The notes under the pieces: generated by a model
What the model saw: the letters and a program-made list of their open reading frames with translations, nothing else
Told to the model about the DNA's origin: nothing
The model's database searches: none
Assembly: GCA_964455675.1 (NCBI GenBank)
Contig: CAYVYK010000008.1
Location: 1-64,000 of the forward strand
Origin: an uncultured Methanosarcinales archaeon
Lineage (GTDB): Archaea; Nanobdellota; Nanobdellia; Woesearchaeales; CAYVYK01
Reading direction: 5' to 3'
DNA: 64,000 bases
Program-made: the position numbers and the translations under genes
Part shown: one piece after another, positions 1 to 64,000 of the stretch
Layout: each line of letters begins with the position of its first letter
How positions within the stretch are numbered: position 1 is the stretch's first letter

Positions 1-178
<178 letters not shown>

Positions 179-197
179 GCAGTGGACTTTACGGGTG

Positions 198-205
198 TTT
201 ATAAA
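198..205. promoter_or_regulatory. TATA box (palindromic TTTATAAA), probably for tRNA-Glu
   Basis: Lies about 25 nt upstream of the tRNA 5' end on the minus strand; the same octamer precedes many genes in the window. Confidence 0.6.
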
Positions 206-381
206 GATTTGCGCCGAGTTTGTGATTGCAGAAGGCCTCGCAAAGACTTGGCGCAACGCATCCGATTCTGAATACATTCTTTCGCACGATGGACACTTTC
301 CCTGCATGGACATATTTTGTTGTCACCATCCGGTAGCATATAAACAATAGCTTTATAAATCGCAAACAGCCCCCAGAGAGC

Positions 382-1656
382 ATGAAAAGTATAATCTCAC
401 CCATTGACACCGTGCTACCGAACGGATTTCATCTCGTCGCGCAGAAAACGCCCTCACTTAATGTAGCGGCAACACTGCGCGTAGAATTCGGCGCCATAAA
501 CGAACGGAGCGGAGAAGAAGGGCTTGCCCACTTTCTCGAGCATGCAGTCATCAATGGAGGAACATATCGGCATTCTCCGGAAGAGCAAGACCAATGGCTT
601 TCCGAACTCGCGTCCTCAAACGCCTCTACAAGCCACACCGTCACAAACTATACCATGAAGGGACTTGCGGACGACCTTGAAGGATGGCTTACACTTGCCG
701 CAGACATGGTATTTCATCCGAGGCTCGACGCAAAACGCGTCGATCAGGAACGGCAAAGGATCCTGCAAGAGATAGCACGAGGACGAAACACCCCAGCCTA
801 CCCGGCTCATAGAGAATACCAGCAAAGATTCCTCGGGGAGCACCCATTCACGCGAGAAGTCGACGGAGAATTCGAAGTCGTCGAACGAGCAACACGCGAA
901 GATCTTCTATCGATCCATGAGCGCGGCTACAAGGCATCGCACATGGTACTCTTCATCGCGGGAAAAATCCCGCAAAGAATCGAAAGAACGGTCAACCGCA
1001 TCTTCGGGGGATTTCCATGCCATGAGTACGCCCCGCAAATTGTACCACCAGTACGCGGACCATCACGACCTGAGATTATCAACGCTAACGCGCCTGACCT
1101 CAAACCATCCGCGGATAGAAACAACAACCTGCCACAATCGCAGATTACCATTGGCTTCCTGACCGAACCTGCTGCACACCCCGATACTATGGCACTTGAT
1201 ATGCTACGATGGGTGATGGGCTATGGACCCTACTCACGGCTCCACCAGCGACTCAGCAGAGAGCAAGGCCTCTGCTACCACGTATCCGCAACGCAACAGG
1301 TGACCCTGCACTATGGATCCATCGAGACTAACGGAAAATTCGACGCGGCACGAACCGAACATGCCGTACAAGGAATATTTGATGTCATGCAAGCGCTGAA
1401 AGATGAAAAGATTCCCAAACGAGACCTCGATCGCGTCATCAGATCAACCCAGCATGAAGTGACACAAGTCCTCGAGTCCACGCAAGGCATGCTCAACATG
1501 CTCTCCGCATACCACGACATCGGCCTTTATCCAGAAATGATACTTCAGCGAATGCGAGCGGCAACGCCCGAACAGCTCCAAGGACTCGCGCAGCACTATC
1601 TCCCCGACCGCGAAAACGGAAAATATGTCCAACTCATCAGAAATCCGCTCCAGTAG
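382..1656 (+). CDS. M16 family (pitrilysin/insulinase-like) zinc peptidase
   Basis: Inverted zincin motif HFLEH, NASTS motif, SRL..RL..EQGL.Y in the C-domain; TATA at 352-359. Confidence 0.9.
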   Translation: MKSIISPIDTVLPNGFHLVAQKTPSLNVAATLRVEFGAINERSGEEGLAHFLEHAVINGGTYRHSPEEQDQWLSELASSNASTSHTVTNYTMKGLADDLEGWLTLAADMVFHPRLDAKRVDQERQRILQEIARGRNTPAYPAHREYQQRFLGEHPFTREVDGEFEVVERATREDLLSIHERGYKASHMVLFIAGKIPQRIERTVNRIFGGFPCHEYAPQIVPPVRGPSRPEIINANAPDLKPSADRNNNLPQSQITIGFLTEPAAHPDTMALDMLRWVMGYGPYSRLHQRLSREQGLCYHVSATQQVTLHYGSIETNGKFDAARTEHAVQGIFDVMQALKDEKIPKRDLDRVIRSTQHEVTQVLESTQGMLNMLSAYHDIGLYPEMILQRMRAATPEQLQGLAQHYLPDRENGKYVQLIRNPLQ

Positions 1657-1688
1657 ATTTTTTATAGTAGTACTCCAGCACATGCCGC

Positions 1689-2081
1689 ATGGCAAAAGTG
1701 AAATACCTCCGAATCTGTCCAAAATGCAAGAGCGCTAAAGTAGAAGTAGAAAAGAGCAACCCTCTCCATGCCACCTTCGGCGTCCCATGGATGTATGTCT
1801 GCCAGTCGTGCGGGCATAGCGGACAAGTATTCCCTGAAGTCGCAATAGATTCTCTCAAGAACGTGAAAAAAGAAAAACCGATCAAGCAGAAAAGCCCACA
1901 GATTGACACATCCTACGGCGAATTCCAGGTGCGATTCATCTGGAAGATCCTCGCGCCGATATGCTTCGTGCTTGGACTCCTCCTCATACCACCGATCCTA
2001 CCTGTAGCAATCATGATGATTGTTTTCTCACTTGTTATTGGATACTTTGCATACATCAAAAAACCAGGGCTTTCACCATGA
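1689..2081 (+). CDS. Zn-ribbon membrane protein
   Basis: CPKC...CQSC plus two C-terminal transmembrane (TM) helices. Confidence 0.7.
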   Translation: MAKVKYLRICPKCKSAKVEVEKSNPLHATFGVPWMYVCQSCGHSGQVFPEVAIDSLKNVKKEKPIKQKSPQIDTSYGEFQVRFIWKILAPICFVLGLLLIPPILPVAIMMIVFSLVIGYFAYIKKPGLSP

Positions 2082-2854
2082 GGATTGAGCTTGACTACAC
2101 GAAGAGTCCGGAACAGAACGCGGCAACCTACTTTGAGAAGGCAAAATCCCTCAAGAAAAAAATCCTTGGAGCAGAAAAAGCGATCCTGAAAGCACACGCA
2201 GACCTCGCAAAGATCGAAGCGAAGAAGGAAGAACAGGAACAGGCAACGACAAGAACACGACGGCACAAAGAGTGGTATGAGAAATTCCGATGGTTTATCA
2301 CATCAAGCGGATTCCTCGTCATCGGGGGAAGGGACGCGACCACGAACGATATCATCGTGAAAAAACACACCGACGCACACGACGTCGTCTTTCACACGGA
2401 CATGGCAGGGAGCCCGTTCTTCATCGTCAAGACAGAAGGGAAACCTGTCGATAGCGAAAGCCTGGGAGAAGTTGCCGACGCGACATGCTCATTCTCGAGA
2501 GCATTCAAGCTTGGCCTTTCAGCAAGCGACGTATTCTATGTCAAACCCGAACAGCTGACCAAAACACCGCGCGCAGGAGAGTACCTTGGAAAGGGCGCAT
2601 TCGTTGTGCATGGAAAGACAAACTACCTCCCGAACGAAATCAATGTCAGCATCGGCGCACTACCTGACGGACGCATCATGTGCGGCCCCCTCAACGCGGT
2701 CAAAAAGCACTGCGCAAAGTACCTTATCATCAAGCAAGGCTCAACAAAGCCATCGGACATCGCAAAGAAAATTAAAAAAGAACTCGGCGGAGAACTTGAC
2801 GAGATCATCAGACTCCTTCCAAGCGGAACAATGAAGATCGTTCAGCGGTCCTGA
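2078..2854 (+). CDS. NFACT-R (DUF814) RNA-binding protein, RqcH/NEMF C-terminal-like
   Basis: NA..YF.KAK, WYEKFRWF..S.G.LVIGGRDA..ND, FH.D..GSP, GEYL.KGAF motifs; ATG overlaps the upstream stop. Confidence 0.88.
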   Translation: MRIELDYTKSPEQNAATYFEKAKSLKKKILGAEKAILKAHADLAKIEAKKEEQEQATTRTRRHKEWYEKFRWFITSSGFLVIGGRDATTNDIIVKKHTDAHDVVFHTDMAGSPFFIVKTEGKPVDSESLGEVADATCSFSRAFKLGLSASDVFYVKPEQLTKTPRAGEYLGKGAFVVHGKTNYLPNEINVSIGALPDGRIMCGPLNAVKKHCAKYLIIKQGSTKPSDIAKKIKKELGGELDEIIRLLPSGTMKIVQRS

Positions 2855-3228
2855 ACAACACACCCAAGAGACTCAAGCTTCTTTTTCGCCTTTAGCGCGT
2901 CCTTCTTTTTCACGAGAATGTGGTCTGTCGAAAACGCAGACACTGTGAAAATCCCGATACCCTCTGCAGCAAGGGCTTTTGAAACGGTAGCGATGAAACC
3001 AACAAGCTCGAAGGGGAGCACCATGTCAAATGTGAACATCTTCCAATCCCTGTCCATCCGAATAACATTCTTCAAATTAATCCTCGTCTGGTCGACGATG
3101 AGCGTGATCTCGTTCTTGTCCACGATATTCGCGAATGCATAGTAGTCAACCTTCTTTGATTTGACGATGGCAAACGTTTCCTTCCAAAGAAATACCTTAC
3201 CTTTTCTCAGGTATTCGCCAGGCTTCAT
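2842..3228 (-). CDS. ACT-domain protein (CASTOR/ACT_7-like)
   Basis: LPF.LVGFIA.VS.ALA..GI.IF.VSAFSTDHILV. Confidence 0.85.
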   Translation of the reverse strand: MKPGEYLRKGKVFLWKETFAIVKSKKVDYYAFANIVDKNEITLIVDQTRINLKNVIRMDRDWKMFTFDMVLPFELVGFIATVSKALAAEGIGIFTVSAFSTDHILVKKKDALKAKKKLESLGCVVQDR

Positions 3229-3280
3229 CTCATCCACAAGGAACGCAAAGGATAAAAACGTATCGAAAACGACAGGGAGG

Positions 3281-3784
3281 CTATATAAGCGGAAGAATAT
3301 ATTTTTTCAGGATGTATCTCGCACTATCCGTGACAGTAACCCCCTCGAGCAGATCCTCCACGGCGGGCTTGTCAAAATATTTCACTTTCTTGACTTCATT
3401 AGGGTCGATCTTGATGCTTTTCAACGGTAGGTTGAGGCGCACCAGAAACACCCTCGCAAAACGGACGTTGTTTCGGACAGAACGCCTCGACTCAAACAGC
3501 TCGAATGCGATCTCCTGGAATTCTTCGGGCGATACCGTTAGACCGAGCTCCTCACGAAGTTCCCGCATCGCCCCCTCAAGATAAGATTCATTCACTGGAA
3601 AATGACCGGCAGCAGAATGATCCCACAGACCATTATCCGCACGCATCTGCAATAACACCCGCTTTTCGTTGATAAGATATACATAAGTCTCACGATGCAA
3701 CAACCCTCTCGTGTGCACAACAGAAAGTTTTTCGCTGCCAATGATATGATCGTGCTCATCCACGATGGGAACAACTTCAGGCAT
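3281..3784 (-). CDS. NUDIX hydrolase (IDI type 1-like)
   Basis: H..GLLHR, WD.SAAGH, and Nudix box ES...GAMRELREELG. Confidence 0.88.
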   Translation of the reverse strand: MPEVVPIVDEHDHIIGSEKLSVVHTRGLLHRETYVYLINEKRVLLQMRADNGLWDHSAAGHFPVNESYLEGAMRELREELGLTVSPEEFQEIAFELFESRRSVRNNVRFARVFLVRLNLPLKSIKIDPNEVKKVKYFDKPAVEDLLEGVTVTDSARYILKKYILPLI

Positions 3785-3835
3785 ATCGTAACGATACGAT
3801 ACTTGGTTATTAAGTATTGCGGAAAAAGTCAGAAT

Positions 3836-4031
3836 GTAGGTATCGACCTATTATGGCTCTTCCCACTGTACGGTATCCTGTATTATAACACTATCGTAGG
3901 ACGATCCACCTCCCTCCGCTAATGATGTCAACTAAGTGCGGTTCACTATCATATTATCAGAGTAGGACGATCCACCTCCCTCCGGTCGGTGGGTCTCGGT
4001 CGGCATCTTCAAGCTGCGCTTGAATGATGCC
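3836..4031 (+). repeat. Dispersed GTAG-repeat/double-hairpin element, copy 1
   Basis: Exact 23-mer GTAGGACGATCCACCTCCCTCCG at 3896 and 3962, with a degenerate unit at 3836. Hairpins CCACC..GGTGG and GGCATCTTCAAGC-TGC-GCTTGAA-T-GATGCC. Confidence 0.85.
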
Positions 4032-4114
4032 TCTGTGGCGATTGATTGAATGATCTCCCTCTACTGAGTGTGGCTTTTCGGATCTGGAGGATTGCTGCAA
4101 ATGAGGTTCTCGAT

Positions 4115-4543
4115 TCACTTTGGAATGGTGCGCATACGCTCGACAATGTTCCTCTGCATGCGCTCGGCTTCTCCTGGTGTATACTTCTTCTGAGGCCAAG
4201 CGGGAAGGCCATCCTTATGATAACGAGGAATAAGATGAACATGCGCGTGGAACACCGACTGACCTGCGGCCGAATGATTCGCCATAGAGATCGTCATGCC
4301 CTCTGCGTTCGTTGCGGCCTTGAGATGCGAGGCAATCCTATGGACGGCAGACATCTGCCTGCCAAATACGCTCTCAGGAATAGCAAAGATATCAGGATGA
4401 TGATCTTTTGGAATCACCAGCGTATGTCCCTTGGCAACAGGAGCGATGTCAAGAAAAGCAAGCACGGACTCATCCTCATAGAGTTTCAGACAAGGAATAC
4501 TACCATCCCGTATCTTACAAAAAACACAAGTTTCATCCTGCAT
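4115..4543 (-). CDS. hit: HIT family nucleotide hydrolase (Hint-like)
   Basis: CVFCKI, GHTLVIPK.H, and an intact triad HAHVHLIPR. Confidence 0.93.
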   Translation of the reverse strand: MQDETCVFCKIRDGSIPCLKLYEDESVLAFLDIAPVAKGHTLVIPKDHHPDIFAIPESVFGRQMSAVHRIASHLKAATNAEGMTISMANHSAAGQSVFHAHVHLIPRYHKDGLPAWPQKKYTPGEAERMQRNIVERMRTIPK

Positions 4544-4576
4544 GTGAATCCCCCCAGGTCCTTCAAGAGAGAACTC

Positions 4577-4957
4577 CTATAATAATTTGTGGGATTCCTT
4601 CTCCCTATGTTTGATCTCATTCCACATCTTCACGGCTTCCTCGGGAGTGGAAATCACAACGTCACCAAACACCCAAGGCTTCCTCCGCTTGATTTTCTCT
4701 GTCACGGTTGAGATGACACCCTCTGTAGAAAACTTTCCCTGCGATTCCGCCATGATCGCGAGGCAGAGCGCATCATAGATGATGTCACCAAGCTCCTCCT
4801 TTAAGTTCTCATCATCACCAGCATCAATCGCCTCAAGGACCTCATGCGCCTCATCCACCAGCTGGTGCTTATAGGACTCAATCGTCTGCTCCCTCATCCA
4901 GGGACACTTCTTCATAGAAAGACGGATCGCGGCAACAAGGTCGTCAAATTCCCGCAT
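4577..4957 (-). CDS. mazG: MazG-like nucleotide pyrophosphohydrolase (single domain)
   Basis: CPW..EQT, DE..EV.EAI, EELGD, K..RR.P.VFG. Confidence 0.9.
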   Translation of the reverse strand: MREFDDLVAAIRLSMKKCPWMREQTIESYKHQLVDEAHEVLEAIDAGDDENLKEELGDIIYDALCLAIMAESQGKFSTEGVISTVTEKIKRRKPWVFGDVVISTPEEAVKMWNEIKHREKESHKLL

Positions 4958-5615
4958 TCAGCATCTCCTGCAGCTCGTACAGGTTAGAAATCTTTGGTGA
5001 GAACTCACGGCGATCCTTGCGGTCAAGAAGGAGTGCAGGAATACCGGCAGCTTCAGCACTACGAATATCAGAATCTATGCTATCCCCGACCATCAGAGCA
5101 TCTTCTGCCGTGAGATTAAGAGTCTCCAGGGCTTGCGCAAAAAGTTCCGGATCTGACTTGAGCTTACCAACCTTACAGGAGAGCAGCACAAGATCAAAGT
5201 ACTGGGCAAGCTTGTACTTCTCAATGACTTCCTGAATGGAAAAGCAGTCCGTGTTTGAAACGAGCACTAGCTTATACTTCTTCTTGAGCGAGGCAAGAAC
5301 CTCAAGAACCTCAGGGAAGGGTTTTGCGAGGAGACGATTCTTGTTCCAAAGACCGATAAGCTGGTCCACATGATGCTCGTTTGGCGTCAGCTTGAATTCC
5401 CTGCAGACAGCGGAGAACGCCTCGCGAAGCGAAGGGAATTCCTCGCGCATGAATGCGGCCTCAAAGCGGACAACAAACTCACTGAATTCCATCTGGTTCA
5501 GCCAGAGGATACGACGAGCTTCCTTAATCGGAGAAGGCAGGACTCCATTCTCGACAAGAGTACCCCAGAAGTCAAAGAAGACCACTTTCACCTTGGCAGT
5601 ATCAATCTCTGTCAA
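4944..5615 (-). CDS. HAD-superfamily hydrolase (IA)
   Basis: DFWGTL, SN, K.D, and MVGDS...DI motifs. Confidence 0.88.
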   Translation of the reverse strand: MTEIDTAKVKVVFFDFWGTLVENGVLPSPIKEARRILWLNQMEFSEFVVRFEAAFMREEFPSLREAFSAVCREFKLTPNEHHVDQLIGLWNKNRLLAKPFPEVLEVLASLKKKYKLVLVSNTDCFSIQEVIEKYKLAQYFDLVLLSCKVGKLKSDPELFAQALETLNLTAEDALMVGDSIDSDIRSAEAAGIPALLLDRKDRREFSPKISNLYELQEMLNAGI

Positions 5616-6118
5616 ATTTCCTCCGCCTCCTCCTGCCAGATATCAATCAGCTCCACCTCGTTCGTTGACGTATCCAAAATCATGATCGTGTTCTCACAAT
5701 TCCAAAAATGCGCACCAGGATTCAAAACGCGAGTACCACCAATGCTATCATCACGCACGGTGTGAGTATGCCCGGTGAGTATGTAGTCAAAGCGCCCCGA
5801 TTCAATCAGATCATCAAGACGCGAACGGATCTGTCCATGGTAGATTGCGAACTTCTTTCCTCCCAACTCAAGTTCGGCAATATCGTCAAAGAATTCCCCA
5901 CCGATCTCAGAAATGCGCTCACGAAGCAGCGCGGGATCACCATCATTATTACCCCGAATAAAGACTGTCTTTAACCCCTCGAAATGAGGTATGACAGCCG
6001 GAGAAATAATATCACCACAATGAATGACCAAGTCAACCTTATTCTCCTGAAGTATAAGAACTGCCTTAATCACGTTTCGAATGTTATCATGCGTGTCTGA
6101 GATGATTCCGATTTTCAT
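5612..6118 (-). CDS. YfcE/MJ0936-family metallophosphoesterase
   Basis: SDTH, HCGD, GNND, HG, GHTH and NPG motifs. Confidence 0.92.
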   Translation of the reverse strand: MKIGIISDTHDNIRNVIKAVLILQENKVDLVIHCGDIISPAVIPHFEGLKTVFIRGNNDGDPALLRERISEIGGEFFDDIAELELGGKKFAIYHGQIRSRLDDLIESGRFDYILTGHTHTVRDDSIGGTRVLNPGAHFWNCENTIMILDTSTNEVELIDIWQEEAEEI

Positions 6119-6216
6119 TATTACCTCATTTGGGAAAGGCAGTCGGGCAAACTGGACCAGTCGACAATAAAAAACCCTTCACGGATTTTTTAAGCCTCCT
6201 GGTCCATCGCAAGCGA

Positions 6217-6290
6217 TGGACCAGTCGGGATTTGAACCCGAAGTCTCTCCCATGCCATGGGAGCGCGATACCGGATTACGCTACTGGCCC
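6217..6290 (-). tRNA. trnA: tRNA-Ala(GGC)
   Basis: GGGCCAG/CTGGTCC acceptor stem with G3:U70, CTCCC-AT-GGC-AT-GGGAG anticodon arm, TTCAAAT T-loop. Confidence 0.95.
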
Positions 6291-6335
6291 CCAGAGAGGA
6301 AGAAAGACGGCCCCTTTAAAAAATTTGTGATTACG

Positions 6336-7583
6336 CTAGGAGGCGGTTTTTGCAACTCCAGCAGAACGGTGGATCATCAAGACCCGAATGGACGAGAACA
6401 GTATCGAGAGACCAATCACGACATACACAATACCAGCAATCACCGTGGCGTTCGGAACCTCATTCAGGACGATCATCTGGGTGATGGCAGCAGCGGCGAG
6501 ACCTCGCGCAAATAGGGCATTCACGATACGGCGGTCATAATCCGGAAACTCCTTTGTCAGGAAAGAAGAGGCCTGCCTTGAGCCAAGGAGCAAGGCTACG
6601 ATTGCTATACCAAGAATGAGCTCATAAGGATTGTTAATCCTAAAGAGGATACCGATGTACACGAAAAAGAATGTCTTCAGGAAAAAAGAAATCTGCATAT
6701 AAAACAATTCCTCATAATGCGTTGTGACCGCAACACCAATCGGTTGCTTAGCCTTCTGCTGATCATGGGACACAATACGCTGGAAAAGCTCCGTAAGCTG
6801 CTTGGAGTTCCTAAGCATTAAACCAAGGAAGAGCGTAGCAATTGCGCCATTTCCATGAAGGAACTCAGCAATGATGTATACAAGTATCACATAGGCAATA
6901 GTGACCATGTAGGACTTGTGCTCCTTGAGAACATTCACGACCAAGAATATCCACACAACACCAGCGACAATTCCGATGAGTCCCGCGACTGCAAAGATTG
7001 AAGCGATGGTGCTCAACATGACCTGCATCTGGAACGAATCTACCTTGATTATCTCGATGGCAGTAATCGCCCCGACAATACAGAGGACATCAGTTATGGC
7101 AGACTCAAGCGTTAAAATCGAGACCGTATCACTCTTTAGCGGCAACTGCTTAATGAGAGGAATCACGAACGCCGAAGAAATACCTCCAAGCGTCAGACCA
7201 GTAAGCAAAGCCTGCATGAATGTGAAATCCCATAGAAATTTTCCGGCAATAAAAACAACAATAGTAATGCCCAACGCTGAAACCACGAAGTTAACCATCG
7301 TAATGCCTAGGCTCTTGGACAGGCCCCGCATGAATGATGAAAGATCAATGTTGAAAGCACCGTCAAACAGCAGAAACAGAAGCGCGAAGGTGGTAAACAC
7401 TGGCGCCGCTGATTCAAGCTGTTCAGGACTCACATAGCCAAAGCCATGAGGGCCAATGATAAAACCGAGAATGATGAGCAACAGAAGATCCGGAATCCCA
7501 AACTTCTTGAAAATGAATTCAGCAATGAAACCAAAGAAAAGTATCCCCGCAACCACCAGCAGGATCATATTCACAGCAACCAT
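6336..7583 (-). CDS. Cation/H+ antiporter (CPA1, NhaP-like)
   Basis: Polytopic membrane protein with LFDG, ESAITD and ARGLAAA motifs. Confidence 0.88.
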   Translation of the reverse strand: MVAVNMILLVVAGILFFGFIAEFIFKKFGIPDLLLLIILGFIIGPHGFGYVSPEQLESAAPVFTTFALLFLLFDGAFNIDLSSFMRGLSKSLGITMVNFVVSALGITIVVFIAGKFLWDFTFMQALLTGLTLGGISSAFVIPLIKQLPLKSDTVSILTLESAITDVLCIVGAITAIEIIKVDSFQMQVMLSTIASIFAVAGLIGIVAGVVWIFLVVNVLKEHKSYMVTIAYVILVYIIAEFLHGNGAIATLFLGLMLRNSKQLTELFQRIVSHDQQKAKQPIGVAVTTHYEELFYMQISFFLKTFFFVYIGILFRINNPYELILGIAIVALLLGSRQASSFLTKEFPDYDRRIVNALFARGLAAAAITQMIVLNEVPNATVIAGIVYVVIGLSILFSSIRVLMIHRSAGVAKTAS

Positions 7584-7626
7584 GCGATTACTCCACCATC
7601 AGCCCCTTTATAGACTTTTCGACTAC

Positions 7627-8190
7627 CTAAAGTGACAGAAGTAATAGAATTCCCAGCGTATTCAAGAAGAATCCCAGCAAACCCATGATGCCCACTTTGA
7701 TGTTGGTCAGGCCGGCGAGCAGAACGATACCAATTTCATCAGGAAGCGGAGAGGCAAGCGCAAAACACGCCAGCGTGTACAAGAGATAGATCTTCAGTGA
7801 TCTGCCAACGCTCCAGTTCACAAAGCGGTCAAAAAACCGGATGACATCAGACTTCCGCAATTCATCAAACTCATCACGAAAACCAATCCTAATGAATTGG
7901 AAGATCAACATATCCCCAGCAAGAGCACCAAGGCCACCAATTAAGGCGCACAAGACAACATGCTCAGGATGCAGCGTAACCAGAAACCCCGCAGAGAAGG
8001 GAGCAGTGAATCCAAACGCATAAAAAATACCTGCGATGAAAATACCCACGTAGCCCCACTCACCCAAGCTGTTCACCAAATCTGCCACACCAGGAGCGGA
8101 GAAGACGACATAGGCAAGAATGATACAGATGACAAGACCAACCAGCTTCGGATACTTAAACTCCCAACCGAGCAAGTCAATCTTTCTCAT
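7627..8190 (-). CDS. Membrane protein (VTT/DedA-like)
   Basis: Several TM helices, GA.AGD..IF and SPLPDE motifs. Confidence 0.65.
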   Translation of the reverse strand: MRKIDLLGWEFKYPKLVGLVICIILAYVVFSAPGVADLVNSLGEWGYVGIFIAGIFYAFGFTAPFSAGFLVTLHPEHVVLCALIGGLGALAGDMLIFQFIRIGFRDEFDELRKSDVIRFFDRFVNWSVGRSLKIYLLYTLACFALASPLPDEIGIVLLAGLTNIKVGIMGLLGFFLNTLGILLLLSL

Positions 8191-8276
8191 ACAGCAGACC
8201 TGAATTCCAAAATTTCTAAGTCTATTCATTCAAAGAGCCCATTAAATATAAATAGAGCTGACCTCCCCCTTGGAGC

Positions 8277-9974
8277 ATGACATTCAACGACAGGATTCAA
8301 CGTTCCATCCGGAATTATAGTCTACAAAATGCCATCAGGTTTGATGGTAAAGCAAACCCCGGAAATGTGATCTCCAAAGTCATCGGACAGTTCCCTGAAC
8401 TCGCGAAGGAAGCCAAGCAGCTCATGGAAGAGATCAAATCAATCGTCGCAGACGTCAATACGCTATCCGCCGAGGAACAACTTCTGGAACTGCACAAGCA
8501 CGCCCCCGAACTCCTCGAACATAAACAGGAGGAACGACACCTCTTTGGCTTCCTGAACATCGAGAAGGGAGAACGCGTGATCACCGCATTCCCACCAGAA
8601 CCAAGCAAGTATCCCCACATTGGACACGCAAAAGCAGCACTCCTCAATTATAACCTCGCGAAAGAGTACCAAGGAAGCTTCTACTTACGATTTGAAGACA
8701 CCAACCCAGAGCTCGCAAGAGACGAATTTTACACCATCATCCTCAATGACATGCAATGGCTAGGGATTGTACCTGACGCCATCCATTACGCATCAGATCA
8801 TATGGAACGATTCTACAACCTCGCCGAAACACTCATCAACAAAGGACACGCATACGTTTGTACGTGCACGAGCGAGGCGATCAAGGAAGCACGGGAAGAC
8901 ATGAGGGCGTGCGCATGCAGGCACCAACACCCGAGCGAAGCGCTAGCCGCATGGAAGAACATGCACGAGTCGCACGAAGGAGACGCACTCCTCCGCATGA
9001 AAATCGACATGGAGCACAAAAACGCAACAATGCGAGACCCAGCGCTATTTCGCATTATCGAAGCGGACCACGCACGCCTTGGAAAACAATTCAGGGTGTG
9101 GCCAACATACGACTTCCAAAATCCGGTCATGGACGGAATCACAGGCGTCACACACAGACTTCGGAGCAAAGAATTCGAGCTGCGCAACGAACTCCACAGA
9201 CTCATCCAGCGAACGCTAGGATTTCCCGAAACAAAGATCTACGAATTCGCACGATTCAACATGGTCGGCGTCGAAAGCAGCGGACGCATCATCAGAGAAA
9301 AGATTGGAAACGGTGAATTCAGAGGATGGGACGATCCCAGACTCACTACTCTTGTGGCCCTGCGGCGCAGAGGATTTCAGCCAGGAGCGATAGCACATTT
9401 TGTCATGAACACAGGAATCACGAAAAGCGAGGCAACACTCACATGGGATGACCTCATCGTGCAGAACAGAAAGATCGTGGAACCAATCGCAAGGCGATAC
9501 TTCTTCATCTCAGATCCGATAACGATCACAATCGAAGGAAGCCCCAAGTTCTGCACCGATCTGCACCTCAACCCAAATGAGAAAAAAGGCGGCCGGCCAT
9601 TCTCCATCGACGGATCATTCATCGTATCGTCAAAGGACCTGCAAAGCATCGAGGACGGAGAGCTCGTACGACTGATGGAATGCCTCAACTTCCGAAGACG
9701 CGGGAAGCAGTACGTCTTTGAGAGCAAGGAACACAGCGACTTCAAGGGGCACGGCAAGAGACTGATCCACTGGCTACCAGCGAATACACGACACTTTCGC
9801 GTGAAGATTATGAAGAACGACCTTTCGATCATCCAAGGACTCGCCGAGCACAATCTCGAACAGATCAAAGAAGGAGAGGTCATCCAGTTCGAACGATTCG
9901 GATTCTGCAGGCTTGATGCTATCGAAGGAACGCTCGAGGAAGGTACACGCATCTTCTGGTACACCCACCAGTAA
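8277..9974 (+). CDS. gltX: Glutamyl-tRNA synthetase (archaeal type)
   Basis: FPPEPS.YPHIGH, RFEDTNP, WPTYDF, GWDDPRL and QFERFGF motifs. Confidence 0.96.
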   Translation: MTFNDRIQRSIRNYSLQNAIRFDGKANPGNVISKVIGQFPELAKEAKQLMEEIKSIVADVNTLSAEEQLLELHKHAPELLEHKQEERHLFGFLNIEKGERVITAFPPEPSKYPHIGHAKAALLNYNLAKEYQGSFYLRFEDTNPELARDEFYTIILNDMQWLGIVPDAIHYASDHMERFYNLAETLINKGHAYVCTCTSEAIKEAREDMRACACRHQHPSEALAAWKNMHESHEGDALLRMKIDMEHKNATMRDPALFRIIEADHARLGKQFRVWPTYDFQNPVMDGITGVTHRLRSKEFELRNELHRLIQRTLGFPETKIYEFARFNMVGVESSGRIIREKIGNGEFRGWDDPRLTTLVALRRRGFQPGAIAHFVMNTGITKSEATLTWDDLIVQNRKIVEPIARRYFFISDPITITIEGSPKFCTDLHLNPNEKKGGRPFSIDGSFIVSSKDLQSIEDGELVRLMECLNFRRRGKQYVFESKEHSDFKGHGKRLIHWLPANTRHFRVKIMKNDLSIIQGLAEHNLEQIKEGEVIQFERFGFCRLDAIEGTLEEGTRIFWYTHQ

Positions 9975-10068
9975 TTCGCAATCTTCCTGGGACAACACCA
10001 CAGAGCAAGCATTAAATGCGATCAGTTTAATGATATCGTTCTATGAAATTCTCTGAGGTGGAAAACTG

Positions 10069-10857
10069 ATGACATCGCCAAAAGAATTGCTCCAAGGGAT
10101 ATACAAGGAAAATCTCCTCCAAACACTGTACAACACGCCAAACCACGAACACATGCACCAGGGATGGAGGTTTCGCAGTGCACGCTGGAGCCCATGGTAT
10201 CTCAACCTGCGACCACTTGGAAGCCACCCGGACCTTGCGAAAGACATCGGCAAAGCGATGTATGACATGATTTTCAAAGCTATGCGACAGGATGGAATGC
10301 CACTTGTTGATCATCTTGTTGGCATTGAGATGGCAGGTGTACCGCTTGCCGCGATTGTCGCGATGAGCGGAAAGGACCCGTTCGCGTATGGATATACACG
10401 TCCAATCGGTGCCAAACCAAAAACAGAGGAAGAAGCCCGACAGCTCTTGCAAAATATGGCAGCAACAGGATATGGCATGAAAGAAATCCTGGAAGGAGAC
10501 TACAAGGATGGCACACGAATATGCCTCATCGATGATGTGGCGACGGACTTTGCGAGCAAAGTTGTTGCACGAGAAATTTGCAGGCACTCACTATCGCATC
10601 GCGGCATCGCGAACGCAACGATCGATGATGTCGCGATCGTCCTTGACCGAGGGGGAGGAAAGGAAGCAGGAAAATACCGGATGCGGTGCCACTCCCTTAT
10701 CACAATGGAAGAAGGCCTACCATGGCTGGAAGAAGTCATGCAACCAAACGAGTGGGCCCTCATCATGGACTATCAGAGGAATCCCGAATGGTATCAGCAC
10801 AAAAATCGGCAAGAAGAAGCAATTGATCTTGCGCTCCGAACACGAGGCGCCCTATGA
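10069..10857 (+). CDS. pyrE: Orotate phosphoribosyltransferase-like protein
   Basis: S.RWSP.YLNLR, GIEMAGVPLA, PRPP loop LIDDVAT..ASK, LDR; coupled to pyrF. Confidence 0.75.
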   Translation: MTSPKELLQGIYKENLLQTLYNTPNHEHMHQGWRFRSARWSPWYLNLRPLGSHPDLAKDIGKAMYDMIFKAMRQDGMPLVDHLVGIEMAGVPLAAIVAMSGKDPFAYGYTRPIGAKPKTEEEARQLLQNMAATGYGMKEILEGDYKDGTRICLIDDVATDFASKVVAREICRHSLSHRGIANATIDDVAIVLDRGGGKEAGKYRMRCHSLITMEEGLPWLEEVMQPNEWALIMDYQRNPEWYQHKNRQEEAIDLALRTRGAL

Positions 10858-11762
10858 GCTTCAAAGACAAGTGGCTCGCCGCAGTCGAGCGAAAAAACAG
10901 CGTACTCTGCGCAGGACTTGATCCGGCAGATTATGATATGGGACGGGGAGAACACGGCCTTCCATCCGGAGTCTCAAAACGGGACTGGTCACTCCAGTAC
11001 ATAGAAGCAGTCGCACCCTTCTGCGCGGCAGTAAAACCCAACATGCAGTACTGGGCGGGCGAAGAAGACCTTGCGGCACTTGGGCACGTGATTAGCCTTG
11101 CGAAGTCACTTGATCTTGTAGTCATCCAAGACGGGAAGGCAGCGGACATCGGGGAAACAAACGACGCAGGATTCTACCACGGCGTGCGCCGCGGGGCAGA
11201 CGCGGTCACGATCGCTCCGTATGCGGAAAATATAACGGAAGCGGCCACACAGCTCCACACCAGAGGAATTGGAGGCATTACGATGTGCCTCATGAGCAAC
11301 AAGGAATACGAGCAGGCAAAACTCATGCTTGTCCCCGTCCACAGCGAGGAGAGGTATTACGAAGGGCACGTCTTCCACGTACCACCAATGGGAAAACACC
11401 CCGGTGGACCGCATGTCCTCAGATACATCCAACTAGCACATGATGCAGCAGCAAGCGGGCTCGACGGTGTCGTCATCGGCGCACCAAGCCCTAGAAACCA
11501 TATAACGAACCAAGAACTCGATGATGTCCAATACTACCTCGGCAGACAACACATGCTCATCCTACTCCCAGGAGTTGGGGCGCAAGGAGGGGAGGCACAA
11601 GCAATCTGGCGATACTTCTTCAAGGACCGCGTTATCGTGAATGTCGGCAGAGGGCTCATGTTTCCGGGAACTGGATACAATGAAGCGAGAACGGGAGGAT
11701 GGGCCGCAACCGCACGAAGATATCAGGAAATGCTCAATACCGCACGAAACACTACCCGGTGA
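10854..11762 (+). CDS. pyrF: Orotidine-5'-phosphate decarboxylase
   Basis: LCAGLDP, KPN, D.K.ADI..TN, L.PGVGAQGG and NVGR motifs. Confidence 0.88.
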   Translation: MSFKDKWLAAVERKNSVLCAGLDPADYDMGRGEHGLPSGVSKRDWSLQYIEAVAPFCAAVKPNMQYWAGEEDLAALGHVISLAKSLDLVVIQDGKAADIGETNDAGFYHGVRRGADAVTIAPYAENITEAATQLHTRGIGGITMCLMSNKEYEQAKLMLVPVHSEERYYEGHVFHVPPMGKHPGGPHVLRYIQLAHDAAASGLDGVVIGAPSPRNHITNQELDDVQYYLGRQHMLILLPGVGAQGGEAQAIWRYFFKDRVIVNVGRGLMFPGTGYNEARTGGWAATARRYQEMLNTARNTTR

Positions 11763-11823
11763 GGCGTTATTGGCCACAACATTTAAATAATGAGGATACA
11801 AGGGCTAATCGGGGTGATATGAG

Positions 11824-11988
11824 ATGTCACTAATCGTCAAAGCAAATATCAAAGAAGTTGCAAAGGACTTCAACGTGGCGGGAGATTTCGCCGATGCGCT
11901 CAACAAAAAGGTTGAGGACATGATCAAGGCGGCATGCTCACGCGCGGAAGCAAATAACCGCAAGACAGTCATGGCGAAGGACCTTTAA
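11824..11988 (+). CDS. Short histone-fold protein (DUF1931-type), 54 aa; absent from the ORF track
   Basis: MSLIVKANIKEVAKDFNVAGDFADALNKKVEDMIKAACSRAEANNRKTVMAKDL; histone RA..N.RKTV...D motif, GGTGA SD, TATA, T-rich terminator. Confidence 0.9.
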   Translation: MSLIVKANIKEVAKDFNVAGDFADALNKKVEDMIKAACSRAEANNRKTVMAKDL

Positions 11989-12131
11989 TTTTTCCCTTTT
12001 TTTTATCCCCGTATTAGAAGCCTTCTGTACTTAGTGTTAGCGTATTCTGGTTGCTCATCCTAATTCCTTATAGTTCAGTCCATTGATAGTGCTTGCCAAT
12101 AGAGTGAGAGAATTGAAGGCATATCTACGAA

Positions 12132-12689
12132 TTACAAAAGCTTGGAACGCAACGCATCAAGCTTTTCACGGATCTGATCGAGGTCTGAAGGAGAAGCCAA
12201 TCCATGATCCCTGAGGAATGAGTGCCGTTTCTCGAGTTCATCAATACGAGCTAGGACTTTTGCCGTATGCTCAGGATGAAAGAACGCTTTCGCACGACCC
12301 TGGATCTTCTGCTCAAGGTCCTGGATTCTACGCTCCCGAGATTTCTGGTACTTCAAGTATTCTGACAGCTTATCATATAACTCGTTGACGCGCTGACGCA
12401 GCGCCGTATGAGCGAGCGCTCCCTGCGGAGTTACCGTCACGTTCTTGTGCTCGTTATCAACAACAATGTTGATTAAATGTTCAAGATTCTGAATCTCGCG
12501 GACGAGCTTCTGGCGTTTTTGCTCATTACCAACCTGAAGTGTCTTTAACTTTGCGAGCTGATTATGCAGGTTCATCCTTGCAATACGCCGTTCCTCCCTC
12601 ATCCGGGATACACGGTATAAATGACACATGAATTTTCGTACTTTATGCTTGCTCACACCAACATTCGTGAGCTCGGGAGGGCGTTGCAT
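12132..12689 (-). CDS. Hypothetical coiled-coil protein
   Basis: Heptad-rich; start lies directly after the upstream stop. Confidence 0.6.
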   Translation of the reverse strand: MQRPPELTNVGVSKHKVRKFMCHLYRVSRMREERRIARMNLHNQLAKLKTLQVGNEQKRQKLVREIQNLEHLINIVVDNEHKNVTVTPQGALAHTALRQRVNELYDKLSEYLKYQKSRERRIQDLEQKIQGRAKAFFHPEHTAKVLARIDELEKRHSFLRDHGLASPSDLDQIREKLDALRSKLL

Positions 12690-12690
12690 T

Positions 12691-13386
12691 TTAAAAACCA
12701 AAGAATGAACGCTTCCTCGGTGCAGATGGCGGTGGAGGCGGCGGAGGGAATCCCTGTCCCTGCTGCGGTGGGCCCTGAGGACTAAACGAGTCCTGGCCGA
12801 ACGCATACGGATCCTGACCTGATGCCTGCTGCTGCATGAGAGGATCAGCATTCATTGGTGCGACTGCGCCCTCAAATTCGGTGCCCATGTCCCAAGGTTC
12901 GCGCATCTGCTGCACCTGTGGCATCTGAGGCATTTGTGGCATCTGAGGCATCTGCTGTGTTGGCTGGTTAAATTGAGGCATGGGATGGACGACGGGCGCC
13001 TGCATAAACTGGACGTCAGACTTCATCTTGTTCTGATCCTGCATTTTTGACGCACGAGCCACACGATCGGGGAGCGCTTTCAAGATATCGGCGATAGCTA
13101 CAATACCTTCAGCGATTTTCTGGTTCTGATCGATCACGGTATCAAGGCGGTCAATAACTGGATTAAGCTTCTTATTGAGAAGCGATTCCTCACCCTCCTC
13201 AAGACGCATTTCCTGCGTTGCTTCCTTAAAGACACCCATGAGGCCACTTAACGAGCCGTTCAGGTTCTCAAGCGATTCGCGAAGAGAATTATCCACAATA
13301 TTCGGATTACGCTTGATCTTCTCAAGCTCGGCTTTCAATTCTTGTATTTCCTTATGAGGCAGAATCGTGTATTCTTCTTCAACCAT
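12691..13386 (-). CDS. Coiled-coil, Gln/Pro/Met-rich protein with polyproline and C-terminal RKRSFFGF
   Basis: ORF with SD; (QMP)4 repeat and a P7 tract. Confidence 0.7.
   Translation of the reverse strand: MVEEEYTILPHKEIQELKAELEKIKRNPNIVDNSLRESLENLNGSLSGLMGVFKEATQEMRLEEGEESLLNKKLNPVIDRLDTVIDQNQKIAEGIVAIADILKALPDRVARASKMQDQNKMKSDVQFMQAPVVHPMPQFNQPTQQMPQMPQMPQMPQVQQMREPWDMGTEFEGAVAPMNADPLMQQQASGQDPYAFGQDSFSPQGPPQQGQGFPPPPPPPSAPRKRSFFGF
12916..12954. repeat. In-frame 9-nt tandem repeat encoding QMP
   Basis: ctgtggcat ctgaggcat ttgtggcat ctgaggcat ctg. Confidence 0.8.
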
Positions 13387-13530
13387 GCAGTATCCCCCCG
13401 ATGATTCATCCTATGATACACGCCAGGGTTTATAAGTATTTGTTAGTATTGATGAATGATAAAAAGAAGATTGAAAAGATAATAAAATGATAAAAAAATG
13501 ATGAATACAACGCTATGTTCATCCAGGAAT

Positions 13531-13890
13531 TCAATTCCTCTCAAAGGGGACGACCATCAAGGGTTCCGCAGACGTAATCGCTTGCGTCTTTGCGGTCACA
13601 TTGATTCGAACACACTTGCCATTCCTGCACGTTGCATTGAATGAGCTGCATGTTACATTACTGTGTGCGCAGTACGTGAAATTGTACGGGTTCGTCCACG
13701 GATAAAACTCCTTCAGCATGGATTTACTCATGCATACATCCGTGTGATTATACGGGTATACCTGATCCATGCATGTACCTTGCTGCCAGACATTGTAACC
13801 ACCGTCTGTGTCGTATGCCCACGCGTATACTGCAACAGCGATCAAGATCGCCGCCAGCGCGAGCGAAATACCAATAACGTATTTCTTCAT
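13531..13890 (-). CDS. Small secreted Cys-rich protein (DTDGG...D.C...L.E...C..G.C module)
   Basis: Signal peptide, six Cys, N-glycosylation sequons, GGAGG SD. Confidence 0.75.
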   Translation of the reverse strand: MKKYVIGISLALAAILIAVAVYAWAYDTDGGYNVWQQGTCMDQVYPYNHTDVCMSKSMLKEFYPWTNPYNFTYCAHSNVTCSSFNATCRNGKCVRINVTAKTQAITSAEPLMVVPFERN

Positions 13891-14101
13891 ACTTGTACCT
13901 CCAACAATTTACTATTGGAATACGCTTTCTGGTTAAATATCTATGTGTTTGAAGAAACGAACATCAGGCTTGTTGTATACTGGGGGTGACAAGTGAACGA
14001 TCCATGAACCAGTGGAGTTGCTCCAACAACTGCTATTCCAGAGTGGAAAAAACCATCCAGGAAAACATCAGATTATAAATATCCAAAAACAATATTGGTG
14101 T

Positions 14102-15139
14102 ATGCTTACGCGCAGGATCCGATTTCTCATGAGAGTCAGAGAGAACGTCAACGGAAGCGAGCAAGCACACTATATCCATGGGGAACTAGGCACACACAAT
14201 CTCCTCGTTATGGATGCGGTTGGTAATCCACGTGACACCACAACAGAGCGGCGAATTCTCGATAGCCTCCACCCTGATATGCACCGCCTATTAGCCTCAG
14301 TTACTGAACGACATGAACCCATGAGATATGAGGACATCATTAACTGCGTCCCTGCACACCGCGACAGCCTCCAGGCAGAACTACGACGAAAACCCGATGA
14401 ACAGATCCCTCACACTCAACTGCCAGGAATCCTGGGAAAAATCCACGCGTTCTATGGACATGAACCGAGATACGAACTGGAAGACCACGCGAAGCGGCCC
14501 GATGCGCGCAATGAAATAATCATAACATTACTCCAAACAATCGAGGATCACGCACGAACTAAAGCAAGAAATTTGAAAAGCAAACCTATGAACGCACACT
14601 ACCGCCGCCGAAGACAAAAGCGGATGGAGCAAGATGACGAGGGCCTCTTTTCTGAAGACACTCCTGCCCCGATTAATGATGATCACTGCATCACGATCAA
14701 TGACCGCAGGTATTTTGGACTCCAGAACACTCTTTATGAACTCATGAAAATCGGCTACATCAGCGCAGTTGAGCGCCAAAGCCTCGCCCAGATTGTTCAA
14801 CAAAAGGAAGGAGGTGCAATTCTCGTGAGAGACAATGGATCCTATGTTACTCAGGAATGCCGAGACGGCCTCATGAAGATCATGGGATCGCATATCGCCT
14901 CGGATAGGCTTTGCGTGTACCCACTGACCATTGATATGATGGTTGAAGAGGGAAAGCTCACTCCCGCATTTCCAGGAACAAAAGATTTTGTTCTCGCAGA
15001 AGATGTGCTTTACCTCGAGCGTTCAATGACACCTGAAGAGCGCGATCAGTACTGCTTTCGCACACGAGACTCTGTCATGGGAGAGCGGGAACATAATTTC
15101 ACGCACCGTACCACTCTCGATGAGCAGGATCTCAATTAA
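14102..15139 (+). CDS. Hypothetical protein
   Basis: Long ORF with TATA about 22 nt upstream of the ATG; no family recognised. Confidence 0.6.
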   Translation: MLTRRIRFLMRVRENVNGSEQAHYIHGELGTHNLLVMDAVGNPRDTTTERRILDSLHPDMHRLLASVTERHEPMRYEDIINCVPAHRDSLQAELRRKPDEQIPHTQLPGILGKIHAFYGHEPRYELEDHAKRPDARNEIIITLLQTIEDHARTKARNLKSKPMNAHYRRRRQKRMEQDDEGLFSEDTPAPINDDHCITINDRRYFGLQNTLYELMKIGYISAVERQSLAQIVQQKEGGAILVRDNGSYVTQECRDGLMKIMGSHIASDRLCVYPLTIDMMVEEGKLTPAFPGTKDFVLAEDVLYLERSMTPEERDQYCFRTRDSVMGEREHNFTHRTTLDEQDLN

Positions 15140-15191
15140 TCCTCTTCAAAAATTGGCTAAGGACAAGGTCTGATCAAGGGTGACCCCCGGT

Positions 15192-16841
15192 TCACATATC
15201 CAAAGGAGGCATGCCACCTGGACCTCCAGGCATCTGCGGACCTGATGCAGATGCGGCAATCACGTCATCAATGCGCAGGATCATGATAGCAACCTCTGAA
15301 GCGGACGAAATCGCCTGTGTCTTGATCCGGAGCGGCTCAATGACTCCCTTCTTCCAGGAATCAACCGTCTTGCCCGTGAACACATCAATACCAGCGTATT
15401 TTTCGCCCTTGTCATGCGCGGCTTTCAGCTCGGTCAACACATTGATTGGATCAAGACCTGCATTCTCCGCAAGCGTCCTTGGTATGACTTCGATCGCAGA
15501 CGCAAACGCCTGCACAGCAAGCTGTTCGCGACCCGACAAGGAATTTGCGTATTTGCGGATGTGACGCGCTAGTTCCATCTCAACAGCGCCAGCACCTGCG
15601 ACAGCATAGCCTCCACGGAGCGTGGCAATCACGTCGCCAACCGCATCCTCCATCGCGCGCTTTATCTCAGAAGCCACATGATCTGTTCCCGAACGCACAA
15701 GGATCGTAACTGCCTTTGGATTCTTGCATTCACGCACATACGTCATGTCCTCGTCGCCAATGCGGACTTCCTCAACGATACCTGCCTTGCCCAAGTCTTT
15801 TGCCGAAAGCTCCTTGATACTGCTCACAATCGTTGCTCCCGTCGCGCGGGAAAGAGCTGTCATGTCAGTCTTTGAAATCCTACGACAGGCATAGATACCG
15901 CGCTTGGCAAGAAAGTGCTGGGCGAGGTCATCAATACCCTTCTGGCAGAATACCACCGTAGCACCAGATGCTGCGACACGCTCAACCATTTGGCGAATCA
16001 TATTCTCCTCCTGATCGAGGAAGGACTGCATCTGCGAAGGATCGGAGATCTGGATCTTCGCATCTGTCTCCGTTGAACGAACCTCAATTGCCGCGTCAAT
16101 CAATGCGATCTTCCCATCCATAATCTTTTTTGGCATACCGGGATGGACACGTTCCTTATCGAGCACAATACCCTCAATAAGCTCAGAATCCTCAACAGCA
16201 CCACCAATCTTCTTCTCGATCTTGATGTTCGAGGAATCAACAGCAATAGTCCCATCCTCATTTATGTCCATGACCTTCCTAACAGCCTGCACGCATAGCA
16301 CAGAAAGGTGTTCCTTTGCAATCTCAGCACCCTTACCAGTCATCGCAGTTAGAGCAATCTTCTCAAGCAAGGCAACATCCTTATGACCAATCTTTTCACC
16401 AAGCGTCTTTAAGATTTCCTGCGAATGCTGGGCAGCCACACGATACCCCTTCGCAATAACCGTCGGATGAATGTTCTGATCAAGAAGCGCCTCAGCGTTC
16501 TTCAAGAGTTCGCCAGCGATGACGACCGCAGTCGTGGTACCATCACCAACTTCATCCTCCTGAGTCTTTGCAACTTCAACAATCATCTTTGCAGTGGGAT
16601 GATCAATCGACATCTCCCGAAGAATAGTCGCGCCATCATTCGTGACAACGACATCACCTAGGGAATCCACGAGCATCTTATCCATGCCCTTGGGCCCGAG
16701 CGTCGTCCTCACGGTCTCGGCAACGAGCTTTGCAGCGGAAATGTTCGTGCGCTGTGCATTCCTGCCTTGCGTGCGCTGAGCGCCTTCCGGCAAAATAAAG
16801 ATTGGCTGTATTTGTTTGTTTGACATATTTTCTACCCCCAT
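15192..16841 (-). CDS. ths: Thermosome subunit (group II chaperonin)
   Basis: [32 protein letters not shown] and GGM tail. Confidence 0.97.
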
Positions 16842-16901
16842 GATCAGGCGTCTTTTCTAGAAGACTTCTTGTTTTGGGTACTCTCCCGTGTTATTTAAAG
16901 A

Positions 16902-18245
16902 TTATGGATTCAACTTGACAGGCCAAGTCCTGTTCACATACGCTTTGCCTCCAATAAGAGGCTGCCTGTCACCACCGAGAACACAAAAGAGCAACGTCAT
17001 ATCCTCAATATGCAGATACGGCTTCACCTCAACACCATCCTGCACTTGACCACGCCTTGCAAGCGCACGGGCTTCATCCAGCGCCACAACAACACTCAGT
17101 TCCTGCGGTTCAGGAGAGATCGTCGTATTTGCCAGCATGGAGAGTCCGCGGAAAGCGAGCTGAGGCTCCATAAACTCACCCTTGTCCGCCTTCATCGAAT
17201 CGAGAATCGCCTTTTTCGTAAAACCAACCGGCTGGGTTGGCAACTCCTTCGTCCCATACTGCATGAACGGCCTAACTGCGATGGACGCAAGAAGAAGCGG
17301 ATGCAATTTCCCTCTGAAACTCGCTTGGTACGCATCGCTAGCGTCTACACTCTGCATAAACGCATCGATCATCTCAGGCGTCACTGTAATCGGAACCTGC
17401 AAGAGGGAAGCCTGGAACTCAGTCTCGCCAAGACGCTTGCCACCATCAACAACACAGTTATTCTTATTCAAAAAAATATACTCGCCACTATGCTTGCGAC
17501 CGTATCCATTAAGAACGAATGTTTGAGGCTCAGTCTTCCCAAACCAACCGCGCTTGGGCTGGTGCTCAATAAGTTCATCAATCGTGAATAATTCTGCAGG
17601 AAGCACGCCTTCCATACGCAAGCGAAGCATGTTCGCGGGTTTCTCGGATACCGTGTACGTCCCCTGCTGCTTTGTCTCAAGAATTCCTTCCTGCCAGCAT
17701 AAGCGCTCACGACTCAAGTTGTCCGGATGCGGGAGGTCGGTATACCCCATACCAGATGCACCAAGCTTGCTTCGCTCGAGGATGTCAGCGAGCCATGCGT
17801 CCTGGGCGCTTGCATTCGAGGGATGATCCGTACCGTGATACCGGAGACGACCAAGCGTCGTCATTGTACGTATGTTTGCTCCCTCGACTGAAGTCTGAGG
17901 CAGGACGCGATCTAGCCGGTAACAGAGCGGGTGAGGCTCACTACCAGCCAGCGTAAAAGCCTCGAAAGATACTTTAGCAGCAACAACATTCTGAGCCGGC
18001 TGAAGCTGATGGGCAAAGCCGCCAAAATAGAGCACACCAGGAACGATCCGACCCTGCTGGTCCACAAGATGCTCCGTGTCCTGACTTAACTGGCGCGCGT
18101 TCTTCAATAACTGACGCGCCGCCAGTGGATCGCGATGGATCACATTGTCATCAAGGTTGCAATTCAAACTCAGATCAATCCTTGCAGAGTCCACATAGAA
18201 GAATTCCGGGTGATCCTTTGAGTATTGTTTCCAGTCCACTGCCAT
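16902..18245 (-). CDS. Hypothetical protein with a possible MaoC-like hot-dog fold
   Basis: DDNVIHRD...A and IVPGVL resemble the MaoC D.NPIH.D / IAHG.L motifs; ITVTPEMIDAF in the second half. Confidence 0.45.
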   Translation of the reverse strand: MAVDWKQYSKDHPEFFYVDSARIDLSLNCNLDDNVIHRDPLAARQLLKNARQLSQDTEHLVDQQGRIVPGVLYFGGFAHQLQPAQNVVAAKVSFEAFTLAGSEPHPLCYRLDRVLPQTSVEGANIRTMTTLGRLRYHGTDHPSNASAQDAWLADILERSKLGASGMGYTDLPHPDNLSRERLCWQEGILETKQQGTYTVSEKPANMLRLRMEGVLPAELFTIDELIEHQPKRGWFGKTEPQTFVLNGYGRKHSGEYIFLNKNNCVVDGGKRLGETEFQASLLQVPITVTPEMIDAFMQSVDASDAYQASFRGKLHPLLLASIAVRPFMQYGTKELPTQPVGFTKKAILDSMKADKGEFMEPQLAFRGLSMLANTTISPEPQELSVVVALDEARALARRGQVQDGVEVKPYLHIEDMTLLFCVLGGDRQPLIGGKAYVNRTWPVKLNP

Positions 18246-18336
18246 TGCACAAGGCGGAAGGAGATAGTAATTTATATTTTTTCACTTTTTAGTAATTACT
18301 TTAGGTTTATATCTTCCGTACCATTTTCCCACTTCC

Positions 18337-18876
18337 ATGATTATCACGATTGGCGGAAAGCACGGAGCAGGAAGAAGCACCGTTGGCAAACTTCTCGCGC
18401 AGAAACTTGCATACAAGCATTACTCGACAGGGGACTTCCTTAGGGAGATGGCTAAGGAACGGAAGAAATCAGTTCTTGAGATGGTGGAACTTGCTGCACA
18501 TGATCCTGCCATCAACGAAGAAATCGACCGGCGAACTGTAAACCTCGGGGAACAAGAGGATCGTTTTCTCATGGATAGCACACTCGCATACTATTTCCTC
18601 CCACAGAGCATCAAGATATTCCTTGACGTGGACATGAACGAAGCTGCGCAGAGAATATTCAATCACAAGCGCGAACATGAAAATTATCCAACCGTGAAAG
18701 AAGTCAAGAGAGCGCTCGAGAAACGGATGGAACTTGAGAAAGAACAATTCCTCCGCACGTACCATACAGACCCATATGATATCTCACAATATGACTTAGT
18801 TATTGATACCACAGGGACCAAGATTGAGGACGTTGTGAACAAGGTTCATGCATTCATTCTAAGACACCAGCACTGA
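18337..18876 (+). CDS. cmk: Cytidylate kinase (archaeal)
   Basis: MIITIGG..GAGRST, STGD.LRE.A, EID, KIFL, YDLVIDT. Confidence 0.85.
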   Translation: MIITIGGKHGAGRSTVGKLLAQKLAYKHYSTGDFLREMAKERKKSVLEMVELAAHDPAINEEIDRRTVNLGEQEDRFLMDSTLAYYFLPQSIKIFLDVDMNEAAQRIFNHKREHENYPTVKEVKRALEKRMELEKEQFLRTYHTDPYDISQYDLVIDTTGTKIEDVVNKVHAFILRHQH

Positions 18877-18914
18877 TCTCATTACAAACACCCAACACTT
18901 TTGCCATCAAACAA

Positions 18915-18997
18915 ATTTTATTACGGCCTGACGGCGAGCCCTTTTCCTTTCTGCGCAGTATCGAGGAAAAGGACGAGCGTGACATAAACCGTTTATT
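18915..18997 (-). ncRNA. Candidate small structured RNA (H/ACA-like single hairpin)
   Basis: Minus strand: stem ACGGUUU/AGGCCGU, internal loop, stem UCCUUUUCCU/AGGAAAAGGG, GA...GCAGA apical loop, then AAUA. TATA at 19021-19028 is about 25 nt upstream. Confidence 0.4.
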
Positions 18998-19105
18998 CGG
19001 TACTACGACCTATGGCAAGATTTATAAAGGGTTTCCGCACTACCATTTCTATCTTCTCATTCCGTTTGAGAGCATTGAAAAACGCGGAAAGATAGGGGAG
19101 TAATC

Positions 19106-19792
19106 ATGACAGACGAGATCAAACACGGGGACTTTATTGAAGTAAGCTACAGCGCAAAACTCAAAGACGGAGATGTCTTTGACACCACAGATGAGAAGGT
19201 CGCGAATGAACACGACCTTGAGGGATCAAAGGAACGATACGGAAACCTCATCATCTGCGTCGGAGAAGGGCAGATCCTGCAGGGCCTTGACAAAAAGCTC
19301 GAAGGCAAGAAAGTCGGAAGATATACCATCGAACTATCGCCCGAAGAGGGATTTGGGAAGAAAAGCGCAAAACTCATCCAGCTCATCAACACTCAAAAAT
19401 TTGTCAAACAGGGAGTGTTCCCGCAAGTCGGACTGCAAGTCCAAGTGGACCACATGATGGGAGTAGTCAAGAGCGTGTCTGGCGGACGAACGATCGTCGA
19501 CTTCAACCATCCGCTCTCAGGAAAAGACGTCGTCTACGATGTCACGATCGTACGCAAAGTAACGAATGACCTTGAGAAAGCGAGGGGGTATCTCCACCTG
19601 CTCCTTGACAAGAGTGTCGAAGTCAGCGAACATGAGGGTACCCTCACCATCATCACCAAGATGAAACTCCCAGACGCGATCACAAAACATTTGGAAGAAA
19701 AACTCAAGAAACACATTTCGTACAAAGCATATACCTTCCTGGAAGCACCAAAAGAAGAGAAAAAAGAAGCGACGCCCGAGAACAACGTTTAA
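19106..19792 (+). CDS. slyD: FKBP-type peptidyl-prolyl isomerase (SlyD-like, long archaeal form)
   Basis: GDF....Y, G.VFDTT, PEEGFG and DFNHPL.GK motifs. Confidence 0.93.
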   Translation: MTDEIKHGDFIEVSYSAKLKDGDVFDTTDEKVANEHDLEGSKERYGNLIICVGEGQILQGLDKKLEGKKVGRYTIELSPEEGFGKKSAKLIQLINTQKFVKQGVFPQVGLQVQVDHMMGVVKSVSGGRTIVDFNHPLSGKDVVYDVTIVRKVTNDLEKARGYLHLLLDKSVEVSEHEGTLTIITKMKLPDAITKHLEEKLKKHISYKAYTFLEAPKEEKKEATPENNV

Positions 19793-19823
19793 ATACCGGG
19801 CAGCGAATACAGAATAAAAAGAG

Positions 19824-20948
19824 GTGGAACCGGGAGAGGTGGTCACATTGGTAAATCCGATACAACACTCAAACCAGCCACTTGCGCCAAAGCCAAGTGA
19901 GAATCCAGCAGATAAAGAACTCGCTGAGATGCTCAAACAGCAGAAGGCAAAGATCCGAGTCATCGGATGCGGAGGAGCGGGAAATAACACGATCAACCGC
20001 ATGACCGAAATAGGGATCGAAGGAGCAGAGACAATCGCGATCAATACAGACGCCCAAGACCTACTCTACACAAGCGCCGACAAGAAAATCCTCATCGGAA
20101 AAGACATAACGAGAGGACTTGGAGCTGGAAGCGACCCGAAACTCGGCGAGGAGGCGGCACGAGAAACTGAACATGAACTGCGCGAAAGCCTCATGGGCGC
20201 GGACATGGTGTTCATCACGTGCGGCCTAGGCGGAGGAACGGGAACAGGAAGCGCACCAGTCACCGCAGAACTTGCCAAAAAACTCAACTGCCTCACGGTT
20301 GCAGTCGTCACGATGCCATTTACCATGGAAGGCACACGAAGGTATGAAAACGCCGTCGTAGGCCTTGAAAAACTCCAGACAATGTGCGACACGATCATCG
20401 TCATCCCGAACGACAAGCTCCTCGAGCTTGCGCCAGACCTTCCGCTTCACACCGCATTCAAAGTCGCGGACGAAATACTCACGAACGCAGTAAAAGGAAT
20501 CGCAGAACTCGTAACGCGCGCGGGACTCGTCAACCTTGACTTTGCGGACATTCGGGCCGTGATGAACAAGGGAGGAGTCGCGCTCATCGGCATGGGCGAG
20601 AGCGACACAGACCACCGCGCAAAAGAAGCAGTGGAAAAAGCGCTCAGCAATCCACTCCTTGATGTGGATGTTTCAGGCGCAAACGGCGCGCTCATCAATG
20701 TTATCGGCGGCCAAGACATGACACTATCAGAAGCGCGACAAGTCGTCGAAACCGTCACGGAACGTCTCGACCCAAACGCACGCGTGATCTGGGGAGCCCA
20801 GATCTATGAAGACCTTGAAAAAACACTGCGGGTCATGCTCATCATCACGGGAGTGCGGAGCCACCAAATCATCGGAGCAGGCCTACGTAAAGATCCTAAG
20901 TACAAATCGGAGATAGAAAACGAACTAGGAATCCACTTTATCAGTTGA
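19824..20948 (+). CDS. ftsZ: Cell division protein FtsZ
   Basis: [20 protein letters not shown] and NLDFAD motifs. Confidence 0.97.
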
Positions 20949-20953
20949 GAACC

Positions 20954-21148
20954 ATGGAAGAAGAACAACAGACCAAAACCGGAAAAATTAAGACGTTCAT
21001 CATGGAATGCAAGCGCGTCCTGCGCGTGACAAGAAAACCGGATGGACGAGAGTACAAGACAACCGTCAAAGTCACGGCAATCGGCAGCGCGATCATCGGC
21101 ATTATCGGATTCATCATCCAAGTACTCAACCAACTCATACTGGGATAA
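20954..21148 (+). CDS. secE: SecE/Sec61-gamma
   Basis: RVL.VTRKP...EY plus a TM helix; ftsZ-secE-spt5 synteny. Confidence 0.92.
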   Translation: MEEEQQTKTGKIKTFIMECKRVLRVTRKPDGREYKTTVKVTAIGSAIIGIIGFIIQVLNQLILG

Positions 21149-21150
21149 CC

Positions 21151-21699
21151 ATGACAGAAGAAACCAAAACAGAGGCAGATGAGAAAAGCCATCTCTTCGC
21201 ACTCCGAACAACCGCAAACCGCGAAGACCAAGTCGTCGACTTCCTATCCTCAAACATCACGAAGAGAAAGCTCGCCGTGTACAGTCTGATCAGGCCTCAC
21301 GGGATGCCAGGATACATCTTCGTCGAAGCAAAAAACAAGGCAGAAGCGGAGCAGTGCGCGCAGGGAGTACCTTACGCACGAGGAGTCCTCCCAAAAGAAA
21401 TCGAATACCGCGAAATCGAACACATGCTCGAACAGGTACGAAAAGAGATCAACATCAGGCAGAACGACATCGTGGAAATCATTTCCGGACCCTTCAAGCG
21501 CGAACAAGCAAAGATCACACGCATCGACAAGACAAAAGAAGAAGTCGTTGTCGAATTACTGGAAGCTGCGGTACCAATCCCAATCACAGTCAAGATCGAC
21601 GCAGTCAAAGTCGTGCGGCGCGACACACCAGATGAATCTGGAGCAACAGGCGCACCTGATACGGACACTGACAACGAGTTCAGAATGCCAGGACAGTAA
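21151..21699 (+). CDS. spt5: Transcription elongation factor Spt5/NusG
   Basis: GYIFVEA and KOW motif DIVEIISGPFK. Confidence 0.95.
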   Translation: MTEETKTEADEKSHLFALRTTANREDQVVDFLSSNITKRKLAVYSLIRPHGMPGYIFVEAKNKAEAEQCAQGVPYARGVLPKEIEYREIEHMLEQVRKEINIRQNDIVEIISGPFKREQAKITRIDKTKEEVVVELLEAAVPIPITVKIDAVKVVRRDTPDESGATGAPDTDTDNEFRMPGQ

Positions 21700-21736
21700 A
21701 TTAGACTCTCTTTTTTCAATTTATATGAATAGACCA

Positions 21737-22020
21737 AGGTCCGTCTCTTGCCGGTTGATTCACTTACTCCAATGGAGAATCAACGAATATAGGAGAAGAG
21801 GACACCTCCCGTTGGCAGAACAATAATGACGGATGCTCATGATAGTATCGCAGGACGGGCAGCCTCCCATCGATAGAATTTCCGATAGATGATTCATGAT
21901 AATAGAGTGGGACGGACAGCCTCCCTTCGGTCGGCTGGCAGCGGACGCCATCTTCAAGCGTGCGCTTGAATGATGGCTATGCTGGGCGTGAATGTGCATT
22001 TGCTTTCTGCTGGGCGTGAA
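21737..22020 (+). repeat. Dispersed repeat/double-hairpin element, copy 2
   Basis: Units ending CCTCCC at 21810, 21868 and 21925 (period 57-58). Hairpins CAGCC..GGCTG and GCCATCTTCAAGC-GTGC-GCTTGAA-T-GATGGC. Downstream 13-nt direct repeat TGCTGGGCGTGAA. Confidence 0.88.
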
Positions 22021-22090
22021 GGAATGGCTGGGGACGTTCCACAAGGCATGACCTAAAGCTTTATAAAGCACTTCAAAATCCTTGATACCA

Positions 22091-22831
22091 ATGGCAGTTG
22101 AAAAAATCGAAGCACTCGTGGAAGGCGGAAAAGCAAGCGCGGGACCACCACTTGGACCGGCACTCGGACCAATGGGAGTCAACATCGGACAGGTCATCGC
22201 GAAGATCAACGAAAAGACTGCCCTCTTCAAAGGAATGCAAGTACCAATCAAAGTTCTCATCACGAAAGAAACAAAAGAATTCGACATTGAAGTTGGAACG
22301 CCACCTGTCAGCGCGCTTGTCAAAAAGGAAGCGGGAATTGAAAAGGGAAGCGGAAACCCCAAAGAAGAAAAGATCGCAGACATCAGAATCGAGCAATGCA
22401 TCAAGATCGCAAAGATGAAAGAAGGAAGCAGCCTCGGAAAAACGCCCAAGGACCGCGTGAAAGAAGTCATCGGAACATGCAACTCCATGGGAGTCATGGT
22501 CGAGGGCAGACCAGCTGTTGAAGCCATAACACTCGTTAATGAAGGAAAGTTCGATGCACAGATCGCCGCAGGAAAAACAGAACTCACCGCAGAAGAACTC
22601 AAGAAGCTCAAGGAAGAACGCGAACGCCTGCAGCATGAGATCGAAGCGAGAAAAGCAGAATTCGAAAAGATCGCAAAAGACATCATCGAGCAGAACAAGG
22701 ACAAGAGCAGAAGCGACATCAAGCACAAGCTCAAAGCCGCGAACATCCCCGACGCGATCATCGCCGAACTATTGCCCGTGGAAGCCGCGGCAGCAACCGG
22801 CGAAGACAAGGGAGCCGCACCCAAGAAGTAG
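22091..22831 (+). CDS. rpl11: Ribosomal protein uL11 with a C-terminal extension
   Basis: GGKASAGPPLGPALGP, GTPP and GTC.SMG motifs; TATA at 22060-22067. Confidence 0.95.
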   Translation: MAVEKIEALVEGGKASAGPPLGPALGPMGVNIGQVIAKINEKTALFKGMQVPIKVLITKETKEFDIEVGTPPVSALVKKEAGIEKGSGNPKEEKIADIRIEQCIKIAKMKEGSSLGKTPKDRVKEVIGTCNSMGVMVEGRPAVEAITLVNEGKFDAQIAAGKTELTAEELKKLKEERERLQHEIEARKAEFEKIAKDIIEQNKDKSRSDIKHKLKAANIPDAIIAELLPVEAAAATGEDKGAAPKK

Positions 22832-22839
22832 GAATTCTC

Positions 22840-23349
22840 ATGAGCCACGTGTATTCAATCAGACAGCACTATGCCACAGGAGCAGAGGCGGAACGAACAG
22901 CGAGCAGAATGGAAGGCATACTCCAGGCATGGCAGAAGCGAGTTACTAGCCGCGGCGCCATGGAAAACCTCGCAATGCTCGGAGCATGCAGCATCGCGCT
23001 TCAGAAGATGGCACAAGCACTCCCTGGATTCTCAGGACCGAAACAAATAGTCGTCATCAATGATGCAGAAGTCACCCTCGAAGAACTTGCACCCACGGAC
23101 ATATTTGAACCTCCAGCAGTCGTGGAAGAAGCCGACACACGAGGATACCGAACAGTAACATATGACCTTGGAACATACGGCATGGTCGTTCTTGGAGTGC
23201 ATCCACGCGCACAATCTCATAAAAGCACCCTGACAGTTGAATACGCAAACCGCGGAGTGCCCATGGAATACTTCCGATTGCTCTGTGACGACCTCGAAAG
23301 AACTATTGCGGGAGAAAACATCCCCGAGCACGATCATAGACTTAATTAG
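22840..23349 (+). CDS. Hypothetical protein
   Basis: ORF directly after rpl11; no motif recognised. Confidence 0.55.
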   Translation: MSHVYSIRQHYATGAEAERTASRMEGILQAWQKRVTSRGAMENLAMLGACSIALQKMAQALPGFSGPKQIVVINDAEVTLEELAPTDIFEPPAVVEEADTRGYRTVTYDLGTYGMVVLGVHPRAQSHKSTLTVEYANRGVPMEYFRLLCDDLERTIAGENIPEHDHRLN

Positions 23350-23390
23350 GAGTTGCGATATCAATAAAAAGTTGACATGATTCTCGACAG

Positions 23391-25121
23391 GTGATGGGCG
23401 CAGTCACCGATGCAACAGTACTTGCAGTGCGCAAGGAGCTCCGAGATATCGTTATGGAGAGCCATCGTCCAGGATTTCTCAAAAACCACGGATTTGCAAT
23501 GCAGCTCGTGAATTGGCGGTGGACGAGTATTGGAGTCACGAGCATCGGAATGTTCAGCGGAATGAAGTTCAACCCGGAAAAAAGTATCAGCTCACCGCAC
23601 TATTACCACGAAATCGAAGTCCGCGCATACCGCCCAGGAGATATCGAGAGCGGACATGGCGTTGCATGCGTCATGGAATTTGCGCCAGCACTCACGAACT
23701 CATCACTCGATGCACTCATCGACGCAGTACGAAGAAAAACAGGAGATGCTTTCAAAGACGCACGAGAGGATTATCACTTGCGCGCCGCGGCACGAGCGAA
23801 GGACCAAACAATCCAGCCGCGAACGCTCGTGCGGACACCTAATGTTTACCATGAAGACATCACCAGACTCACGTGGGATACAAAACAGCTCGAAAAGAAT
23901 ATGACAGATGGAGCAGAACAACTTCGCAATCTGGATCCAGGACGACGGTACATTGACAGAACCGTTGGAATAGCGCGCCTACGCGCCGCAACCGTTCGGC
24001 AGGTCATTGTGGAAGTCCCTCCTGACAAACTCGGTCCAGAACCAAAGCGAAAACAACTCGGAGAAAAACTCATCCATATCCAGCAAAAGTTTGGGAAGGC
24101 ATACCTTGGCTGCACGATGAGAACACAAGACGGACGGTTCCAAACATTCTACGAAGGAGTCCCCCTCATCTATGGCAACCAGAGCAAAGACCGCTGGGTG
24201 ATCCAGAATGGCCTTGGTACCTTCATCTCCCGCATAGAAGAGTTCATGGGTGCACGAAACCTTCCCCCCGGACGATACGCAGCACTCCTTCATCAACAAC
24301 CATTCGGCCTCCTCATTCATGAAGCTATCGAGGGGCATGGAACAGACGCACAAGCAGTGGGCGATGGAGAAATTGCCACAGCAACCTTGTATGGATCACA
24401 ACTCTTTAGGATACCGATTCACATTACCGTTGACGGATCACGCGGAAGGTTTGGAAGCAGCACGTACGACTCTGAGGGAACACTGTGCAGAGAAGTGCGC
24501 ATTGTCGATGAAGGAAAACTCATCGCGCATCTCAATACGAGGGAAGGAGCGGCGCTCCTGCGAGAAAGGCCGCACGGAAACGCAAGGGTCGGATTTTCTG
24601 AAGATGAAGATATCCTCGAATATTTAGAACCTGAAGAAGAGGAAACGGGCATTGGATTCATTCCACAGGCACGGACATCATACGCTCGTGTCGGGCTTTC
24701 ACCTGATAAATACGCACAGCTTGCGTACCTTCGAAACAAACTTGAAAGGATTGCACGGCAGCGTGGAGACCCGGGATGGGTTGAAGTCGTCAGTCTCCAA
24801 TCAGGTGTCACGTGGCCGGAAGAGGGAAAAATGATGGCATACCATCCGCTCGTGTATTTCCACGACATTGCCAATGGGAAACGTATCCCGATGCGCGGCG
24901 TCAATATCTCCGAGAATCCAGCGGCATTCATGCAGAGTATCATCGGCATGGATGACAAACACGAAACAAGCTATGGGTACTGCTCGGATACGAGTGGCGT
25001 CGTAACATCAACATCAGTCGCCCCGCACGCATCAAGTGAGGGGATCAGCTTCATCAGAGTGCTTGGACCTGCGCAAAAGAAACCACCATTCTCCGCTCCT
25101 TCAACCCGAGGAGCATACTAA
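23391..25121 (+). CDS. Divergent TldD/PmbA-family metalloprotease
   Basis: GLLIHEAIEGH, YDSEG, IVDEG.L, GNAR and C-terminal GYC. Confidence 0.75.
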   Translation: MMGAVTDATVLAVRKELRDIVMESHRPGFLKNHGFAMQLVNWRWTSIGVTSIGMFSGMKFNPEKSISSPHYYHEIEVRAYRPGDIESGHGVACVMEFAPALTNSSLDALIDAVRRKTGDAFKDAREDYHLRAAARAKDQTIQPRTLVRTPNVYHEDITRLTWDTKQLEKNMTDGAEQLRNLDPGRRYIDRTVGIARLRAATVRQVIVEVPPDKLGPEPKRKQLGEKLIHIQQKFGKAYLGCTMRTQDGRFQTFYEGVPLIYGNQSKDRWVIQNGLGTFISRIEEFMGARNLPPGRYAALLHQQPFGLLIHEAIEGHGTDAQAVGDGEIATATLYGSQLFRIPIHITVDGSRGRFGSSTYDSEGTLCREVRIVDEGKLIAHLNTREGAALLRERPHGNARVGFSEDEDILEYLEPEEEETGIGFIPQARTSYARVGLSPDKYAQLAYLRNKLERIARQRGDPGWVEVVSLQSGVTWPEEGKMMAYHPLVYFHDIANGKRIPMRGVNISENPAAFMQSIIGMDDKHETSYGYCSDTSGVVTSTSVAPHASSEGISFIRVLGPAQKKPPFSAPSTRGAY

Positions 25122-25144
25122 TAAATACACAAAAAAATCCTCTC

Positions 25145-25903
25145 ATGATCATGCACGTCGCAATCATCGCATCGGAGCATGACACTGCCGGAATGAACAT
25201 CATGCGAATTCTCAAGACAATGGATTGGCCGAGCACTGTGAGCCTTGCTATAACACACCACGAACAAGTACACGCCGAAAATATCGATGAAGGAATGCAT
25301 GCGGATGTTCTCATCTTCGTCTCACGACACAGCTCGAGATCAGGAGTACCCTCGTTTAGCGTGCATCCCATCGGAAATTTTGGTGCGGCAACACTCGGCG
25401 GCAAGGAAAAAACACTCATTCCATGCCCTGCACTACTCATGAAGCACGCGCTAGTGTGCGTGGCACGGGAGTGCGAAAGATTCGGGCACGAAGTAACAAT
25501 GGAAGTCACGCATCACGGCCCGTTTTGCTCGAAGCCTATGTTCTTCATGGAAATCGGCTCGTCGGAAGAGCAGTGGAAGAATACCGAGTACGCGGCCGCG
25601 ATGGCACGCGCGGTGCATGCGGCCGTGACAGAACGCGCTAGGGAATGCACGATTGCCATCGGCCTAGGGGGCACACACTACGCGCAGAAGTTTACCAACA
25701 TACAGCTCCACGGAGAGTACGCGATCGGACACATGTGCGCAAAACACCAACTTGAGTATCTCGACGAGAAGAGGATTCACGAGATGATCGAGAAGAGCGG
25801 CAACGCGAAGGCTATCCTCGTCGACTGGAAGGGGCTTGGACCCCACAAAGAGCGGGTACGAGCACTCGTACAGAGCACGGGACTACCCATGATTCGCATC
25901 TGA
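25145..25903 (+). CDS. dtdA: D-aminoacyl-tRNA deacylase DTD2 (GEK1 family)
   Basis: SRH.S, H..GN, E.THHGP, EIGS...W and GG.HY motifs. Confidence 0.92.
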   Translation: MIMHVAIIASEHDTAGMNIMRILKTMDWPSTVSLAITHHEQVHAENIDEGMHADVLIFVSRHSSRSGVPSFSVHPIGNFGAATLGGKEKTLIPCPALLMKHALVCVARECERFGHEVTMEVTHHGPFCSKPMFFMEIGSSEEQWKNTEYAAAMARAVHAAVTERARECTIAIGLGGTHYAQKFTNIQLHGEYAIGHMCAKHQLEYLDEKRIHEMIEKSGNAKAILVDWKGLGPHKERVRALVQSTGLPMIRI

Positions 25904-25959
25904 AGCACTGTCTCGACGCGTTTTTTGCAAAATGGGATTTCTCACAGAATGTTTCTGTG

Positions 25960-26560
25960 GTAATTATTTTCCTACATCATACTATTGAATACTATCGTAT
26001 AGACTACACTCGTTTATAAGCGTTTTATTTCTATAGTATTTATTTATATTCTATATTCATTCTAACTAGTATTATAGCGTATTATTAATCCTCTTTATGT
26101 ATATTTGTTTAATTATATGTAATTGTACTAATAATAGTTAGGTATGTATCTATATTCATACTGCTTCGTACAATAAATACGATTTAATATGCTCTATTAT
26201 GATTAGATATTCTTATATACGTAGTAAACTAATAGCTTATCATGGTGTGTATGTATGTAATACTATTATACTCTCACTTGTTTACTTAGTATAGTGTATT
26301 ATTGTGTAGAACTCTTTATCATTATGTGATCATATGTGATCTAATGTAATTATTTTATTCTATACGTAATAGTGCAGATTGTTAATTTAAATGAGTATAA
26401 TTCTGGCAATTAGAATATGTATAGGTACTATAGTATCCAAATCAGTATTACATGTTGGGATATATCAATCAATAATACAAAACATGTACTCGTGTACCGA
26501 AATGTTTAAATAGGACCTATATGTATATTAGTGTACCAAAAGCGTATATTGGTATGTAAA
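25960..26560. other. Extremely AT-rich non-coding tract (about 600 bp)
   Basis: Abrupt compositional drop from the roughly 50% GC background; no ORF of 60 aa or more. Confidence 0.85.
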
Positions 26561-26604
26561 CGTATGATTCATGGTCCTTGCGTCGACGAAAAAAGAGTGA
26601 ACGG

Positions 26605-26754
26605 ATGAAAGAGCGCATCACGATAACAGTGAGAAAAGATCTTCTAGCATGGCTTGATGAACGCATCGAACGACGCATCTTCGCAAACCGCAGCCACGGA
26701 ATCGAATACCTCCTGAGGCAGAAGCTCGAGGAAGAAAAGGAGGGAAAGAAATGA
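26605..26754 (+). CDS. Ribbon-helix-helix (CopG/NikR-like) regulator, 49 aa; absent from the ORF track
   Basis: MKERITITVRKDLLAWLDERIERRIFANRSHGIEYLLRQKLEEEKEGKK. Confidence 0.85.
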   Translation: MKERITITVRKDLLAWLDERIERRIFANRSHGIEYLLRQKLEEEKEGKK

Positions 26755-27050
26755 ACTCATATTCTTTCATTCACAAGATGGGCGATCAGGAACTCTACAC
26801 TCTCCGACGAGAACTGGAGCGAGGAAGAGACGAAATGCTCCACGCAGTGACAGAACAGATTCGCATAAGGGAAGCACAACACCAGCGGATCTGCGCGACA
26901 TGCAACAGCATCATCGACGACAAGAGTGATACTAATTTCACGCTCATATTTGGACCCGCTGACTTACGAAAGCGGGCAACATTTTGTGCATTCGACTGCC
27001 TAGAATATTTTTTTGCAGGCATAAAAAGGGGAAAGGTGAGGCAACAATGA
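26751..27050 (+). CDS. Small Zn-finger protein (TRASH/MYM-like)
   Basis: C..C ... FC..DC; ATGA-coupled to both neighbours. Confidence 0.7.
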   Translation: MNSYSFIHKMGDQELYTLRRELERGRDEMLHAVTEQIRIREAQHQRICATCNSIIDDKSDTNFTLIFGPADLRKRATFCAFDCLEYFFAGIKRGKVRQQ

Positions 27051-27937
27051 ATACAGTTCGTTCAAAAGCCGCGTGGCTAAAAAAAGCATTTGTTGTGTTA
27101 TTTGTATTAGTAGTATTTGTGTTTACAACGACAATCGCCCTTGCGGTAGATTCGACATTTCCCGAGGGACCTGTTTTGACAACTGTGAATACCACTAGAC
27201 GTAACATAACATCTGCGCGACTGAGGACCGCGGTCGCCGGTAACGTGACGCAAATCACGTTAACCGGTAGTTCCATCACGCAGACCTGGCAAGGTTACTA
27301 CGGTAACATCACCGGTCGCGTGAGGCTCGACAACGCAGCGAACGAGGCGCTGTACACCTGGAACCTGCCGTACCCAAGCGGTGAAATATTCGCAACCCAG
27401 GTCCAAGTAGTAAACTGGACAAGCACGAACCTGCGATGCTGGGAACTTGACAGCACGAACAATTACGACGCAGACCTCACCCTCACGGAATATGAAGGAG
27501 GATCGTCCGCGCCGGTCTTCGCGGGCCTTGGACTTACCGCAATCGATGTGGACGGAGTTGATGAAACATTCACGAACCACACACCAGGAAGCACGAACGC
27601 AACAGGACACTCCAACTTTTACGTTGGAAACAAGCTCTTTAACGGAAGCATGACAGGCGGAGCAGTTGCGTGCCCACGAACTTGGCTCTACAACAGCAGC
27701 GGAACCGGAGGATTCTGGGGAGCACACTATGAGGACACAGCATTCGAAGAAGTCCTCATCTATGGAAACATCCATGGAACAGCAGCATCACTGCCAATTT
27801 ATACGTCAATCGTAAGGCAGTATGGAGCGCCAGGTTTCGACGGCAAGACATGGAACTTCGAGATGATTGTGGCAGAAAATGGACACAATGGTAATACGGC
27901 AACGACCAACTACTACTTTTATGTAGAGCTGGAGTGA
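27047..27937 (+). CDS. Secreted beta-rich glycoprotein (paralog 1)
   Basis: Signal peptide; WQGYYGNITG..L, GEIFAT, C-terminal YYFYVELE. Confidence 0.8.
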   Translation: MNTVRSKAAWLKKAFVVLFVLVVFVFTTTIALAVDSTFPEGPVLTTVNTTRRNITSARLRTAVAGNVTQITLTGSSITQTWQGYYGNITGRVRLDNAANEALYTWNLPYPSGEIFATQVQVVNWTSTNLRCWELDSTNNYDADLTLTEYEGGSSAPVFAGLGLTAIDVDGVDETFTNHTPGSTNATGHSNFYVGNKLFNGSMTGGAVACPRTWLYNSSGTGGFWGAHYEDTAFEEVLIYGNIHGTAASLPIYTSIVRQYGAPGFDGKTWNFEMIVAENGHNGNTATTNYYFYVELE

Positions 27938-27947
27938 GGTGAAAACC

Positions 27948-28793
27948 ATGAAAATCTACAAAAAAATAATCTCACTCGTGCTGATCGCGTGCCTGCTCCT
28001 TGCAAGCATGCTGGTAGTCGTCACTGCCATCGATCCAGAGAAGCCTGATCGGATCCAGAACCTCTCAAACAGAACCGCATCGTACCCCCTAGGATGGAAG
28101 CTCAACAAGACAAGAGGCTATATCTACGTAACCAAGATCAGCCACGCGCAACCAACGCTCAAGTGGCTTGGCTATGTAGGTAACGTTACGGGAACGATCG
28201 CCCTCAAGGACAGCAGCGCGTACGCACTCTTTGACTGGAGCACTAGCAGCGTCACAGGAGAAATCTACGCAACAAAAGAAGCAAGCGCGCACGCTGGAGA
28301 CATCTTTGGAGGAGGAATCCCCGACTGGGCAAACGTGATCTGCGCAAACCAGAGCATGATCAACGACGAAATGGGACTCTTCAACCACAGCGTCACGGAA
28401 GGCGACCGCTACAACAATACGTTCCGCAAAGAAAACTTCACACTGAAGGCATTCTACGCAGGAACAACACTCGTGAACGACACACTCGTCGCCAACCGCG
28501 TCAACGACAACTGCAGAGGACTCATCCTCAACAGGAACGGAACAAGAGGAACAGGAGTAATATCAAGCAAGTGGCAGGAAGTCGTACTCACCGATAAGAC
28601 AACCGAGGACGAAAGCTCAGACAGCGGATACGGAAAAGCAATACAGTACGACATCATCTACGCGGCACTCATCGAGAACCAAACCTACGGATACAACCGC
28701 GAGAAGATGGACTTCCAGATGCTACTGCCCCAAAGCGGACGACAAGGAACTGTGAGCAACGTGGCGTTCTACTTCTATGTCGAGCTGATATAG
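27948..28793 (+). CDS. Secreted beta-rich glycoprotein (paralog 2)
   Basis: Signal peptide; WLGYVGNVTG..L, GEIYAT, C-terminal FYFYVELI. Confidence 0.8.
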   Translation: MKIYKKIISLVLIACLLLASMLVVVTAIDPEKPDRIQNLSNRTASYPLGWKLNKTRGYIYVTKISHAQPTLKWLGYVGNVTGTIALKDSSAYALFDWSTSSVTGEIYATKEASAHAGDIFGGGIPDWANVICANQSMINDEMGLFNHSVTEGDRYNNTFRKENFTLKAFYAGTTLVNDTLVANRVNDNCRGLILNRNGTRGTGVISSKWQEVVLTDKTTEDESSDSGYGKAIQYDIIYAALIENQTYGYNREKMDFQMLLPQSGRQGTVSNVAFYFYVELI

Positions 28794-28936
28794 AAGTATT
28801 ACCTTTTTTTCTTTTTACCCTTGATTTTTCGGGACTCTTTTTCTTTTTAGTTTCACATAAGAAATGGCTTGATTTCTATGGCTTCCCATTGGCCTGCAGA
28901 TATTCTTTGCGTATGGTGCAATTACCGTAACATCGG

Positions 28937-29142
28937 AGGATGATCAACTTCCTTCAGTCGCTTGCTCGTTCACTTCGTTCTGCATTATTCTGCATTATCA
29001 TACCCATACCACTTGAGTAGGACGGTCGGCCTTAGGTCGGAATAAACAGACTCGATATCTCTATCATAACCCAGTAGGACGGTCAGCCTTCCTCCGGTCG
29101 GCCTTGAACAGTCGGCATCTTAAGGCTTCGCCTTAATGATGC
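28937..29142 (+). repeat. Dispersed repeat/double-hairpin element, copy 3
   Basis: AGTAGGACGGTCRGCCTT at 29016 and 29073 (period 57), degenerate unit at 28937. Hairpin GCATC-TTAAGGC-TTC-GCCTTAA-T-GATGC. Confidence 0.85.
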
Positions 29143-29258
29143 ACTTGCTTGATGCCTTTGCTGCACGTATATGGATAACGTTTGCTTGCGGTTCGTCATT
29201 GGCCGTACTTTTTTATGGAGCCACAAGGTATATAAAGGCCCGGCAAAACCACACGCAC

Positions 29259-29357
29259 ATGTCAAACCATTACATCAGACGCAAGAGGAGCGCATACATT
29301 CGGGGAAGGAACCGAAAGGTGCGACCCAAGGTCAAGAAGAGCACGTGGCGCGAATAG
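29259..29357 (+). CDS. Very small basic protein (32 aa)
   Basis: MSNHYIRRKRSAYIRGRNRKVRPKVKKSTWRE; TATATAAA about 23 nt upstream (leaderless arrangement). Confidence 0.5.
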   Translation: MSNHYIRRKRSAYIRGRNRKVRPKVKKSTWRE

Positions 29358-29388
29358 GTATTTATACGAGTAATTCTACTGAAGTACT

Positions 29389-30285
29389 GTGGAACAAGCC
29401 GAAGTGGAAGAAAAGCTCAAGAACATGAGCCCTGAAGAGCTTCTTACATACAAGAAGCAGAATTGCATCTTCTGCTACATCGCTAGCGGCAAAGTACCTG
29501 CAAAGAAAGTCTACGAGGACGACAAGGTCTACGCAATCCTTGACAAGAATCCCGCTGCCGAGGGACATATCCTCCTTCTCCCAAAAGAGCATCATGAGGT
29601 CATGCCCCAGGTACCTGCTGATATCCAGGAACATCTTTTTATCGTCGCAAAATCAATATCGCAAGCGCAACTTGCCGCATTCCAAGCAAAAGGAGTAACA
29701 CTCTTTATCGCGAACGGCGGATCCGCAGGGCAGCGCGCACATCACTTCATGATCCACCTTATCCCAAGAAAGGAAGGGGATACAGTTGGCCTCAAGCTCA
29801 AACAAAACACCATGACTGAAGGAATTTTGCGGCAGGTGATCGAACGGCTCGCACCCAAAGTAAAAGAAGTCCTGGGATACGAACGAGCGCATGAACTTGC
29901 CAAGGAATCTGAAAAACAACTGCCTCCAAAAACCAAGGCACCGAAGGAGGCAACCCTGGAACCAGCCGAAGAAACTGAAAACGAGGAAGGGGAGAATGCA
30001 TCGCAAGAAGATACCACGGAAGATGATAGCTTAGAGGCCGTAACATCCGAGGCCACGGAAGAGAAGGAAGAAGCCCGTGAGGACGAAGAACCGCGCGAGG
30101 AAGACACCTCGGAAGATACTGAAGCAAGCGATGCGGACGAAGATTCGGACAAGAACGAGGAGTCTTCGGACCAGCCTGACGACACAGAAGATTCAGAGCA
30201 TGAGAAAAAAACTCGAAAACACGACGAGGATGACGATGAAGACGTACCGCTCGATGCGATTTCCGACATCGCCAAGGGGTGGTAA
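29389..30285 (+). CDS. HIT-family protein with degenerate triad and long acidic tail
   Basis: CIFC.I, GHILLLPKEH, HFMIHLIPR; D/E-rich C-terminus. Confidence 0.85.
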   Translation: MEQAEVEEKLKNMSPEELLTYKKQNCIFCYIASGKVPAKKVYEDDKVYAILDKNPAAEGHILLLPKEHHEVMPQVPADIQEHLFIVAKSISQAQLAAFQAKGVTLFIANGGSAGQRAHHFMIHLIPRKEGDTVGLKLKQNTMTEGILRQVIERLAPKVKEVLGYERAHELAKESEKQLPPKTKAPKEATLEPAEETENEEGENASQEDTTEDDSLEAVTSEATEEKEEAREDEEPREEDTSEDTEASDADEDSDKNEESSDQPDDTEDSEHEKKTRKHDEDDDEDVPLDAISDIAKGW

Positions 30286-30287
30286 GG

Positions 30288-30815
30288 ATGACGGACTGCC
30301 AAATTTGCGCGATGGCCGACCCCCGAAACGAACACATCATCTATGAGGATGACAGCTATTTTGCCATGCTCCACCCGCTGCCGCAGACAGCTGGGCATAT
30401 CGTCGTCGTACCAAAACAACACCTCCCGATCATGGAACAGCTCTCAAGCGAACAGGTAGCGCATGGATTCATGATTGCAAACAAGGTCTCATCAATCCTA
30501 TTTGACAGCCTCCCCATTAGCGGAACAAACATCCTAGTACAAAACGGAACAAGCGCGGGGCAGGAGCAACCCCATTTCATGATCCATGTCATCCCGCGCG
30601 TTGAGAATGATGGGATAGAACTCCAGTGGAAACCACAAGAAGCGACTGAAGAATCACTCTCCACCGCCGAAGCGAAACTCAAACAATACACCCGGAACAT
30701 CGGCGTTAGTAAAAAGGAAGAAAAGAAAGTTGTCGAGCACAAGGAACGCGTTACATCGATCAGCACGGAGGAAGCCGATGATTACCGACTACGGCAATTA
30801 CGAAGGCTTCCCTAA
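30288..30815 (+). CDS. HIT-family protein with degenerate triad
   Basis: CQIC, GHIVVVPK.H, AGQ..PHFMIHVIPR. Confidence 0.85.
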   Translation: MTDCQICAMADPRNEHIIYEDDSYFAMLHPLPQTAGHIVVVPKQHLPIMEQLSSEQVAHGFMIANKVSSILFDSLPISGTNILVQNGTSAGQEQPHFMIHVIPRVENDGIELQWKPQEATEESLSTAEAKLKQYTRNIGVSKKEEKKVVEHKERVTSISTEEADDYRLRQLRRLP

Positions 30816-31729
30816 AAAAGAAAAGACAACAAGTTACCCATTCCATACGATATGACGAGCGAAAATAAAAAGCTCGGAACGAATGGAATTCCAATCTTTA
30901 TGGTCACGTGGCTGATTAAACCACGGGTTTTCAGTTTCTTAAGTGTGGCAATCTGATCGAGGCTCACCCCAAGCTCCTTAGGACCCGTGATATACTTCCC
31001 CTTCACGCGCACATCCTCAAAAATCCAGTCGCCCTCAGTGAGATCCCCAACCGGAATCGACTTGATCATGCACACGCTCTCGACGGCACGCACATACGCA
31101 ACAAGAAAGACAAGCACGATACCAAACGAGGGGAGCGAGGCTGCAAGAAACGAGAGCACCGTGTCATGAAGGATACTTTCTGTAATAATCCAGAAAGATA
31201 TCGCTGCAATCACAAGCAGGATGATCGCATACCGAAATCTCATAACATTCTCAATCGACCGCTTGAGCACCGGCGCAATATTCGCTAAACCAAGATGAAT
31301 ACTGAAGAGCAGCCCGTAGACCGCGCCAACCCACAAGCTGTTCAAGAGAAATGCCACGAAAAGCGAATTCCAGTCAAGATAGAAACCAAAGAGGACACCA
31401 ACGCCAAGGATCATCTTCGTATCGCCGCCACCCCACTGCCCGGCATAGAACATTCCAAAACCGATGATGAGCGCAAGCAGAAAACCAAACACACCGACCA
31501 CGATAATTGAAGCATCCCACAGCAGAAGAGCAAGCATGATCCTGAGGCCAAACCCAGCGATAATGAGGCCGTAGTTCAGAAGATCAGGAACTTCACGCGT
31601 CATGAGATCAGAAACGGAACCGACAAACACGACAAGAAGCGCGATCACAAAAAAAACGAGCTCGACAAAGACCGCGATGTCAGATGAAGGCGGCTGCAAG
31701 TAATTATATATCAGGCTCAGCAACTGCAT
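30812..31729 (-). CDS. Prepilin/preflagellin peptidase (A24)
   Basis: SDL..REVP, GGGD.K and IPFVP motifs; polytopic. Confidence 0.88.
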   Translation of the reverse strand: MQLLSLIYNYLQPPSSDIAVFVELVFFVIALLVVFVGSVSDLMTREVPDLLNYGLIIAGFGLRIMLALLLWDASIIVVGVFGFLLALIIGFGMFYAGQWGGGDTKMILGVGVLFGFYLDWNSLFVAFLLNSLWVGAVYGLLFSIHLGLANIAPVLKRSIENVMRFRYAIILLVIAAISFWIITESILHDTVLSFLAASLPSFGIVLVFLVAYVRAVESVCMIKSIPVGDLTEGDWIFEDVRVKGKYITGPKELGVSLDQIATLKKLKTRGLISHVTIKIGIPFVPSFLFSLVISYGMGNLLSFLF

Positions 31730-31827
31730 TCACACATACCGACCTTGCAGGTTTATAAATATTTGTCAGTCATACACTAATAATTGTCGGCCATACATTA
31801 ATAAATTCGCAAACAGTCACCGTCCGC

Positions 31828-33573
31828 ATGAAACCGTGGGTGGTCATTCTTCTTGAGAGCGCGATCGCAGCAGCAATTATCGTGGCATGCATCCTCATGC
31901 CGGGGCTATGGAGCCTTGAGGAGTCCTCGTTCTATGCAGGATACCGCCTCCTCATCAACAGCCCACCAACAACTTACGGGAATGCAGACCTTCCCGCAGT
32001 CCTCATGGACGTGGCCATCAGCTTCATCCTAGCCATCATCATCGTCGGAATATGGCAGATGATTAAGAAAAAGGCCAGCATGCCGGAATGGATCGTCCTC
32101 ATACTGCTCATCTTCCTGGCACTCGGAACGCGCATGGTCTACATCCATGATGGCATATTCCACCATGATACGATCGGACTAGCCACAACCGTCGAGATGA
32201 TGCAGGAAGATGGCAAACTGCACGGGGTGATATCCGGAAGGTATGGATTTGTCCTTACCACCATGGCATACTACTACAGCATCAGAAACCTTACCGGAAT
32301 CACGGATATGGACTTCACCCTCAACATGATCACGGTACTCTTCGCGAGCCTTTCCGTACTCTATGCATACCTCATCGCCCGGCATTTCCTTTCCAAGGGA
32401 AGCGCAATCCTCGCAACAATCCTCTTCATGTTCATGCCCGTCGTATGGTCTGTCGGAACGTTCGCCAAAGAACATGGAGTGTCATTATTCTTCAGCCTTA
32501 TGGGCGTGTATACATTCCTTCGCGGAAGCGACAAGCGGTCAGCATTCCTCCTCTTCCTTGGGGGCATTTGCCTAGCCCTGAGCATGCATGTCCGCATTAC
32601 GAACGTGTTCATCCTCATCCCGCTCATTTTTTACATCCTCTTTGAACCAAGCATTAGGAAGGAGAGAAAAATGCGAGGAGGCACACAATCCTGGAAGCGC
32701 TATGTACCGTTTCTCATCCCGATATTCCTCGTCATCATGGAACTCGTGCTCCTCCAGTGGGGAGATATCACGTATGAAAGCGAATACAACCAGATACTCT
32801 GGCAGTTCCCGGAAATCATATTCCGACGACTTTACGCAAGCTTATTCTATAACCTCCGCAGCATCACGCTCGTCGGAGGAATCCTCCTCGTCGCAGGAAT
32901 AGTCACACTCTTTCGCAAAAAGAAGCATTTCCTTGCGACATTCTTTCTCCTTTGGATCATGCCAACATATCTATACATAGGATCTACACCATACCCCTCA
33001 CCAAGGCACTTTGAAGTCCTCTTACTCCCAAGTATCATTGTTTTAAGCGTTGCACTACAAACAATCGGAGAACGAAGCCCATTCCAACAGGGCATATTCA
33101 CAACTATGATTCTCTCCATCATGATCCTGAGCATCATCCCAATCCTCCATGTCAGGCACTCCTACTCTGGGCCAATGGAGTACGCACTCTATCTTAACAC
33201 ACTTGAACCGGGGCCAGCACTCGTCATATCCCTTGACGACCACGTGTACATCGAACACTACACAAACAAGCATACCGTCGGAATCCCATACAAATCAGGA
33301 TCAGACAAGGTTGCAGCGTCGCTCATGGTCATCAAACAGGAACTCTTGAATGGAAGCAGGGTCTTCATCGATGAGAAAACACTCCACTGGATCGGACAGG
33401 ACATCATCTATCCCAACCTTAACACAAATTTTGAGCTCGAAAAAGTCGGAAGCGTCGTTGTCGAGGACTACCACAGCGCAGAAATCGCCATGTTTCAGTT
33501 CATCGACAAGATCTACGAAGTGAAGCTGAAGAATGGGACCGAGGAGTTTCAGGTTTTTGCATATACCGAATGA
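31828..33573 (+). CDS. Polytopic GT-C glycosyltransferase (GT39/GT83-like)
   Basis: About 13 TM helices; ALG.R....D first loop; PRH motif; soluble C-domain. Confidence 0.7.
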   Translation: MKPWVVILLESAIAAAIIVACILMPGLWSLEESSFYAGYRLLINSPPTTYGNADLPAVLMDVAISFILAIIIVGIWQMIKKKASMPEWIVLILLIFLALGTRMVYIHDGIFHHDTIGLATTVEMMQEDGKLHGVISGRYGFVLTTMAYYYSIRNLTGITDMDFTLNMITVLFASLSVLYAYLIARHFLSKGSAILATILFMFMPVVWSVGTFAKEHGVSLFFSLMGVYTFLRGSDKRSAFLLFLGGICLALSMHVRITNVFILIPLIFYILFEPSIRKERKMRGGTQSWKRYVPFLIPIFLVIMELVLLQWGDITYESEYNQILWQFPEIIFRRLYASLFYNLRSITLVGGILLVAGIVTLFRKKKHFLATFFLLWIMPTYLYIGSTPYPSPRHFEVLLLPSIIVLSVALQTIGERSPFQQGIFTTMILSIMILSIIPILHVRHSYSGPMEYALYLNTLEPGPALVISLDDHVYIEHYTNKHTVGIPYKSGSDKVAASLMVIKQELLNGSRVFIDEKTLHWIGQDIIYPNLNTNFELEKVGSVVVEDYHSAEIAMFQFIDKIYEVKLKNGTEEFQVFAYTE

Positions 33574-33693
33574 TGTTTATACCAAATGAGTGTTGTCAAA
33601 AGTAATGTTACTCACGGTAATACCATGGGTCATTGTACATCATCTTGAGCGCGCGATGAGCACAATCTCCATAATGCTAGAGCAGGTGATAGA

Positions 33694-33830
33694 GCAGGAC
33701 GGTCAGCCTCCCGTTGGCAGAACAATAATAAAGGATTCTCATGATACTATCGCAGGACGGTCAGCCTCCCTTCGGTCGGCAGGCAGCGGACGCCATCTTC
33801 AAGCGTGCGCTTGAATGATGGCTCTGCTGC
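33694..33830 (+). repeat. Dispersed repeat/double-hairpin element, copy 4
   Basis: Exact GCAGGACGGTCAGCCTCCC at 33694 and 33752 (period 58). Long hairpin GCAGCGGA-C-GCCATCTTCAAGC-GTGC-GCTTGAA-T-GATGGC-TCTGCTGC. Confidence 0.9.
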
Positions 33831-34025
33831 GCGTGGTTGAACAGTTGCGGTCTGCTGGGTGTGATTGACCTGGCTACAGTTGTTGTCTCGTAATTGACCG
33901 TCTCAGAATCAGTACCTACTTCCAAATACCTGTCTCCAACGAGCACCCATCCCCATTGATCGTTCTCTGTTGCTGGCAGGTGAAAAGATTTATAAAGAGC
34001 CTGGAACCCCTTCAAGGTACCTATG

Positions 34026-34082
34026 ACTGATGACGACCACGAATCGTGGTCTGAGTGAGGGAAATGATTCTAATCATTTCTC
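34026..34082 (+). promoter_or_regulatory. K-turn (box C/D-like) and hairpin in the rpl7ae 5'UTR
   Basis: TGATGA-C-GACCACG-AAT-CGTGGT-CTGA, then GGGAAATGAT/ATCATTTCTC next to the SD; TATA at 33989-33996. Confidence 0.7.
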
Positions 34083-34095
34083 AGGAGGGACTCAT

Positions 34096-34431
34096 ATGGC
34101 ATCAAAAGAACTTGTTGAAAAAGTATTTGAGGCAATAGAAATTGCAAAGGCAACAGGCAAGATAAGCAAAGGAACAAACGAAGCAACGAAATGCATCGAG
34201 CGCGGAACTGCAAAGCTCGTCGTCGCAGCAAGCGATGTCCAGCCAAAGGAAATCATCATGCACCTGCCGCTCCTCTGCAAGGAAAAGAATATCCCATTTG
34301 TCGAAGTGAGCAGCAAGGAAGAGCTTGGAGCCGCAGCGGGCCTAGAGGTCTCCACCGGAGCGATCGCAATCATCGCTGAAGGAGAAGCAAAAAAGGCAAT
34401 TGAAGAAATCGTGCAAGAGCTCAAGGGATAG
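34096..34431 (+). CDS. rpl7ae: Ribosomal protein eL8/L7Ae
   Basis: [26 protein letters not shown] and LG.AAG motifs. Confidence 0.96.
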
Positions 34432-34443
34432 AGGTAGAGAACA

Positions 34444-34767
34444 ATGGCAGACGAAAAGAATCCCGCGCCAGAGACAAAGGAACGCCGAGGAGATGTGGCG
34501 AAGCAAGCACGAGAGGAAGAGCGCAAGGCAGCAGTCTACTTCACCGGAGCATACCCAGCGAGCGTCGAAGAAGTCATTGGACGAACCGGCGTTAGGGGAG
34601 AAGCAATTCAGGTACGATGCAAAGTGCTCGAAGGCAACGACCGCAACAAGATCATTCGAAGAAACGTCAAAGGACCAGTCCAACTAGGGGACATCCTCAT
34701 GCTTCGAGAAACAGAAATCGAAGCACGACCGCTCACACGGAGCGGCGGACGCGGAACGAACCAATAA
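34444..34767 (+). CDS. rps28e: Ribosomal protein eS28 with an N-terminal extension
   Basis: GRTG..GE..QV.C, RNVKGPV..GDIL.L.ETE.EAR. Confidence 0.93.
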
Positions 34768-34779
34768 GGTGATATCCCA

Positions 34780-34956
34780 ATGGTCAAATGCACATTCAGC
34801 GGCAGGGAAATCCCGCCAGGAAAAGGAATCATGTTCGTCCGGGAAGATGGACGCATACTCTACTTCTACAACAGGAAGGCAGAGAAGAACTTCTTCAAGC
34901 TTAATCGCAAACCGCGCGAGACACGCTGGACCAGTTACTATGCTAAAGGAGGATGA
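34780..34956 (+). CDS. rpl24e: Ribosomal protein eL24; absent from the ORF track
   Basis: MVKCTFSGREIPPGKGIMFVREDG...RKPR...WT. Confidence 0.92.
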   Translation: MVKCTFSGREIPPGKGIMFVREDGRILYFYNRKAEKNFFKLNRKPRETRWTSYYAKGG

Positions 34957-35444
34957 ATCGCATGGGCATCGAACGGACATTCGTCGCGATTAAACCGGAT
35001 GGAGTCAAGCGCGGCCTTATCGGAGAAATCATCAGAAGATTCGAACAGGCTGGGCTCAAGATCATCGGCATGAAAATGGTATGGGCAGATGAACGCCTTG
35101 CAAGCGAACATTACGCAGAGCACAAGGACAAGCCATTCTACCATGTGCTCAAAGAGTATATCAAGCACGGTCCCGTCGCAACAATGGTGCTCGAGGGAGT
35201 TGACGCTATCCACGTCGTACGGAAAATTGTCGGTGGCACGGAACCAAAACAGGCACAACCCGGAACAATCCGAGGAGACTACTCCCATCACAGTTATGAA
35301 CATACCGACGGAGCAAAAAAACCGATCATGAACCTTATCCACGCATCGGCAAACAAGAAGGATGCAGAGAAAGAGATCTCACTCTGGTACTCAGAGAACG
35401 AAATCCACGACTACAAGACAATCCATCAAGAGTATACGTTTTAA
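34953..35444 (+). CDS. ndk: Nucleoside diphosphate kinase
   Basis: ERTF..IKPDGV, PGTIRGD and N.IHAS motifs. Confidence 0.96.
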   Translation: MNRMGIERTFVAIKPDGVKRGLIGEIIRRFEQAGLKIIGMKMVWADERLASEHYAEHKDKPFYHVLKEYIKHGPVATMVLEGVDAIHVVRKIVGGTEPKQAQPGTIRGDYSHHSYEHTDGAKKPIMNLIHASANKKDAEKEISLWYSENEIHDYKTIHQEYTF

Positions 35445-35454
35445 AGGTGAACCC

Positions 35455-37644
35455 ATGGGCGAAAAACAAGTAGAAAAAGTACTTAGGTTAAACAAGAATC
35501 CCTTACAGATCCGCAACATTTGCACGAGCGCGCACATCCACCACGGAAAGACAGCATTCTCGGACAACCTGATCGCAGCAGCAGGACTCATGAGTCAAAA
35601 CCTCGCAGGAGAAGCACTCACACTCAATTTCCGACAGGATGAAATCGACAGATGCATGACCATCGATTCGGCAAACGTCAGCATGGTCCACACGTATCAA
35701 GACAAAGAATATCTGATCAACCTCATTGACACTCCAGGGCACGTTGACTTTGGAGGAGACGTCACGCGCGCTATGCGCGCAGTCGACGGAACAATCGTCC
35801 TAGTGTGCGGTGTTGAGGGTATCATGCCACAAACCGAAACGGTCCTCAAGCAAGCCCTGCGCGAACGCGTCAAGCCAATCCTCTTCATCAACAAAGTGGA
35901 TAGGCTCATCACGGAAGTCAAGCTCACGCCAGAAGCGATGCAGCAACGATTCATCAAGATTATCACAGAGTTCAACAGGCTCATCGAGCAGATCGCTGAA
36001 CCAGAATATAAGGAAAAATGGAAAGTCAACGTGAACGACGGAAGCGTCGGATTTGGAGCCGCACGACAGAACTGGGGACTCTCCATACCTTTCATGAAAA
36101 AGAAGAAGATCAACTTCAAAGACATTTACGACATCTACATGGAAAATGAGAAAGATAAGGAAACCATGGAGAAAAAACTCTTCGAGGTCGCACCACTTTT
36201 TGAAGTCGTACTTGACATGGTCGTCAAGCACCACCCAGATCCTCTCGATGCGCAAAAGTATCGCATCCCAAAGATATGGCACGGAGATCCTGAATCACAA
36301 TTCGGCCAAGACCTTATTACCTGCAACCCCAAGGGTAAACTTGGATTTGTCATCATCAAGATCGTCATCGACCCACTCGCAGGAGAAATCTCCGCAGGGC
36401 GACTTTTCTCCGGAACGATCAAGAAGGGAGATAGTGTCTTCCTCAACAAAGCCAGGCAAGCACAGCGTGTGCAGAACGTGTTCATCTACAACGGAGCAAA
36501 GCGCGAGATCGTCGACGAAATCGCGTGCGGAAACATCATCGGAGTCGGAGGCATCAAAGGAAGCGCAGGAGAAACAATCACGTACGAAGCCGAAGAGCCA
36601 TTTGAGGAATTAACCCACATCTTTGAACCGGTCATCACGCAGGCAATCGAAGCAACAAAGCCGGGAGACCTCCCAAAACTCGTTGAGGTCCTTCGGCAAG
36701 TCGGCAAAGAAGACCCGACAGTGCTTGTTGAAATCAACGAGGAAACCGGAGAGAACCTCATGCATGGCATGGGAGAACTCCACCTTGAAGTCATCTCCAA
36801 CAGAATCCGAACAGAAAAAGGAGTCGAAGTCAAGACGTCTCCGCCAATCGTCGTATATCGCGAGACGATCATGAAGAAAACACAGGAAGTAGAAGGAAAA
36901 TCCCCAAACAAACACAACAAGTTCTACATCGTTGTTGAACCACTCGAAGAAGGAGTGTACAGTGCAATCAAGCAAGGATTCATCCCTGAAGGAAGAATCA
37001 AGCGCAAGGACACTGAACTCAAAAAGAAACTCATCGAGCATGGACTTGACTCAGACCAGGCAGAACGGGTACGAGACATTTTCAAAGGAAACATGTTCAT
37101 TGACATGACACGCGGACAAGTACACATGATCGAAGTCATCGAGATGCTCCTTGACACATTCGAGGATGTCATGAAAAACGGACCGCTCGCGCGAGAGCCG
37201 TGCCTCAAGTGCAAGGTACTCCTCATGGACATGAAACTCCACGAGGACGCCATCCACAGAGGACCTGCACAAGTCTATCCTGCAATGCGCGAGGGAATTA
37301 GAGGAGCAATGGTCACGGGAAATCCCGTAATCTTCGAACCACACCAGATCATGCTCCTTGAAGCACCGCAGGCATATATGGGATCACTCACAAAGCTTGT
37401 TGGATCAAAACGCGGACAGCTCCTTGACATGAAACAGGACGAGTACGGAATCACACTCAAGGCAAAATTACCGGTCATGGAACTCATCGGATGGAGTTCG
37501 GACCTGCGCAGCGAAACCGAAGGACGAGGAGTATCAAGCCTCATCGATCAGATGTTTGAGCGCCTCCCCGCAGAACTCCAGGAAAAAGTAGTCCGGCAAA
37601 TCAAGGAGAGAAAAGGACTTAAGGACAGCCAGGTCGGTGTTTAA
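35455..37644 (+). CDS. fusA: Elongation factor aEF-2
   Basis: DTPGHVDF, NKVD, GMGELHLE, and diphthamide loop HEDAIHRGPAQ. Confidence 0.97.
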   Translation: MGEKQVEKVLRLNKNPLQIRNICTSAHIHHGKTAFSDNLIAAAGLMSQNLAGEALTLNFRQDEIDRCMTIDSANVSMVHTYQDKEYLINLIDTPGHVDFGGDVTRAMRAVDGTIVLVCGVEGIMPQTETVLKQALRERVKPILFINKVDRLITEVKLTPEAMQQRFIKIITEFNRLIEQIAEPEYKEKWKVNVNDGSVGFGAARQNWGLSIPFMKKKKINFKDIYDIYMENEKDKETMEKKLFEVAPLFEVVLDMVVKHHPDPLDAQKYRIPKIWHGDPESQFGQDLITCNPKGKLGFVIIKIVIDPLAGEISAGRLFSGTIKKGDSVFLNKARQAQRVQNVFIYNGAKREIVDEIACGNIIGVGGIKGSAGETITYEAEEPFEELTHIFEPVITQAIEATKPGDLPKLVEVLRQVGKEDPTVLVEINEETGENLMHGMGELHLEVISNRIRTEKGVEVKTSPPIVVYRETIMKKTQEVEGKSPNKHNKFYIVVEPLEEGVYSAIKQGFIPEGRIKRKDTELKKKLIEHGLDSDQAERVRDIFKGNMFIDMTRGQVHMIEVIEMLLDTFEDVMKNGPLAREPCLKCKVLLMDMKLHEDAIHRGPAQVYPAMREGIRGAMVTGNPVIFEPHQIMLLEAPQAYMGSLTKLVGSKRGQLLDMKQDEYGITLKAKLPVMELIGWSSDLRSETEGRGVSSLIDQMFERLPAELQEKVVRQIKERKGLKDSQVGV

Positions 37645-37690
37645 GACACCACCCCTTTTTTTCATTTCTCCTTCTTTTTTCCTTTCATTC
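37636..37690 (+). terminator. Hairpin plus pyrimidine-tract terminator
   Basis: GGTGT-TTAAG-ACACC followed by T runs. Confidence 0.55.
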
Positions 37691-37823
37691 TACCTTGACA
37701 TTCCTTACCGAAAAACGCTAAAATTGCGCTCGGGGGAAAGCTTTATAAACCACCCGGAATTCCTTCGAACATTGCGAGAAAAGGTCTCGTGAACCATAGA
37801 TTTGAGCTAGGAGGCGTTAGCGT

Positions 37824-39113
37824 ATGGCAAAAGAAAAACCACATATTAACCTCGTATTTGTCGGACATGTTGATCACGGTAAATCCACCACAGTAGGACG
37901 ACTTCTGTACGATAGCGGAAATATCGATGAACAAACCATGAGAAAACTCAAGGAAAAAGCCGAAGAACTCGGAAAAGGCGGATTTGAGTTCGCATTCGTC
38001 ATGGACAACCTCAAGGAAGAGCGAGAGCGAGGAGTCACGATTGACCTTGCGCACAAGAAGTTCAACACACCGAAGTACTACTTCACCATCATCGACGCAC
38101 CTGGACACAGGGACTTTATCAAGAACATGATCACTGGAGCATCACAGGCTGATGCTGCTGTCGTCGTTGTTTCTGCAAATCCAGGAGACGGAGTACAAGC
38201 ACAGACAAAGGAACACATCTTCCTCTGCAAGACGCTCGGCGTTGGACAAATCATCATCGCGGTCAACAAGATGGACATGGCAAAGTATGACCAGAAAAGG
38301 TACGAGGACGTCAAGACAGAAGTGTCAAAGCTCCTCAAAACCGTCGGTTACAACCCAGCCAACATCGCATTCATCCCCCTTGCATCACTGCATGGAGAAG
38401 GAGTCGCGAAAAAGTCCGAAGCAATGTCATGGTATACCGGAAAGACGCTCCTCGAACAGCTCGACGAGCTCAAGGCACCCGAAAAGCCGACCAACCTGCC
38501 ACTACGCCTGCCGATCCAAGATGTGTACAACATCACTGGAATCGGCGTTGTGCCAGTAGGACGAGTTGAAACAGGCATCATGAAAGTAGGCCAAAAGGTC
38601 GTTGCCGTACCAGGACGCGAAGGAAAAGGCATCAGCGGAGAAGTCAAGACGATCGAAATGCACCACGAGCAGATCAGCGAAGCAGAGCCGGGCGACAACA
38701 TCGGATTCAACGTCCGCGGCATCGCAAAGAATGACATCGCGCGTGGAGACGTCATCGGGCCAGACACGAGTGTGCCAACCGTCGCAACAGACTTTACCGC
38801 AAGAATCGTCGTCATCAACCACCCAACCGTCGTTACTGCCGGATACACACCAGTGTTCCACATCCACACGGCACAAGTGGCATGCACGATCACGGAACTT
38901 GTGAGCAAGCTCAATCCCGCAACCGGAGAAGTCGTCCAGGACAAGCCTGATGTCCTCCGCAACGGAGACGCGGCCATCATCAAGGTCCACCCAATTCAGC
39001 CACTCTGCATCGAAAAGATGTCCGACATCCCACAAATGGCAAGATTTGCCATCAGGGACTCAGGACAGACCGTTGCAGCGGGCATGTGCATCGATCTGGT
39101 CAAGAAGGCCTAA
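37824..39113 (+). CDS. tuf: Elongation factor aEF-1alpha
   Basis: [21 protein letters not shown] and RFAIRD motifs. Confidence 0.98.
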
Positions 39114-39177
39114 AGGCCTTCCTTGGTTTTTTACCAGCATGATGAACCACATGTTTACCATGTAGCACGTGATACGT

Positions 39178-39489
39178 ATGCCAAAAGCAAGGATCAAACT
39201 TTCAAGCATTGACATCGACAAGATCAACGAAGTCTGTGCGTATATCCAAGATATAGCGAACAAGACAGGCGTTGAAATCCGAGGGCCAGTGCCCTTGCCA
39301 ACAAAACGGCTGAAGGTCACAACAAGGCGAGCACCGGACGGCGGTGGAACCTCAACATTCGAACGGTTCGAGATGAGGATTCACAAGCGCCTGATTGATC
39401 TTGGCATTGATGAACGCGCGCTACGGCTCGTCATGCGGGTACCAATCCCCGAAGGACTCAATATTGAGATCGAGATGCTCGATAACTAA
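39178..39489 (+). CDS. rps10: Ribosomal protein uS10
   Basis: GPVPLPTK and FEMRIHKRLID motifs. Confidence 0.96.
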   Translation: MPKARIKLSSIDIDKINEVCAYIQDIANKTGVEIRGPVPLPTKRLKVTTRRAPDGGGTSTFERFEMRIHKRLIDLGIDERALRLVMRVPIPEGLNIEIEMLDN

Positions 39490-39546
39490 TTCTTTCACAT
39501 TTTTCTTCGAAGATTTTTTTATATCTCATCATATTTACAAGGGGTT

Positions 39547-39828
39547 ATGCCAGTAGACATGACCGTGGAGGATGTGAGTTCTCTCGCATACGCAAACGAA
39601 TTGCTCCACGTACTCTGCACAGCAGCCGATGATTCTCGAGCTATGGGGAAATATCTCGTCGGATGGAAGGAAGGAGGCAAGTGGAACGTCAAGCCATATG
39701 AAAAAGCACAGCTTCCCCTCGCAGAGCAGCACCGAGACAACCTACCTGAACTGCAGCAGCAGCCAGGAGTACAACCATTCTACGTCCCAGCGCCGGACGA
39801 TCCCATACTCATGCCCGGACTCTTGTGA
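39547..39828 (+). CDS. Hypothetical protein
   Basis: TATA-like element and SD upstream; no motif recognised. Confidence 0.5.
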   Translation: MPVDMTVEDVSSLAYANELLHVLCTAADDSRAMGKYLVGWKEGGKWNVKPYEKAQLPLAEQHRDNLPELQQQPGVQPFYVPAPDDPILMPGLL

Positions 39829-39838
39829 TATCCAAGAA

Positions 39839-40486
39839 TTACACCGGTCGCTTCTTGAAATGGTGCGGATTCTTCTCAATAAGCCTCTGAATGATGCTGT
39901 CAAAGATGTACGACCTCGTCCGATACTTCATGTACAGAAATCCGATCGCGCTGACGACGAGAGCGCCCACGGCATCAACAATCAAGTCAAACATGGTGTC
40001 AACAAGACCGCTCTTCTGCATGTTCAAGCCAAGCGAGCGGTCAAGGATGAACTCAACGATTTCCCACACGGCACCAATCGCGAGCGCAAACGCAAATGAG
40101 AACAAAGCGACAAAACTTGGGGCCATCTTGAGACGGATATGCTTCTCCTGGTTGAGCATGTAAATCAACATGAAACCAACTATACCAAGAAGAAAACCAG
40201 AGCTCAGATGGAGCATGATGTCCCACCACCAGAAGCGGTAGTAATACCCCTGGAAATCCCCGAGAAAGAATGACAGAAAGATGAAAATAATCGTCGCTGC
40301 CTCAATCTCCATCGGGAGGTACAAGTGGAATTTCGTGCGAAAAATGAAAGGGAGATATGTTAGGAAGAGAATACCTGCAATCAAAATGGCATGCAGATAC
40401 TCCTTGCGAAACAAGGAATAACAAATACCAAAGAATAGAATGGCCTGCAGCGTGTAGAGGAAGAGTTTCTGAATATACTTGAGCAT
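39839..40486 (-). CDS. Membrane protein (DUF2238/YjdF-like, possible intramembrane metal site)
   Basis: WWD..LH, WE..EF and DTM.DL motifs in TM helices. Confidence 0.75.
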   Translation of the reverse strand: MLKYIQKLFLYTLQAILFFGICYSLFRKEYLHAILIAGILFLTYLPFIFRTKFHLYLPMEIEAATIIFIFLSFFLGDFQGYYYRFWWWDIMLHLSSGFLLGIVGFMLIYMLNQEKHIRLKMAPSFVALFSFAFALAIGAVWEIVEFILDRSLGLNMQKSGLVDTMFDLIVDAVGALVVSAIGFLYMKYRTRSYIFDSIIQRLIEKNPHHFKKRPV

Positions 40487-40597
40487 AATGACTCCCAGGC
40501 ATTCAGGGTTTAAATAGGTTAGCTCAAAAATCCTGTTAATAGACTAGAGACACTCCCGGGATGAGAGTGTTTGAGATGGTATATTCATGGTCACTTA

Positions 40598-41863
40598 TCA
40601 CTTTTTCTGCGGATCCAAACCTGCAATAAAGACCCGATCATCTTGCCTAATTTGGATACCATCAAGAGCATCAAGGAAATCCTTATCCGACCATCCTGAT
40701 CCTTTGCAGTGCTTGTGGATGAGATCCAAGGGGAATTTGCGTTTACAATACATCTCATCAAGAAAATCATGCCCCCACTGACGCTGGATATCATTAGTAC
40801 GAAGAACTGACGCTGTCTGTTCGCCGCCAGATTGGGTACCACCCAGTTCGGAACCATCCGAGGTACGGGATCTTGAAGATTTCCAGTGCACGATGACGAG
40901 CGCGAATACAATCACCAGAACGAGAGGAACAGCGAGCACGAGGATCAACGAAGCAAGCTCCAGATGCTTCGAGGGGACAGGCTCACTTGGCATGGGCTGC
41001 TCCATATCCGGCAGTCCGACAGAAAACTGCAAGGAACCAATACCACTACTACCAATACCTGCATACGTGACCTTCAGAAGGTAAGAGCCTGGAAGCATAT
41101 CGGGGCGGAGGGCAATAACTTTTCCAAACGAAGAAGTCATATTCCGAAACTCACTCTCGAAAAAGATCACCTCGTTATCTAAATTCACGATTGAATAGTT
41201 GAAGGTCAGCAGCATAGGTTCCACTAACTGATCAATCGTCACGGAAAAATCAAGATTAGCACCAGGAACAAGAATATCCCCATTCCCCTTGCGAGTGATC
41301 TCAAGCACACTGTACGAACTCGTTGGCACAACATCAATCACGAGCGTCAAGAGTGTCGTGTATCCCTTACCTTGCACGGTGAAAGGAATCGAGTATATTG
41401 AGGATCCAGCCGCATCCTCTGGAACAGCCACCACCACATCAAGTGGCTGGCTTGAGTTACGCGGAATTGAAATGGACTCAGACGACATCATTACTCCATT
41501 TGGCAGGGACGCATTGATCATAACATCAATTGTCTGGCCAAAGAAGTTTGCTACACTCACCGGAACACGCATTGAATCACCCGGACGCATGACAAGCTTC
41601 ACATAATTGGGAAAGAGAAGAATATGCCCTCCGCTATACGTCGCAAGACCTGTCGCTCCACCTCCACCCGAGGATGAACCCGAGGAACCGGCAGGGGTCT
41701 CCACACGACGCTCAATATGGATACTTGTCCCGGTCACAGCATACCCCGTAATATCCGCAAACATGTAACCTGAGAAGAAAATCATGCATACAAAAACACA
41801 TGATACAACAACCGCCACAATCTTAGGATGATCACTCCTAAGGCTTTGCAGGGGGCGAGTCAT
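40598..41863 (-). CDS. Membrane-anchored Ig-like surface protein
   Basis: N-terminal TM + ITGYAV, two beta-sandwich domains, C-terminal TM and cytoplasmic GW domain. Confidence 0.7.
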   Translation of the reverse strand: MTRPLQSLRSDHPKIVAVVVSCVFVCMIFFSGYMFADITGYAVTGTSIHIERRVETPAGSSGSSSGGGGATGLATYSGGHILLFPNYVKLVMRPGDSMRVPVSVANFFGQTIDVMINASLPNGVMMSSESISIPRNSSQPLDVVVAVPEDAAGSSIYSIPFTVQGKGYTTLLTLVIDVVPTSSYSVLEITRKGNGDILVPGANLDFSVTIDQLVEPMLLTFNYSIVNLDNEVIFFESEFRNMTSSFGKVIALRPDMLPGSYLLKVTYAGIGSSGIGSLQFSVGLPDMEQPMPSEPVPSKHLELASLILVLAVPLVLVIVFALVIVHWKSSRSRTSDGSELGGTQSGGEQTASVLRTNDIQRQWGHDFLDEMYCKRKFPLDLIHKHCKGSGWSDKDFLDALDGIQIRQDDRVFIAGLDPQKK

Positions 41864-42506
41864 GAGAAGCTTCTTCCTCAATCTCCTTCTTTAACTTTTC
41901 CAATTCACGCTTCTTATCATCAATAGAAGGTTTTCTACGCTTCATGATCAAAATGATGATCAATCCGATAACAGCCACGAGCAAGATTACGGCCCACAGC
42001 AATGTGAGATCACGACCCTCAGCAACACATTTCACACGGAGCCTGAGCGGCACGGAAACACCAAGGCTCGTAGCTGAGCCAGTACCACCAGGACCACCCT
42101 CTTTTACCTCCTGCGCATTCACACTGCCCTCAAACACCTGCTCCTCCAACGAGCATGATTGCTTGCATAGATAGTCAGCAACCATACACTCCTTCGCATA
42201 CACTGTTGGAACCATAAAACATAGCGTGATCGGCATCGAATTATTGTGAGGAGTATTTGCTGGGACTAACTTTTCCTCGCTATCAACACTTGTGGCAACA
42301 CCCGAAAGTTCAGGAGATAGGGATAGCTTCACGATTACGTCTTCATCCCAGGGATTATAGATTCCATACGGGATGCAGACCTCCTGATTCTCGTTTACAA
42401 TCACGGACTCCCGGTCCCATGAGATACCCACACCTTTTCGTGCTTCAACTGGGACAACAAGCACCACAAGCAACAAACATAGCATAAAGAAATAAGACTT
42501 TTCCAT
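41838..42506 (-). CDS. Secreted, C-terminally anchored Ig-like protein (candidate pilus chaperone/anchor)
   Basis: Signal peptide, beta-sandwich with Gly-rich loop before SLGVSVPLRLRV, TM and basic tail. Confidence 0.65.
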   Translation of the reverse strand: MEKSYFFMLCLLLVVLVVPVEARKGVGISWDRESVIVNENQEVCIPYGIYNPWDEDVIVKLSLSPELSGVATSVDSEEKLVPANTPHNNSMPITLCFMVPTVYAKECMVADYLCKQSCSLEEQVFEGSVNAQEVKEGGPGGTGSATSLGVSVPLRLRVKCVAEGRDLTLLWAVILLVAVIGLIIILIMKRRKPSIDDKKRELEKLKKEIEEEASHDSPPAKP

Positions 42507-42507
42507 C

Positions 42508-43083
42508 TTACGAGCACCCCGTTCCCGTCGGCACACCTTGGAGGTATACCGTGTTATTGTAGGTACCCGGAGCTTGAGACGCGCTAACGTTCAACCAGAA
42601 ACGATAGAAATTCGATGTTCCAGCCGCCACGTTCGTACGACCCTTGATGTACATGGTTGACATGTTCTTGTACCCACCCGCTGGAGTTGGCGTCGTAAGA
42701 TTGGTATTGTCCGCATCCTTCCATGTGTAGTTACCAAGGAGGATACTATCACCGCCAGAGGAGTTCATCAAACTTGCTTTCACGCAGAAGTCAACAGGGC
42801 GGTTAGAATCATTCGAAATCGTAATATAATAAGCGGAGGCGTTTGGAGCATAATTTACTGTTGCGTTGTGATAAATGGCAGGCAAAGAGCTTATTGATCC
42901 AAAATTGATGCCATTCGTCAAATTAGACGACAGAGAGAGCGACACATAATTGCTAATGACAACTTCCGATGTGGTGGTGGAAATTGCATGACCAGTCGGA
43001 GTACTTACGGACCTGACAAGCATTGCAGAACTTAACAGGATGATCACGCCAAAAAACGCCATCACCATGTTCAGTTTGTTCAT
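42508..43083 (-). CDS. Small secreted beta protein (candidate major pilin)
   Basis: Signal + PTGHAI; INFG; FWLNV..SQAPGTYNNTV. Confidence 0.75.
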   Translation of the reverse strand: MNKLNMVMAFFGVIILLSSAMLVRSVSTPTGHAISTTTSEVVISNYVSLSLSSNLTNGINFGSISSLPAIYHNATVNYAPNASAYYITISNDSNRPVDFCVKASLMNSSGGDSILLGNYTWKDADNTNLTTPTPAGGYKNMSTMYIKGRTNVAAGTSNFYRFWLNVSASQAPGTYNNTVYLQGVPTGTGCS

Positions 43084-43162
43084 TCTCGGCCCTTCGAGGG
43101 ATTATACCTCCAGCCTTATAAAAATGTTTGGGAAATTTGATGTCACTGCCTCATGCAATCCC

Positions 43163-46100
43163 TCAAGGGTTTGTACCATGAGGCACACCCTTGATGGAAA
43201 CGCTGTTATTATACGTACCAGCGGGCTGGGACGCGGGAATTGAAAGGAAAAACTTGAAGTAAACATACGAACTTGTAGGAAGGTCGTCCCCAACCAGTAC
43301 ATAGGATGTAGTGAGGGGTATCTTACTAGCATTGCTGACATTTGGATTCGTGGTGCTCACACTAAAGGATTCATTTGAGAGCCGAATGTAATCCTCATCA
43401 GGCGTTGAAAGATTGGACAATCCCTTGATATAGACATCGACCCCAACACCCGTCGTCTGGATGGCAACATCATACCCTGTGGGAGCCGTACCATTATTGC
43501 CAAGAGCAGAAGCGTTCACTACAGGAATACTTGCGATACTCCAGGTGATACCCGAGCCAAGAGCATCGGAGAGCGAAATGCTAATCGCCTGTTCCGTGTC
43601 AATCGAGAAGTTTCTCACCGCAGATGATGAGTAATTGATAGTATCATTAGCCAGCACCTTCCAGAAATAGGTCATGTTATCCGCAAGCGGAGCCAGGATT
43701 GTATAATTGTGAGTAGTGATATTGTTCCTGCTGAAATTATACCAGGCGAAGGAGGCAGAAGTTGACAATAGCAAGGTGTAGTTGACACTATCGCCATCGC
43801 TATCCACAACGGATGACCAGTTGAGGAAAGGGGTCGTATCACCAGCTACAAATCCCGCGGAAGGCGAGAACAGGGTTACAATCGGAGGAGGAGTATTGAT
43901 CGTGAAGGTCCTCGTTACGGAGGTATTTGTGTGATTCATGACGTCCCAGCAGGACACATTCCAGTGCCAAGTGCCACGAGCAAGCAGATTGATCGTCATG
44001 TTCCTCCAAGACGCATTTGTGACCTCAAGATTTGTCGCGTTCCTTGAGCCATTCAGAGTTAGGTTGCACGTCAGGGGTGAGGAGAAGTCATCAGTCACCG
44101 ACCAGTTGAACGTGACGTTCCGAATGAGGATTTTGGATGATAATGGCGAATTCAGCTCGATCTTCGGTGCGGTCACATCCGGCTCACTCGTCGTAAATGA
44201 CCATTGGGAGGAAGTGTTCACATTGCCTGCAGCATCCCAACATGAAACTTTCCAGGTGTGCGTTCCAGTCAGGAATCCAGACACTGAGAAATTCCTCCAG
44301 GAATCATTCGTTGCTGCAATATTTGATGCATTTACGACGCCATCGATCGTCAGATTACAGGTTTGCATTGCTTCCACACTATCTACCAGGGTCCAATTGA
44401 AGAGCATGGACGCTGTATACCATCTCGAATCGTTTGAAGGGCTGACAAGCTCGAGATTTGGGGCGACGGTGTCAATCGTCACCTCACGCAGAGCTGTCTG
44501 GTTCATATTAGCACCCTCATCAACGATGAAGGACTGGAACGTATGTACACCCTCATCCAAGGAGGAATAGTTATTCCTGAATCTACCGGCTGAAGCGTCG
44601 TAGAGCGCTTGAACTTCAAAGGCAGAAAGGGTTCGATTCATGATGATCAACTCATCAATCGTCCCATTCCACAAAAAGTTCGTCGTGCTATACGCTCCGA
44701 TCTTGCTCGTCTTACGGTCGACAGCGATGCTCGTTTGAATAGATTTCGTCTCATTCAGAGCACCGTTAATATACAGTTTCACAGACTTATTCGTGTAATT
44801 ATGCGCCAAAGAGATCAAGTACCATCTGTCCTTCCCCAGGTTAGTGTTGAAGCTTGTGGACTGAGCTGCTGTACCATTGGTCCACTGCCACCAAACATCA
44901 CCATTAAGGAGATAGAACCAATGATACCCAACCGTATTGGACTGGGTACCAAGAGTGTAGACCGTACGGTACGACGTGATATTCCTAGCAAAGACCCAAC
45001 CGCTCACGCTGATCGCGCTGCTTGTGGAACTATTGCTCGCGATATTTACATAGCTATTTGTGAGTCCACTGAAGGAGAAAGCATTCCCAAACTTCCCAGT
45101 GCTACCAGCAGTGACTGTGCCAACAACGGATCCATTGCGACCATTACCAGACCAGTCATATATGCGTGTCGCGTTCTCTCCTGCGCTCGCTTTATTATCA
45201 AATCTCCACCATCCGACGAGCGAGTTGTCAAAGTTGGTTAAGCCGTACATTCTGCTTGCGTCTGTTGCGGTTACGTTAACCTCGATGTGGTTGCGACTCC
45301 TGGTTGAGGCATTAGATGGAGTGAGGCCAGTATAATCGATATGCGGACCCAAAGTGTCATTCACCGTAAATGTTGTCGATGCAGTGTTGATGTTGCCTGC
45401 AGTATCGTTCGCCCAGATGTTCATTGTGTACGCGCCAAACGCAGTGATATTGGTTAGCGTAGAGAGGTTGAGATCACCAGATGCAGATGTTCGACTGAGG
45501 AGGAGAGAATTATTCGGGTATGTCACATTAAAATTTACCACAGATAATGCAGCATCTGTTGCGGACCAGTTGATGCGAAGGCTTCTTTCATACTCCACCC
45601 ACGATAGATTCTTTCCCAAGAGGACAAGGGGGAGCGATGCGTCAAGTGTTACCTCCCACTCCTCAGTTTGGTTTCTATTGCCCGCCGCATCCACCGCATA
45701 GCTTCTGAAGGTGTGAATTGTACTCGAGAGACCGCTTATGTTAGCCTGGAATCTACCTTCGCTTGCATCATACAATGCCCCGATCTCATCAGCGGTAAGT
45801 GATCGGTTGAGCACGACCACTTCATCGATCGCACCGTTGAAATCATACTCGCGCACGGTCTCAGATATGTAGTAGTGAGTCGCTCCAATGGTAAAGTTCG
45901 AGCCATTCGTCGGGAGAATGGCTCCACTTGACACGTTGAGATTATCAAGTGTGCCGTTGATGTACAACATGATCATTGTTCCATTATAAACAGCCGCGAA
46001 ATGATACCACTTGCTAAGATCAGCGGCACCAAACGTTTTAGTGCTGTACACCTCCTTTGTTGTTGGCCCCGCAATACTGAAATGGAGTCTTCGCCCGCTT

Positions 46101-49100
46101 CGGCTTGTAGTCGTTAAACTTGAGTTTACAATTTGCACCTGCCAAAGACTCGATGATAAACCAAATTGACCAGAGAAAAAACCGAAATCACCAGGACCTA
46201 CTGATCCACTATTGTCCATCTCCATGCGGGGGTACGGCGCCGGGAATGTGTGTCCAAAATATTTCGCCAGAATCCCCTGGTCCATGGCGTCTACTGTTCC
46301 GTCCTCATTAAGATCCGAAGCAAGTGACTTTCCATTGCGTACGAGAGGGAAATAATACCTTCCTACACTATCAAGTCGGAACCATCCTGCGATCGTGATT
46401 GTTCCAGTCATATCCATGGTTTCCCCGGTTATCCCCTCGAGATAGTCCTCTGTACCGTCAAAGTCGTATGCGCCACCGAACCTCCCACTCGTCAGCAGGG
46501 TTGGATTTCCCTGCACCGTGAGATTGTTACCCATGCCGCTCCAATCAAATATCCGTGTCGTATTCTCACCAGCACTCGCGTCATTATCCATACTATACCA
46601 TCCGATAAGACTGTTGTCCAGGTTGGTGAATCCATACACAGCACTTGCATCGTTCACGCTTACGTTGGTGTACACCCAATCTTGATTGTGAGTTGTTCCG
46701 TTTGATGGAGTGATCCCTGAATAACTGATGGCAGGGCTAATCGTATCATTCACTGTGAATACTGCACTTGACGTGTTCACATGACTGACAGAATCATTCG
46801 CCCAGATGTTCATCGTGTACGTGCCGAGAATTGTGATATTATTAATCGTCGAAAGATTAAGGCTTCCTGACGAAGAAGTCCGACTGATGAAGAGGGATCC
46901 ATTAGGCCACGTGATATTGAACTTTGTCACGGATAACGAGACATCGGACGCAGTCCAGTTGAGGCGGATGGACCTTCCATACTCCACGAGCGAAAGATTC
47001 TGACCAATAACCAGTTTTGGCGCGATGGAATCAACAAGGTACGATACGTTCCGAACAGTGCTCTTGTTCTGCAGATCCCACATACTGCACCGCACGTACT
47101 CAGTTCCCTCAGAGGAGGACGCTGAAAACGAACAGGTCGCACTGTAGGGCGAAGGCCTATCAGCAAAGTTACCGCTTGTGCAGATAGTTTTGCTCATGTT
47201 CGGTGTGCACGAATTGGTCGTACCCTTGCAGCAGAGCATCTGCAGGATGTCGCCATCAGTATCTCCGGGTGATATGGCAGTAATTGTGACCGCTGAGCCC
47301 GGAGCAGGCGCGGAATCATTCACACTTATTGAAGTGAGCGTGGGCACTGTGTTCGTCGGCAGGACCGGATTGAAACTTCCTGGGAAGAGCGCGATATCGC
47401 ATCCCGTGAATTCAGAGAGGGCAGAGTTGATGTTCACATCCTCAGATACTTTCGTTGGTGTACCCCAGCTCTTCGTCGCATAGGTGAAGGGGATTGTGTA
47501 CAGGTCCACGTCGTCATCATCAACATAACAGAGTAGGGCATTACCCCATGAATCAACCGCAACTGAATACATCGCTCTGGAGTTCACATCAGCTGACGAA
47601 CCAACGTCCACACCCGCACCAGACCAAGATGTACCATCATAATAGGAATACTCAAGATTGTACAAGGAGTCCTCCCAGACGGCCATGCAGGTTCCATTGC
47701 TACCACAGCCGATTGTTGGGCCATTGCTTGAACAGATATTGCCTACAGTATCAAGCGCGGTGATCGTTCCCCAGCCGCGATTCCACTCCCTCACGTACAC
47801 TGGATCTCCCGACGCGGTGTAGTTACTCCATATGAGCCAGGCTTTACCGACGTCATATGCCGCAAGTGTCGGAAAACCAGCAATTCCTGTCCCAGGGTGC
47901 GAGAGCGTAATCCTTCCACTTTCATTCCAAGCAGCCCCGTTATAATAGAAGTACAGGTAGGAATCTTGATCGGTGTCGTCCTCCCGAACGACCGCGAGCG
48001 CAGTACCATCTCCCAGGTACGTGACCGCCGGAGCAGTATCACCATTTTCTGCGTCGAACGCTGTGGGATTAGTAATCTCGCTAAATGCGCTCCATGTTGC
48101 TCCCTTATCAGTACTGATTGAAGCAAACAGGCCTTCCGTTGCAGTACTTGGACCGACCATGATGGAATTGTTATTATACATATCAACCGCAAGAGATGAG
48201 CTACTCAGGGCAAACGATGTACCATCATCATAATCAACCCACTTACCGCTACTGCCGTTGTAATCCCATTGGTAACCATAGGTATTCGCGTCACCACGTT
48301 TACCTGTGATTATACCCCAACCCCAGGGATTCAGAGCAAGCGAAGGGGAATTAAGATTTGCTTCTTCAGAGTACTTGCTCAGGTTCTTCGTGACAAAATT
48401 ATCTATCCAGGTGGAACCGCTCGTATTCGTAACCGCAAACCGCGGCATATAACGGCCAGTAGAATAATTATTCGGGCTGTTGTCATCACTGATCCACGCG
48501 ACCATGGCCTTATTAATGGTTGTATTACCCAGGGGAGTATAATTTCCTAGAGGTATGGAGGGATCAATGATGTAGTCCAACTCCACTGTACCATTGACCC
48601 GCAAATCAAATACCGCATGGCTCTCAGTCGAGGGCATCCCTTCCAAAAACATTTTATACGTCCCGGGCGCGGTTATGCTCTCAAATTCGGCAAATTCGGC
48701 ACTTTGATCTTCTGCAAAAACAGTAATTGACGCCGTTGCGTTACTTCGCGCAACAAGAGTGATATCGTTCGTTTTGGTCAGATTGCGCTCAAATGTGATC
48801 CGTACATACTCACCATCATGGATAATTGGGCTCCAATTACCGTCCTGTGCAAATACATAACCATAGATATCCTGAATGAATGTCCTATTGCTATTGAGGT
48901 GTGCAGCTTGGGTGATTTCAATGATCACCTCATACGTCTGATTTGATAAGTGAGGCACGATCCACTCAACTGTGTCAATGATACCGTTGCTATTGGAATC
49001 AGTATACGTGATATCTTGCAGTTTCAAACGATAGAAGCCATTGTCCAACTCGACCGTATCAAACCCATCGGGCGTTTCGATCATCACTTCCCCCTCAAAT

Positions 49101-50833
49101 TGACCGGTGAATTCCCGATACTCTTGCTCGTTCAGGATCCAGTACACGCCAACCTGCTCATTCGTCTCCCTTGGCAGACTCGTGTGCGCAACAATGTTCT
49201 CATACCTGATATCTGAGAAGATCACAACCTCCTTTTTCTCGAGGGACAGATTGCGCTCAACACTCTCAGGGCCTTTGGTAGTGAAGTTAATCTCAATCGA
49301 GATGTTGCCGAGGGATTCATTCGACAGATTCATACCGGATGTAACGTTCTGAATTAGAATAGGTAATTCATCAGGGAGCATGTCTAGCCGACGTTCACGC
49401 ACCATGTCCCGCTGCATATTTCTAAGATCATTCTTCAACTCCCTGATCTCGTTCTGAAGATTTTTCTTGTCCTGTTTTGAGGCGGAAGCAAGCTGAACCT
49501 GCAGGTCAGTTAGCTCTTTAAGGGCTGGTTTTGCATCGATGGAATACCAGGAATCATTACTTAACACCAAAATATGCTTATTTTCTATCGCCTGTTTCAA
49601 ACCAACAGATCTTTTGCTCGCGGAAATATTCGTTGCCGAGATCGGGAGAGCTATCTCAATCGTCTCATTTCTCGTATGAATCGTTTTCTTCCAGTGGACC
49701 GGTTTATGAAGCTTGACCGCAGAGAGCAACTTCACACCATCGTTTGACTCATTACTCGTGACGCTAAGGTTTTCCGTCGCAATGGCAATGCCTTCATATT
49801 CATTTAGGAAAATGGGGACCGTTATTTGTACCGTATACTCTGCATCTGACGCAAAGAGAGTTATCTCATCCACTCTCGAGTCACTCCCAAGATACCTAAT
49901 CAGCAAACGATCACGGAAGACATCAACATACGTTTCCATCGGCTGGGTTGCCAGGAACGTCAGATTATCATGCTCAGGATCGAGAGCATAGCTTGACAGG
50001 TTCATGGTCAGGTTACCAGTCACAGTAATATTTGTCAGATTACTCCAGACTGGAGGATCATTCACCAGAACCTCGGTATACAAAACTTCATTAAGATACA
50101 GAACGGATGAGGGTCCAAGATGCACACGAAGGGAATACTCGCCACCGGATAAACTCAGCGCGCAAGAATCTCTGCAAACAGCCCTGAATTCCAGCGGAAC
50201 CTCAATACCAGGTTCTGAAACCAAGATTGGATTTTGTTGTGGATCCGCTGGCTCCGGGTTGATGGTCTCCTCGGGATTCTCAGTGCTTGTGGGAATTACC
50301 TCTGGAGGGGGCACTACCTCTGAGGGAATCTCCAAAGGCTCGGATACTACTTGAGTAGATTCGGGAACTGAAAGAGCAGGTTCCATTGATGGCTCTTTAG
50401 ACGGTTCCTGCATATTTTCTGGAACACTTGGTTCGCGAGGCTCAATCGTAGATTCATCGATATTTGGAATATCAAAAGACTCCTCACTATTGCTAGAGTC
50501 TGGTAAGTCTGCAATAGCGAGAGCCACTACTTCTGGTTCATTCGACTCTTGCCCGGACGTCGAGAACACCAAGAATTCCTGATCACCGCTCAAGAGATAC
50601 ACATCCCCTTGCCCGATGATGCTTCCGGAAATACTCAGTGATGATATCGGACCGGATATTGCCAAATCATACGCGCTGTCTTCGGTAAATGTCACATCCA
50701 GCGGTAGCGATATCAATGATTCAGATACAACAAGCCCAGTTAATCCAGACCGTAACACCGATCCACCAAGAATGACCCCAAGGATTATCCCGAGGAGGAA
50801 CAATCGGTAGCGCACAAGCCGAAACTCAGCCAT
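43163..50833 (-). CDS. Giant surface adhesin, 2556 aa (beta-propeller, 2 LamG, Ig repeats, dockerin-like insert, C-terminal pilin-like domain)
   Basis: Asp-box STDKGATW; LamG motifs L.GW..D, G.FG.A..F, W.H..., FNG.IDE; many N-X-S/T sequons. Confidence 0.85.
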   Translation of the reverse strand: MAEFRLVRYRLFLLGIILGVILGGSVLRSGLTGLVVSESLISLPLDVTFTEDSAYDLAISGPISSLSISGSIIGQGDVYLLSGDQEFLVFSTSGQESNEPEVVALAIADLPDSSNSEESFDIPNIDESTIEPREPSVPENMQEPSKEPSMEPALSVPESTQVVSEPLEIPSEVVPPPEVIPTSTENPEETINPEPADPQQNPILVSEPGIEVPLEFRAVCRDSCALSLSGGEYSLRVHLGPSSVLYLNEVLYTEVLVNDPPVWSNLTNITVTGNLTMNLSSYALDPEHDNLTFLATQPMETYVDVFRDRLLIRYLGSDSRVDEITLFASDAEYTVQITVPIFLNEYEGIAIATENLSVTSNESNDGVKLLSAVKLHKPVHWKKTIHTRNETIEIALPISATNISASKRSVGLKQAIENKHILVLSNDSWYSIDAKPALKELTDLQVQLASASKQDKKNLQNEIRELKNDLRNMQRDMVRERRLDMLPDELPILIQNVTSGMNLSNESLGNISIEINFTTKGPESVERNLSLEKKEVVIFSDIRYENIVAHTSLPRETNEQVGVYWILNEQEYREFTGQFEGEVMIETPDGFDTVELDNGFYRLKLQDITYTDSNSNGIIDTVEWIVPHLSNQTYEVIIEITQAAHLNSNRTFIQDIYGYVFAQDGNWSPIIHDGEYVRITFERNLTKTNDITLVARSNATASITVFAEDQSAEFAEFESITAPGTYKMFLEGMPSTESHAVFDLRVNGTVELDYIIDPSIPLGNYTPLGNTTINKAMVAWISDDNSPNNYSTGRYMPRFAVTNTSGSTWIDNFVTKNLSKYSEEANLNSPSLALNPWGWGIITGKRGDANTYGYQWDYNGSSGKWVDYDDGTSFALSSSSLAVDMYNNNSIMVGPSTATEGLFASISTDKGATWSAFSEITNPTAFDAENGDTAPAVTYLGDGTALAVVREDDTDQDSYLYFYYNGAAWNESGRITLSHPGTGIAGFPTLAAYDVGKAWLIWSNYTASGDPVYVREWNRGWGTITALDTVGNICSSNGPTIGCGSNGTCMAVWEDSLYNLEYSYYDGTSWSGAGVDVGSSADVNSRAMYSVAVDSWGNALLCYVDDDDVDLYTIPFTYATKSWGTPTKVSEDVNINSALSEFTGCDIALFPGSFNPVLPTNTVPTLTSISVNDSAPAPGSAVTITAISPGDTDGDILQMLCCKGTTNSCTPNMSKTICTSGNFADRPSPYSATCSFSASSSEGTEYVRCSMWDLQNKSTVRNVSYLVDSIAPKLVIGQNLSLVEYGRSIRLNWTASDVSLSVTKFNITWPNGSLFISRTSSSGSLNLSTINNITILGTYTMNIWANDSVSHVNTSSAVFTVNDTISPAISYSGITPSNGTTHNQDWVYTNVSVNDASAVYGFTNLDNSLIGWYSMDNDASAGENTTRIFDWSGMGNNLTVQGNPTLLTSGRFGGAYDFDGTEDYLEGITGETMDMTGTITIAGWFRLDSVGRYYFPLVRNGKSLASDLNEDGTVDAMDQGILAKYFGHTFPAPYPRMEMDNSGSVGPGDFGFFSGQFGLSSSLWQVQIVNSSLTTTSRSGRRLHFSIAGPTTKEVYSTKTFGAADLSKWYHFAAVYNGTMIMLYINGTLDNLNVSSGAILPTNGSNFTIGATHYYISETVREYDFNGAIDEVVVLNRSLTADEIGALYDASEGRFQANISGLSSTIHTFRSYAVDAAGNRNQTEEWEVTLDASLPLVLLGKNLSWVEYERSLRINWSATDAALSVVNFNVTYPNNSLLLSRTSASGDLNLSTLTNITAFGAYTMNIWANDTAGNINTASTTFTVNDTLGPHIDYTGLTPSNASTRSRNHIEVNVTATDASRMYGLTNFDNSLVGWWRFDNKASAGENATRIYDWSGNGRNGSVVGTVTAGSTGKFGNAFSFSGLTNSYVNIASNSSTSSAISVSGWVFARNITSYRTVYTLGTQSNTVGYHWFYLLNGDVWWQWTNGTAAQSTSFNTNLGKDRWYLISLAHNYTNKSVKLYINGALNETKSIQTSIAVDRKTSKIGAYSTTNFLWNGTIDELIIMNRTLSAFEVQALYDASAGRFRNNYSSLDEGVHTFQSFIVDEGANMNQTALREVTIDTVAPNLELVSPSNDSRWYTASMLFNWTLVDSVEAMQTCNLTIDGVVNASNIAATNDSWRNFSVSGFLTGTHTWKVSCWDAAGNVNTSSQWSFTTSEPDVTAPKIELNSPLSSKILIRNVTFNWSVTDDFSSPLTCNLTLNGSRNATNLEVTNASWRNMTINLLARGTWHWNVSCWDVMNHTNTSVTRTFTINTPPPIVTLFSPSAGFVAGDTTPFLNWSSVVDSDGDSVNYTLLLSTSASFAWYNFSRNNITTHNYTILAPLADNMTYFWKVLANDTINYSSSAVRNFSIDTEQAISISLSDALGSGITWSIASIPVVNASALGNNGTAPTGYDVAIQTTGVGVDVYIKGLSNLSTPDEDYIRLSNESFSVSTTNPNVSNASKIPLTTSYVLVGDDLPTSSYVYFKFFLSIPASQPAGTYNNSVSIKGVPHGTNP

Positions 50834-51317
50834 GAGCTCCCTCCATAGTCTTATGCAAGCGGTACTTCACCGTGTACACTGTCTTCACACTTAACCTGAG
50901 GGCTTTAGCAATATCCTTCGCTGACCATTTCCTCAGGAATAGCAAATAGCCGACAAGCGCTTCCTCAGCGGAGCACTTCTGATCACGGAAAATCATCACC
51001 GGAATGAATGAATCGGTCTCTTTGGCCTTTAACGCAAACGGCAGCTTCGCACGCGCATTGAGGCATGATGCACGGATGTTGCGCTGATCTCTCGCGAGTA
51101 GCGACGCAATTGTCGTGTAGCGCAGATGCTCATTCTCGCGAAGGTATTTGCATACAGCTTCGAGTGGTGTGAGACCGTATGAAAACACAGACAGAGGAAT
51201 CAGGTATGTCTTTTCCGCCAGACGAAATACGCTCGTCAGCGGCACTTTCTCCTTGAGCAAAAAGTCTAGCAAGAGAACATCATGATCCCTGTTCATATGC
51301 GCATTACTGTAATCCAC
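50826..51317 (-). CDS. Tandem HTH DNA-binding protein
   Basis: Two repeats IP...F....S.LEA...YL......IA..L; overlaps the adhesin start. Confidence 0.7.
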   Translation of the reverse strand: MDYSNAHMNRDHDVLLLDFLLKEKVPLTSVFRLAEKTYLIPLSVFSYGLTPLEAVCKYLRENEHLRYTTIASLLARDQRNIRASCLNARAKLPFALKAKETDSFIPVMIFRDQKCSAEEALVGYLLFLRKWSAKDIAKALRLSVKTVYTVKYRLHKTMEGAHG

Positions 51318-51476
51318 GCGTTTGGTAATACCTATTCCTCACATTTATTGTAGGATTATCGTATATGAATATTGTGATATACTACATGTTTTGTAAGAAT
51401 CAGTGTTTCATGTTTAAAAATATTGCGGTACTTGGCCATCCGAAAGATGTATAAAAGATATCATATCCTCAAAGGC

Positions 51477-52217
51477 GTGACAAGGACTCTCTACTCTGAT
51501 GTGGACGGCACACTCATCCACAGAGATGAAAGCGCCCAATCATTCCGGATCCTAGGAGGTTTTGGCATAACCCGCGGAGCTATCAAGCTTCTTTCCCAGA
51601 TACGGCAGCACATGCAGATCACCCTTGTTACCGGGCGAACACAAGAGAAATATGCTCTCGTATCAAAACTTATCCCTCACGACACTGCAATCCTTGAACA
51701 TGGATGCCTCGTCCTCTCTTCAGGCAACATCGACCAAGAATGGTATGCTGCGCTTCGCGTCGATGGATTACTTCGAGACTATGAAGCATACCTCCAAGGA
51801 TTAGGGTATCAGACCGACAGCAGAGGAAGACTTGCGAGCTTTCGGGTCTACCGCGATTTACCGCACACACTCACCGAAGAAGAGAAACAAACCATCGAAG
51901 GATTACCTCGACCTATGGAACTCGTACCCGTACGTAATATGAGTTTCCTTGATTTTATCCCTGCAGCCGGAGGAAAATCACATGCGATCAGATATGTTGA
52001 AGGAAAGACAAAATCTCGCGAATCCTTTGGCTTTGGTGACGATTACAACGACCTGGAAATGCTCGCGCTCGTGACGCACCCAATCACTCTTGGCTCCGCA
52101 AAACCAGAAGTACAACACGCCGTGGCGGCGCGCGGAGGATACGTGGCACGCGGCGGGTATCACACAGGGACAATCGAAGCATTGACGTATATTCTGAATA
52201 CTTGTCACCACGGATGA
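51477..52217 (+). CDS. HAD-IIB (Cof-like) phosphatase
   Basis: DVDGT, TGR, K..A and GDDYND motifs. Confidence 0.85.
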   Translation: MTRTLYSDVDGTLIHRDESAQSFRILGGFGITRGAIKLLSQIRQHMQITLVTGRTQEKYALVSKLIPHDTAILEHGCLVLSSGNIDQEWYAALRVDGLLRDYEAYLQGLGYQTDSRGRLASFRVYRDLPHTLTEEEKQTIEGLPRPMELVPVRNMSFLDFIPAAGGKSHAIRYVEGKTKSRESFGFGDDYNDLEMLALVTHPITLGSAKPEVQHAVAARGGYVARGGYHTGTIEALTYILNTCHHG

Positions 52218-52274
52218 GACGCCAAGCACAAAGCTTGCGTCCTCCATTACGAATCGGAACGAAGGAGAAAAAAA

Positions 52275-52374
52275 NNNNNNNNNNNNNNNNNNNNNNNNNN
52301 NNNNNNNNNNNNNNNNNNNNNNNNNNNNNNNNNNNNNNNNNNNNNNNNNNNNNNNNNNNNNNNNNNNNNNNNNN
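52275..52374. other. Scaffold gap (100 N)
   Basis: Run of N. Confidence 1.
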
Positions 52375-52375
52375 A

Positions 52376-52496
52376 CGCCGGCGCCCAGATTTGAACTGGG
52401 AAATCCTTTCGGAAACAAGCTCACTTCACTCACGTTCGGGACTTGCCCGAGTGCAAGTTTCCAGGCTTGCGCAGTACCAGGTTGTGCCACGCCGGC
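52376..52496 (-). tRNA. trnS: tRNA-Ser(GGA) with 37-nt intron (52422..52458)
   Basis: GCCGGCG/CGCCGGC-G acceptor, CAAGC-CT-GGA-A[intron]A-GCTTG, long variable arm TCC-GAAA-GGA, TTCAAAT. Confidence 0.88.
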
Positions 52497-52549
52497 AACT
52501 AGCACGCTGAGGTTCAAGCTCCTTTTTAAAGGTTCTGAGAGATACAGCT

Positions 52550-55500
52550 TCAGGAAGAAGGCTTCATGTGCTTGTCCAGCTGTTCGTCCGTCCAGCCTGC
52601 CTTCTTCAGCTGCTCACGGATTTTCATTTCTGAGATACCGATTTTCCTCTGCTGCTGCAGGAATTTATGTAACGGATCAAACTGATGGCTGCGCACAATG
52701 AGCAGGGTTATGGATGAGATGATGATAATACCAAACGCAGAGGCCATCAGCAACAGAGGCGTATGGTCTCTCACCACATCAGGGACTTTTGCGAGCTCGA
52801 CGGTTCGGGGGCTTTCCTCACAAGGCTCACATGGACCGCCGCAGTCAATTGTCGTTTCGCCCTCATCAAGAAGACCGTTCCCACAGGAATCCTGTAATTG
52901 TTCCTCTGTGCAATTCTCATGATGGAACTCCTCATCGGAACCAGGTTCACAATGATTCATTTCCGTACAATTCCTTATGCGCGTGCCATTCACGCACTCG
53001 GACCATTCACTGCACGTCCAGTTGAACACGCACGGAGCAATCGTCGGAGTCGGAGGGACCCATCCCATCGCGGCGCCGCCGGACCTGCCACCAGAACCTC
53101 CACCAGGACTTCCACCACCAGGGGAGCCAGTATCACAGGACCCAAAACCTTCATCGATATTGCCGTCACAGTCATCATCAATACTATTGCAGGATTCCTG
53201 ATACAAACCCTGGTAGGAGTACTGATCGCACAGATCAGTGTGGAGTATACAATACTCACTCAGGGACATCGCGAACTCATTACTCTCATCAGTATAGACA
53301 AAGATCCCATGATTTGCGTTAAACCAATAGTCAACATTATCAAACAGTGTTTGTGCGGTCCAAATCGCAGGGCCCGTGCCATCATGATCAAAATCAGTGT
53401 ATTCACAGTAGGTCTCTCCTTCCGTGTCCCCAAGCATGCAATCACTCGATATACGATCAACTCGATAACAGTCCGGATCCGTGGTCCCCCAAATCCCTGC
53501 AACCTCAAAACCGCTCGTGAGGAATGGACCAAGCCGGGACGTACAATCAAAATAGGTGTCCTCGGTGATGAGGTTCTTTCCAAGTTGGTTAAACTCCTGA
53601 TATAGCAAATGAGGATAGTACACAGAAGTATTCATGGCGGGCAGATAGAAACTGGCCGTCCTCACTCCGCGCGTGGCGAGGGCGCCTGCAATCGCCGAAT
53701 GAACACTGTCGTAGATTTCATCGTCCGCATTCCAAATGGTATACCCTACCTTCGATCTGCTATCTGGCGCGTAATCCTCGGCGTCGAGTCCCGTGAGCGG
53801 AACACCAAGCTCGTTTGCCTCCTCGCGCAACCTCCTCAGGAACCACTCATAGTACTCAGCGTCGTGCACAATGCTTCCATCTGTGTACTCATCTTTAAAC
53901 GGCTGAGCGAAAGGCTGAGCGCTCACATTGCCATCCTGGAACCAGAGATCACGCCCCCAGATAGGAATCAATCCAGCATCACGGACTTCCTGAATAATAT
54001 GAGTATTCGGTTCTGAAGTTGGCTGTTCATTATAATCAAGATTACTGATGTAGACGTGGGTAACTAGGCCCGATGCTTTAAGAGAGGGGAAGATACTCGT
54101 GTCCTCACCCCACCGATGCATCCAGATGAAAACCTTCTCCGACGGAACTTGCGCACATGACGGCTCACGAGAACTCAACCCCTCAAGGGTTGTGAAGTTG
54201 TCAACAACGCCCCAGATGACTTCATGTTCAAGCTCCGCACCATTCGATGACCGAATCCTGAATTCGTAGTCGGTGTACTCTGTCAAATTATCAAGCAGCA
54301 AGCGGTGCGAAGTCACGAGCTCGGAACTCGCCACGATTCCATCGGGACCATCAGGGTAGCGCTCGGGATTTGGGGATTCCCACCAATACCCATTCGAGGT
54401 GTACGCAACTTCCGACGTGCTCGGATCAGCGGTAGTCCAGGAGATGTTCACTGCCGTTGAGTTGATGTGGATAACCGCAACATTATCCGGAAGGCGGAAC
54501 CAAGGGGCCTCCCAATCAACGTAGGGGTCAGCCGTGATTTCACCAGCAGCATACCGCGCTTTTACGACGTCATAAAACGGTTTGTACCAAGCCCAGGTAG
54601 CATAGGTTTTATCCACCGAATACACCCATCCATAGAGATTCTCACCAAGCACACGATGCAACTCTTGCCTTGAGATGGCAAGGCTTCGATTCTCTGGCAG
54701 AATCTCGGAACCATACACCTGCGACAATCCATACCCTGATGTGAAGTAACGCACGTAAGGATCATTTGGCGAATCCACCATCGCCATATCACCGGTCTCA
54801 CCGACAAGTGCATAATCAACGTATGCATCAATCATGACCGCCTTGAGTCCATTATATTCTGGATACGTGTCCCAAACATCAACGGACTCATGATGAATAA
54901 TGATCCCCTCATCACCCAGCTCTCTCCTAACTGTCTTAATAAACTCATAATTATCCGCAAGATTCCCAAAGTTGATACCCGCATTATCAAAATACCACCC
55001 GTCGAGGTCGTACTCCTCACGGAATTGCTCCATAACATAGAAGGTATCTGCGAGCGACTGACCAGTCGCGGGATATCCGGGGAATCCATTGCCATCAGGA
55101 TCAAAGCCAGGAGCACCGAAGTACGTAAGCACCTTAAGTCCATTCTCATGCGCAGTAGCGATGAATGCCTTTACCGCGGCAGGATCAGCATACTCATAAC
55201 CATACAGTCCTTCCCTTGCGATCCAAGGACTTACACCACTATCCATGATGGCGGGAAGATGCGAGATGGGTCCAGGCCGATTATAGAATGTACTGAACAG
55301 AAGGACCGCGCCAAAACCCTCATCACGATAACTCTGCATGTTGTCCACGATTCGCTCGAGTCCGTCAGGCGCGTAGGCAAAATACACAAACGGCTTTGTA
55401 TCCTCGCCGTAGAGGCCGTCAAAGTCAAACGGTTTTGGCGGGAAGACCATATGACCCATGCTCATTCCAGGGAAGAATCCAAAGGTTGTGAAGTCAGACG

Positions 55501-58500
55501 TTTGACCAAGCACAAGCGGAGCGCCGCTACTGAACTTTGCATGGAGCGAACCACCCAAACCATCCGTCCACATCCTATTAAGGTTGTCGTCCTCCCTTCT
55601 CCAGGTAGTATCCTCAATCAGATTCGTGTGTGTGTAGCCCATGACATTCAAGGCAGTTATCGAGAAGAAGGAATCGCTAAAAAACCTGAAGTCAGCTAGG
55701 TTCGTATGCACGGAAGCTTCAGAAGAATTCCAATCAGTAATGGATGGATCACCAAGGGGAGCGGTAAAATCGAGCCTGGCAACAAGCCTAGGGTTAATGC
55801 CATTTGTTGAGGGATCAATTTTTCTCCACATCTCCAAATCCGTGCTCGTGAGAACATATGTCGCACCAGTCGTCTCAATTGTTATCTCTCCCGTATCACC
55901 CACAACTGAGACAATCTCCATCCCAGATAGGATTTCATCGCATGGCACAACCGATACTGGCATCCCCGTAGTAGTACCACAGTCATTCTCATCAAACACT
56001 TCCCTCGTCCTTGCGCCTTCACTACAAGAACTCCATTCGCCCATCTGCCAGTCAGGAGCGCACTCACGCTCAACAATGGAAAGCGCATCCATCGGAATTG
56101 ATACTGTTTCTCCATTCCAACCAAATGTTAAACCATTCTGCTCGAAGGGATTATCGATCGCAAACAGAGTCACACCATCATTTGCTATGAAGCGGCGTAC
56201 TTCAACACCATCCGGAATGCTTGTGATACCTCTCGTACTACGATAGATTGGCTCTCTTGCCCACCAGTTGTGGGCAGTACGAAGCTCTATCGCATTGATC
56301 AGGAATTCGTTCGTCACTCCTCCATATGCCACGCCGGGACTATCAAACTTCGCGCCAAGAAGGAACGCCTGACGCTCAGCAAAATGATTATGAGCAGCGC
56401 CATAAAGATCGTACTCACCATTCTGATAGCCATAGAAGAGAATACGATCCCCAAGGAGGTATCTCCCAAAATCTGCCACGGTGATCCTGTCTGAATTCTC
56501 GACGGTATGACCTTCCTCCATCGCGATACTCCCACCACGAATGTTACCGCTGATCAGGAAGGCAGCCGGATAGACATCTTTTGCAAACTCAAGGACGGAC
56601 ATTCCTGGAAGCTGTGCCTTGATGATATTCGCGATGTCAAGTGGCGGACCAAAGTTCCTCGCCCCGAGCACATCGAGGTAGTACGCATTCGCGCCGTTTG
56701 CGGTGTGAACTGCAATCCACCCGATCAAGTACTCGAGCGGCGTTTCACTTTCGGCATCCCAATCGTCATACTCAGTCGTGTCCGTCAACTCATGATACTC
56801 ACCCCAGGAGTAGTGATTCAGCGGGCGGCTGTAGAAGCCAACAGTTGCTCCTTGAGCTTTGATAGCATCAATGTATGCAGGAAGATCAGCATAACGCGGA
56901 TGCAAGGTACGCTCGCCAAAACAACACCCCAGCCATTCACCCACCTCGAGCGGGGGAGTGCCTTCATAATCATCAGCAGGAGGAGTGATCCCATTCCATG
57001 GAACGTAGTCAAGGAAGTTCACAGGCTCAACTTGCCCATAATTACTCATCTGACCCCAGAACTGCAGCCAGGGAAGATAGTCCTTTGAAGACTGCCAATG
57101 AGAGTCGATCTCGGTTGTCGTGAACGCTGGTCGGTTCTGGAGATGGATCGCAAGCCATCCATTCGCAGACTTCAAGGAATCAGGATACTCTATAGGAAGA
57201 AGACCCTCAGAGGACATATGATCTCTCAGCCACGCATCGTACACATCGAGCGCCGCATGCCAAGGCTTGATGCCCTGCTCAGCATTACCCGCAACTTCCG
57301 CAATAAATGCATTGTACGTCTCAGATTCTCCGGGAAGCACGGCATCCTCATAGAGCAGACGCGACCTCTTAAAGCACGCCATTGGCTTTACCGTCCTTGG
57401 CGGCCAATTCGCGGCAGCCACGAGTTTTGCCTTCGTATCATCAGCAACAACATGCAGCGGAGCATACGTTACGTTCGGATACACCAAACCAGACCAGCCC
57501 CATGTTGTGACATCAAAAGTCGTCATCAATCGCGCAGTACCAAAAAGGTAGGTATCATAGAGCGTGTCATCCTCGGTTACTGAATCAAGCATATATTTGT
57601 AATACTCAAAAGGAAAATCAACACCCGTGATCGTCAGGCTCGGATGGATGTTCTGCAGCGTCAGAGACCACTCGTACTCACCCACCTGCTCGACCGTGGC
57701 GTCAATATAGGAATCATGATACGTGCGCACGGGACCTGGATTACCCGCGCTGTTCAGATAGTACACATGATTACCGTCGCTCAAGCGGATGTGAAAGGCT
57801 GGACCATACTCATCATAAGGATCCAATGGGAAGGAATCAACACCATCGGACCTCGCGTCATCGTCGGAATCAGCATCAAGAGGATCAGAATCAGCGTAAT
57901 ACTCCTCCAGGTTTACCAGCCTGTCACCATCAGGATCATCCTCGGCATCATAACTTGTGATTGCATCAAAGTGGTCCAACTCCCAGCTGTCGGGCAGACC
58001 ATCACCATCGGTATCACACGAAATAGGACAACTACCACCGCAGTCAATACCTTCCTCATCGCCGTCCTGGATGCCGTTGTTACAGTTTCCGTCCTCAGCG
58101 CTTAGATATTCAAACGCCCCAACGTCAGGCGCAGCACCATACCACTCCTTACAGTCCTCGCCTGGATGGGAACCAGCGGACTCGCAATGGTAACCGGCGA
58201 TAAACGAACCTGCATCAATCGCAGCGCTGCCAGAAGTGAGATGATAATCATTCAATCCGAGATCCACAAATCCAGGATCAGCAGAAAAAGTACTGCCATC
58301 AAGGAGAGGAACAGAACCATCATTCACCTCTGCGTTCGTGTAATGAAGACCATCATTCCAGTGGATGACCGGATCCAGCTCACGAAAGAGGATGTTGTTG
58401 CCTTCATCGACATACACGCATTCCGCAGTCGGACTTGGGCACGCTTGCGGACTCGTTGTCAAGGCACGATGCTCATTCTCGGGACCATAGATGGCATAGT

Positions 58501-60004
58501 TGTCAGGAAACGCACTCACAATACTATCAAAGTACATCGTACTGCCTTCTTCACCACCTTGATTCGACGCAAGCCACATGTTGATCTTGCCACCAACGAT
58601 CGTGGAATGCGAGATGTGAGCCTCACCTGGGACACCAATGTCGTTATCACCATGCCGAACATTCAGCGTCATCGCGCCAAGAGGACAGTCATACAACACA
58701 AGTCCACGAACATAAAAAGGACCACTCCACATCTTGAACCCAGCGCCAGCACCGTAGTCATAACCGATGGTGTAGATTGTAGCATCCTCAACCGTGATGT
58801 TGTACGGCCCAGCATTCGTCAGGTCAAGACCTTCACCGGTATCATGGATGGTCACGTTCTTAATGAAGAGGCCAGTCACTTCACCTGTTGGAGTCGTCTC
58901 AATTCCAGCCTGCTCCATATTTGAGATGATTACGTTCCTCACCGTCACGTTCGGACACCCACGGTCAATCCCGATACCATGCCTGCCAATGCCCCCACCA
59001 TCAATCACCACATTCTCGATAATCGCCCTCCATGATTCAACAAGCCGAATACCGTCCTTACCATACCCAGGATCAGGAGCGATGCTGCTTGGCGAATGGA
59101 TGTACAAATTCCGCAGAAGCTGATCAGATCTAACGCCCCAATTATCCAGGATGGCGGGTTCAATGTACCCAGTGATTTCAAAACCATCCACGGTCCACAT
59201 GGACGACTCCAGCTGAATTATTGGCTCTTTTATTACAGAGTCATAATGAATGTGTGGGCTCTCGCCAGGATAGCTCATCAGCACCTTCCTCTCAATTTCT
59301 GATCCTGCGAGGTGCAACGGAGTGCTTAATGTGTATAAACCGTCCCTGACTTGAATGATAACGCCCGGAGAGATACTGCTCACAGCTTCCCCGATTGTAT
59401 TGTATGAATCACCATCCGAACCCGAACAGTCGCGGGCTGCAATGGAATACGATCCAGCACAGTCCTGACCTGGAGCCTGATCAACAAAGATCGCATCACA
59501 CTCCACAGGGCAGGATCCACCGCAATCAACACCGTACTCATCGCCATCCTGGACGCCGTTTGAGCACGAGGGATCGCCGAGAATAAAGAATGACTCATCT
59601 GACCCATCGGGTTCATCATCCCTCAGTTCGCTGACTCCCCCAACCGACAAACCTGGATCCGCATCATCCAAGCGCGGAACGGGTTGAAACCACGCATTCT
59701 CACGAGTTGAGAACGCAAATGGTGAACTCAAAGGGTCAACATCAGGTTCCCCTACTCCACAGGAACGGAGTGTGGGAGGAGGCTCAACACCTCCGCAACG
59801 GTTCAGATCCTCGCAGATACGCGTTTCCCGATCGCTCGAGCACAAACTCCAAGCGGTACAGCGCCATTCCGGCATACAATCCTGAATACCTATGGCGAAT
59901 ACATCCTTGACATTCGCACCACTCACAGAATCTGGGATACCGCTCGCGATACAACAGAGTAGAATCACCACTAGACCGATTACAGTCCTTTTCCCAACTC
60001 CCAT
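52550..60004 (-). CDS. Giant modular surface protein, about 2484 aa (beta-helix, putative glycoside-hydrolase-like domains, FN3-like, Cys-rich repeats, C-terminal TM)
   Basis: Signal peptide; beta-helix repeats and DYHL...S.AIDAG; DTDGDG repeats; YYLD, GWYFD and GLDAE catalytic-looking strands; TM plus LKKAGW tail. Confidence 0.8.
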   Translation of the reverse strand: MGVGKRTVIGLVVILLCCIASGIPDSVSGANVKDVFAIGIQDCMPEWRCTAWSLCSSDRETRICEDLNRCGGVEPPPTLRSCGVGEPDVDPLSSPFAFSTRENAWFQPVPRLDDADPGLSVGGVSELRDDEPDGSDESFFILGDPSCSNGVQDGDEYGVDCGGSCPVECDAIFVDQAPGQDCAGSYSIAARDCSGSDGDSYNTIGEAVSSISPGVIIQVRDGLYTLSTPLHLAGSEIERKVLMSYPGESPHIHYDSVIKEPIIQLESSMWTVDGFEITGYIEPAILDNWGVRSDQLLRNLYIHSPSSIAPDPGYGKDGIRLVESWRAIIENVVIDGGGIGRHGIGIDRGCPNVTVRNVIISNMEQAGIETTPTGEVTGLFIKNVTIHDTGEGLDLTNAGPYNITVEDATIYTIGYDYGAGAGFKMWSGPFYVRGLVLYDCPLGAMTLNVRHGDNDIGVPGEAHISHSTIVGGKINMWLASNQGGEEGSTMYFDSIVSAFPDNYAIYGPENEHRALTTSPQACPSPTAECVYVDEGNNILFRELDPVIHWNDGLHYTNAEVNDGSVPLLDGSTFSADPGFVDLGLNDYHLTSGSAAIDAGSFIAGYHCESAGSHPGEDCKEWYGAAPDVGAFEYLSAEDGNCNNGIQDGDEEGIDCGGSCPISCDTDGDGLPDSWELDHFDAITSYDAEDDPDGDRLVNLEEYYADSDPLDADSDDDARSDGVDSFPLDPYDEYGPAFHIRLSDGNHVYYLNSAGNPGPVRTYHDSYIDATVEQVGEYEWSLTLQNIHPSLTITGVDFPFEYYKYMLDSVTEDDTLYDTYLFGTARLMTTFDVTTWGWSGLVYPNVTYAPLHVVADDTKAKLVAAANWPPRTVKPMACFKRSRLLYEDAVLPGESETYNAFIAEVAGNAEQGIKPWHAALDVYDAWLRDHMSSEGLLPIEYPDSLKSANGWLAIHLQNRPAFTTTEIDSHWQSSKDYLPWLQFWGQMSNYGQVEPVNFLDYVPWNGITPPADDYEGTPPLEVGEWLGCCFGERTLHPRYADLPAYIDAIKAQGATVGFYSRPLNHYSWGEYHELTDTTEYDDWDAESETPLEYLIGWIAVHTANGANAYYLDVLGARNFGPPLDIANIIKAQLPGMSVLEFAKDVYPAAFLISGNIRGGSIAMEEGHTVENSDRITVADFGRYLLGDRILFYGYQNGEYDLYGAAHNHFAERQAFLLGAKFDSPGVAYGGVTNEFLINAIELRTAHNWWAREPIYRSTRGITSIPDGVEVRRFIANDGVTLFAIDNPFEQNGLTFGWNGETVSIPMDALSIVERECAPDWQMGEWSSCSEGARTREVFDENDCGTTTGMPVSVVPCDEILSGMEIVSVVGDTGEITIETTGATYVLTSTDLEMWRKIDPSTNGINPRLVARLDFTAPLGDPSITDWNSSEASVHTNLADFRFFSDSFFSITALNVMGYTHTNLIEDTTWRREDDNLNRMWTDGLGGSLHAKFSSGAPLVLGQTSDFTTFGFFPGMSMGHMVFPPKPFDFDGLYGEDTKPFVYFAYAPDGLERIVDNMQSYRDEGFGAVLLFSTFYNRPGPISHLPAIMDSGVSPWIAREGLYGYEYADPAAVKAFIATAHENGLKVLTYFGAPGFDPDGNGFPGYPATGQSLADTFYVMEQFREEYDLDGWYFDNAGINFGNLADNYEFIKTVRRELGDEGIIIHHESVDVWDTYPEYNGLKAVMIDAYVDYALVGETGDMAMVDSPNDPYVRYFTSGYGLSQVYGSEILPENRSLAISRQELHRVLGENLYGWVYSVDKTYATWAWYKPFYDVVKARYAAGEITADPYVDWEAPWFRLPDNVAVIHINSTAVNISWTTADPSTSEVAYTSNGYWWESPNPERYPDGPDGIVASSELVTSHRLLLDNLTEYTDYEFRIRSSNGAELEHEVIWGVVDNFTTLEGLSSREPSCAQVPSEKVFIWMHRWGEDTSIFPSLKASGLVTHVYISNLDYNEQPTSEPNTHIIQEVRDAGLIPIWGRDLWFQDGNVSAQPFAQPFKDEYTDGSIVHDAEYYEWFLRRLREEANELGVPLTGLDAEDYAPDSRSKVGYTIWNADDEIYDSVHSAIAGALATRGVRTASFYLPAMNTSVYYPHLLYQEFNQLGKNLITEDTYFDCTSRLGPFLTSGFEVAGIWGTTDPDCYRVDRISSDCMLGDTEGETYCEYTDFDHDGTGPAIWTAQTLFDNVDYWFNANHGIFVYTDESNEFAMSLSEYCILHTDLCDQYSYQGLYQESCNSIDDDCDGNIDEGFGSCDTGSPGGGSPGGGSGGRSGGAAMGWVPPTPTIAPCVFNWTCSEWSECVNGTRIRNCTEMNHCEPGSDEEFHHENCTEEQLQDSCGNGLLDEGETTIDCGGPCEPCEESPRTVELAKVPDVVRDHTPLLLMASAFGIIIISSITLLIVRSHQFDPLHKFLQQQRKIGISEMKIREQLKKAGWTDEQLDKHMKPSS

Positions 60005-60164
60005 CACGAGGAAAGTACCCGCATTGGTATATAAATAAGATTCCTCACAGCAGAGTGAATACCTACGCGTACCACAGATGAATCTCGATAGACGGATAGT
60101 GAATACAAAATACCGGATTAACAACTCCGCAAATTTATATACAAGAAACCACTGAAGTATCGAT

Positions 60165-60860
60165 ATGCGTTATGACGAGATACGGTCAAGCGAGATCATC
60201 AGCACGATCGAGCAGATCACTCTCACGATCAAACGGCAATTCCCGGATTCTGGGCTTTCCAAGATATCTGCCGCGATGGAAGAGTCCGCAAAGAAGATGG
60301 ACCAAAATATCGCACTGACGCTCCGCCCAAGAATATGGCTTCGCGCGATCAGCGTCATCCTCACTATCCTCCTCATCATTTGCGCAGGAATCCTGCTTAT
60401 CCTATTTGTTCAGATGATTCACAACGAGCTCACCCAGAGATTTGCAATCGAGGAGTTCATGCAGGGGATCGAGGCGTTCATCTCCGCGCTCGTGCTCATT
60501 GGGGGCGGACTTTACTTCGTTGTCACGAGCGAGAATAAGATTCGACGCAAAGAAGCGCTTGTGCAACTCAATACCCTCCGGGCGTACGCGCACGTGATCG
60601 ACCTCCACCAGCTGAAGAAGGATCCAACAATATCTGGACGAACAAAACTTGACAAGAAGAAAGTTGCCGAATACCTAGACTACTGCAGCGACCTTATGAG
60701 CATTCTTGGCAAAATGGCCGCATACTATGACATGCACATCGATGATTCTATAGTGCGCGAATCAGCGGCTGATGTAGAAAACCTCACGACAGGGCTCTCG
60801 CGAAAGATCTGGCAGAAGATCATGACAGGCCAGATCATTAGGAAAGACCATACACTCTAA
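60165..60860 (+). CDS. Conserved membrane protein
   Basis: Two TM helices; LR..AHVID.HQL.KDP and YLDYCS motifs. Confidence 0.75.
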   Translation: MRYDEIRSSEIISTIEQITLTIKRQFPDSGLSKISAAMEESAKKMDQNIALTLRPRIWLRAISVILTILLIICAGILLILFVQMIHNELTQRFAIEEFMQGIEAFISALVLIGGGLYFVVTSENKIRRKEALVQLNTLRAYAHVIDLHQLKKDPTISGRTKLDKKKVAEYLDYCSDLMSILGKMAAYYDMHIDDSIVRESAADVENLTTGLSRKIWQKIMTGQIIRKDHTL

Positions 60861-61097
60861 TATCTATTGCACACCTCCTGGATATATCACCAGTATGTGA
60901 TGATACAGCACTAGTATGATACAGCAATAAAAAGAATATTAGTATTGGATCGTCCACAAATACGGTCTTTAAGCTTACAGTATACAGTTTACCACTCCAT
61001 AGTTCTTATAATCCTTTAAATAGAATGCTTGGCAAAATCCATAAACGCTCGATAAGGTAAGGACTATCCTATATCAAGGGAGCTATGAGGTGATCGC

Positions 61098-64000
61098 ATG
61101 CAGCGACATGCTGTGCGTATATCTATACTGTTTCTAGCACTGATACTCTTGCCCGGCGTGCTTGCATTCCAAGCAGAGCTGGACAAATATGTGTATCTTA
61201 CGAACAGCACCCTTACCATTAGCGGCAGCTCTCTTGCGAACGTCACGATCAACGCAACAATCTATGATGCCACAAGCGAAGTCGCGCACAACGGAACAAA
61301 TTCCAGCACGAGCGGAACGTTCTCCATCACGGTCCAACTTACAAGCTACGACGAGGGAAATTACTACGCAACCGTCACGGAAAACAATAATGAAACACTC
61401 ACCCTCTACTTCAAGGTCAGGCTCGAGGAAGTCAACTACCCGATCTACATGATAACAAACGCGACGCCCATCGTCATCAACACCACAAGCGACAACACCG
61501 CCGACGAAAGATTCTCAGATCTCCCCAGCATCTCGGGCACTATCTATTACGGCAACGCAACACTTGGAGAGGTGCTCTATACCTTTGTTCTCGTTGATGA
61601 CAGCGTCAATCTGACGTACACGAGCGTCTACCTCGACGACGACCAAACATTTGAGCTCTACAACAACACCGAAGATTTTACAGGAATCACGGAATCGAAC
61701 TATCAGAAGCGCGACATCTTCGCCGCAAACGGTACTAATTATGTCATCGCGGGCATGAACGTCTCAGGAGGACGGCTGCTGCTTGCAGTACCCTCAGAGA
61801 CATCCAGCTACGGCGTTGGAGAAACCGCATACTACATGATCGTTACCGAGGACGCCGACGGAAGCCTTGAGGAGAATGAGGCACTGTCCATCAGCATCAC
61901 GGGACCTGTGAGTTCGAATGAGACGAACACCACGAACGATTACGGTTATTACACCAGCAGTGTTGCACTAACAATAGCGGGCTTCTACATCATCAATGTA
62001 AACGACGGACTCTCCACCATGCTCATCGAGGCGAGCGCGTACACCCTCAGCGTGAAAACAACGGACCTTTCCGGAGATCCACAGACAAGCTACACACCGG
62101 GAGACACAGTCCGGATCGAAGCAGTCATCAAAAATTCCACGACAAGCCTCAACGCCACCATGATCAACTGCACGATCACATTCCCCAACGGAACTCAGGA
62201 AGCTCACGACATGACCGCAACAAGCACGGGCAATTACTACTATGATTTTACCACGCCCGCGGACCTTGAAGGAAGCTACGGCGTGCGCGTCGCAAGTCTC
62301 GTCGAAGGAGTCAGCCAGAGCAAGAGCATCGGATTTGTTGCGGAATCCACAGCGTTCAACATGTTTGCCATCAACACAAATTATCTTGACCAAGTACAGG
62401 GAGGAGGAGCCTTTGTCAGCGCTTTCGCGCCTGGAGCAAACATCACAATCATGGCGATCAGGGTCAACATCTCAAAAGGAGGATACATGGCGGAGGATGG
62501 AATGATCGATATCGAGAATCCATCTGCAGGAATCTACTGTGAGGACGTCGTCAGCGTCACTCTAGTCAAGGATGACAAAGGTACAGTCTACAGCGTCGAC
62601 ACCTTGAATCTGAATATCACGAGCCTGCAAGACCTTGTGGACACCGATTTCTTCCCGGCAGAAGTCACTCCCCCAGCGGCAATGATGCGCCAATGCATGA
62701 TTATCATCAGAAACACGAGCCTACCAAAAGGATTCTACACCATCCAAGGAATGCTTGACCTGGGCACCGAAAAACAAGCCGGAACATCATTTAGCATCCA
62801 GCGACTCCTCGCGGACGCGTACACCGTCGACAAGAACGGGAACGAATTCGGATTCTTCTCACCAGGAACAACCGTATACATGAAGATCACGCTCACCGAC
62901 ATGCTCACTGACCTTGCTCTCAACGATTCACAAATCAAGGAAGTAACTATCAGCCAGGTCGAGAAAAATGGAGTGCTCTACACCGTAACAAACGAGTCCT
63001 ATGACAACACGACCGCGACACTTAGATTCACATCACCAGCCTACGAAGGATTCTACTCACTCAGGTTTAGGTTCAAGGCGATGATCGATGGAGCAAACCA
63101 TACAGGAGAGGGACAAGCATTCTTCCAGCTCAAAAAGTATATCATCTTCGCACAAGTGGCCCAAGGAGAGGGAGATATGGGACCTGGCTTCAAGAAACCA
63201 GGCGACAATATCACGCTCACCGTCACCATCGTCGACATCGAGAAAGGAGGCCTCTTTGAGATCGGAATGAGCGGAGGAACTGCCATGTCATGCACGGGAT
63301 GCGAGGGCCTCAACGCGCGAGTGACACGTATCTTCAACGACCAGCTATTCCAGGAGGTTGATGACTCCGCATACACCGCAACAGAAGGAAGCGTCACAAG
63401 CAGCACGAGCGGAGCCACCATCATCATCCAACAGGACACCACATTTGACACGGGATGGTACATGCTTGACATCGAGCTCTATAATCCCGAAGACGAGAGC
63501 GAGGTGTACACCGGATTTGGATTCTTCGAAATCAGAAACTTCTTCGTCCCCATGCTCGACATGGAATACAACGCGACAAACAACAGCTTCAGTTCGGACA
63601 GCAGCGAGGAATGGACTAGCGAAGGAGAGTTTACCTTCGAAACAGGAAGCAACGCGTATCTTAAAGTCCTTGCCATGCGACCTGGACCAAACGGCGGAGT
63701 AAGCCTCAACATCACCAACGCCACCATCATCAATGTCCTCAAAGAAGGATACGACGGCCCGCCAATCCCCGTGGACTACCAAGGAGGCATCAGCGAACGA
63801 TTCGTACGAAGTCAGGTGTGCAGCGGCCCAGGCAATTGCACGTATGAAATGAGCACGAAGTGGATCGCAAACATCAGCGGACTATCAGAAGAAGGGTTCT
63901 ACATGGCGAACATCCGTGTCACCACTGACTCAGGATCGGACATCGGAAGCGCGGACATCATCATCGCGGCATTCCAGCTCGCCGCAGACTATCGCGGAGA
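61098..64000 (+). CDS. Large secreted glycoprotein (S-layer/macroglobulin-like Ig repeats), partial; absent from the ORF track because it has no stop
   Basis: GAGGTGA SD, signal peptide MQRHAVRISILFLALILLPGVLA-F, frame still open at the window end, dense sequons, Y.PG.TV.I motifs. Confidence 0.85.
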   Translation, partial: MQRHAVRISILFLALILLPGVLAFQAELDKYVYLTNSTLTISGSSLANVTINATIYDATSEVAHNGTNSSTSGTFSITVQLTSYDEGNYYATVTENNNETLTLYFKVRLEEVNYPIYMITNATPIVINTTSDNTADERFSDLPSISGTIYYGNATLGEVLYTFVLVDDSVNLTYTSVYLDDDQTFELYNNTEDFTGITESNYQKRDIFAANGTNYVIAGMNVSGGRLLLAVPSETSSYGVGETAYYMIVTEDADGSLEENEALSISITGPVSSNETNTTNDYGYYTSSVALTIAGFYIINVNDGLSTMLIEASAYTLSVKTTDLSGDPQTSYTPGDTVRIEAVIKNSTTSLNATMINCTITFPNGTQEAHDMTATSTGNYYYDFTTPADLEGSYGVRVASLVEGVSQSKSIGFVAESTAFNMFAINTNYLDQVQGGGAFVSAFAPGANITIMAIRVNISKGGYMAEDGMIDIENPSAGIYCEDVVSVTLVKDDKGTVYSVDTLNLNITSLQDLVDTDFFPAEVTPPAAMMRQCMIIIRNTSLPKGFYTIQGMLDLGTEKQAGTSFSIQRLLADAYTVDKNGNEFGFFSPGTTVYMKITLTDMLTDLALNDSQIKEVTISQVEKNGVLYTVTNESYDNTTATLRFTSPAYEGFYSLRFRFKAMIDGANHTGEGQAFFQLKKYIIFAQVAQGEGDMGPGFKKPGDNITLTVTIVDIEKGGLFEIGMSGGTAMSCTGCEGLNARVTRIFNDQLFQEVDDSAYTATEGSVTSSTSGATIIIQQDTTFDTGWYMLDIELYNPEDESEVYTGFGFFEIRNFFVPMLDMEYNATNNSFSSDSSEEWTSEGEFTFETGSNAYLKVLAMRPGPNGGVSLNITNATIINVLKEGYDGPPIPVDYQGGISERFVRSQVCSGPGNCTYEMSTKWIANISGLSEEGFYMANIRVTTDSGSDIGSADIIIAAFQLAADYRG

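Follow-up and report, generated by a model that had tools for sequence, protein, structure and literature searches.

Pneumococcal BOX (A-B(n)-C), ERIC/IRU and Correia/NEMIS elements are structured repeats of modular build that lie between genes and may act as RNA, and DPANN archaea such as Woesearchaeota are uncultured, with a non-coding DNA that is almost uncharted. REPs, as presented in an excerpted account (PMC3733652), are single palindromes of 20-40 bp with GTAG at the stem end, often found as inverted pairs, in genomes that carry a RAYT gene. IS200/IS605 elements, according to the excerpted text of a second source (PMC5027513), insert in the lagging-strand-template orientation, and an extrahelical T confers their strand specificity. 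Here we describe, from one archaeal genome, a new and lineage-restricted family of structured dispersed intergenic repeats. Literature searches on DPANN intergenic hairpin repeats and on Woesearchaeota MITEs yielded, at the level of titles and abstracts, no account of such repeats.

The window, that is the whole stretch of 64,000 nt that was analysed, contains four loci of this family, which are present as the initial annotation had described them and whose cores, delimited with a covariance model (R1), are all on the + strand. Each locus combines one complete core with upstream half-units, and the features are the following:

3880..3918, + strand: locus 1 half-unit (TCATnATA..GTAGGACGATCCACCTCCC..) without the 3' arm of hairpin 1; partial nhmmer match, model positions 9-47, E=0.001
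3957..4039, + strand: locus 1 complete core with junction helix, hairpin 1 and hairpin 2; R1 93.1 bits, E=1.2e-17
21720..21727, + strand: TATA-like box that follows the spt5 stop codon and a T-run and precedes the locus 2 array; identified by eye, it may be a promoter from which the element is transcribed in the sense direction
21797-21822 (approximate), + strand: more degenerate half-unit of locus 2, from sequence reading
21832..21873, + strand: locus 2 half-unit; partial nhmmer match, E=1.6e-4
21902..21985, + strand: locus 2 complete core, between spt5 and rpl11; R1 96 bits, neighbours by Pfam
21986..22022, + strand: two 3' modules of locus 2 (TGCTGGGCGTGAA.. twice), from the alignment of three near-identical blocks
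22060-22067: second TATA-like box, that of L11 itself, identified by eye
28918-28964, + strand: weaker half-unit of locus 3, E=0.14
28998..29040, + strand: locus 3 half-unit; partial nhmmer match, E=0.008
29069..29151, + strand: locus 3 complete core, upstream of a HIT-domain gene; R1 76 bits, gene by Pfam
33687..33717, + strand: locus 4 half-unit; partial nhmmer match, E=5.7e-4
33747..33830, + strand: locus 4 complete core, upstream of the L7Ae gene; R1 95.9 bits, gene by Pfam
33831..33870, + strand: two 3' modules of locus 4, from the block alignment

The window also carries two giant ORFs, both on the - strand, at 43163-50833 (2556 aa) and 52550-60124 (2524 aa).

An nhmmer profile was built from 21 pattern-picked copies and led to R1, which was made from 26 aligned copies. 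The scan of the whole source genome (1.72 Mb in 25 contigs, assembly completeness 99.0%) with R1 showed 29 strong copies, with scores of 64-105 bits, and one weak match of 31.6 bits; the initial count of four copies in 64 kb is correct for the window but not for the genome, where many further copies exist. Each whole copy measures about 150-300 nt. The copies are unevenly distributed, with eight of them within 45 kb on contig C4 and five within 70 kb on contig C8, and the large contigs C3, C7 and C10 have none. The source DNA was found in only two public runs, both of sludge-metagenome DNA and from one study.

Scans with R1 of other genomes of this order, first 40 and then 150, representing at least 135 families, gave no copy; the source genome is the sole member of its family among the genomes compared. 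The element matches no Rfam family: with release 15, the window at the gathering threshold gave only tRNA, and so did 20 loci containing more than 20 copies at E<=0.1. A pattern scan of 185,579 species genomes returned 27 single chance matches in unrelated bacteria, and the same kind of scan of JGI metagenomes returned one match, which the model rejected. In the IMG/VR viral contigs the unit had no match, and the 25 matches to the hairpin 2 pattern scored at most 17.7 bits, compared with 64-105 bits for true copies. A blastn comparison with plasmids and phages left the element without match. An rRNA origin of the element was considered and dropped, the 16S gene and its flanks having been searched and found to hold no copy.

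The conserved core has 84 nt and consists of a GGACG/CGGAC junction, a 5-bp hairpin 1 with a CUCCC loop and a 13-bp hairpin 2 with a bulged U. At its 5' side, TCATnATAnnATC is followed by G(T/C)AG and then by GGACGGTC. The middle three letters of the hairpin 1 stem are variable (AGC, CAC, CGG, GGC, GGG or CTG); its loop reads TCCC-NYYG-GTC, is of the UUCG/UCCG type in several copies, and precedes the return arm and GGnnn-CGGACG. Hairpin 2 reads G[G/C]CATCTT-nnnGC ... GCnnn-AA-T-GATG[C/G]C, with an invariant extra T that lies bulged within an invariant stretch of the 26-copy alignment, and is followed by CTTTGC. The GGAC/GGTC motifs are also invariant among copies, and the conservation runs past the core on both sides, with TCATnATAnnATC upstream and CTTTGCTGCGCGTGATTGAACGT, sometimes twice, downstream. 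The units had been annotated as led by GTAG, a description that applies to a part of them only: among the 26 aligned copies the leading tetranucleotide is GTAG in 15, GCAG in five, GGAG in three, and GTCG, GGTG and GTGG in one each, and it is set apart from the foot of the hairpin by the six nucleotides GACGGT.

Both hairpins covary, as had been proposed. In the 26 copies, standard pairs occupy 95.6% of 591 helix cells, compared with 84.1 ± 0.9% in shuffled alignments, both sides have changed in 9 of the 23 pairs, and none of 500 shuffles reached the observed covariation score. When the partners were slid by 1-3 columns, pairing was only 18-47%. The hairpins are maintained through compensatory changes, and these results together with the 29 strong copies bear out the view of a dispersed, non-coding element family built on a single plan. 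The two hairpins would be joined by a third small helix, GGACG/CGGAC, with tandem central G.A/A.G, according to RNAalifold; since GGACG/CGGAC exhibits no compensatory change, this junction helix is a prediction only. A fold suggested two further pairings, one of long range between GGACGG and the downstream GWCCGTCT, the other of CGGA with UUUG so as to lengthen hairpin 2; both were rejected, since inspection by eye revealed no compensatory change. Readings of the core as a C/D-box, a K-turn, a BHB or a tRNA-like structure were likewise dropped by eye, the box or pairing rules being unmet. No open reading frame runs across the copies, all six frames having stops in 12-24 of the 26. Among the 325 pairs of cores, identity is 60-99% and its median 78%, which indicates that the family is old and that its helices were kept through divergence; only one pair, two complete tandem copies on contig C2, reaches an identity of 95% or more.

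Upstream of 20 of the 29 cores lie 3'-truncated half-units, 24 in all at E<=0.1 and one or two at each of these 20, which retain 5' motif, first stem arm and loop and break off at ..GGTC(G/A). All 24 are on the strand of their core and within 330 nt upstream of it, none being solitary or downstream; some arrays exhibit, by eye, one more and degenerate unit. The repeat period of the arrays is 54-74 nt, and the spacing of 57-66 nt given for the window in the initial annotation was reproduced. The linkers have an A-rich start (AAAGAAG-like) and end in TCATnATAnnATC, so that a half-unit and its linker are inherited together as one module. The stem letters of the core usually recur in the adjacent unit, and neighbouring linkers are near-identical; the arrays grow through local tandem duplication, which changes the number of half-units. 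Downstream of the core there are one or two TGCTGCGCGTGATTGAACGT-like modules.

At a larger scale, a block of about 195 nt is common to three loci (21.9 kb and 33.7 kb in the window, and C1:89.8 kb) whose flanks are unrelated. It starts a few bases ahead of the first half-unit and reaches the second 3' module; in the alignment of C8:21902, C1:89815 and locus 4 it ends with ..GTGATTGACC. Blocks of this size have been copied as wholes into unrelated sites. The three block ends that can be compared lack terminal inverted repeats, a target duplication and a common flank motif. One copy, C1:89815-89947 on the - strand, is disrupted by a 50-nt AT-rich insertion in the 5' arm of hairpin 2. Runs of N, which are scaffold gaps, occur inside half-unit arrays at C14:15258-15500 and C14:35800-36000, and public unitigs end at cores in the window (21946/21949, 29113 and 33762/33798), forming repeat-induced joints at copies. 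As repeats break assemblies, the array lengths may be understated.

The spacers described as variable in the initial annotation are not unique, since they recur within arrays and between loci, for example at window loci 2 and 4 and at C1:89815. This result bears directly on the proposal that the copies are CRISPR-like or guide-RNA mini-arrays with unique guides, served by a nuclease encoded elsewhere. The period of 54-74 nt does resemble that of CRISPR arrays and the last repeat is joined to a structured tail, but the linkers are duplicated within arrays and common to several loci, the repeats within one array differ from each other, and the genome has no Cas1 or TnpB gene and no CRISPR-like array. 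We consider the guide proposal extremely unlikely.

The genes that neighbour the copies are varied housekeeping genes, among them those for L11, L7Ae, S19e, FtsZ, triose-phosphate isomerase (TIM), phosphotransacetylase (PTA), Tyw1, Lgt and PurD, together with genes for glycosyltransferases and for Rad50-like, NUDIX and HIT proteins; no mobile-element transposase or nuclease was found among them. All four gene arrangements occur around the copies. Gene calls from a crude ORF caller put a divergent gene upstream of the element in 18 of 29 cases; downstream, about 16 of 28 genes run in the element's direction and 12 converge on it. At 9 loci or more the downstream gene has, by eye, its own TATA-like box between the element and the start codon, so that the element is not the leader of those genes. 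A TATA-like box was also seen by eye upstream of some arrays, even between co-directional genes (spt5-L11 and PMT-L7Ae), and others have none.

Another reading is a portable cassette, a promoter or 5' leader by which the downstream gene would be driven or regulated. All four window copies do lie upstream of + strand genes, and a CCACAAG-TATA-like motif follows three copies; the genome-wide figures for the downstream genes, with some 16 of 28 on the element's strand and 12 converging by the crude ORF caller, their own TATA boxes placed after the element at 9 or more loci, and an orientation that tracks strand composition and not gene direction argue against a cassette of this kind, which we regard as very unlikely. 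In the tests made, neither the orientation nor the placement of the element was tied to neighbouring genes.

The spt5-L11 site was compared among 19 relative loci, with both genes aligned in 12. The spacer measures 391 nt here, and the gap between aligned ends is 18-144 nt in 9 of these 12 relatives; because the Spt5 alignment stops about 20 residues before the end of the protein, the true spacers in relatives are shorter still. The other three relatives have gaps of 204, 305 and 796 nt, and the two that were inspected hold unrelated sequence. The comparison of filled and empty sites showed, then, an element that fills a spacer which is short in most relatives.

The element adjoins three of the four loci that carry the genome's five HIT-domain genes. 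The positions concerned are:

4115-4543 of the window, - strand
29389-30285 of the window, + strand
30279-30815 of the window, + strand
C2:141162-141611, + strand

Locus 1 is also flanked by a NUDIX gene. In the HIT protein encoded at 29389-30285 (+), HxMxH replaces the HxHxH triad and an acidic low-complexity tail of about 170 residues is present; its tandem neighbour at 30279-30815 has the same HxMxH change. The HIT paralogs are only 26-32% identical and relatives without the element carry 2-8 HIT genes, so that the adjacency may be due to chance or to permissive spacers; on the same grounds the idea of a HIT enzyme dedicated to the element was dropped.

We found that the orientation of the copies is locked to the strand-composition asymmetry of the chromosome. 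Every contig exhibits a uniform GC skew of about ±0.03-0.10 with an AT skew of opposite sign, and the strand on which GGACGG comes first is the locally C-rich strand in 27 of the 29 copies (binomial p=1.6e-6). On contigs of positive skew all 10 copies are on the - strand, on contigs of negative skew 17 of 19 are on the + strand, and counted by contig the rule holds for 10 of 11. The controls have no such bias: 566 of 1099 ORFs of at least 150 aa (51.5%) and 16 of 28 tRNA genes are on the G-rich strand, and the short motifs of the element, outside the copies, exhibit no strand skew. G/T-rich 8-mers were observed with up to 95% on one strand of a contig.

In most prokaryotes the skew reflects the direction of replication, with the G-rich strand as the leading strand, and we infer that this applies here. 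With the single 16S gene the assignment agrees, since that gene is on the G-rich strand; the polarity of the skew could not be anchored, because the only Orc1/Cdc6 gene (C1:172057-172341) lies on a contig without skew switch. An orientation that follows strand bias would tie the element to DNA replication and not to neighbouring genes, and it agrees with the mobile-element reading of the initial annotation in that the orientation of single-strand (HUH) elements tracks strand composition in the same way. Both exceptions to the rule, C4:78534 and C24:134, have a second conserved non-coding module, family B, directly downstream. Family B stands directly downstream of four to five element copies, at these positions:

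C4:78204-78459, - strand: family B
C4:93269-93379, + strand: family B
C24:1-74, continuing into C19:30465-30687, - strand: family B
C6:2250-2338, + strand: family B
near C2:141650-141720: weaker relative of family B

It begins with ..TTCCACAACGCGGGGGTGGTGG and closes with ..CCACCAC, occurs in forms of about 95 nt (the conserved stretch being nearly identical in three copies) and about 62 nt, and has no match in Rfam at E<=0.1.

The reading that we prefer, at a probability of roughly 0.4, is that of a lineage-specific, replication-coupled structured repeat with REP/PATE-like behaviour and no known enzyme. Single-stranded DNA at the replication fork would be the form in which the element is made or spread, one of its strands folding there into the two hairpins, and the invariant bulged T of hairpin 2 together with the conserved loop might serve as strand-specific recognition points for a protein. 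It could then be a non-autonomous element whose folded single strand is the substrate for recognition and copying, in the manner of IS200/IS605-type elements and REPs, with arrays that would be reshaped by local duplication and an enzyme that is not encoded in the assembly and might have been lost. The data show the structure, the number of copies, the copying of blocks, the filling of a spacer and the rule of orientation; the single-strand intermediate, the recognition role of the bulged T and loop and the link between skew and fork are what this reading presumes.

Some results count against a mobile element of this type. The assembly has no recognisable transposase gene, and the three block ends that were compared have no terminal inverted repeats, target duplication or shared target motif. 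Within the 99.0%-complete assembly we found no Y1 (PF01797), TnpB (PF07282), RVT_1, Cas1, DDE_Tnp_1 or rve domain, and only one tyrosine recombinase. The PF01797 search gave no match at E<=0.01 in this assembly, its control being positive in 6 of 14 genomes, so the search for a Y1/RAYT gene proposed by the initial annotation was carried out and no such gene came to light; the control of the Y2_Tnp search matched nowhere, which makes the Y2_Tnp outcome uninformative. Multi-copy insertion sequences are often lost from binned assemblies, and the absence of an enzyme therefore holds for the assembly and may not extend to the organism. In addition, a median identity of 78% with a single pair of 325 at 95% or above fits long maintenance better than recent bursts.

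A further reading is a cis-acting DNA signal of the host that would depend on fork direction, such as a protein-bound polar pause or barrier site or a strand-specific hairpin on one of the template strands, with selection keeping one orientation per replichore. The strong orientation bias where genes show none, the age and sequence constraint of the copies with their invariant GGAC/GGTC, the lack of a mobility gene in the genome, and the occurrence of copies on contigs of both skew signs (10 on positive ones, all -; 19 on negative ones, 17 of them +) speak for a host signal. But the copies are clustered on C4 and C8 and absent from the large contigs C3, C7 and C10, the variable half-unit arrays are left unaccounted for, and we know of no comparable structured polar site in archaea. 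The element is also absent from the 150 other genomes of the order and so cannot be a general part of their replication. We regard a polar host signal as unlikely. Improbable, too, is the most far-reaching reading, of a structured element whose orientation is locked to the direction of the fork in an archaeon without any recognisable transposase. The family would then be either the first single-strand, fork-coupled mobile element to be served by a new enzyme (non-HUH or unrecognised), or a polar signal of the chromosome that the host maintains, a strand-specific hairpin site with an effect on the synthesis of the lagging strand or on the progress of the fork.

The close rival of the replication-coupled repeat is a small-RNA family, which we hold to be possible though doubtful. 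About 30 small structured RNA genes or modules would be transcribed from the GGACGG-first strand, and each would expose one to three CUCCC motifs, single-stranded or in a loop, that are complementary to Shine-Dalgarno-like GGAG/GGGAG; the RNAs would act in trans, either on mRNAs or on a binding protein. The C-rich-loop sRNAs of staphylococci act comparably in trans. Loops and junctions are constant alongside covarying helices, the family is old and retains its structure, and the hairpin 1 loops of several copies are of the UUCG/UCCG type mentioned above. Folded as RNA, the GGACG-first strand is more stable than the complementary strand in 22 of 28 cores and in 22 of 26 extended copies; for the extended copies the mean difference between sense and antisense folds is 7.4 kcal/mol (p=2e-4), and with DNA parameters no difference was found for the core. 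TATA-like boxes, placed by eye upstream of arrays even between co-directional genes, while downstream genes have boxes of their own at 9 or more loci, speak for an RNA too, and the genes of this genome use GGAGG-type ribosome-binding sites, the 16S rRNA ending in ..GATCACCTCCT.

On the other side, the conserved unit contains neither a promoter nor a terminator, and among the 591 helix cells G.U (6) is not above A.C (7). The orientation bias of 27 of 29 has no parallel in the tRNA or protein genes, and, should the G-rich strand be the leading one, sense transcripts would meet replication head-on. The copy with the 50-nt insertion in hairpin 2 also argues against a conserved RNA. Under the preferred reading of a replication-coupled repeat, transcripts of the element may still exist and matter.

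The family offers a countable case, with 29 copies and a firm covariation signal, in a group of archaea of this kind. What stands out is a strict polarity, apparently linked to replication, in a genome without recognisable transposases; if the skew does reflect replication, the orientation of the element reports the direction of replication far better than the genes or tRNAs of the same genome, and the copies could serve in practice as a replichore marker for scaffolding such MAGs. Single-strand mobility, if true, would extend fork-coupled transposition to a lineage without known enzyme for it, and a host signal or an sRNA family, if true, would add a new regulatory layer to a minimal genome.

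Compared with REPs and BIMEs, to which the initial annotation had likened the family, the element is similarly abundant, intergenic, hairpin-forming, gene-less and arrayed with variable linkers; many of its copies have G(T/C)AG just 5' of the conserved sequence, and both probably act as single strands. It differs from them in its 84-nt two-hairpin core, which is not a short palindrome, in a GTAG that is found in no more than 15 of 26 copies, six nucleotides away from the stem and not at its foot, and in its 24 partial units, which are all direct whereas BIME units alternate (inverted). Its genome has no Y1 gene, and the host is an archaeon whereas REPs are bacterial. Membership in the REP/RAYT group was for these reasons abandoned. 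From CRISPR arrays the element is distinguished by duplicated linkers and the lack of Cas1. With GTAG variable and off the stem foot, spacers duplicated and no Y1, RAYT, TnpB or Cas1 gene, it is therefore neither a REP nor a guide array. The defining features of MITEs, terminal inverted repeats and target-site duplication, were not found at the three near-identical block ends.

With BOX, ERIC/IRU and Correia/NEMIS elements, as they are generally described, the family has in common a mosaic build, variable tandem sub-units, stable folds, an intergenic location and no transposase of its own; it differs in having no sequence relation to them (no Rfam match), and to our knowledge no replication-linked orientation has been described for these elements. 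The comparison with IS200/IS605 and PATE elements is more divided. The assembly has no TnpA (Y1) or TnpB, the two hairpins of the element are unlike each other and are internal and adjacent instead of standing at two ends, and the block ends, of which only three are comparable, showed no conserved target tetranucleotide or duplication. In addition, the strand with the bulged T lies on the C-rich strand, which would not be the lagging-strand template in case the G-rich strand leads. Yet the element shares with IS200/IS605 and PATE an orientation bias relative to replication, 27 of 29 copies following the GC skew here and the identity of the lagging-strand template being presumed from that skew, as well as an extrahelical T in the hairpins, a possible source of strand specificity.

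Follow-up and report, generated by a model that had tools for sequence, protein, structure and literature searches.

A gene cluster for a candidate chaperone-type donor-strand adhesin fibre in a DPANN archaeon

The gene cluster and its conservation

The window analysed here comprises 64,000 nucleotides (positions 1 to 64,000 of contig CAYVYK010000008.1, assembly GCA_964455675.1); the reads for this source come from two DNA runs of a single sludge-metagenome study. Its minus strand carries, one after the other, the genes of an HTH protein, a giant protein, a small secreted protein (p191) and two Ig-like proteins with a membrane helix (p232 and p427) (Table 1).

Table 1. Features of the cluster, with positions in the window
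Feature	Position	Strand	Size and basis
HTH protein	50826-51317	-	163 aa; ORF and translation; stop overlaps the start of the giant gene by 8 nt
Giant protein, candidate tip adhesin	43163-50833	-	2556 aa; ORF and translation
C-terminal ~143-aa domain of the giant, candidate strand-acceptor module	43166-43594	-	homology to p191
Small secreted protein p191, candidate major fibre subunit	42508-43083	-	191 aa: Ig-like sandwich preceded by a signal helix and a conserved N-terminal extension
Candidate donor strand of p191, aa 34-46, ISTTTSEVVISNY	42946-42984	-	column conservation in the family
p232, candidate membrane-tethered chaperone	41838-42485	-	called product 215 aa; longest ORF reaches 42536
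Amphipathic strand of p232, candidate chaperone donor strand, aa 140-152 of the 215-aa product	42030-42068	-	AF2 model
p427, candidate membrane-anchored base/terminator	40598-41881	-	in the conserved fourth gene family, as a divergent member

With p232 as the query, 19 related loci were retrieved, all of them from DPANN archaea, the setting that the earlier note had assumed. A large protein, a small protein and a Cys-rich p232 of ~200 aa with a C-terminal membrane helix are encoded in this order in all 19, p232 adjoins the small-family gene each time (19/19), and gene order and adjacency are strict across genomes of at least two orders. In one genome there are three tandem small+p232 pairs, p232 being duplicated along with the small gene. 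A fourth gene family sits directly downstream in 12 of the 19 loci. The absence of a conserved neighbourhood, one of the two findings that the earlier note had named as speaking against a pilus, is thereby removed. The HTH protein, which had been taken for the regulator of the operon, did not keep that place: it has weak HTH matches at aa 124-154, finds no counterpart by BLASTP (1e-5) in the 19 related loci and is not a conserved part of the cluster. Its gene is probably co-transcribed here with that of the giant.

p427 begins with a helix and a short strand (TGTSIHIE); a Gly/Ser linker leads on to two Ig-like domains, and behind these come a membrane helix and ~85 aa of cytoplasmic tail. A word-index search found no close homologues of it; its residues 65-283 match the family of the neighbouring fourth gene over 213 columns with a probability of 96.4% and an E value of 1.4e-9 (hhalign). 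Of the earlier description as a TM-anchored Ig-like protein, the anchor is seen in p427 itself and the Ig-like nature follows from this profile homology. Like the rest of its family the protein ends in a membrane helix and a charged tail, not in LPxTG, and it may be the base or terminator of a fibre. That p191, p232 and p427 are paralogues of one another was considered and rejected.

The giant protein, the small protein and p232

The giant protein begins with a hydrophobic helix that could act as signal peptide or as signal anchor. Beyond it there are a BNR-like region and two domains of the Laminin_G_3 (ConA-like lectin) type, with Big_13/Ig-like spacers, and a pilin-type module forms the C-terminus. 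Its Pfam matches are Laminin_G_3 (5.3e-28, two stretches), Big_13, Sialidase N-terminal lectin and BNR_2 (sub-threshold). From its lectin-type payload domains the protein may bind to a host. In the related loci the payloads of the large proteins are variable, and their C-terminal ~250-480 aa are homologous in 17 of 19. The giant ends in ...IKGVPHGTNP, with no C-terminal hydrophobic stretch; it thus lacks a C-terminal TM anchor, as had been noted, but is not strictly anchorless, because its N-terminal helix is a possible signal anchor.

The last ~143 aa of the giant had been seen to align with the product of the next gene. This proved correct: in a single pairwise BLASTP comparison the last 163 aa share 44 of 144 residues (31%) with p191 (E 1e-12), and the p191 family profile matches the C-domain at 1.3e-29 over profile positions 43-191. 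A search of the whole 1.72-Mb genome found the shared domain at just two sites, in the giant and in p191. The C-domains of the large proteins form one group apart from the small proteins with a branch support of 100/100; we regard the two as old, functionally split subfamilies.

p191 has a pilin-like Ig fold, and Csu, FimA, CfaB and CupE are among its fold matches. Its N-terminal extension is strongly conserved and amphipathic. In an alignment of six small proteins and four giant C-termini, picked by hand, the shared domain begins at YVSLSLS/AISISLS, and in the giants the preceding residues are the end of the previous domain. Matches to the family profile begin at position 1-9 in the small proteins and at 32-49 in the large ones. 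The extra N-terminal strand ascribed to the small protein is therefore real, and by both the alignment and the match starts the candidate donor-strand segment is missing from the homologous domains of the giant and the other large proteins. In the 86 family members the candidate donor strand has Ser39 conserved in 76, Val/Ala41 in 84, Ile/Val43 in 82 and Tyr/Phe46 in 70.

Some members of the small family, ~290 aa long, have a cytoplasmic N-extension ahead of the helix. PDB sequence searches with p191 and with its profile gave no match, and a word-index search, which is weak evidence, found no longer relatives. An identity with DUF4402 was dropped, the matches being sub-threshold (E 0.089 for p191; 2 of 86 family members, at E>=0.003). 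An 'ITGxA' motif after the N-terminal helix was considered as a sorting signal specific to the cluster; a pattern scan flagged 27 ORFs genome-wide, about half of them with the clear form V/I-T-G-x-[AV]-[VI] after the leader helix, and from this spread the motif is a general feature of the lineage and not a signal of the cluster.

p232 opens with a signal peptide, followed by one Ig domain that is PapD-like and possibly DUF916-like; a Gly-rich loop then leads into a long amphipathic strand, and the protein closes with a membrane helix and a short basic tail. Its family has six invariant Cys and the motif YGxYNPWDEDV. In the AF2 model (pLDDT 86.4) the Ig-like domain spans aa ~17-153 and the membrane helix aa 161-184, with one Ig domain and not two in tandem. 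The Gly-rich loop followed by an alternating hydrophobic strand, earlier remarked on in one of the downstream TM-anchored proteins, is found here in the model as well as in the alignment. The strand, SLGVSVPLRLRVK, appears in the model as strand E140-152; it holds the invariant residues P146, L147 and V151, and G136, S137 and C153 flank it in the family alignment. By its likeness to the donor strand of ElrE (see below) it may be the donor strand of a chaperone. The fold of p232 resembles PapD-like domains; the chaperones FaeE, YadV and SafB are among the matches, and WxLIP is the best among solved chains. With the p232 profile no match to PDB sequences was obtained at E<=10.

Proposed assembly and alternative readings

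We propose that the cluster probably encodes a chaperone-type donor-strand adhesin fibre of an archaeon. All its products would reach the outside via the Sec route. p232 would be kept membrane-bound through its C-terminal helix, and its long amphipathic strand would supply what the Ig fold of freshly exported subunits still lacks, as in ElrE/WxLIP. The giant, having an acceptor domain and no donor strand, would begin the fibre at the distal end, and an usher-less fibre with the giant adhesin on display would be formed. What the data show are the homology between the giant's C-domain and p191, the conserved extension of the small protein that the giant lacks, the folds, the four-gene neighbourhood with its conservation and the variable payloads; the exchange of strands itself, the binding steps, polymerisation, the order of assembly and the adhesion to host cells are what we infer.

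The same conserved triad would also serve a surface-display complex that does not polymerise, a reading to which we give a lesser but appreciable chance. The shared domain would then be a docking module with which the giant and the small protein bind one to one to membrane-tethered p232, or to each other, and the adhesin would be fastened to the wall-less cell with no fibre being made; this is the older picture of the Csc/WxL 'cell-surface complex'. The three tandem small+p232 pairs fit it, the cytoplasmic extension of the ~290-aa forms suggests permanent anchoring, and the mean column identity of p232 (50% vs 29% in the partners) is as expected for a common receptor. However, it gives no role to the conserved amphipathic extension of the small protein, precisely what the giant lacks, and leaves a small protein made of the docking domain alone without obvious use. 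Moreover, its model system in Bacillota proved to be a pilus (bioRxiv 10.64898/2026.10.17.759780).

It is improbable that p191 self-assembles without a chaperone into a matrix fibre of the TasA, AbpA, thread or cannula type, with p232 and p427 as unrelated fellow travellers: p232 adjoins a small-family gene in 19 of 19 loci and is duplicated with it, its fold is chaperone-like with WxLIP as the best solved match, and the acceptor-type C-domain of the giant implies that the fibre has a tip and is no plain matrix polymer. Most improbable are unrelated surface glycoproteins with a generic Ig-like module spread by duplication and no physical interplay, for although Ig-like folds occur widely and the fold scores are middling throughout, the strict gene order across at least two orders, the two old subfamilies and the occurrence of the domain just twice in the genome, in neighbouring genes, argue against them.

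To our knowledge, the means by which DPANN archaea, which live attached to other cells, hold on to them are largely unknown, and the mode of anchoring of their giant surface proteins is mostly unexplained. A constant C-terminal module on a variable adhesin, a matching subunit and an ever-present chaperone-like protein together make a concrete, testable assembly route. In the literature we found nothing beyond passing mention on DPANN archaea and donor-strand assembly, no paper linking Woesearchaeota with WxL and no comparable system described for archaea. Confirmation of the fibre would give Archaea their first pilus pathway of the chaperone type and would define three protein families as yet absent from Pfam.

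Comparison with WxL pili and other known systems

Nothing in the whole genome matches the Pfam model of WxL (PF13731) at E<=1; as a positive control, the same model finds 2-29 genes in each of five Enterococcus/Listeria genomes. Among the 86 p191 family members no match to WxL was found at E<=0.01. Set against 28 small WxL proteins, the family alignment scored, after trimming, 18.2 (E 0.045; hhalign), which is not significant (reversed control 9.9, WxLIP cross-control 17.3). In the ESM Atlas the nearest named cluster is WxL at 0.80, to be read as a lead only. A WxL domain has two Trp-x-Leu motifs on adjacent C-terminal strands, as described in PMC9772566; this pair is absent from the p191 family, whose consensus on the last two strands is YxRFWLDVP and GTYNNTVxFKG. 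WxLIP (PF06030) has no match in this genome, nor among 19 p232 family members at E<=5; in the order its weak matches are to other proteins, in 28 of 301 genomes, with one above the cut-off. Pfam WxLIP_PGBD was not matched either. A probability of 92% that hhalign gave between p232 and WxLIP was set aside as artefactual, the probable source being the signal and membrane helices; with the domains trimmed, E was 0.088. By sequence, the proteins are members of neither WxL nor WxLIP.

Sulfolobus threads, the bundling pili AbpA, Pyrodictium cannulae and haloarchaeal Tat-dependent pili are, as described, without a dedicated chaperone and without a giant tip adhesin sharing the subunit fold, and none is from DPANN archaea; the known archaeal strand-donating fibres are described as chaperone-free.

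In chaperone-usher pili (Fim, Pap, Csu, CFA/I) the tip adhesin likewise joins a receptor-binding part to a pilin domain without N-terminal extension, and the fold matches of p191 and p232 listed above include members of these systems. In contrast, the DPANN cluster works without an outer membrane and apparently without an usher (no gene for an usher-sized beta-barrel was noticed among the ORFs listed downstream or beside it in the window), its candidate chaperone is membrane-tethered and single-domain, and its proteins show no sequence relationship.

The Pam pili of Candidate Phyla Radiation (CPR) bacteria are built from PamA/B pilins and a PamT tip with the membrane-anchored, PapD-like chaperones PamC/D and the membrane-anchored terminator PamR; the pilins were reported to be exclusive to CPR (PMC13278184). 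Compared by description, they resemble our cluster, as read here, in several points: the organism is ultra-small and of the episymbiont type, the pilins are Ig-like and would donate strands, the chaperones are fastened by a membrane helix at the C-terminus with no trans-envelope machine, and the terminator has a membrane helix of its own besides an N-terminal strand. As described they differ in being bacterial, in having two-domain pilins and chaperones, and in the tip protein, PamT being small and single-domain instead of a giant adhesin.

Of the known systems, the Elr/WxL pilus comes closest. In Enterococcus faecalis and other Bacilli it has ElrA as tip adhesin, ElrD/ElrC as WxL pilins, the WxLIP protein ElrE (DUF916-DUF3324-TM) as chaperone and ElrB as LPxTG base (bioRxiv 10.64898/2026.10.17.759780; PMC10599100; PMC9772566). 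In October 2026 WxL clusters were shown to build donor-strand pili with a membrane-anchored chaperone, which strengthens the WxL/DUF916 analogy drawn in the earlier note; among 4,698 RefSeq genera the system was reported from Bacillota only, and its minimal operon was given as a chaperone and a pilin gene <=10 kb apart (bioRxiv 10.64898/2026.10.17.759780). In the DPANN loci the analogues of these two genes, not Pfam-defined WxL/DUF916 genes, are adjacent in 19 of 19.

The setting is different, a DPANN archaeon without peptidoglycan and presumably without sortase whose candidate base is membrane-anchored and not LPxTG-linked; p232 has one Ig domain where WxLIP has two; and the pair of Trp-x-Leu motifs and the Pfam matches are missing as given above. 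We give a smaller chance to a true, though very remote, homology of the cluster with the WxL/Elr and CPR Pam systems, as opposed to convergence. If it held, donor-strand pili with a membrane-tethered chaperone would have been invented long ago, or shared horizontally, among the wall-poor and ultra-small cells of both domains, and DPANN archaea would capture the host cell with a fibre that bears a giant lectin-rich adhesin at its tip.

The Elr-type layout is present at the sequence level. As in Elr/WxL, the variable payload of a large adhesin is followed at the end by a module with homology to a small secreted protein whose gene lies nearby; an amphipathic N-terminal extension of similar pattern is present in the small protein and absent from the adhesin module; rare adhesins bear the module plus extension at the N-terminus; an Ig-like partner combines a long hairpin strand with a membrane helix at the C-terminus and has WxLIP as its nearest solved structure; and no usher is apparent. 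Judged by this analogy, the products of the cluster probably form an adhesive fibre on the cell surface in the manner of the Gram-positive WxL pilus.

The five-gene region and its shared domain

Five closely packed ORFs run in the same direction on the minus strand of the window (Table), and we lean towards the view that they specify a tipped, usher-less donor-strand fibre. In such a fibre p232, a Cys-rich protein with a C-terminal membrane helix, would be the tethered chaperone, the 2556-aa giant the strand-accepting tip, the small protein p191 the shaft and p427 the membrane-anchored base.

Table. Coordinates of the five genes and of other features in the window, in this genome and in related loci
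Feature	Position	Strand	Remark
HTH protein	50826-51317	-	8-nt overlap with the start of the next gene
Giant, 2556 aa	43163-50833	-	ORF
p191, 191 aa	42508-43083	-	ORF
p232	41838-42536	-	ORF; called product 215 aa
p427	40598-41881	-	ORF
Membrane protein, 215 aa	39839-40486		
Second giant, 2524 aa	52550-60124	-	repeated Cys-rich modules
Masked/undetermined bases	about 52200-52300		
179-aa frame	51978-52517		about 34 X
V/I-T-G motif in p427	41740-41760		
V/I-T-G motif in the giant	50720-50740		
tRNA-Ala (GGC)	6217-6290	-	sole Rfam match within the window
Contig C15 of this genome	15500-20521	-	long frame; fourth-gene profile, E 6e-18
Contig C3 of this genome	145372-146317	+	frame at contig end; fourth-gene profile, E 8e-7
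Locus L029, fourth gene with N-domain	10585-11928		
Locus L034, P0040, 1201 aa	5544-9149		

In a single BLASTP comparison p191 matched the last 163 aa of the giant with 44/144 identities (E 1e-12), and a search of the 1.72-Mb, 99%-complete genome found the shared domain at two sites only, the giant and p191. The domain starts with YVSLSLS in p191 and AISISLS in the giant; in an alignment of six small proteins and four giant C-termini, hand-picked from four genomes, the small proteins have about 12 further residues between leader helix and shared domain. The earlier note, which had described the likeness of the giant's C-terminus to the next gene's product and the extra N-terminal stretch of the latter, was therefore correct. 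The C-terminal anchor that it described as missing from the giant is indeed missing; at the N-terminus a hydrophobic helix is present.

The second giant, which lies close to the first, differs from it in having its own C-terminal membrane helix and a cytoplasmic tail; its Cys-rich C-terminal part has short matches to proteins downstream of p232 in two related loci (L027, L032). In many predicted secreted proteins of the genome (contigs C1-C18) a motif, V/I-T-G-x-[A/V]-[V/I], stands a few residues past the N-terminal hydrophobic helix. A genome-wide pattern scan picked out 27 ORFs, about half of them with a clear form, and the motif has the appearance of a signal-peptidase or sorting feature common to the lineage, with no specificity for the cluster.

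Conserved neighbourhood and two domain subfamilies

Of 301 genomes searched in this order, 12 had a hit to the small-protein profile at E<=1e-5. In four of these (this genome, G118, G214 and G001) a full-length small gene is accompanied by a further hit at the end of a frame of 1597 to 3376 aa. BLASTP of the fetched regions gave the order giant, small gene, p232 in G118, and a giant followed by three tandem small-plus-p232 pairs in G214.

A search with the p232 alignment, restricted to one genome per species, yielded 19 loci, all from MAGs, whose record titles name Woesearchaeota, Nanoarchaeota, Aenigmatarchaeota, in several cases only 'uncultured archaeon' and in three Methanosarcinales. The last three (L026, L027 and L034) bear the depositor label 'uncultured Methanosarcinales archaeon'; the L027 contig belongs to G118, a genome assigned to the order that also contains this DPANN-type genome, and the Methanosarcinales labels therefore look wrong. 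Relatives of p232 were present in 16 of 401 sampled high-quality genomes of the phylum, in a patchy distribution that takes in families of this order as well as other orders of its class.

A small-family gene adjoins p232 in all 19 loci, and 16 have a large domain-bearing protein (15 by hmmsearch, L040 by other searches). These proteins range from 457 to about 3300 aa, and the domain forms the very C-terminus except in L031; in L026 the large protein lies on the opposite strand at the contig edge. L030 and L033 are without upstream DNA, and the upstream 3043-aa frame of L042 has no detectable domain. The first profile position matched is 32-49 for large proteins versus 1-9 for small ones.

The HTH protein, which the earlier note had counted into the cluster as its regulator, has no match across the 19 loci, nor has the 215-aa membrane protein, and p427 has none by BLASTP. 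Directly downstream in 12 of the 19 loci, there is a homologous protein of about 450-520 aa (sometimes far longer). It begins with a leader and an N-domain of about 170 aa, continues with a linker rich in Pro and Gly and with Ig-like domains, and ends in a membrane helix plus charged tail. Profile-profile comparison aligned p427 with the linker-plus-Ig part of this family (probability 96.4%, E 1.4e-9, 213 columns). Judged by sequence, four genes thus make up the conserved core, and the 'regulator' is local. p427 has no N-domain; its first part is a short strand, TGTSIHIE, attached to a Gly/Ser linker, and by eye the 451-aa protein of L030 is built alike.

The N-domain of the homologues in the 12 loci has the motifs FDGxTTxF and CPxxxC, and in one of three members scanned it came near the threshold of the Pfam Nup98 autopeptidase S59 domain (E 5e-6, 27.1 versus a cut-off of 28.4 bits); a fibre anchor with a self-cleaving module would, if real, be of interest. 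The fourth-gene profile also matches this genome on contigs C15 and C3, in both cases away from any small-protein or p232 gene.

A maximum-likelihood tree was calculated from 45 domain sequences, comprising the two of the window and every domain that hmmsearch detected in the 19 loci. A 100/100 branch separates 16 large-protein domains from 28 small proteins, and the split into a 'tip type' and a 'shaft type' is therefore old. Nine large or fused proteins were scanned for payloads: ConA-like lectin domains were found in the giant, L027 and L034, a beta-helix in L028 and L041 and DUF2341 in L036, with nothing recognisable in the other three. L034 also encodes, between its tip-type giant and its small gene, the protein P0040. 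Its N-terminal part is a complete small-type domain with extension, and a BNR/propeller-like region comes after it; in the tree P0040 groups as sister of the adjacent small gene.

L041, L042 and L043 show a variant cluster type: a large protein, a p232-like protein, a gap and a small-family protein of about 290 aa that has about 100 cytoplasmic residues ahead of its helix. Downstream follow extra secreted proteins of about 190-210 aa and other membrane-anchored Ig-like proteins.

The main rival explanation, that the products form a non-polymeric docking complex, we regard as rather unlikely; in its favour are the family members with cytoplasmic residues ahead of the helix, the tandem pairs in G214 and the single-domain architecture of p232. 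All other readings, even taken jointly, seem quite improbable.

Predicted structures of p191 and p232

An exhaustive HMMER search with the small-protein family, from which the proposed donor-strand shaft would be built, gave 279 cluster representatives at E<=1e-3 and 147 at 1e-10. The 150 matches listed are mostly 180-210 aa long, with one group at about 270-300 aa and seven above 500 aa. No family of Pfam or NCBIfam covers them, and the PDB sequences contain no match. In the alignment of 86 members the extension of p191 is conserved like the core (S39 in 76, V/A41 in 84, I/V43 in 82 and Y/F46 in 70) and follows the alternating, amphipathic pattern T-x-S-x-[V/A]-T-[I/V]-x-x-[Y/F].

The AF2 model made with this alignment (pLDDT 93.9, pTM 0.78) shows a leader helix, then a stretch (residues 25-48) that lacks regular secondary structure, and an all-beta domain. 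Foldseek against the PDB found nothing at E<=0.001; among the matches listed, all above this value, most were donor-strand pilins (Csu, TLP-1a/b, the Saci_0406 thread, CfaB, FimA, SafA, CupE, AbpA and TasA), and GH123-type glycosidases also recurred near the top.

None of the fifteen relatives of p232 has a Pfam family, and the two that are named are called 'hypothetical protein'. Aligned together with four copies from related loci, they have a mean column identity of 50%, six invariant cysteines, the motif YGxYNPWDEDV and, directly ahead of the membrane helix, the invariant-rich GSATSLGVSVPLKLxVxC. The AF2 model (pLDDT 86.4) has one Ig-like domain, with the Gly-rich loop between its last two long strands (116-126 and 140-152), and then the membrane helix (161-184). 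Foldseek returned 97 matches at E<=0.001, headed by a PapD-like domain (1e-5) and including complement MG domains, MSP domains and the pilus chaperone FaeE.

Comparison with the Elr/WxL and Pam pili

In a protein-language-model atlas p191 and p232 fall into unnamed archaeal clusters; the nearest named cluster is WxL for p191 (0.80), and WxLIP_PGBD is among the nearest for p232 (0.86), both leads only. Pfam WxL has no match in this genome at E<=1, whereas every one of five Enterococcus/Listeria genomes yields 2-29 genes. WxLIP_PGBD has none in this genome either; across the order its matches, present in 28 of 301 genomes, are all weak and fall in other proteins. With 28 small WxL and 29 WxLIP proteins from the same five genomes as references, full-length hhalign gave p232 versus WxLIP a probability of 92% over just 26 columns. 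After trimming of leaders and membrane helices the small-protein family scored 18.2 against WxL (E 0.045) and the p232 family 17.3 against WxLIP (E 0.088); reversed controls scored slightly below (9.9 and 12.9), and the small-protein family against WxLIP, the cross-control, equally well (17.3). Since the trimmed scores are no better than the cross-control, homology to WxL/WxLIP is not established.

A preprint of October 2026 describes the pilus built by the enterococcal elr/WxL cluster (bioRxiv 10.64898/2026.10.17.759780). By its account ElrD, a small WxL protein, forms polymers through donor-strand exchange in which residues 1-15 (consensus [S/T]-x-[G/A]-x-[V/I]-x-F) take part, and the tip adhesins carry a variable payload over a constant C-terminal WxL module; the authors predict incorporation into the shaft for the rare adhesins whose module is N-terminal. 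It further states that the system is confined to Bacillota among 4,698 RefSeq genera and that archaeal strand-donating pili have been characterised as chaperone-free (bioRxiv 10.64898/2026.10.17.759780). For the Pam pili of CPR bacteria, chaperones and a terminator are described, each anchored by a C-terminal membrane helix (PMC13278184).

The archaeal cluster, known here from genes and predicted folds, matches the logic of Elr/WxL and Pam point by point, and P0040 is comparable to the 'internal adhesin' that one WxL locus of E. faecium is predicted to encode. We file the cluster as a non-member that would work like the Elr/WxL system.
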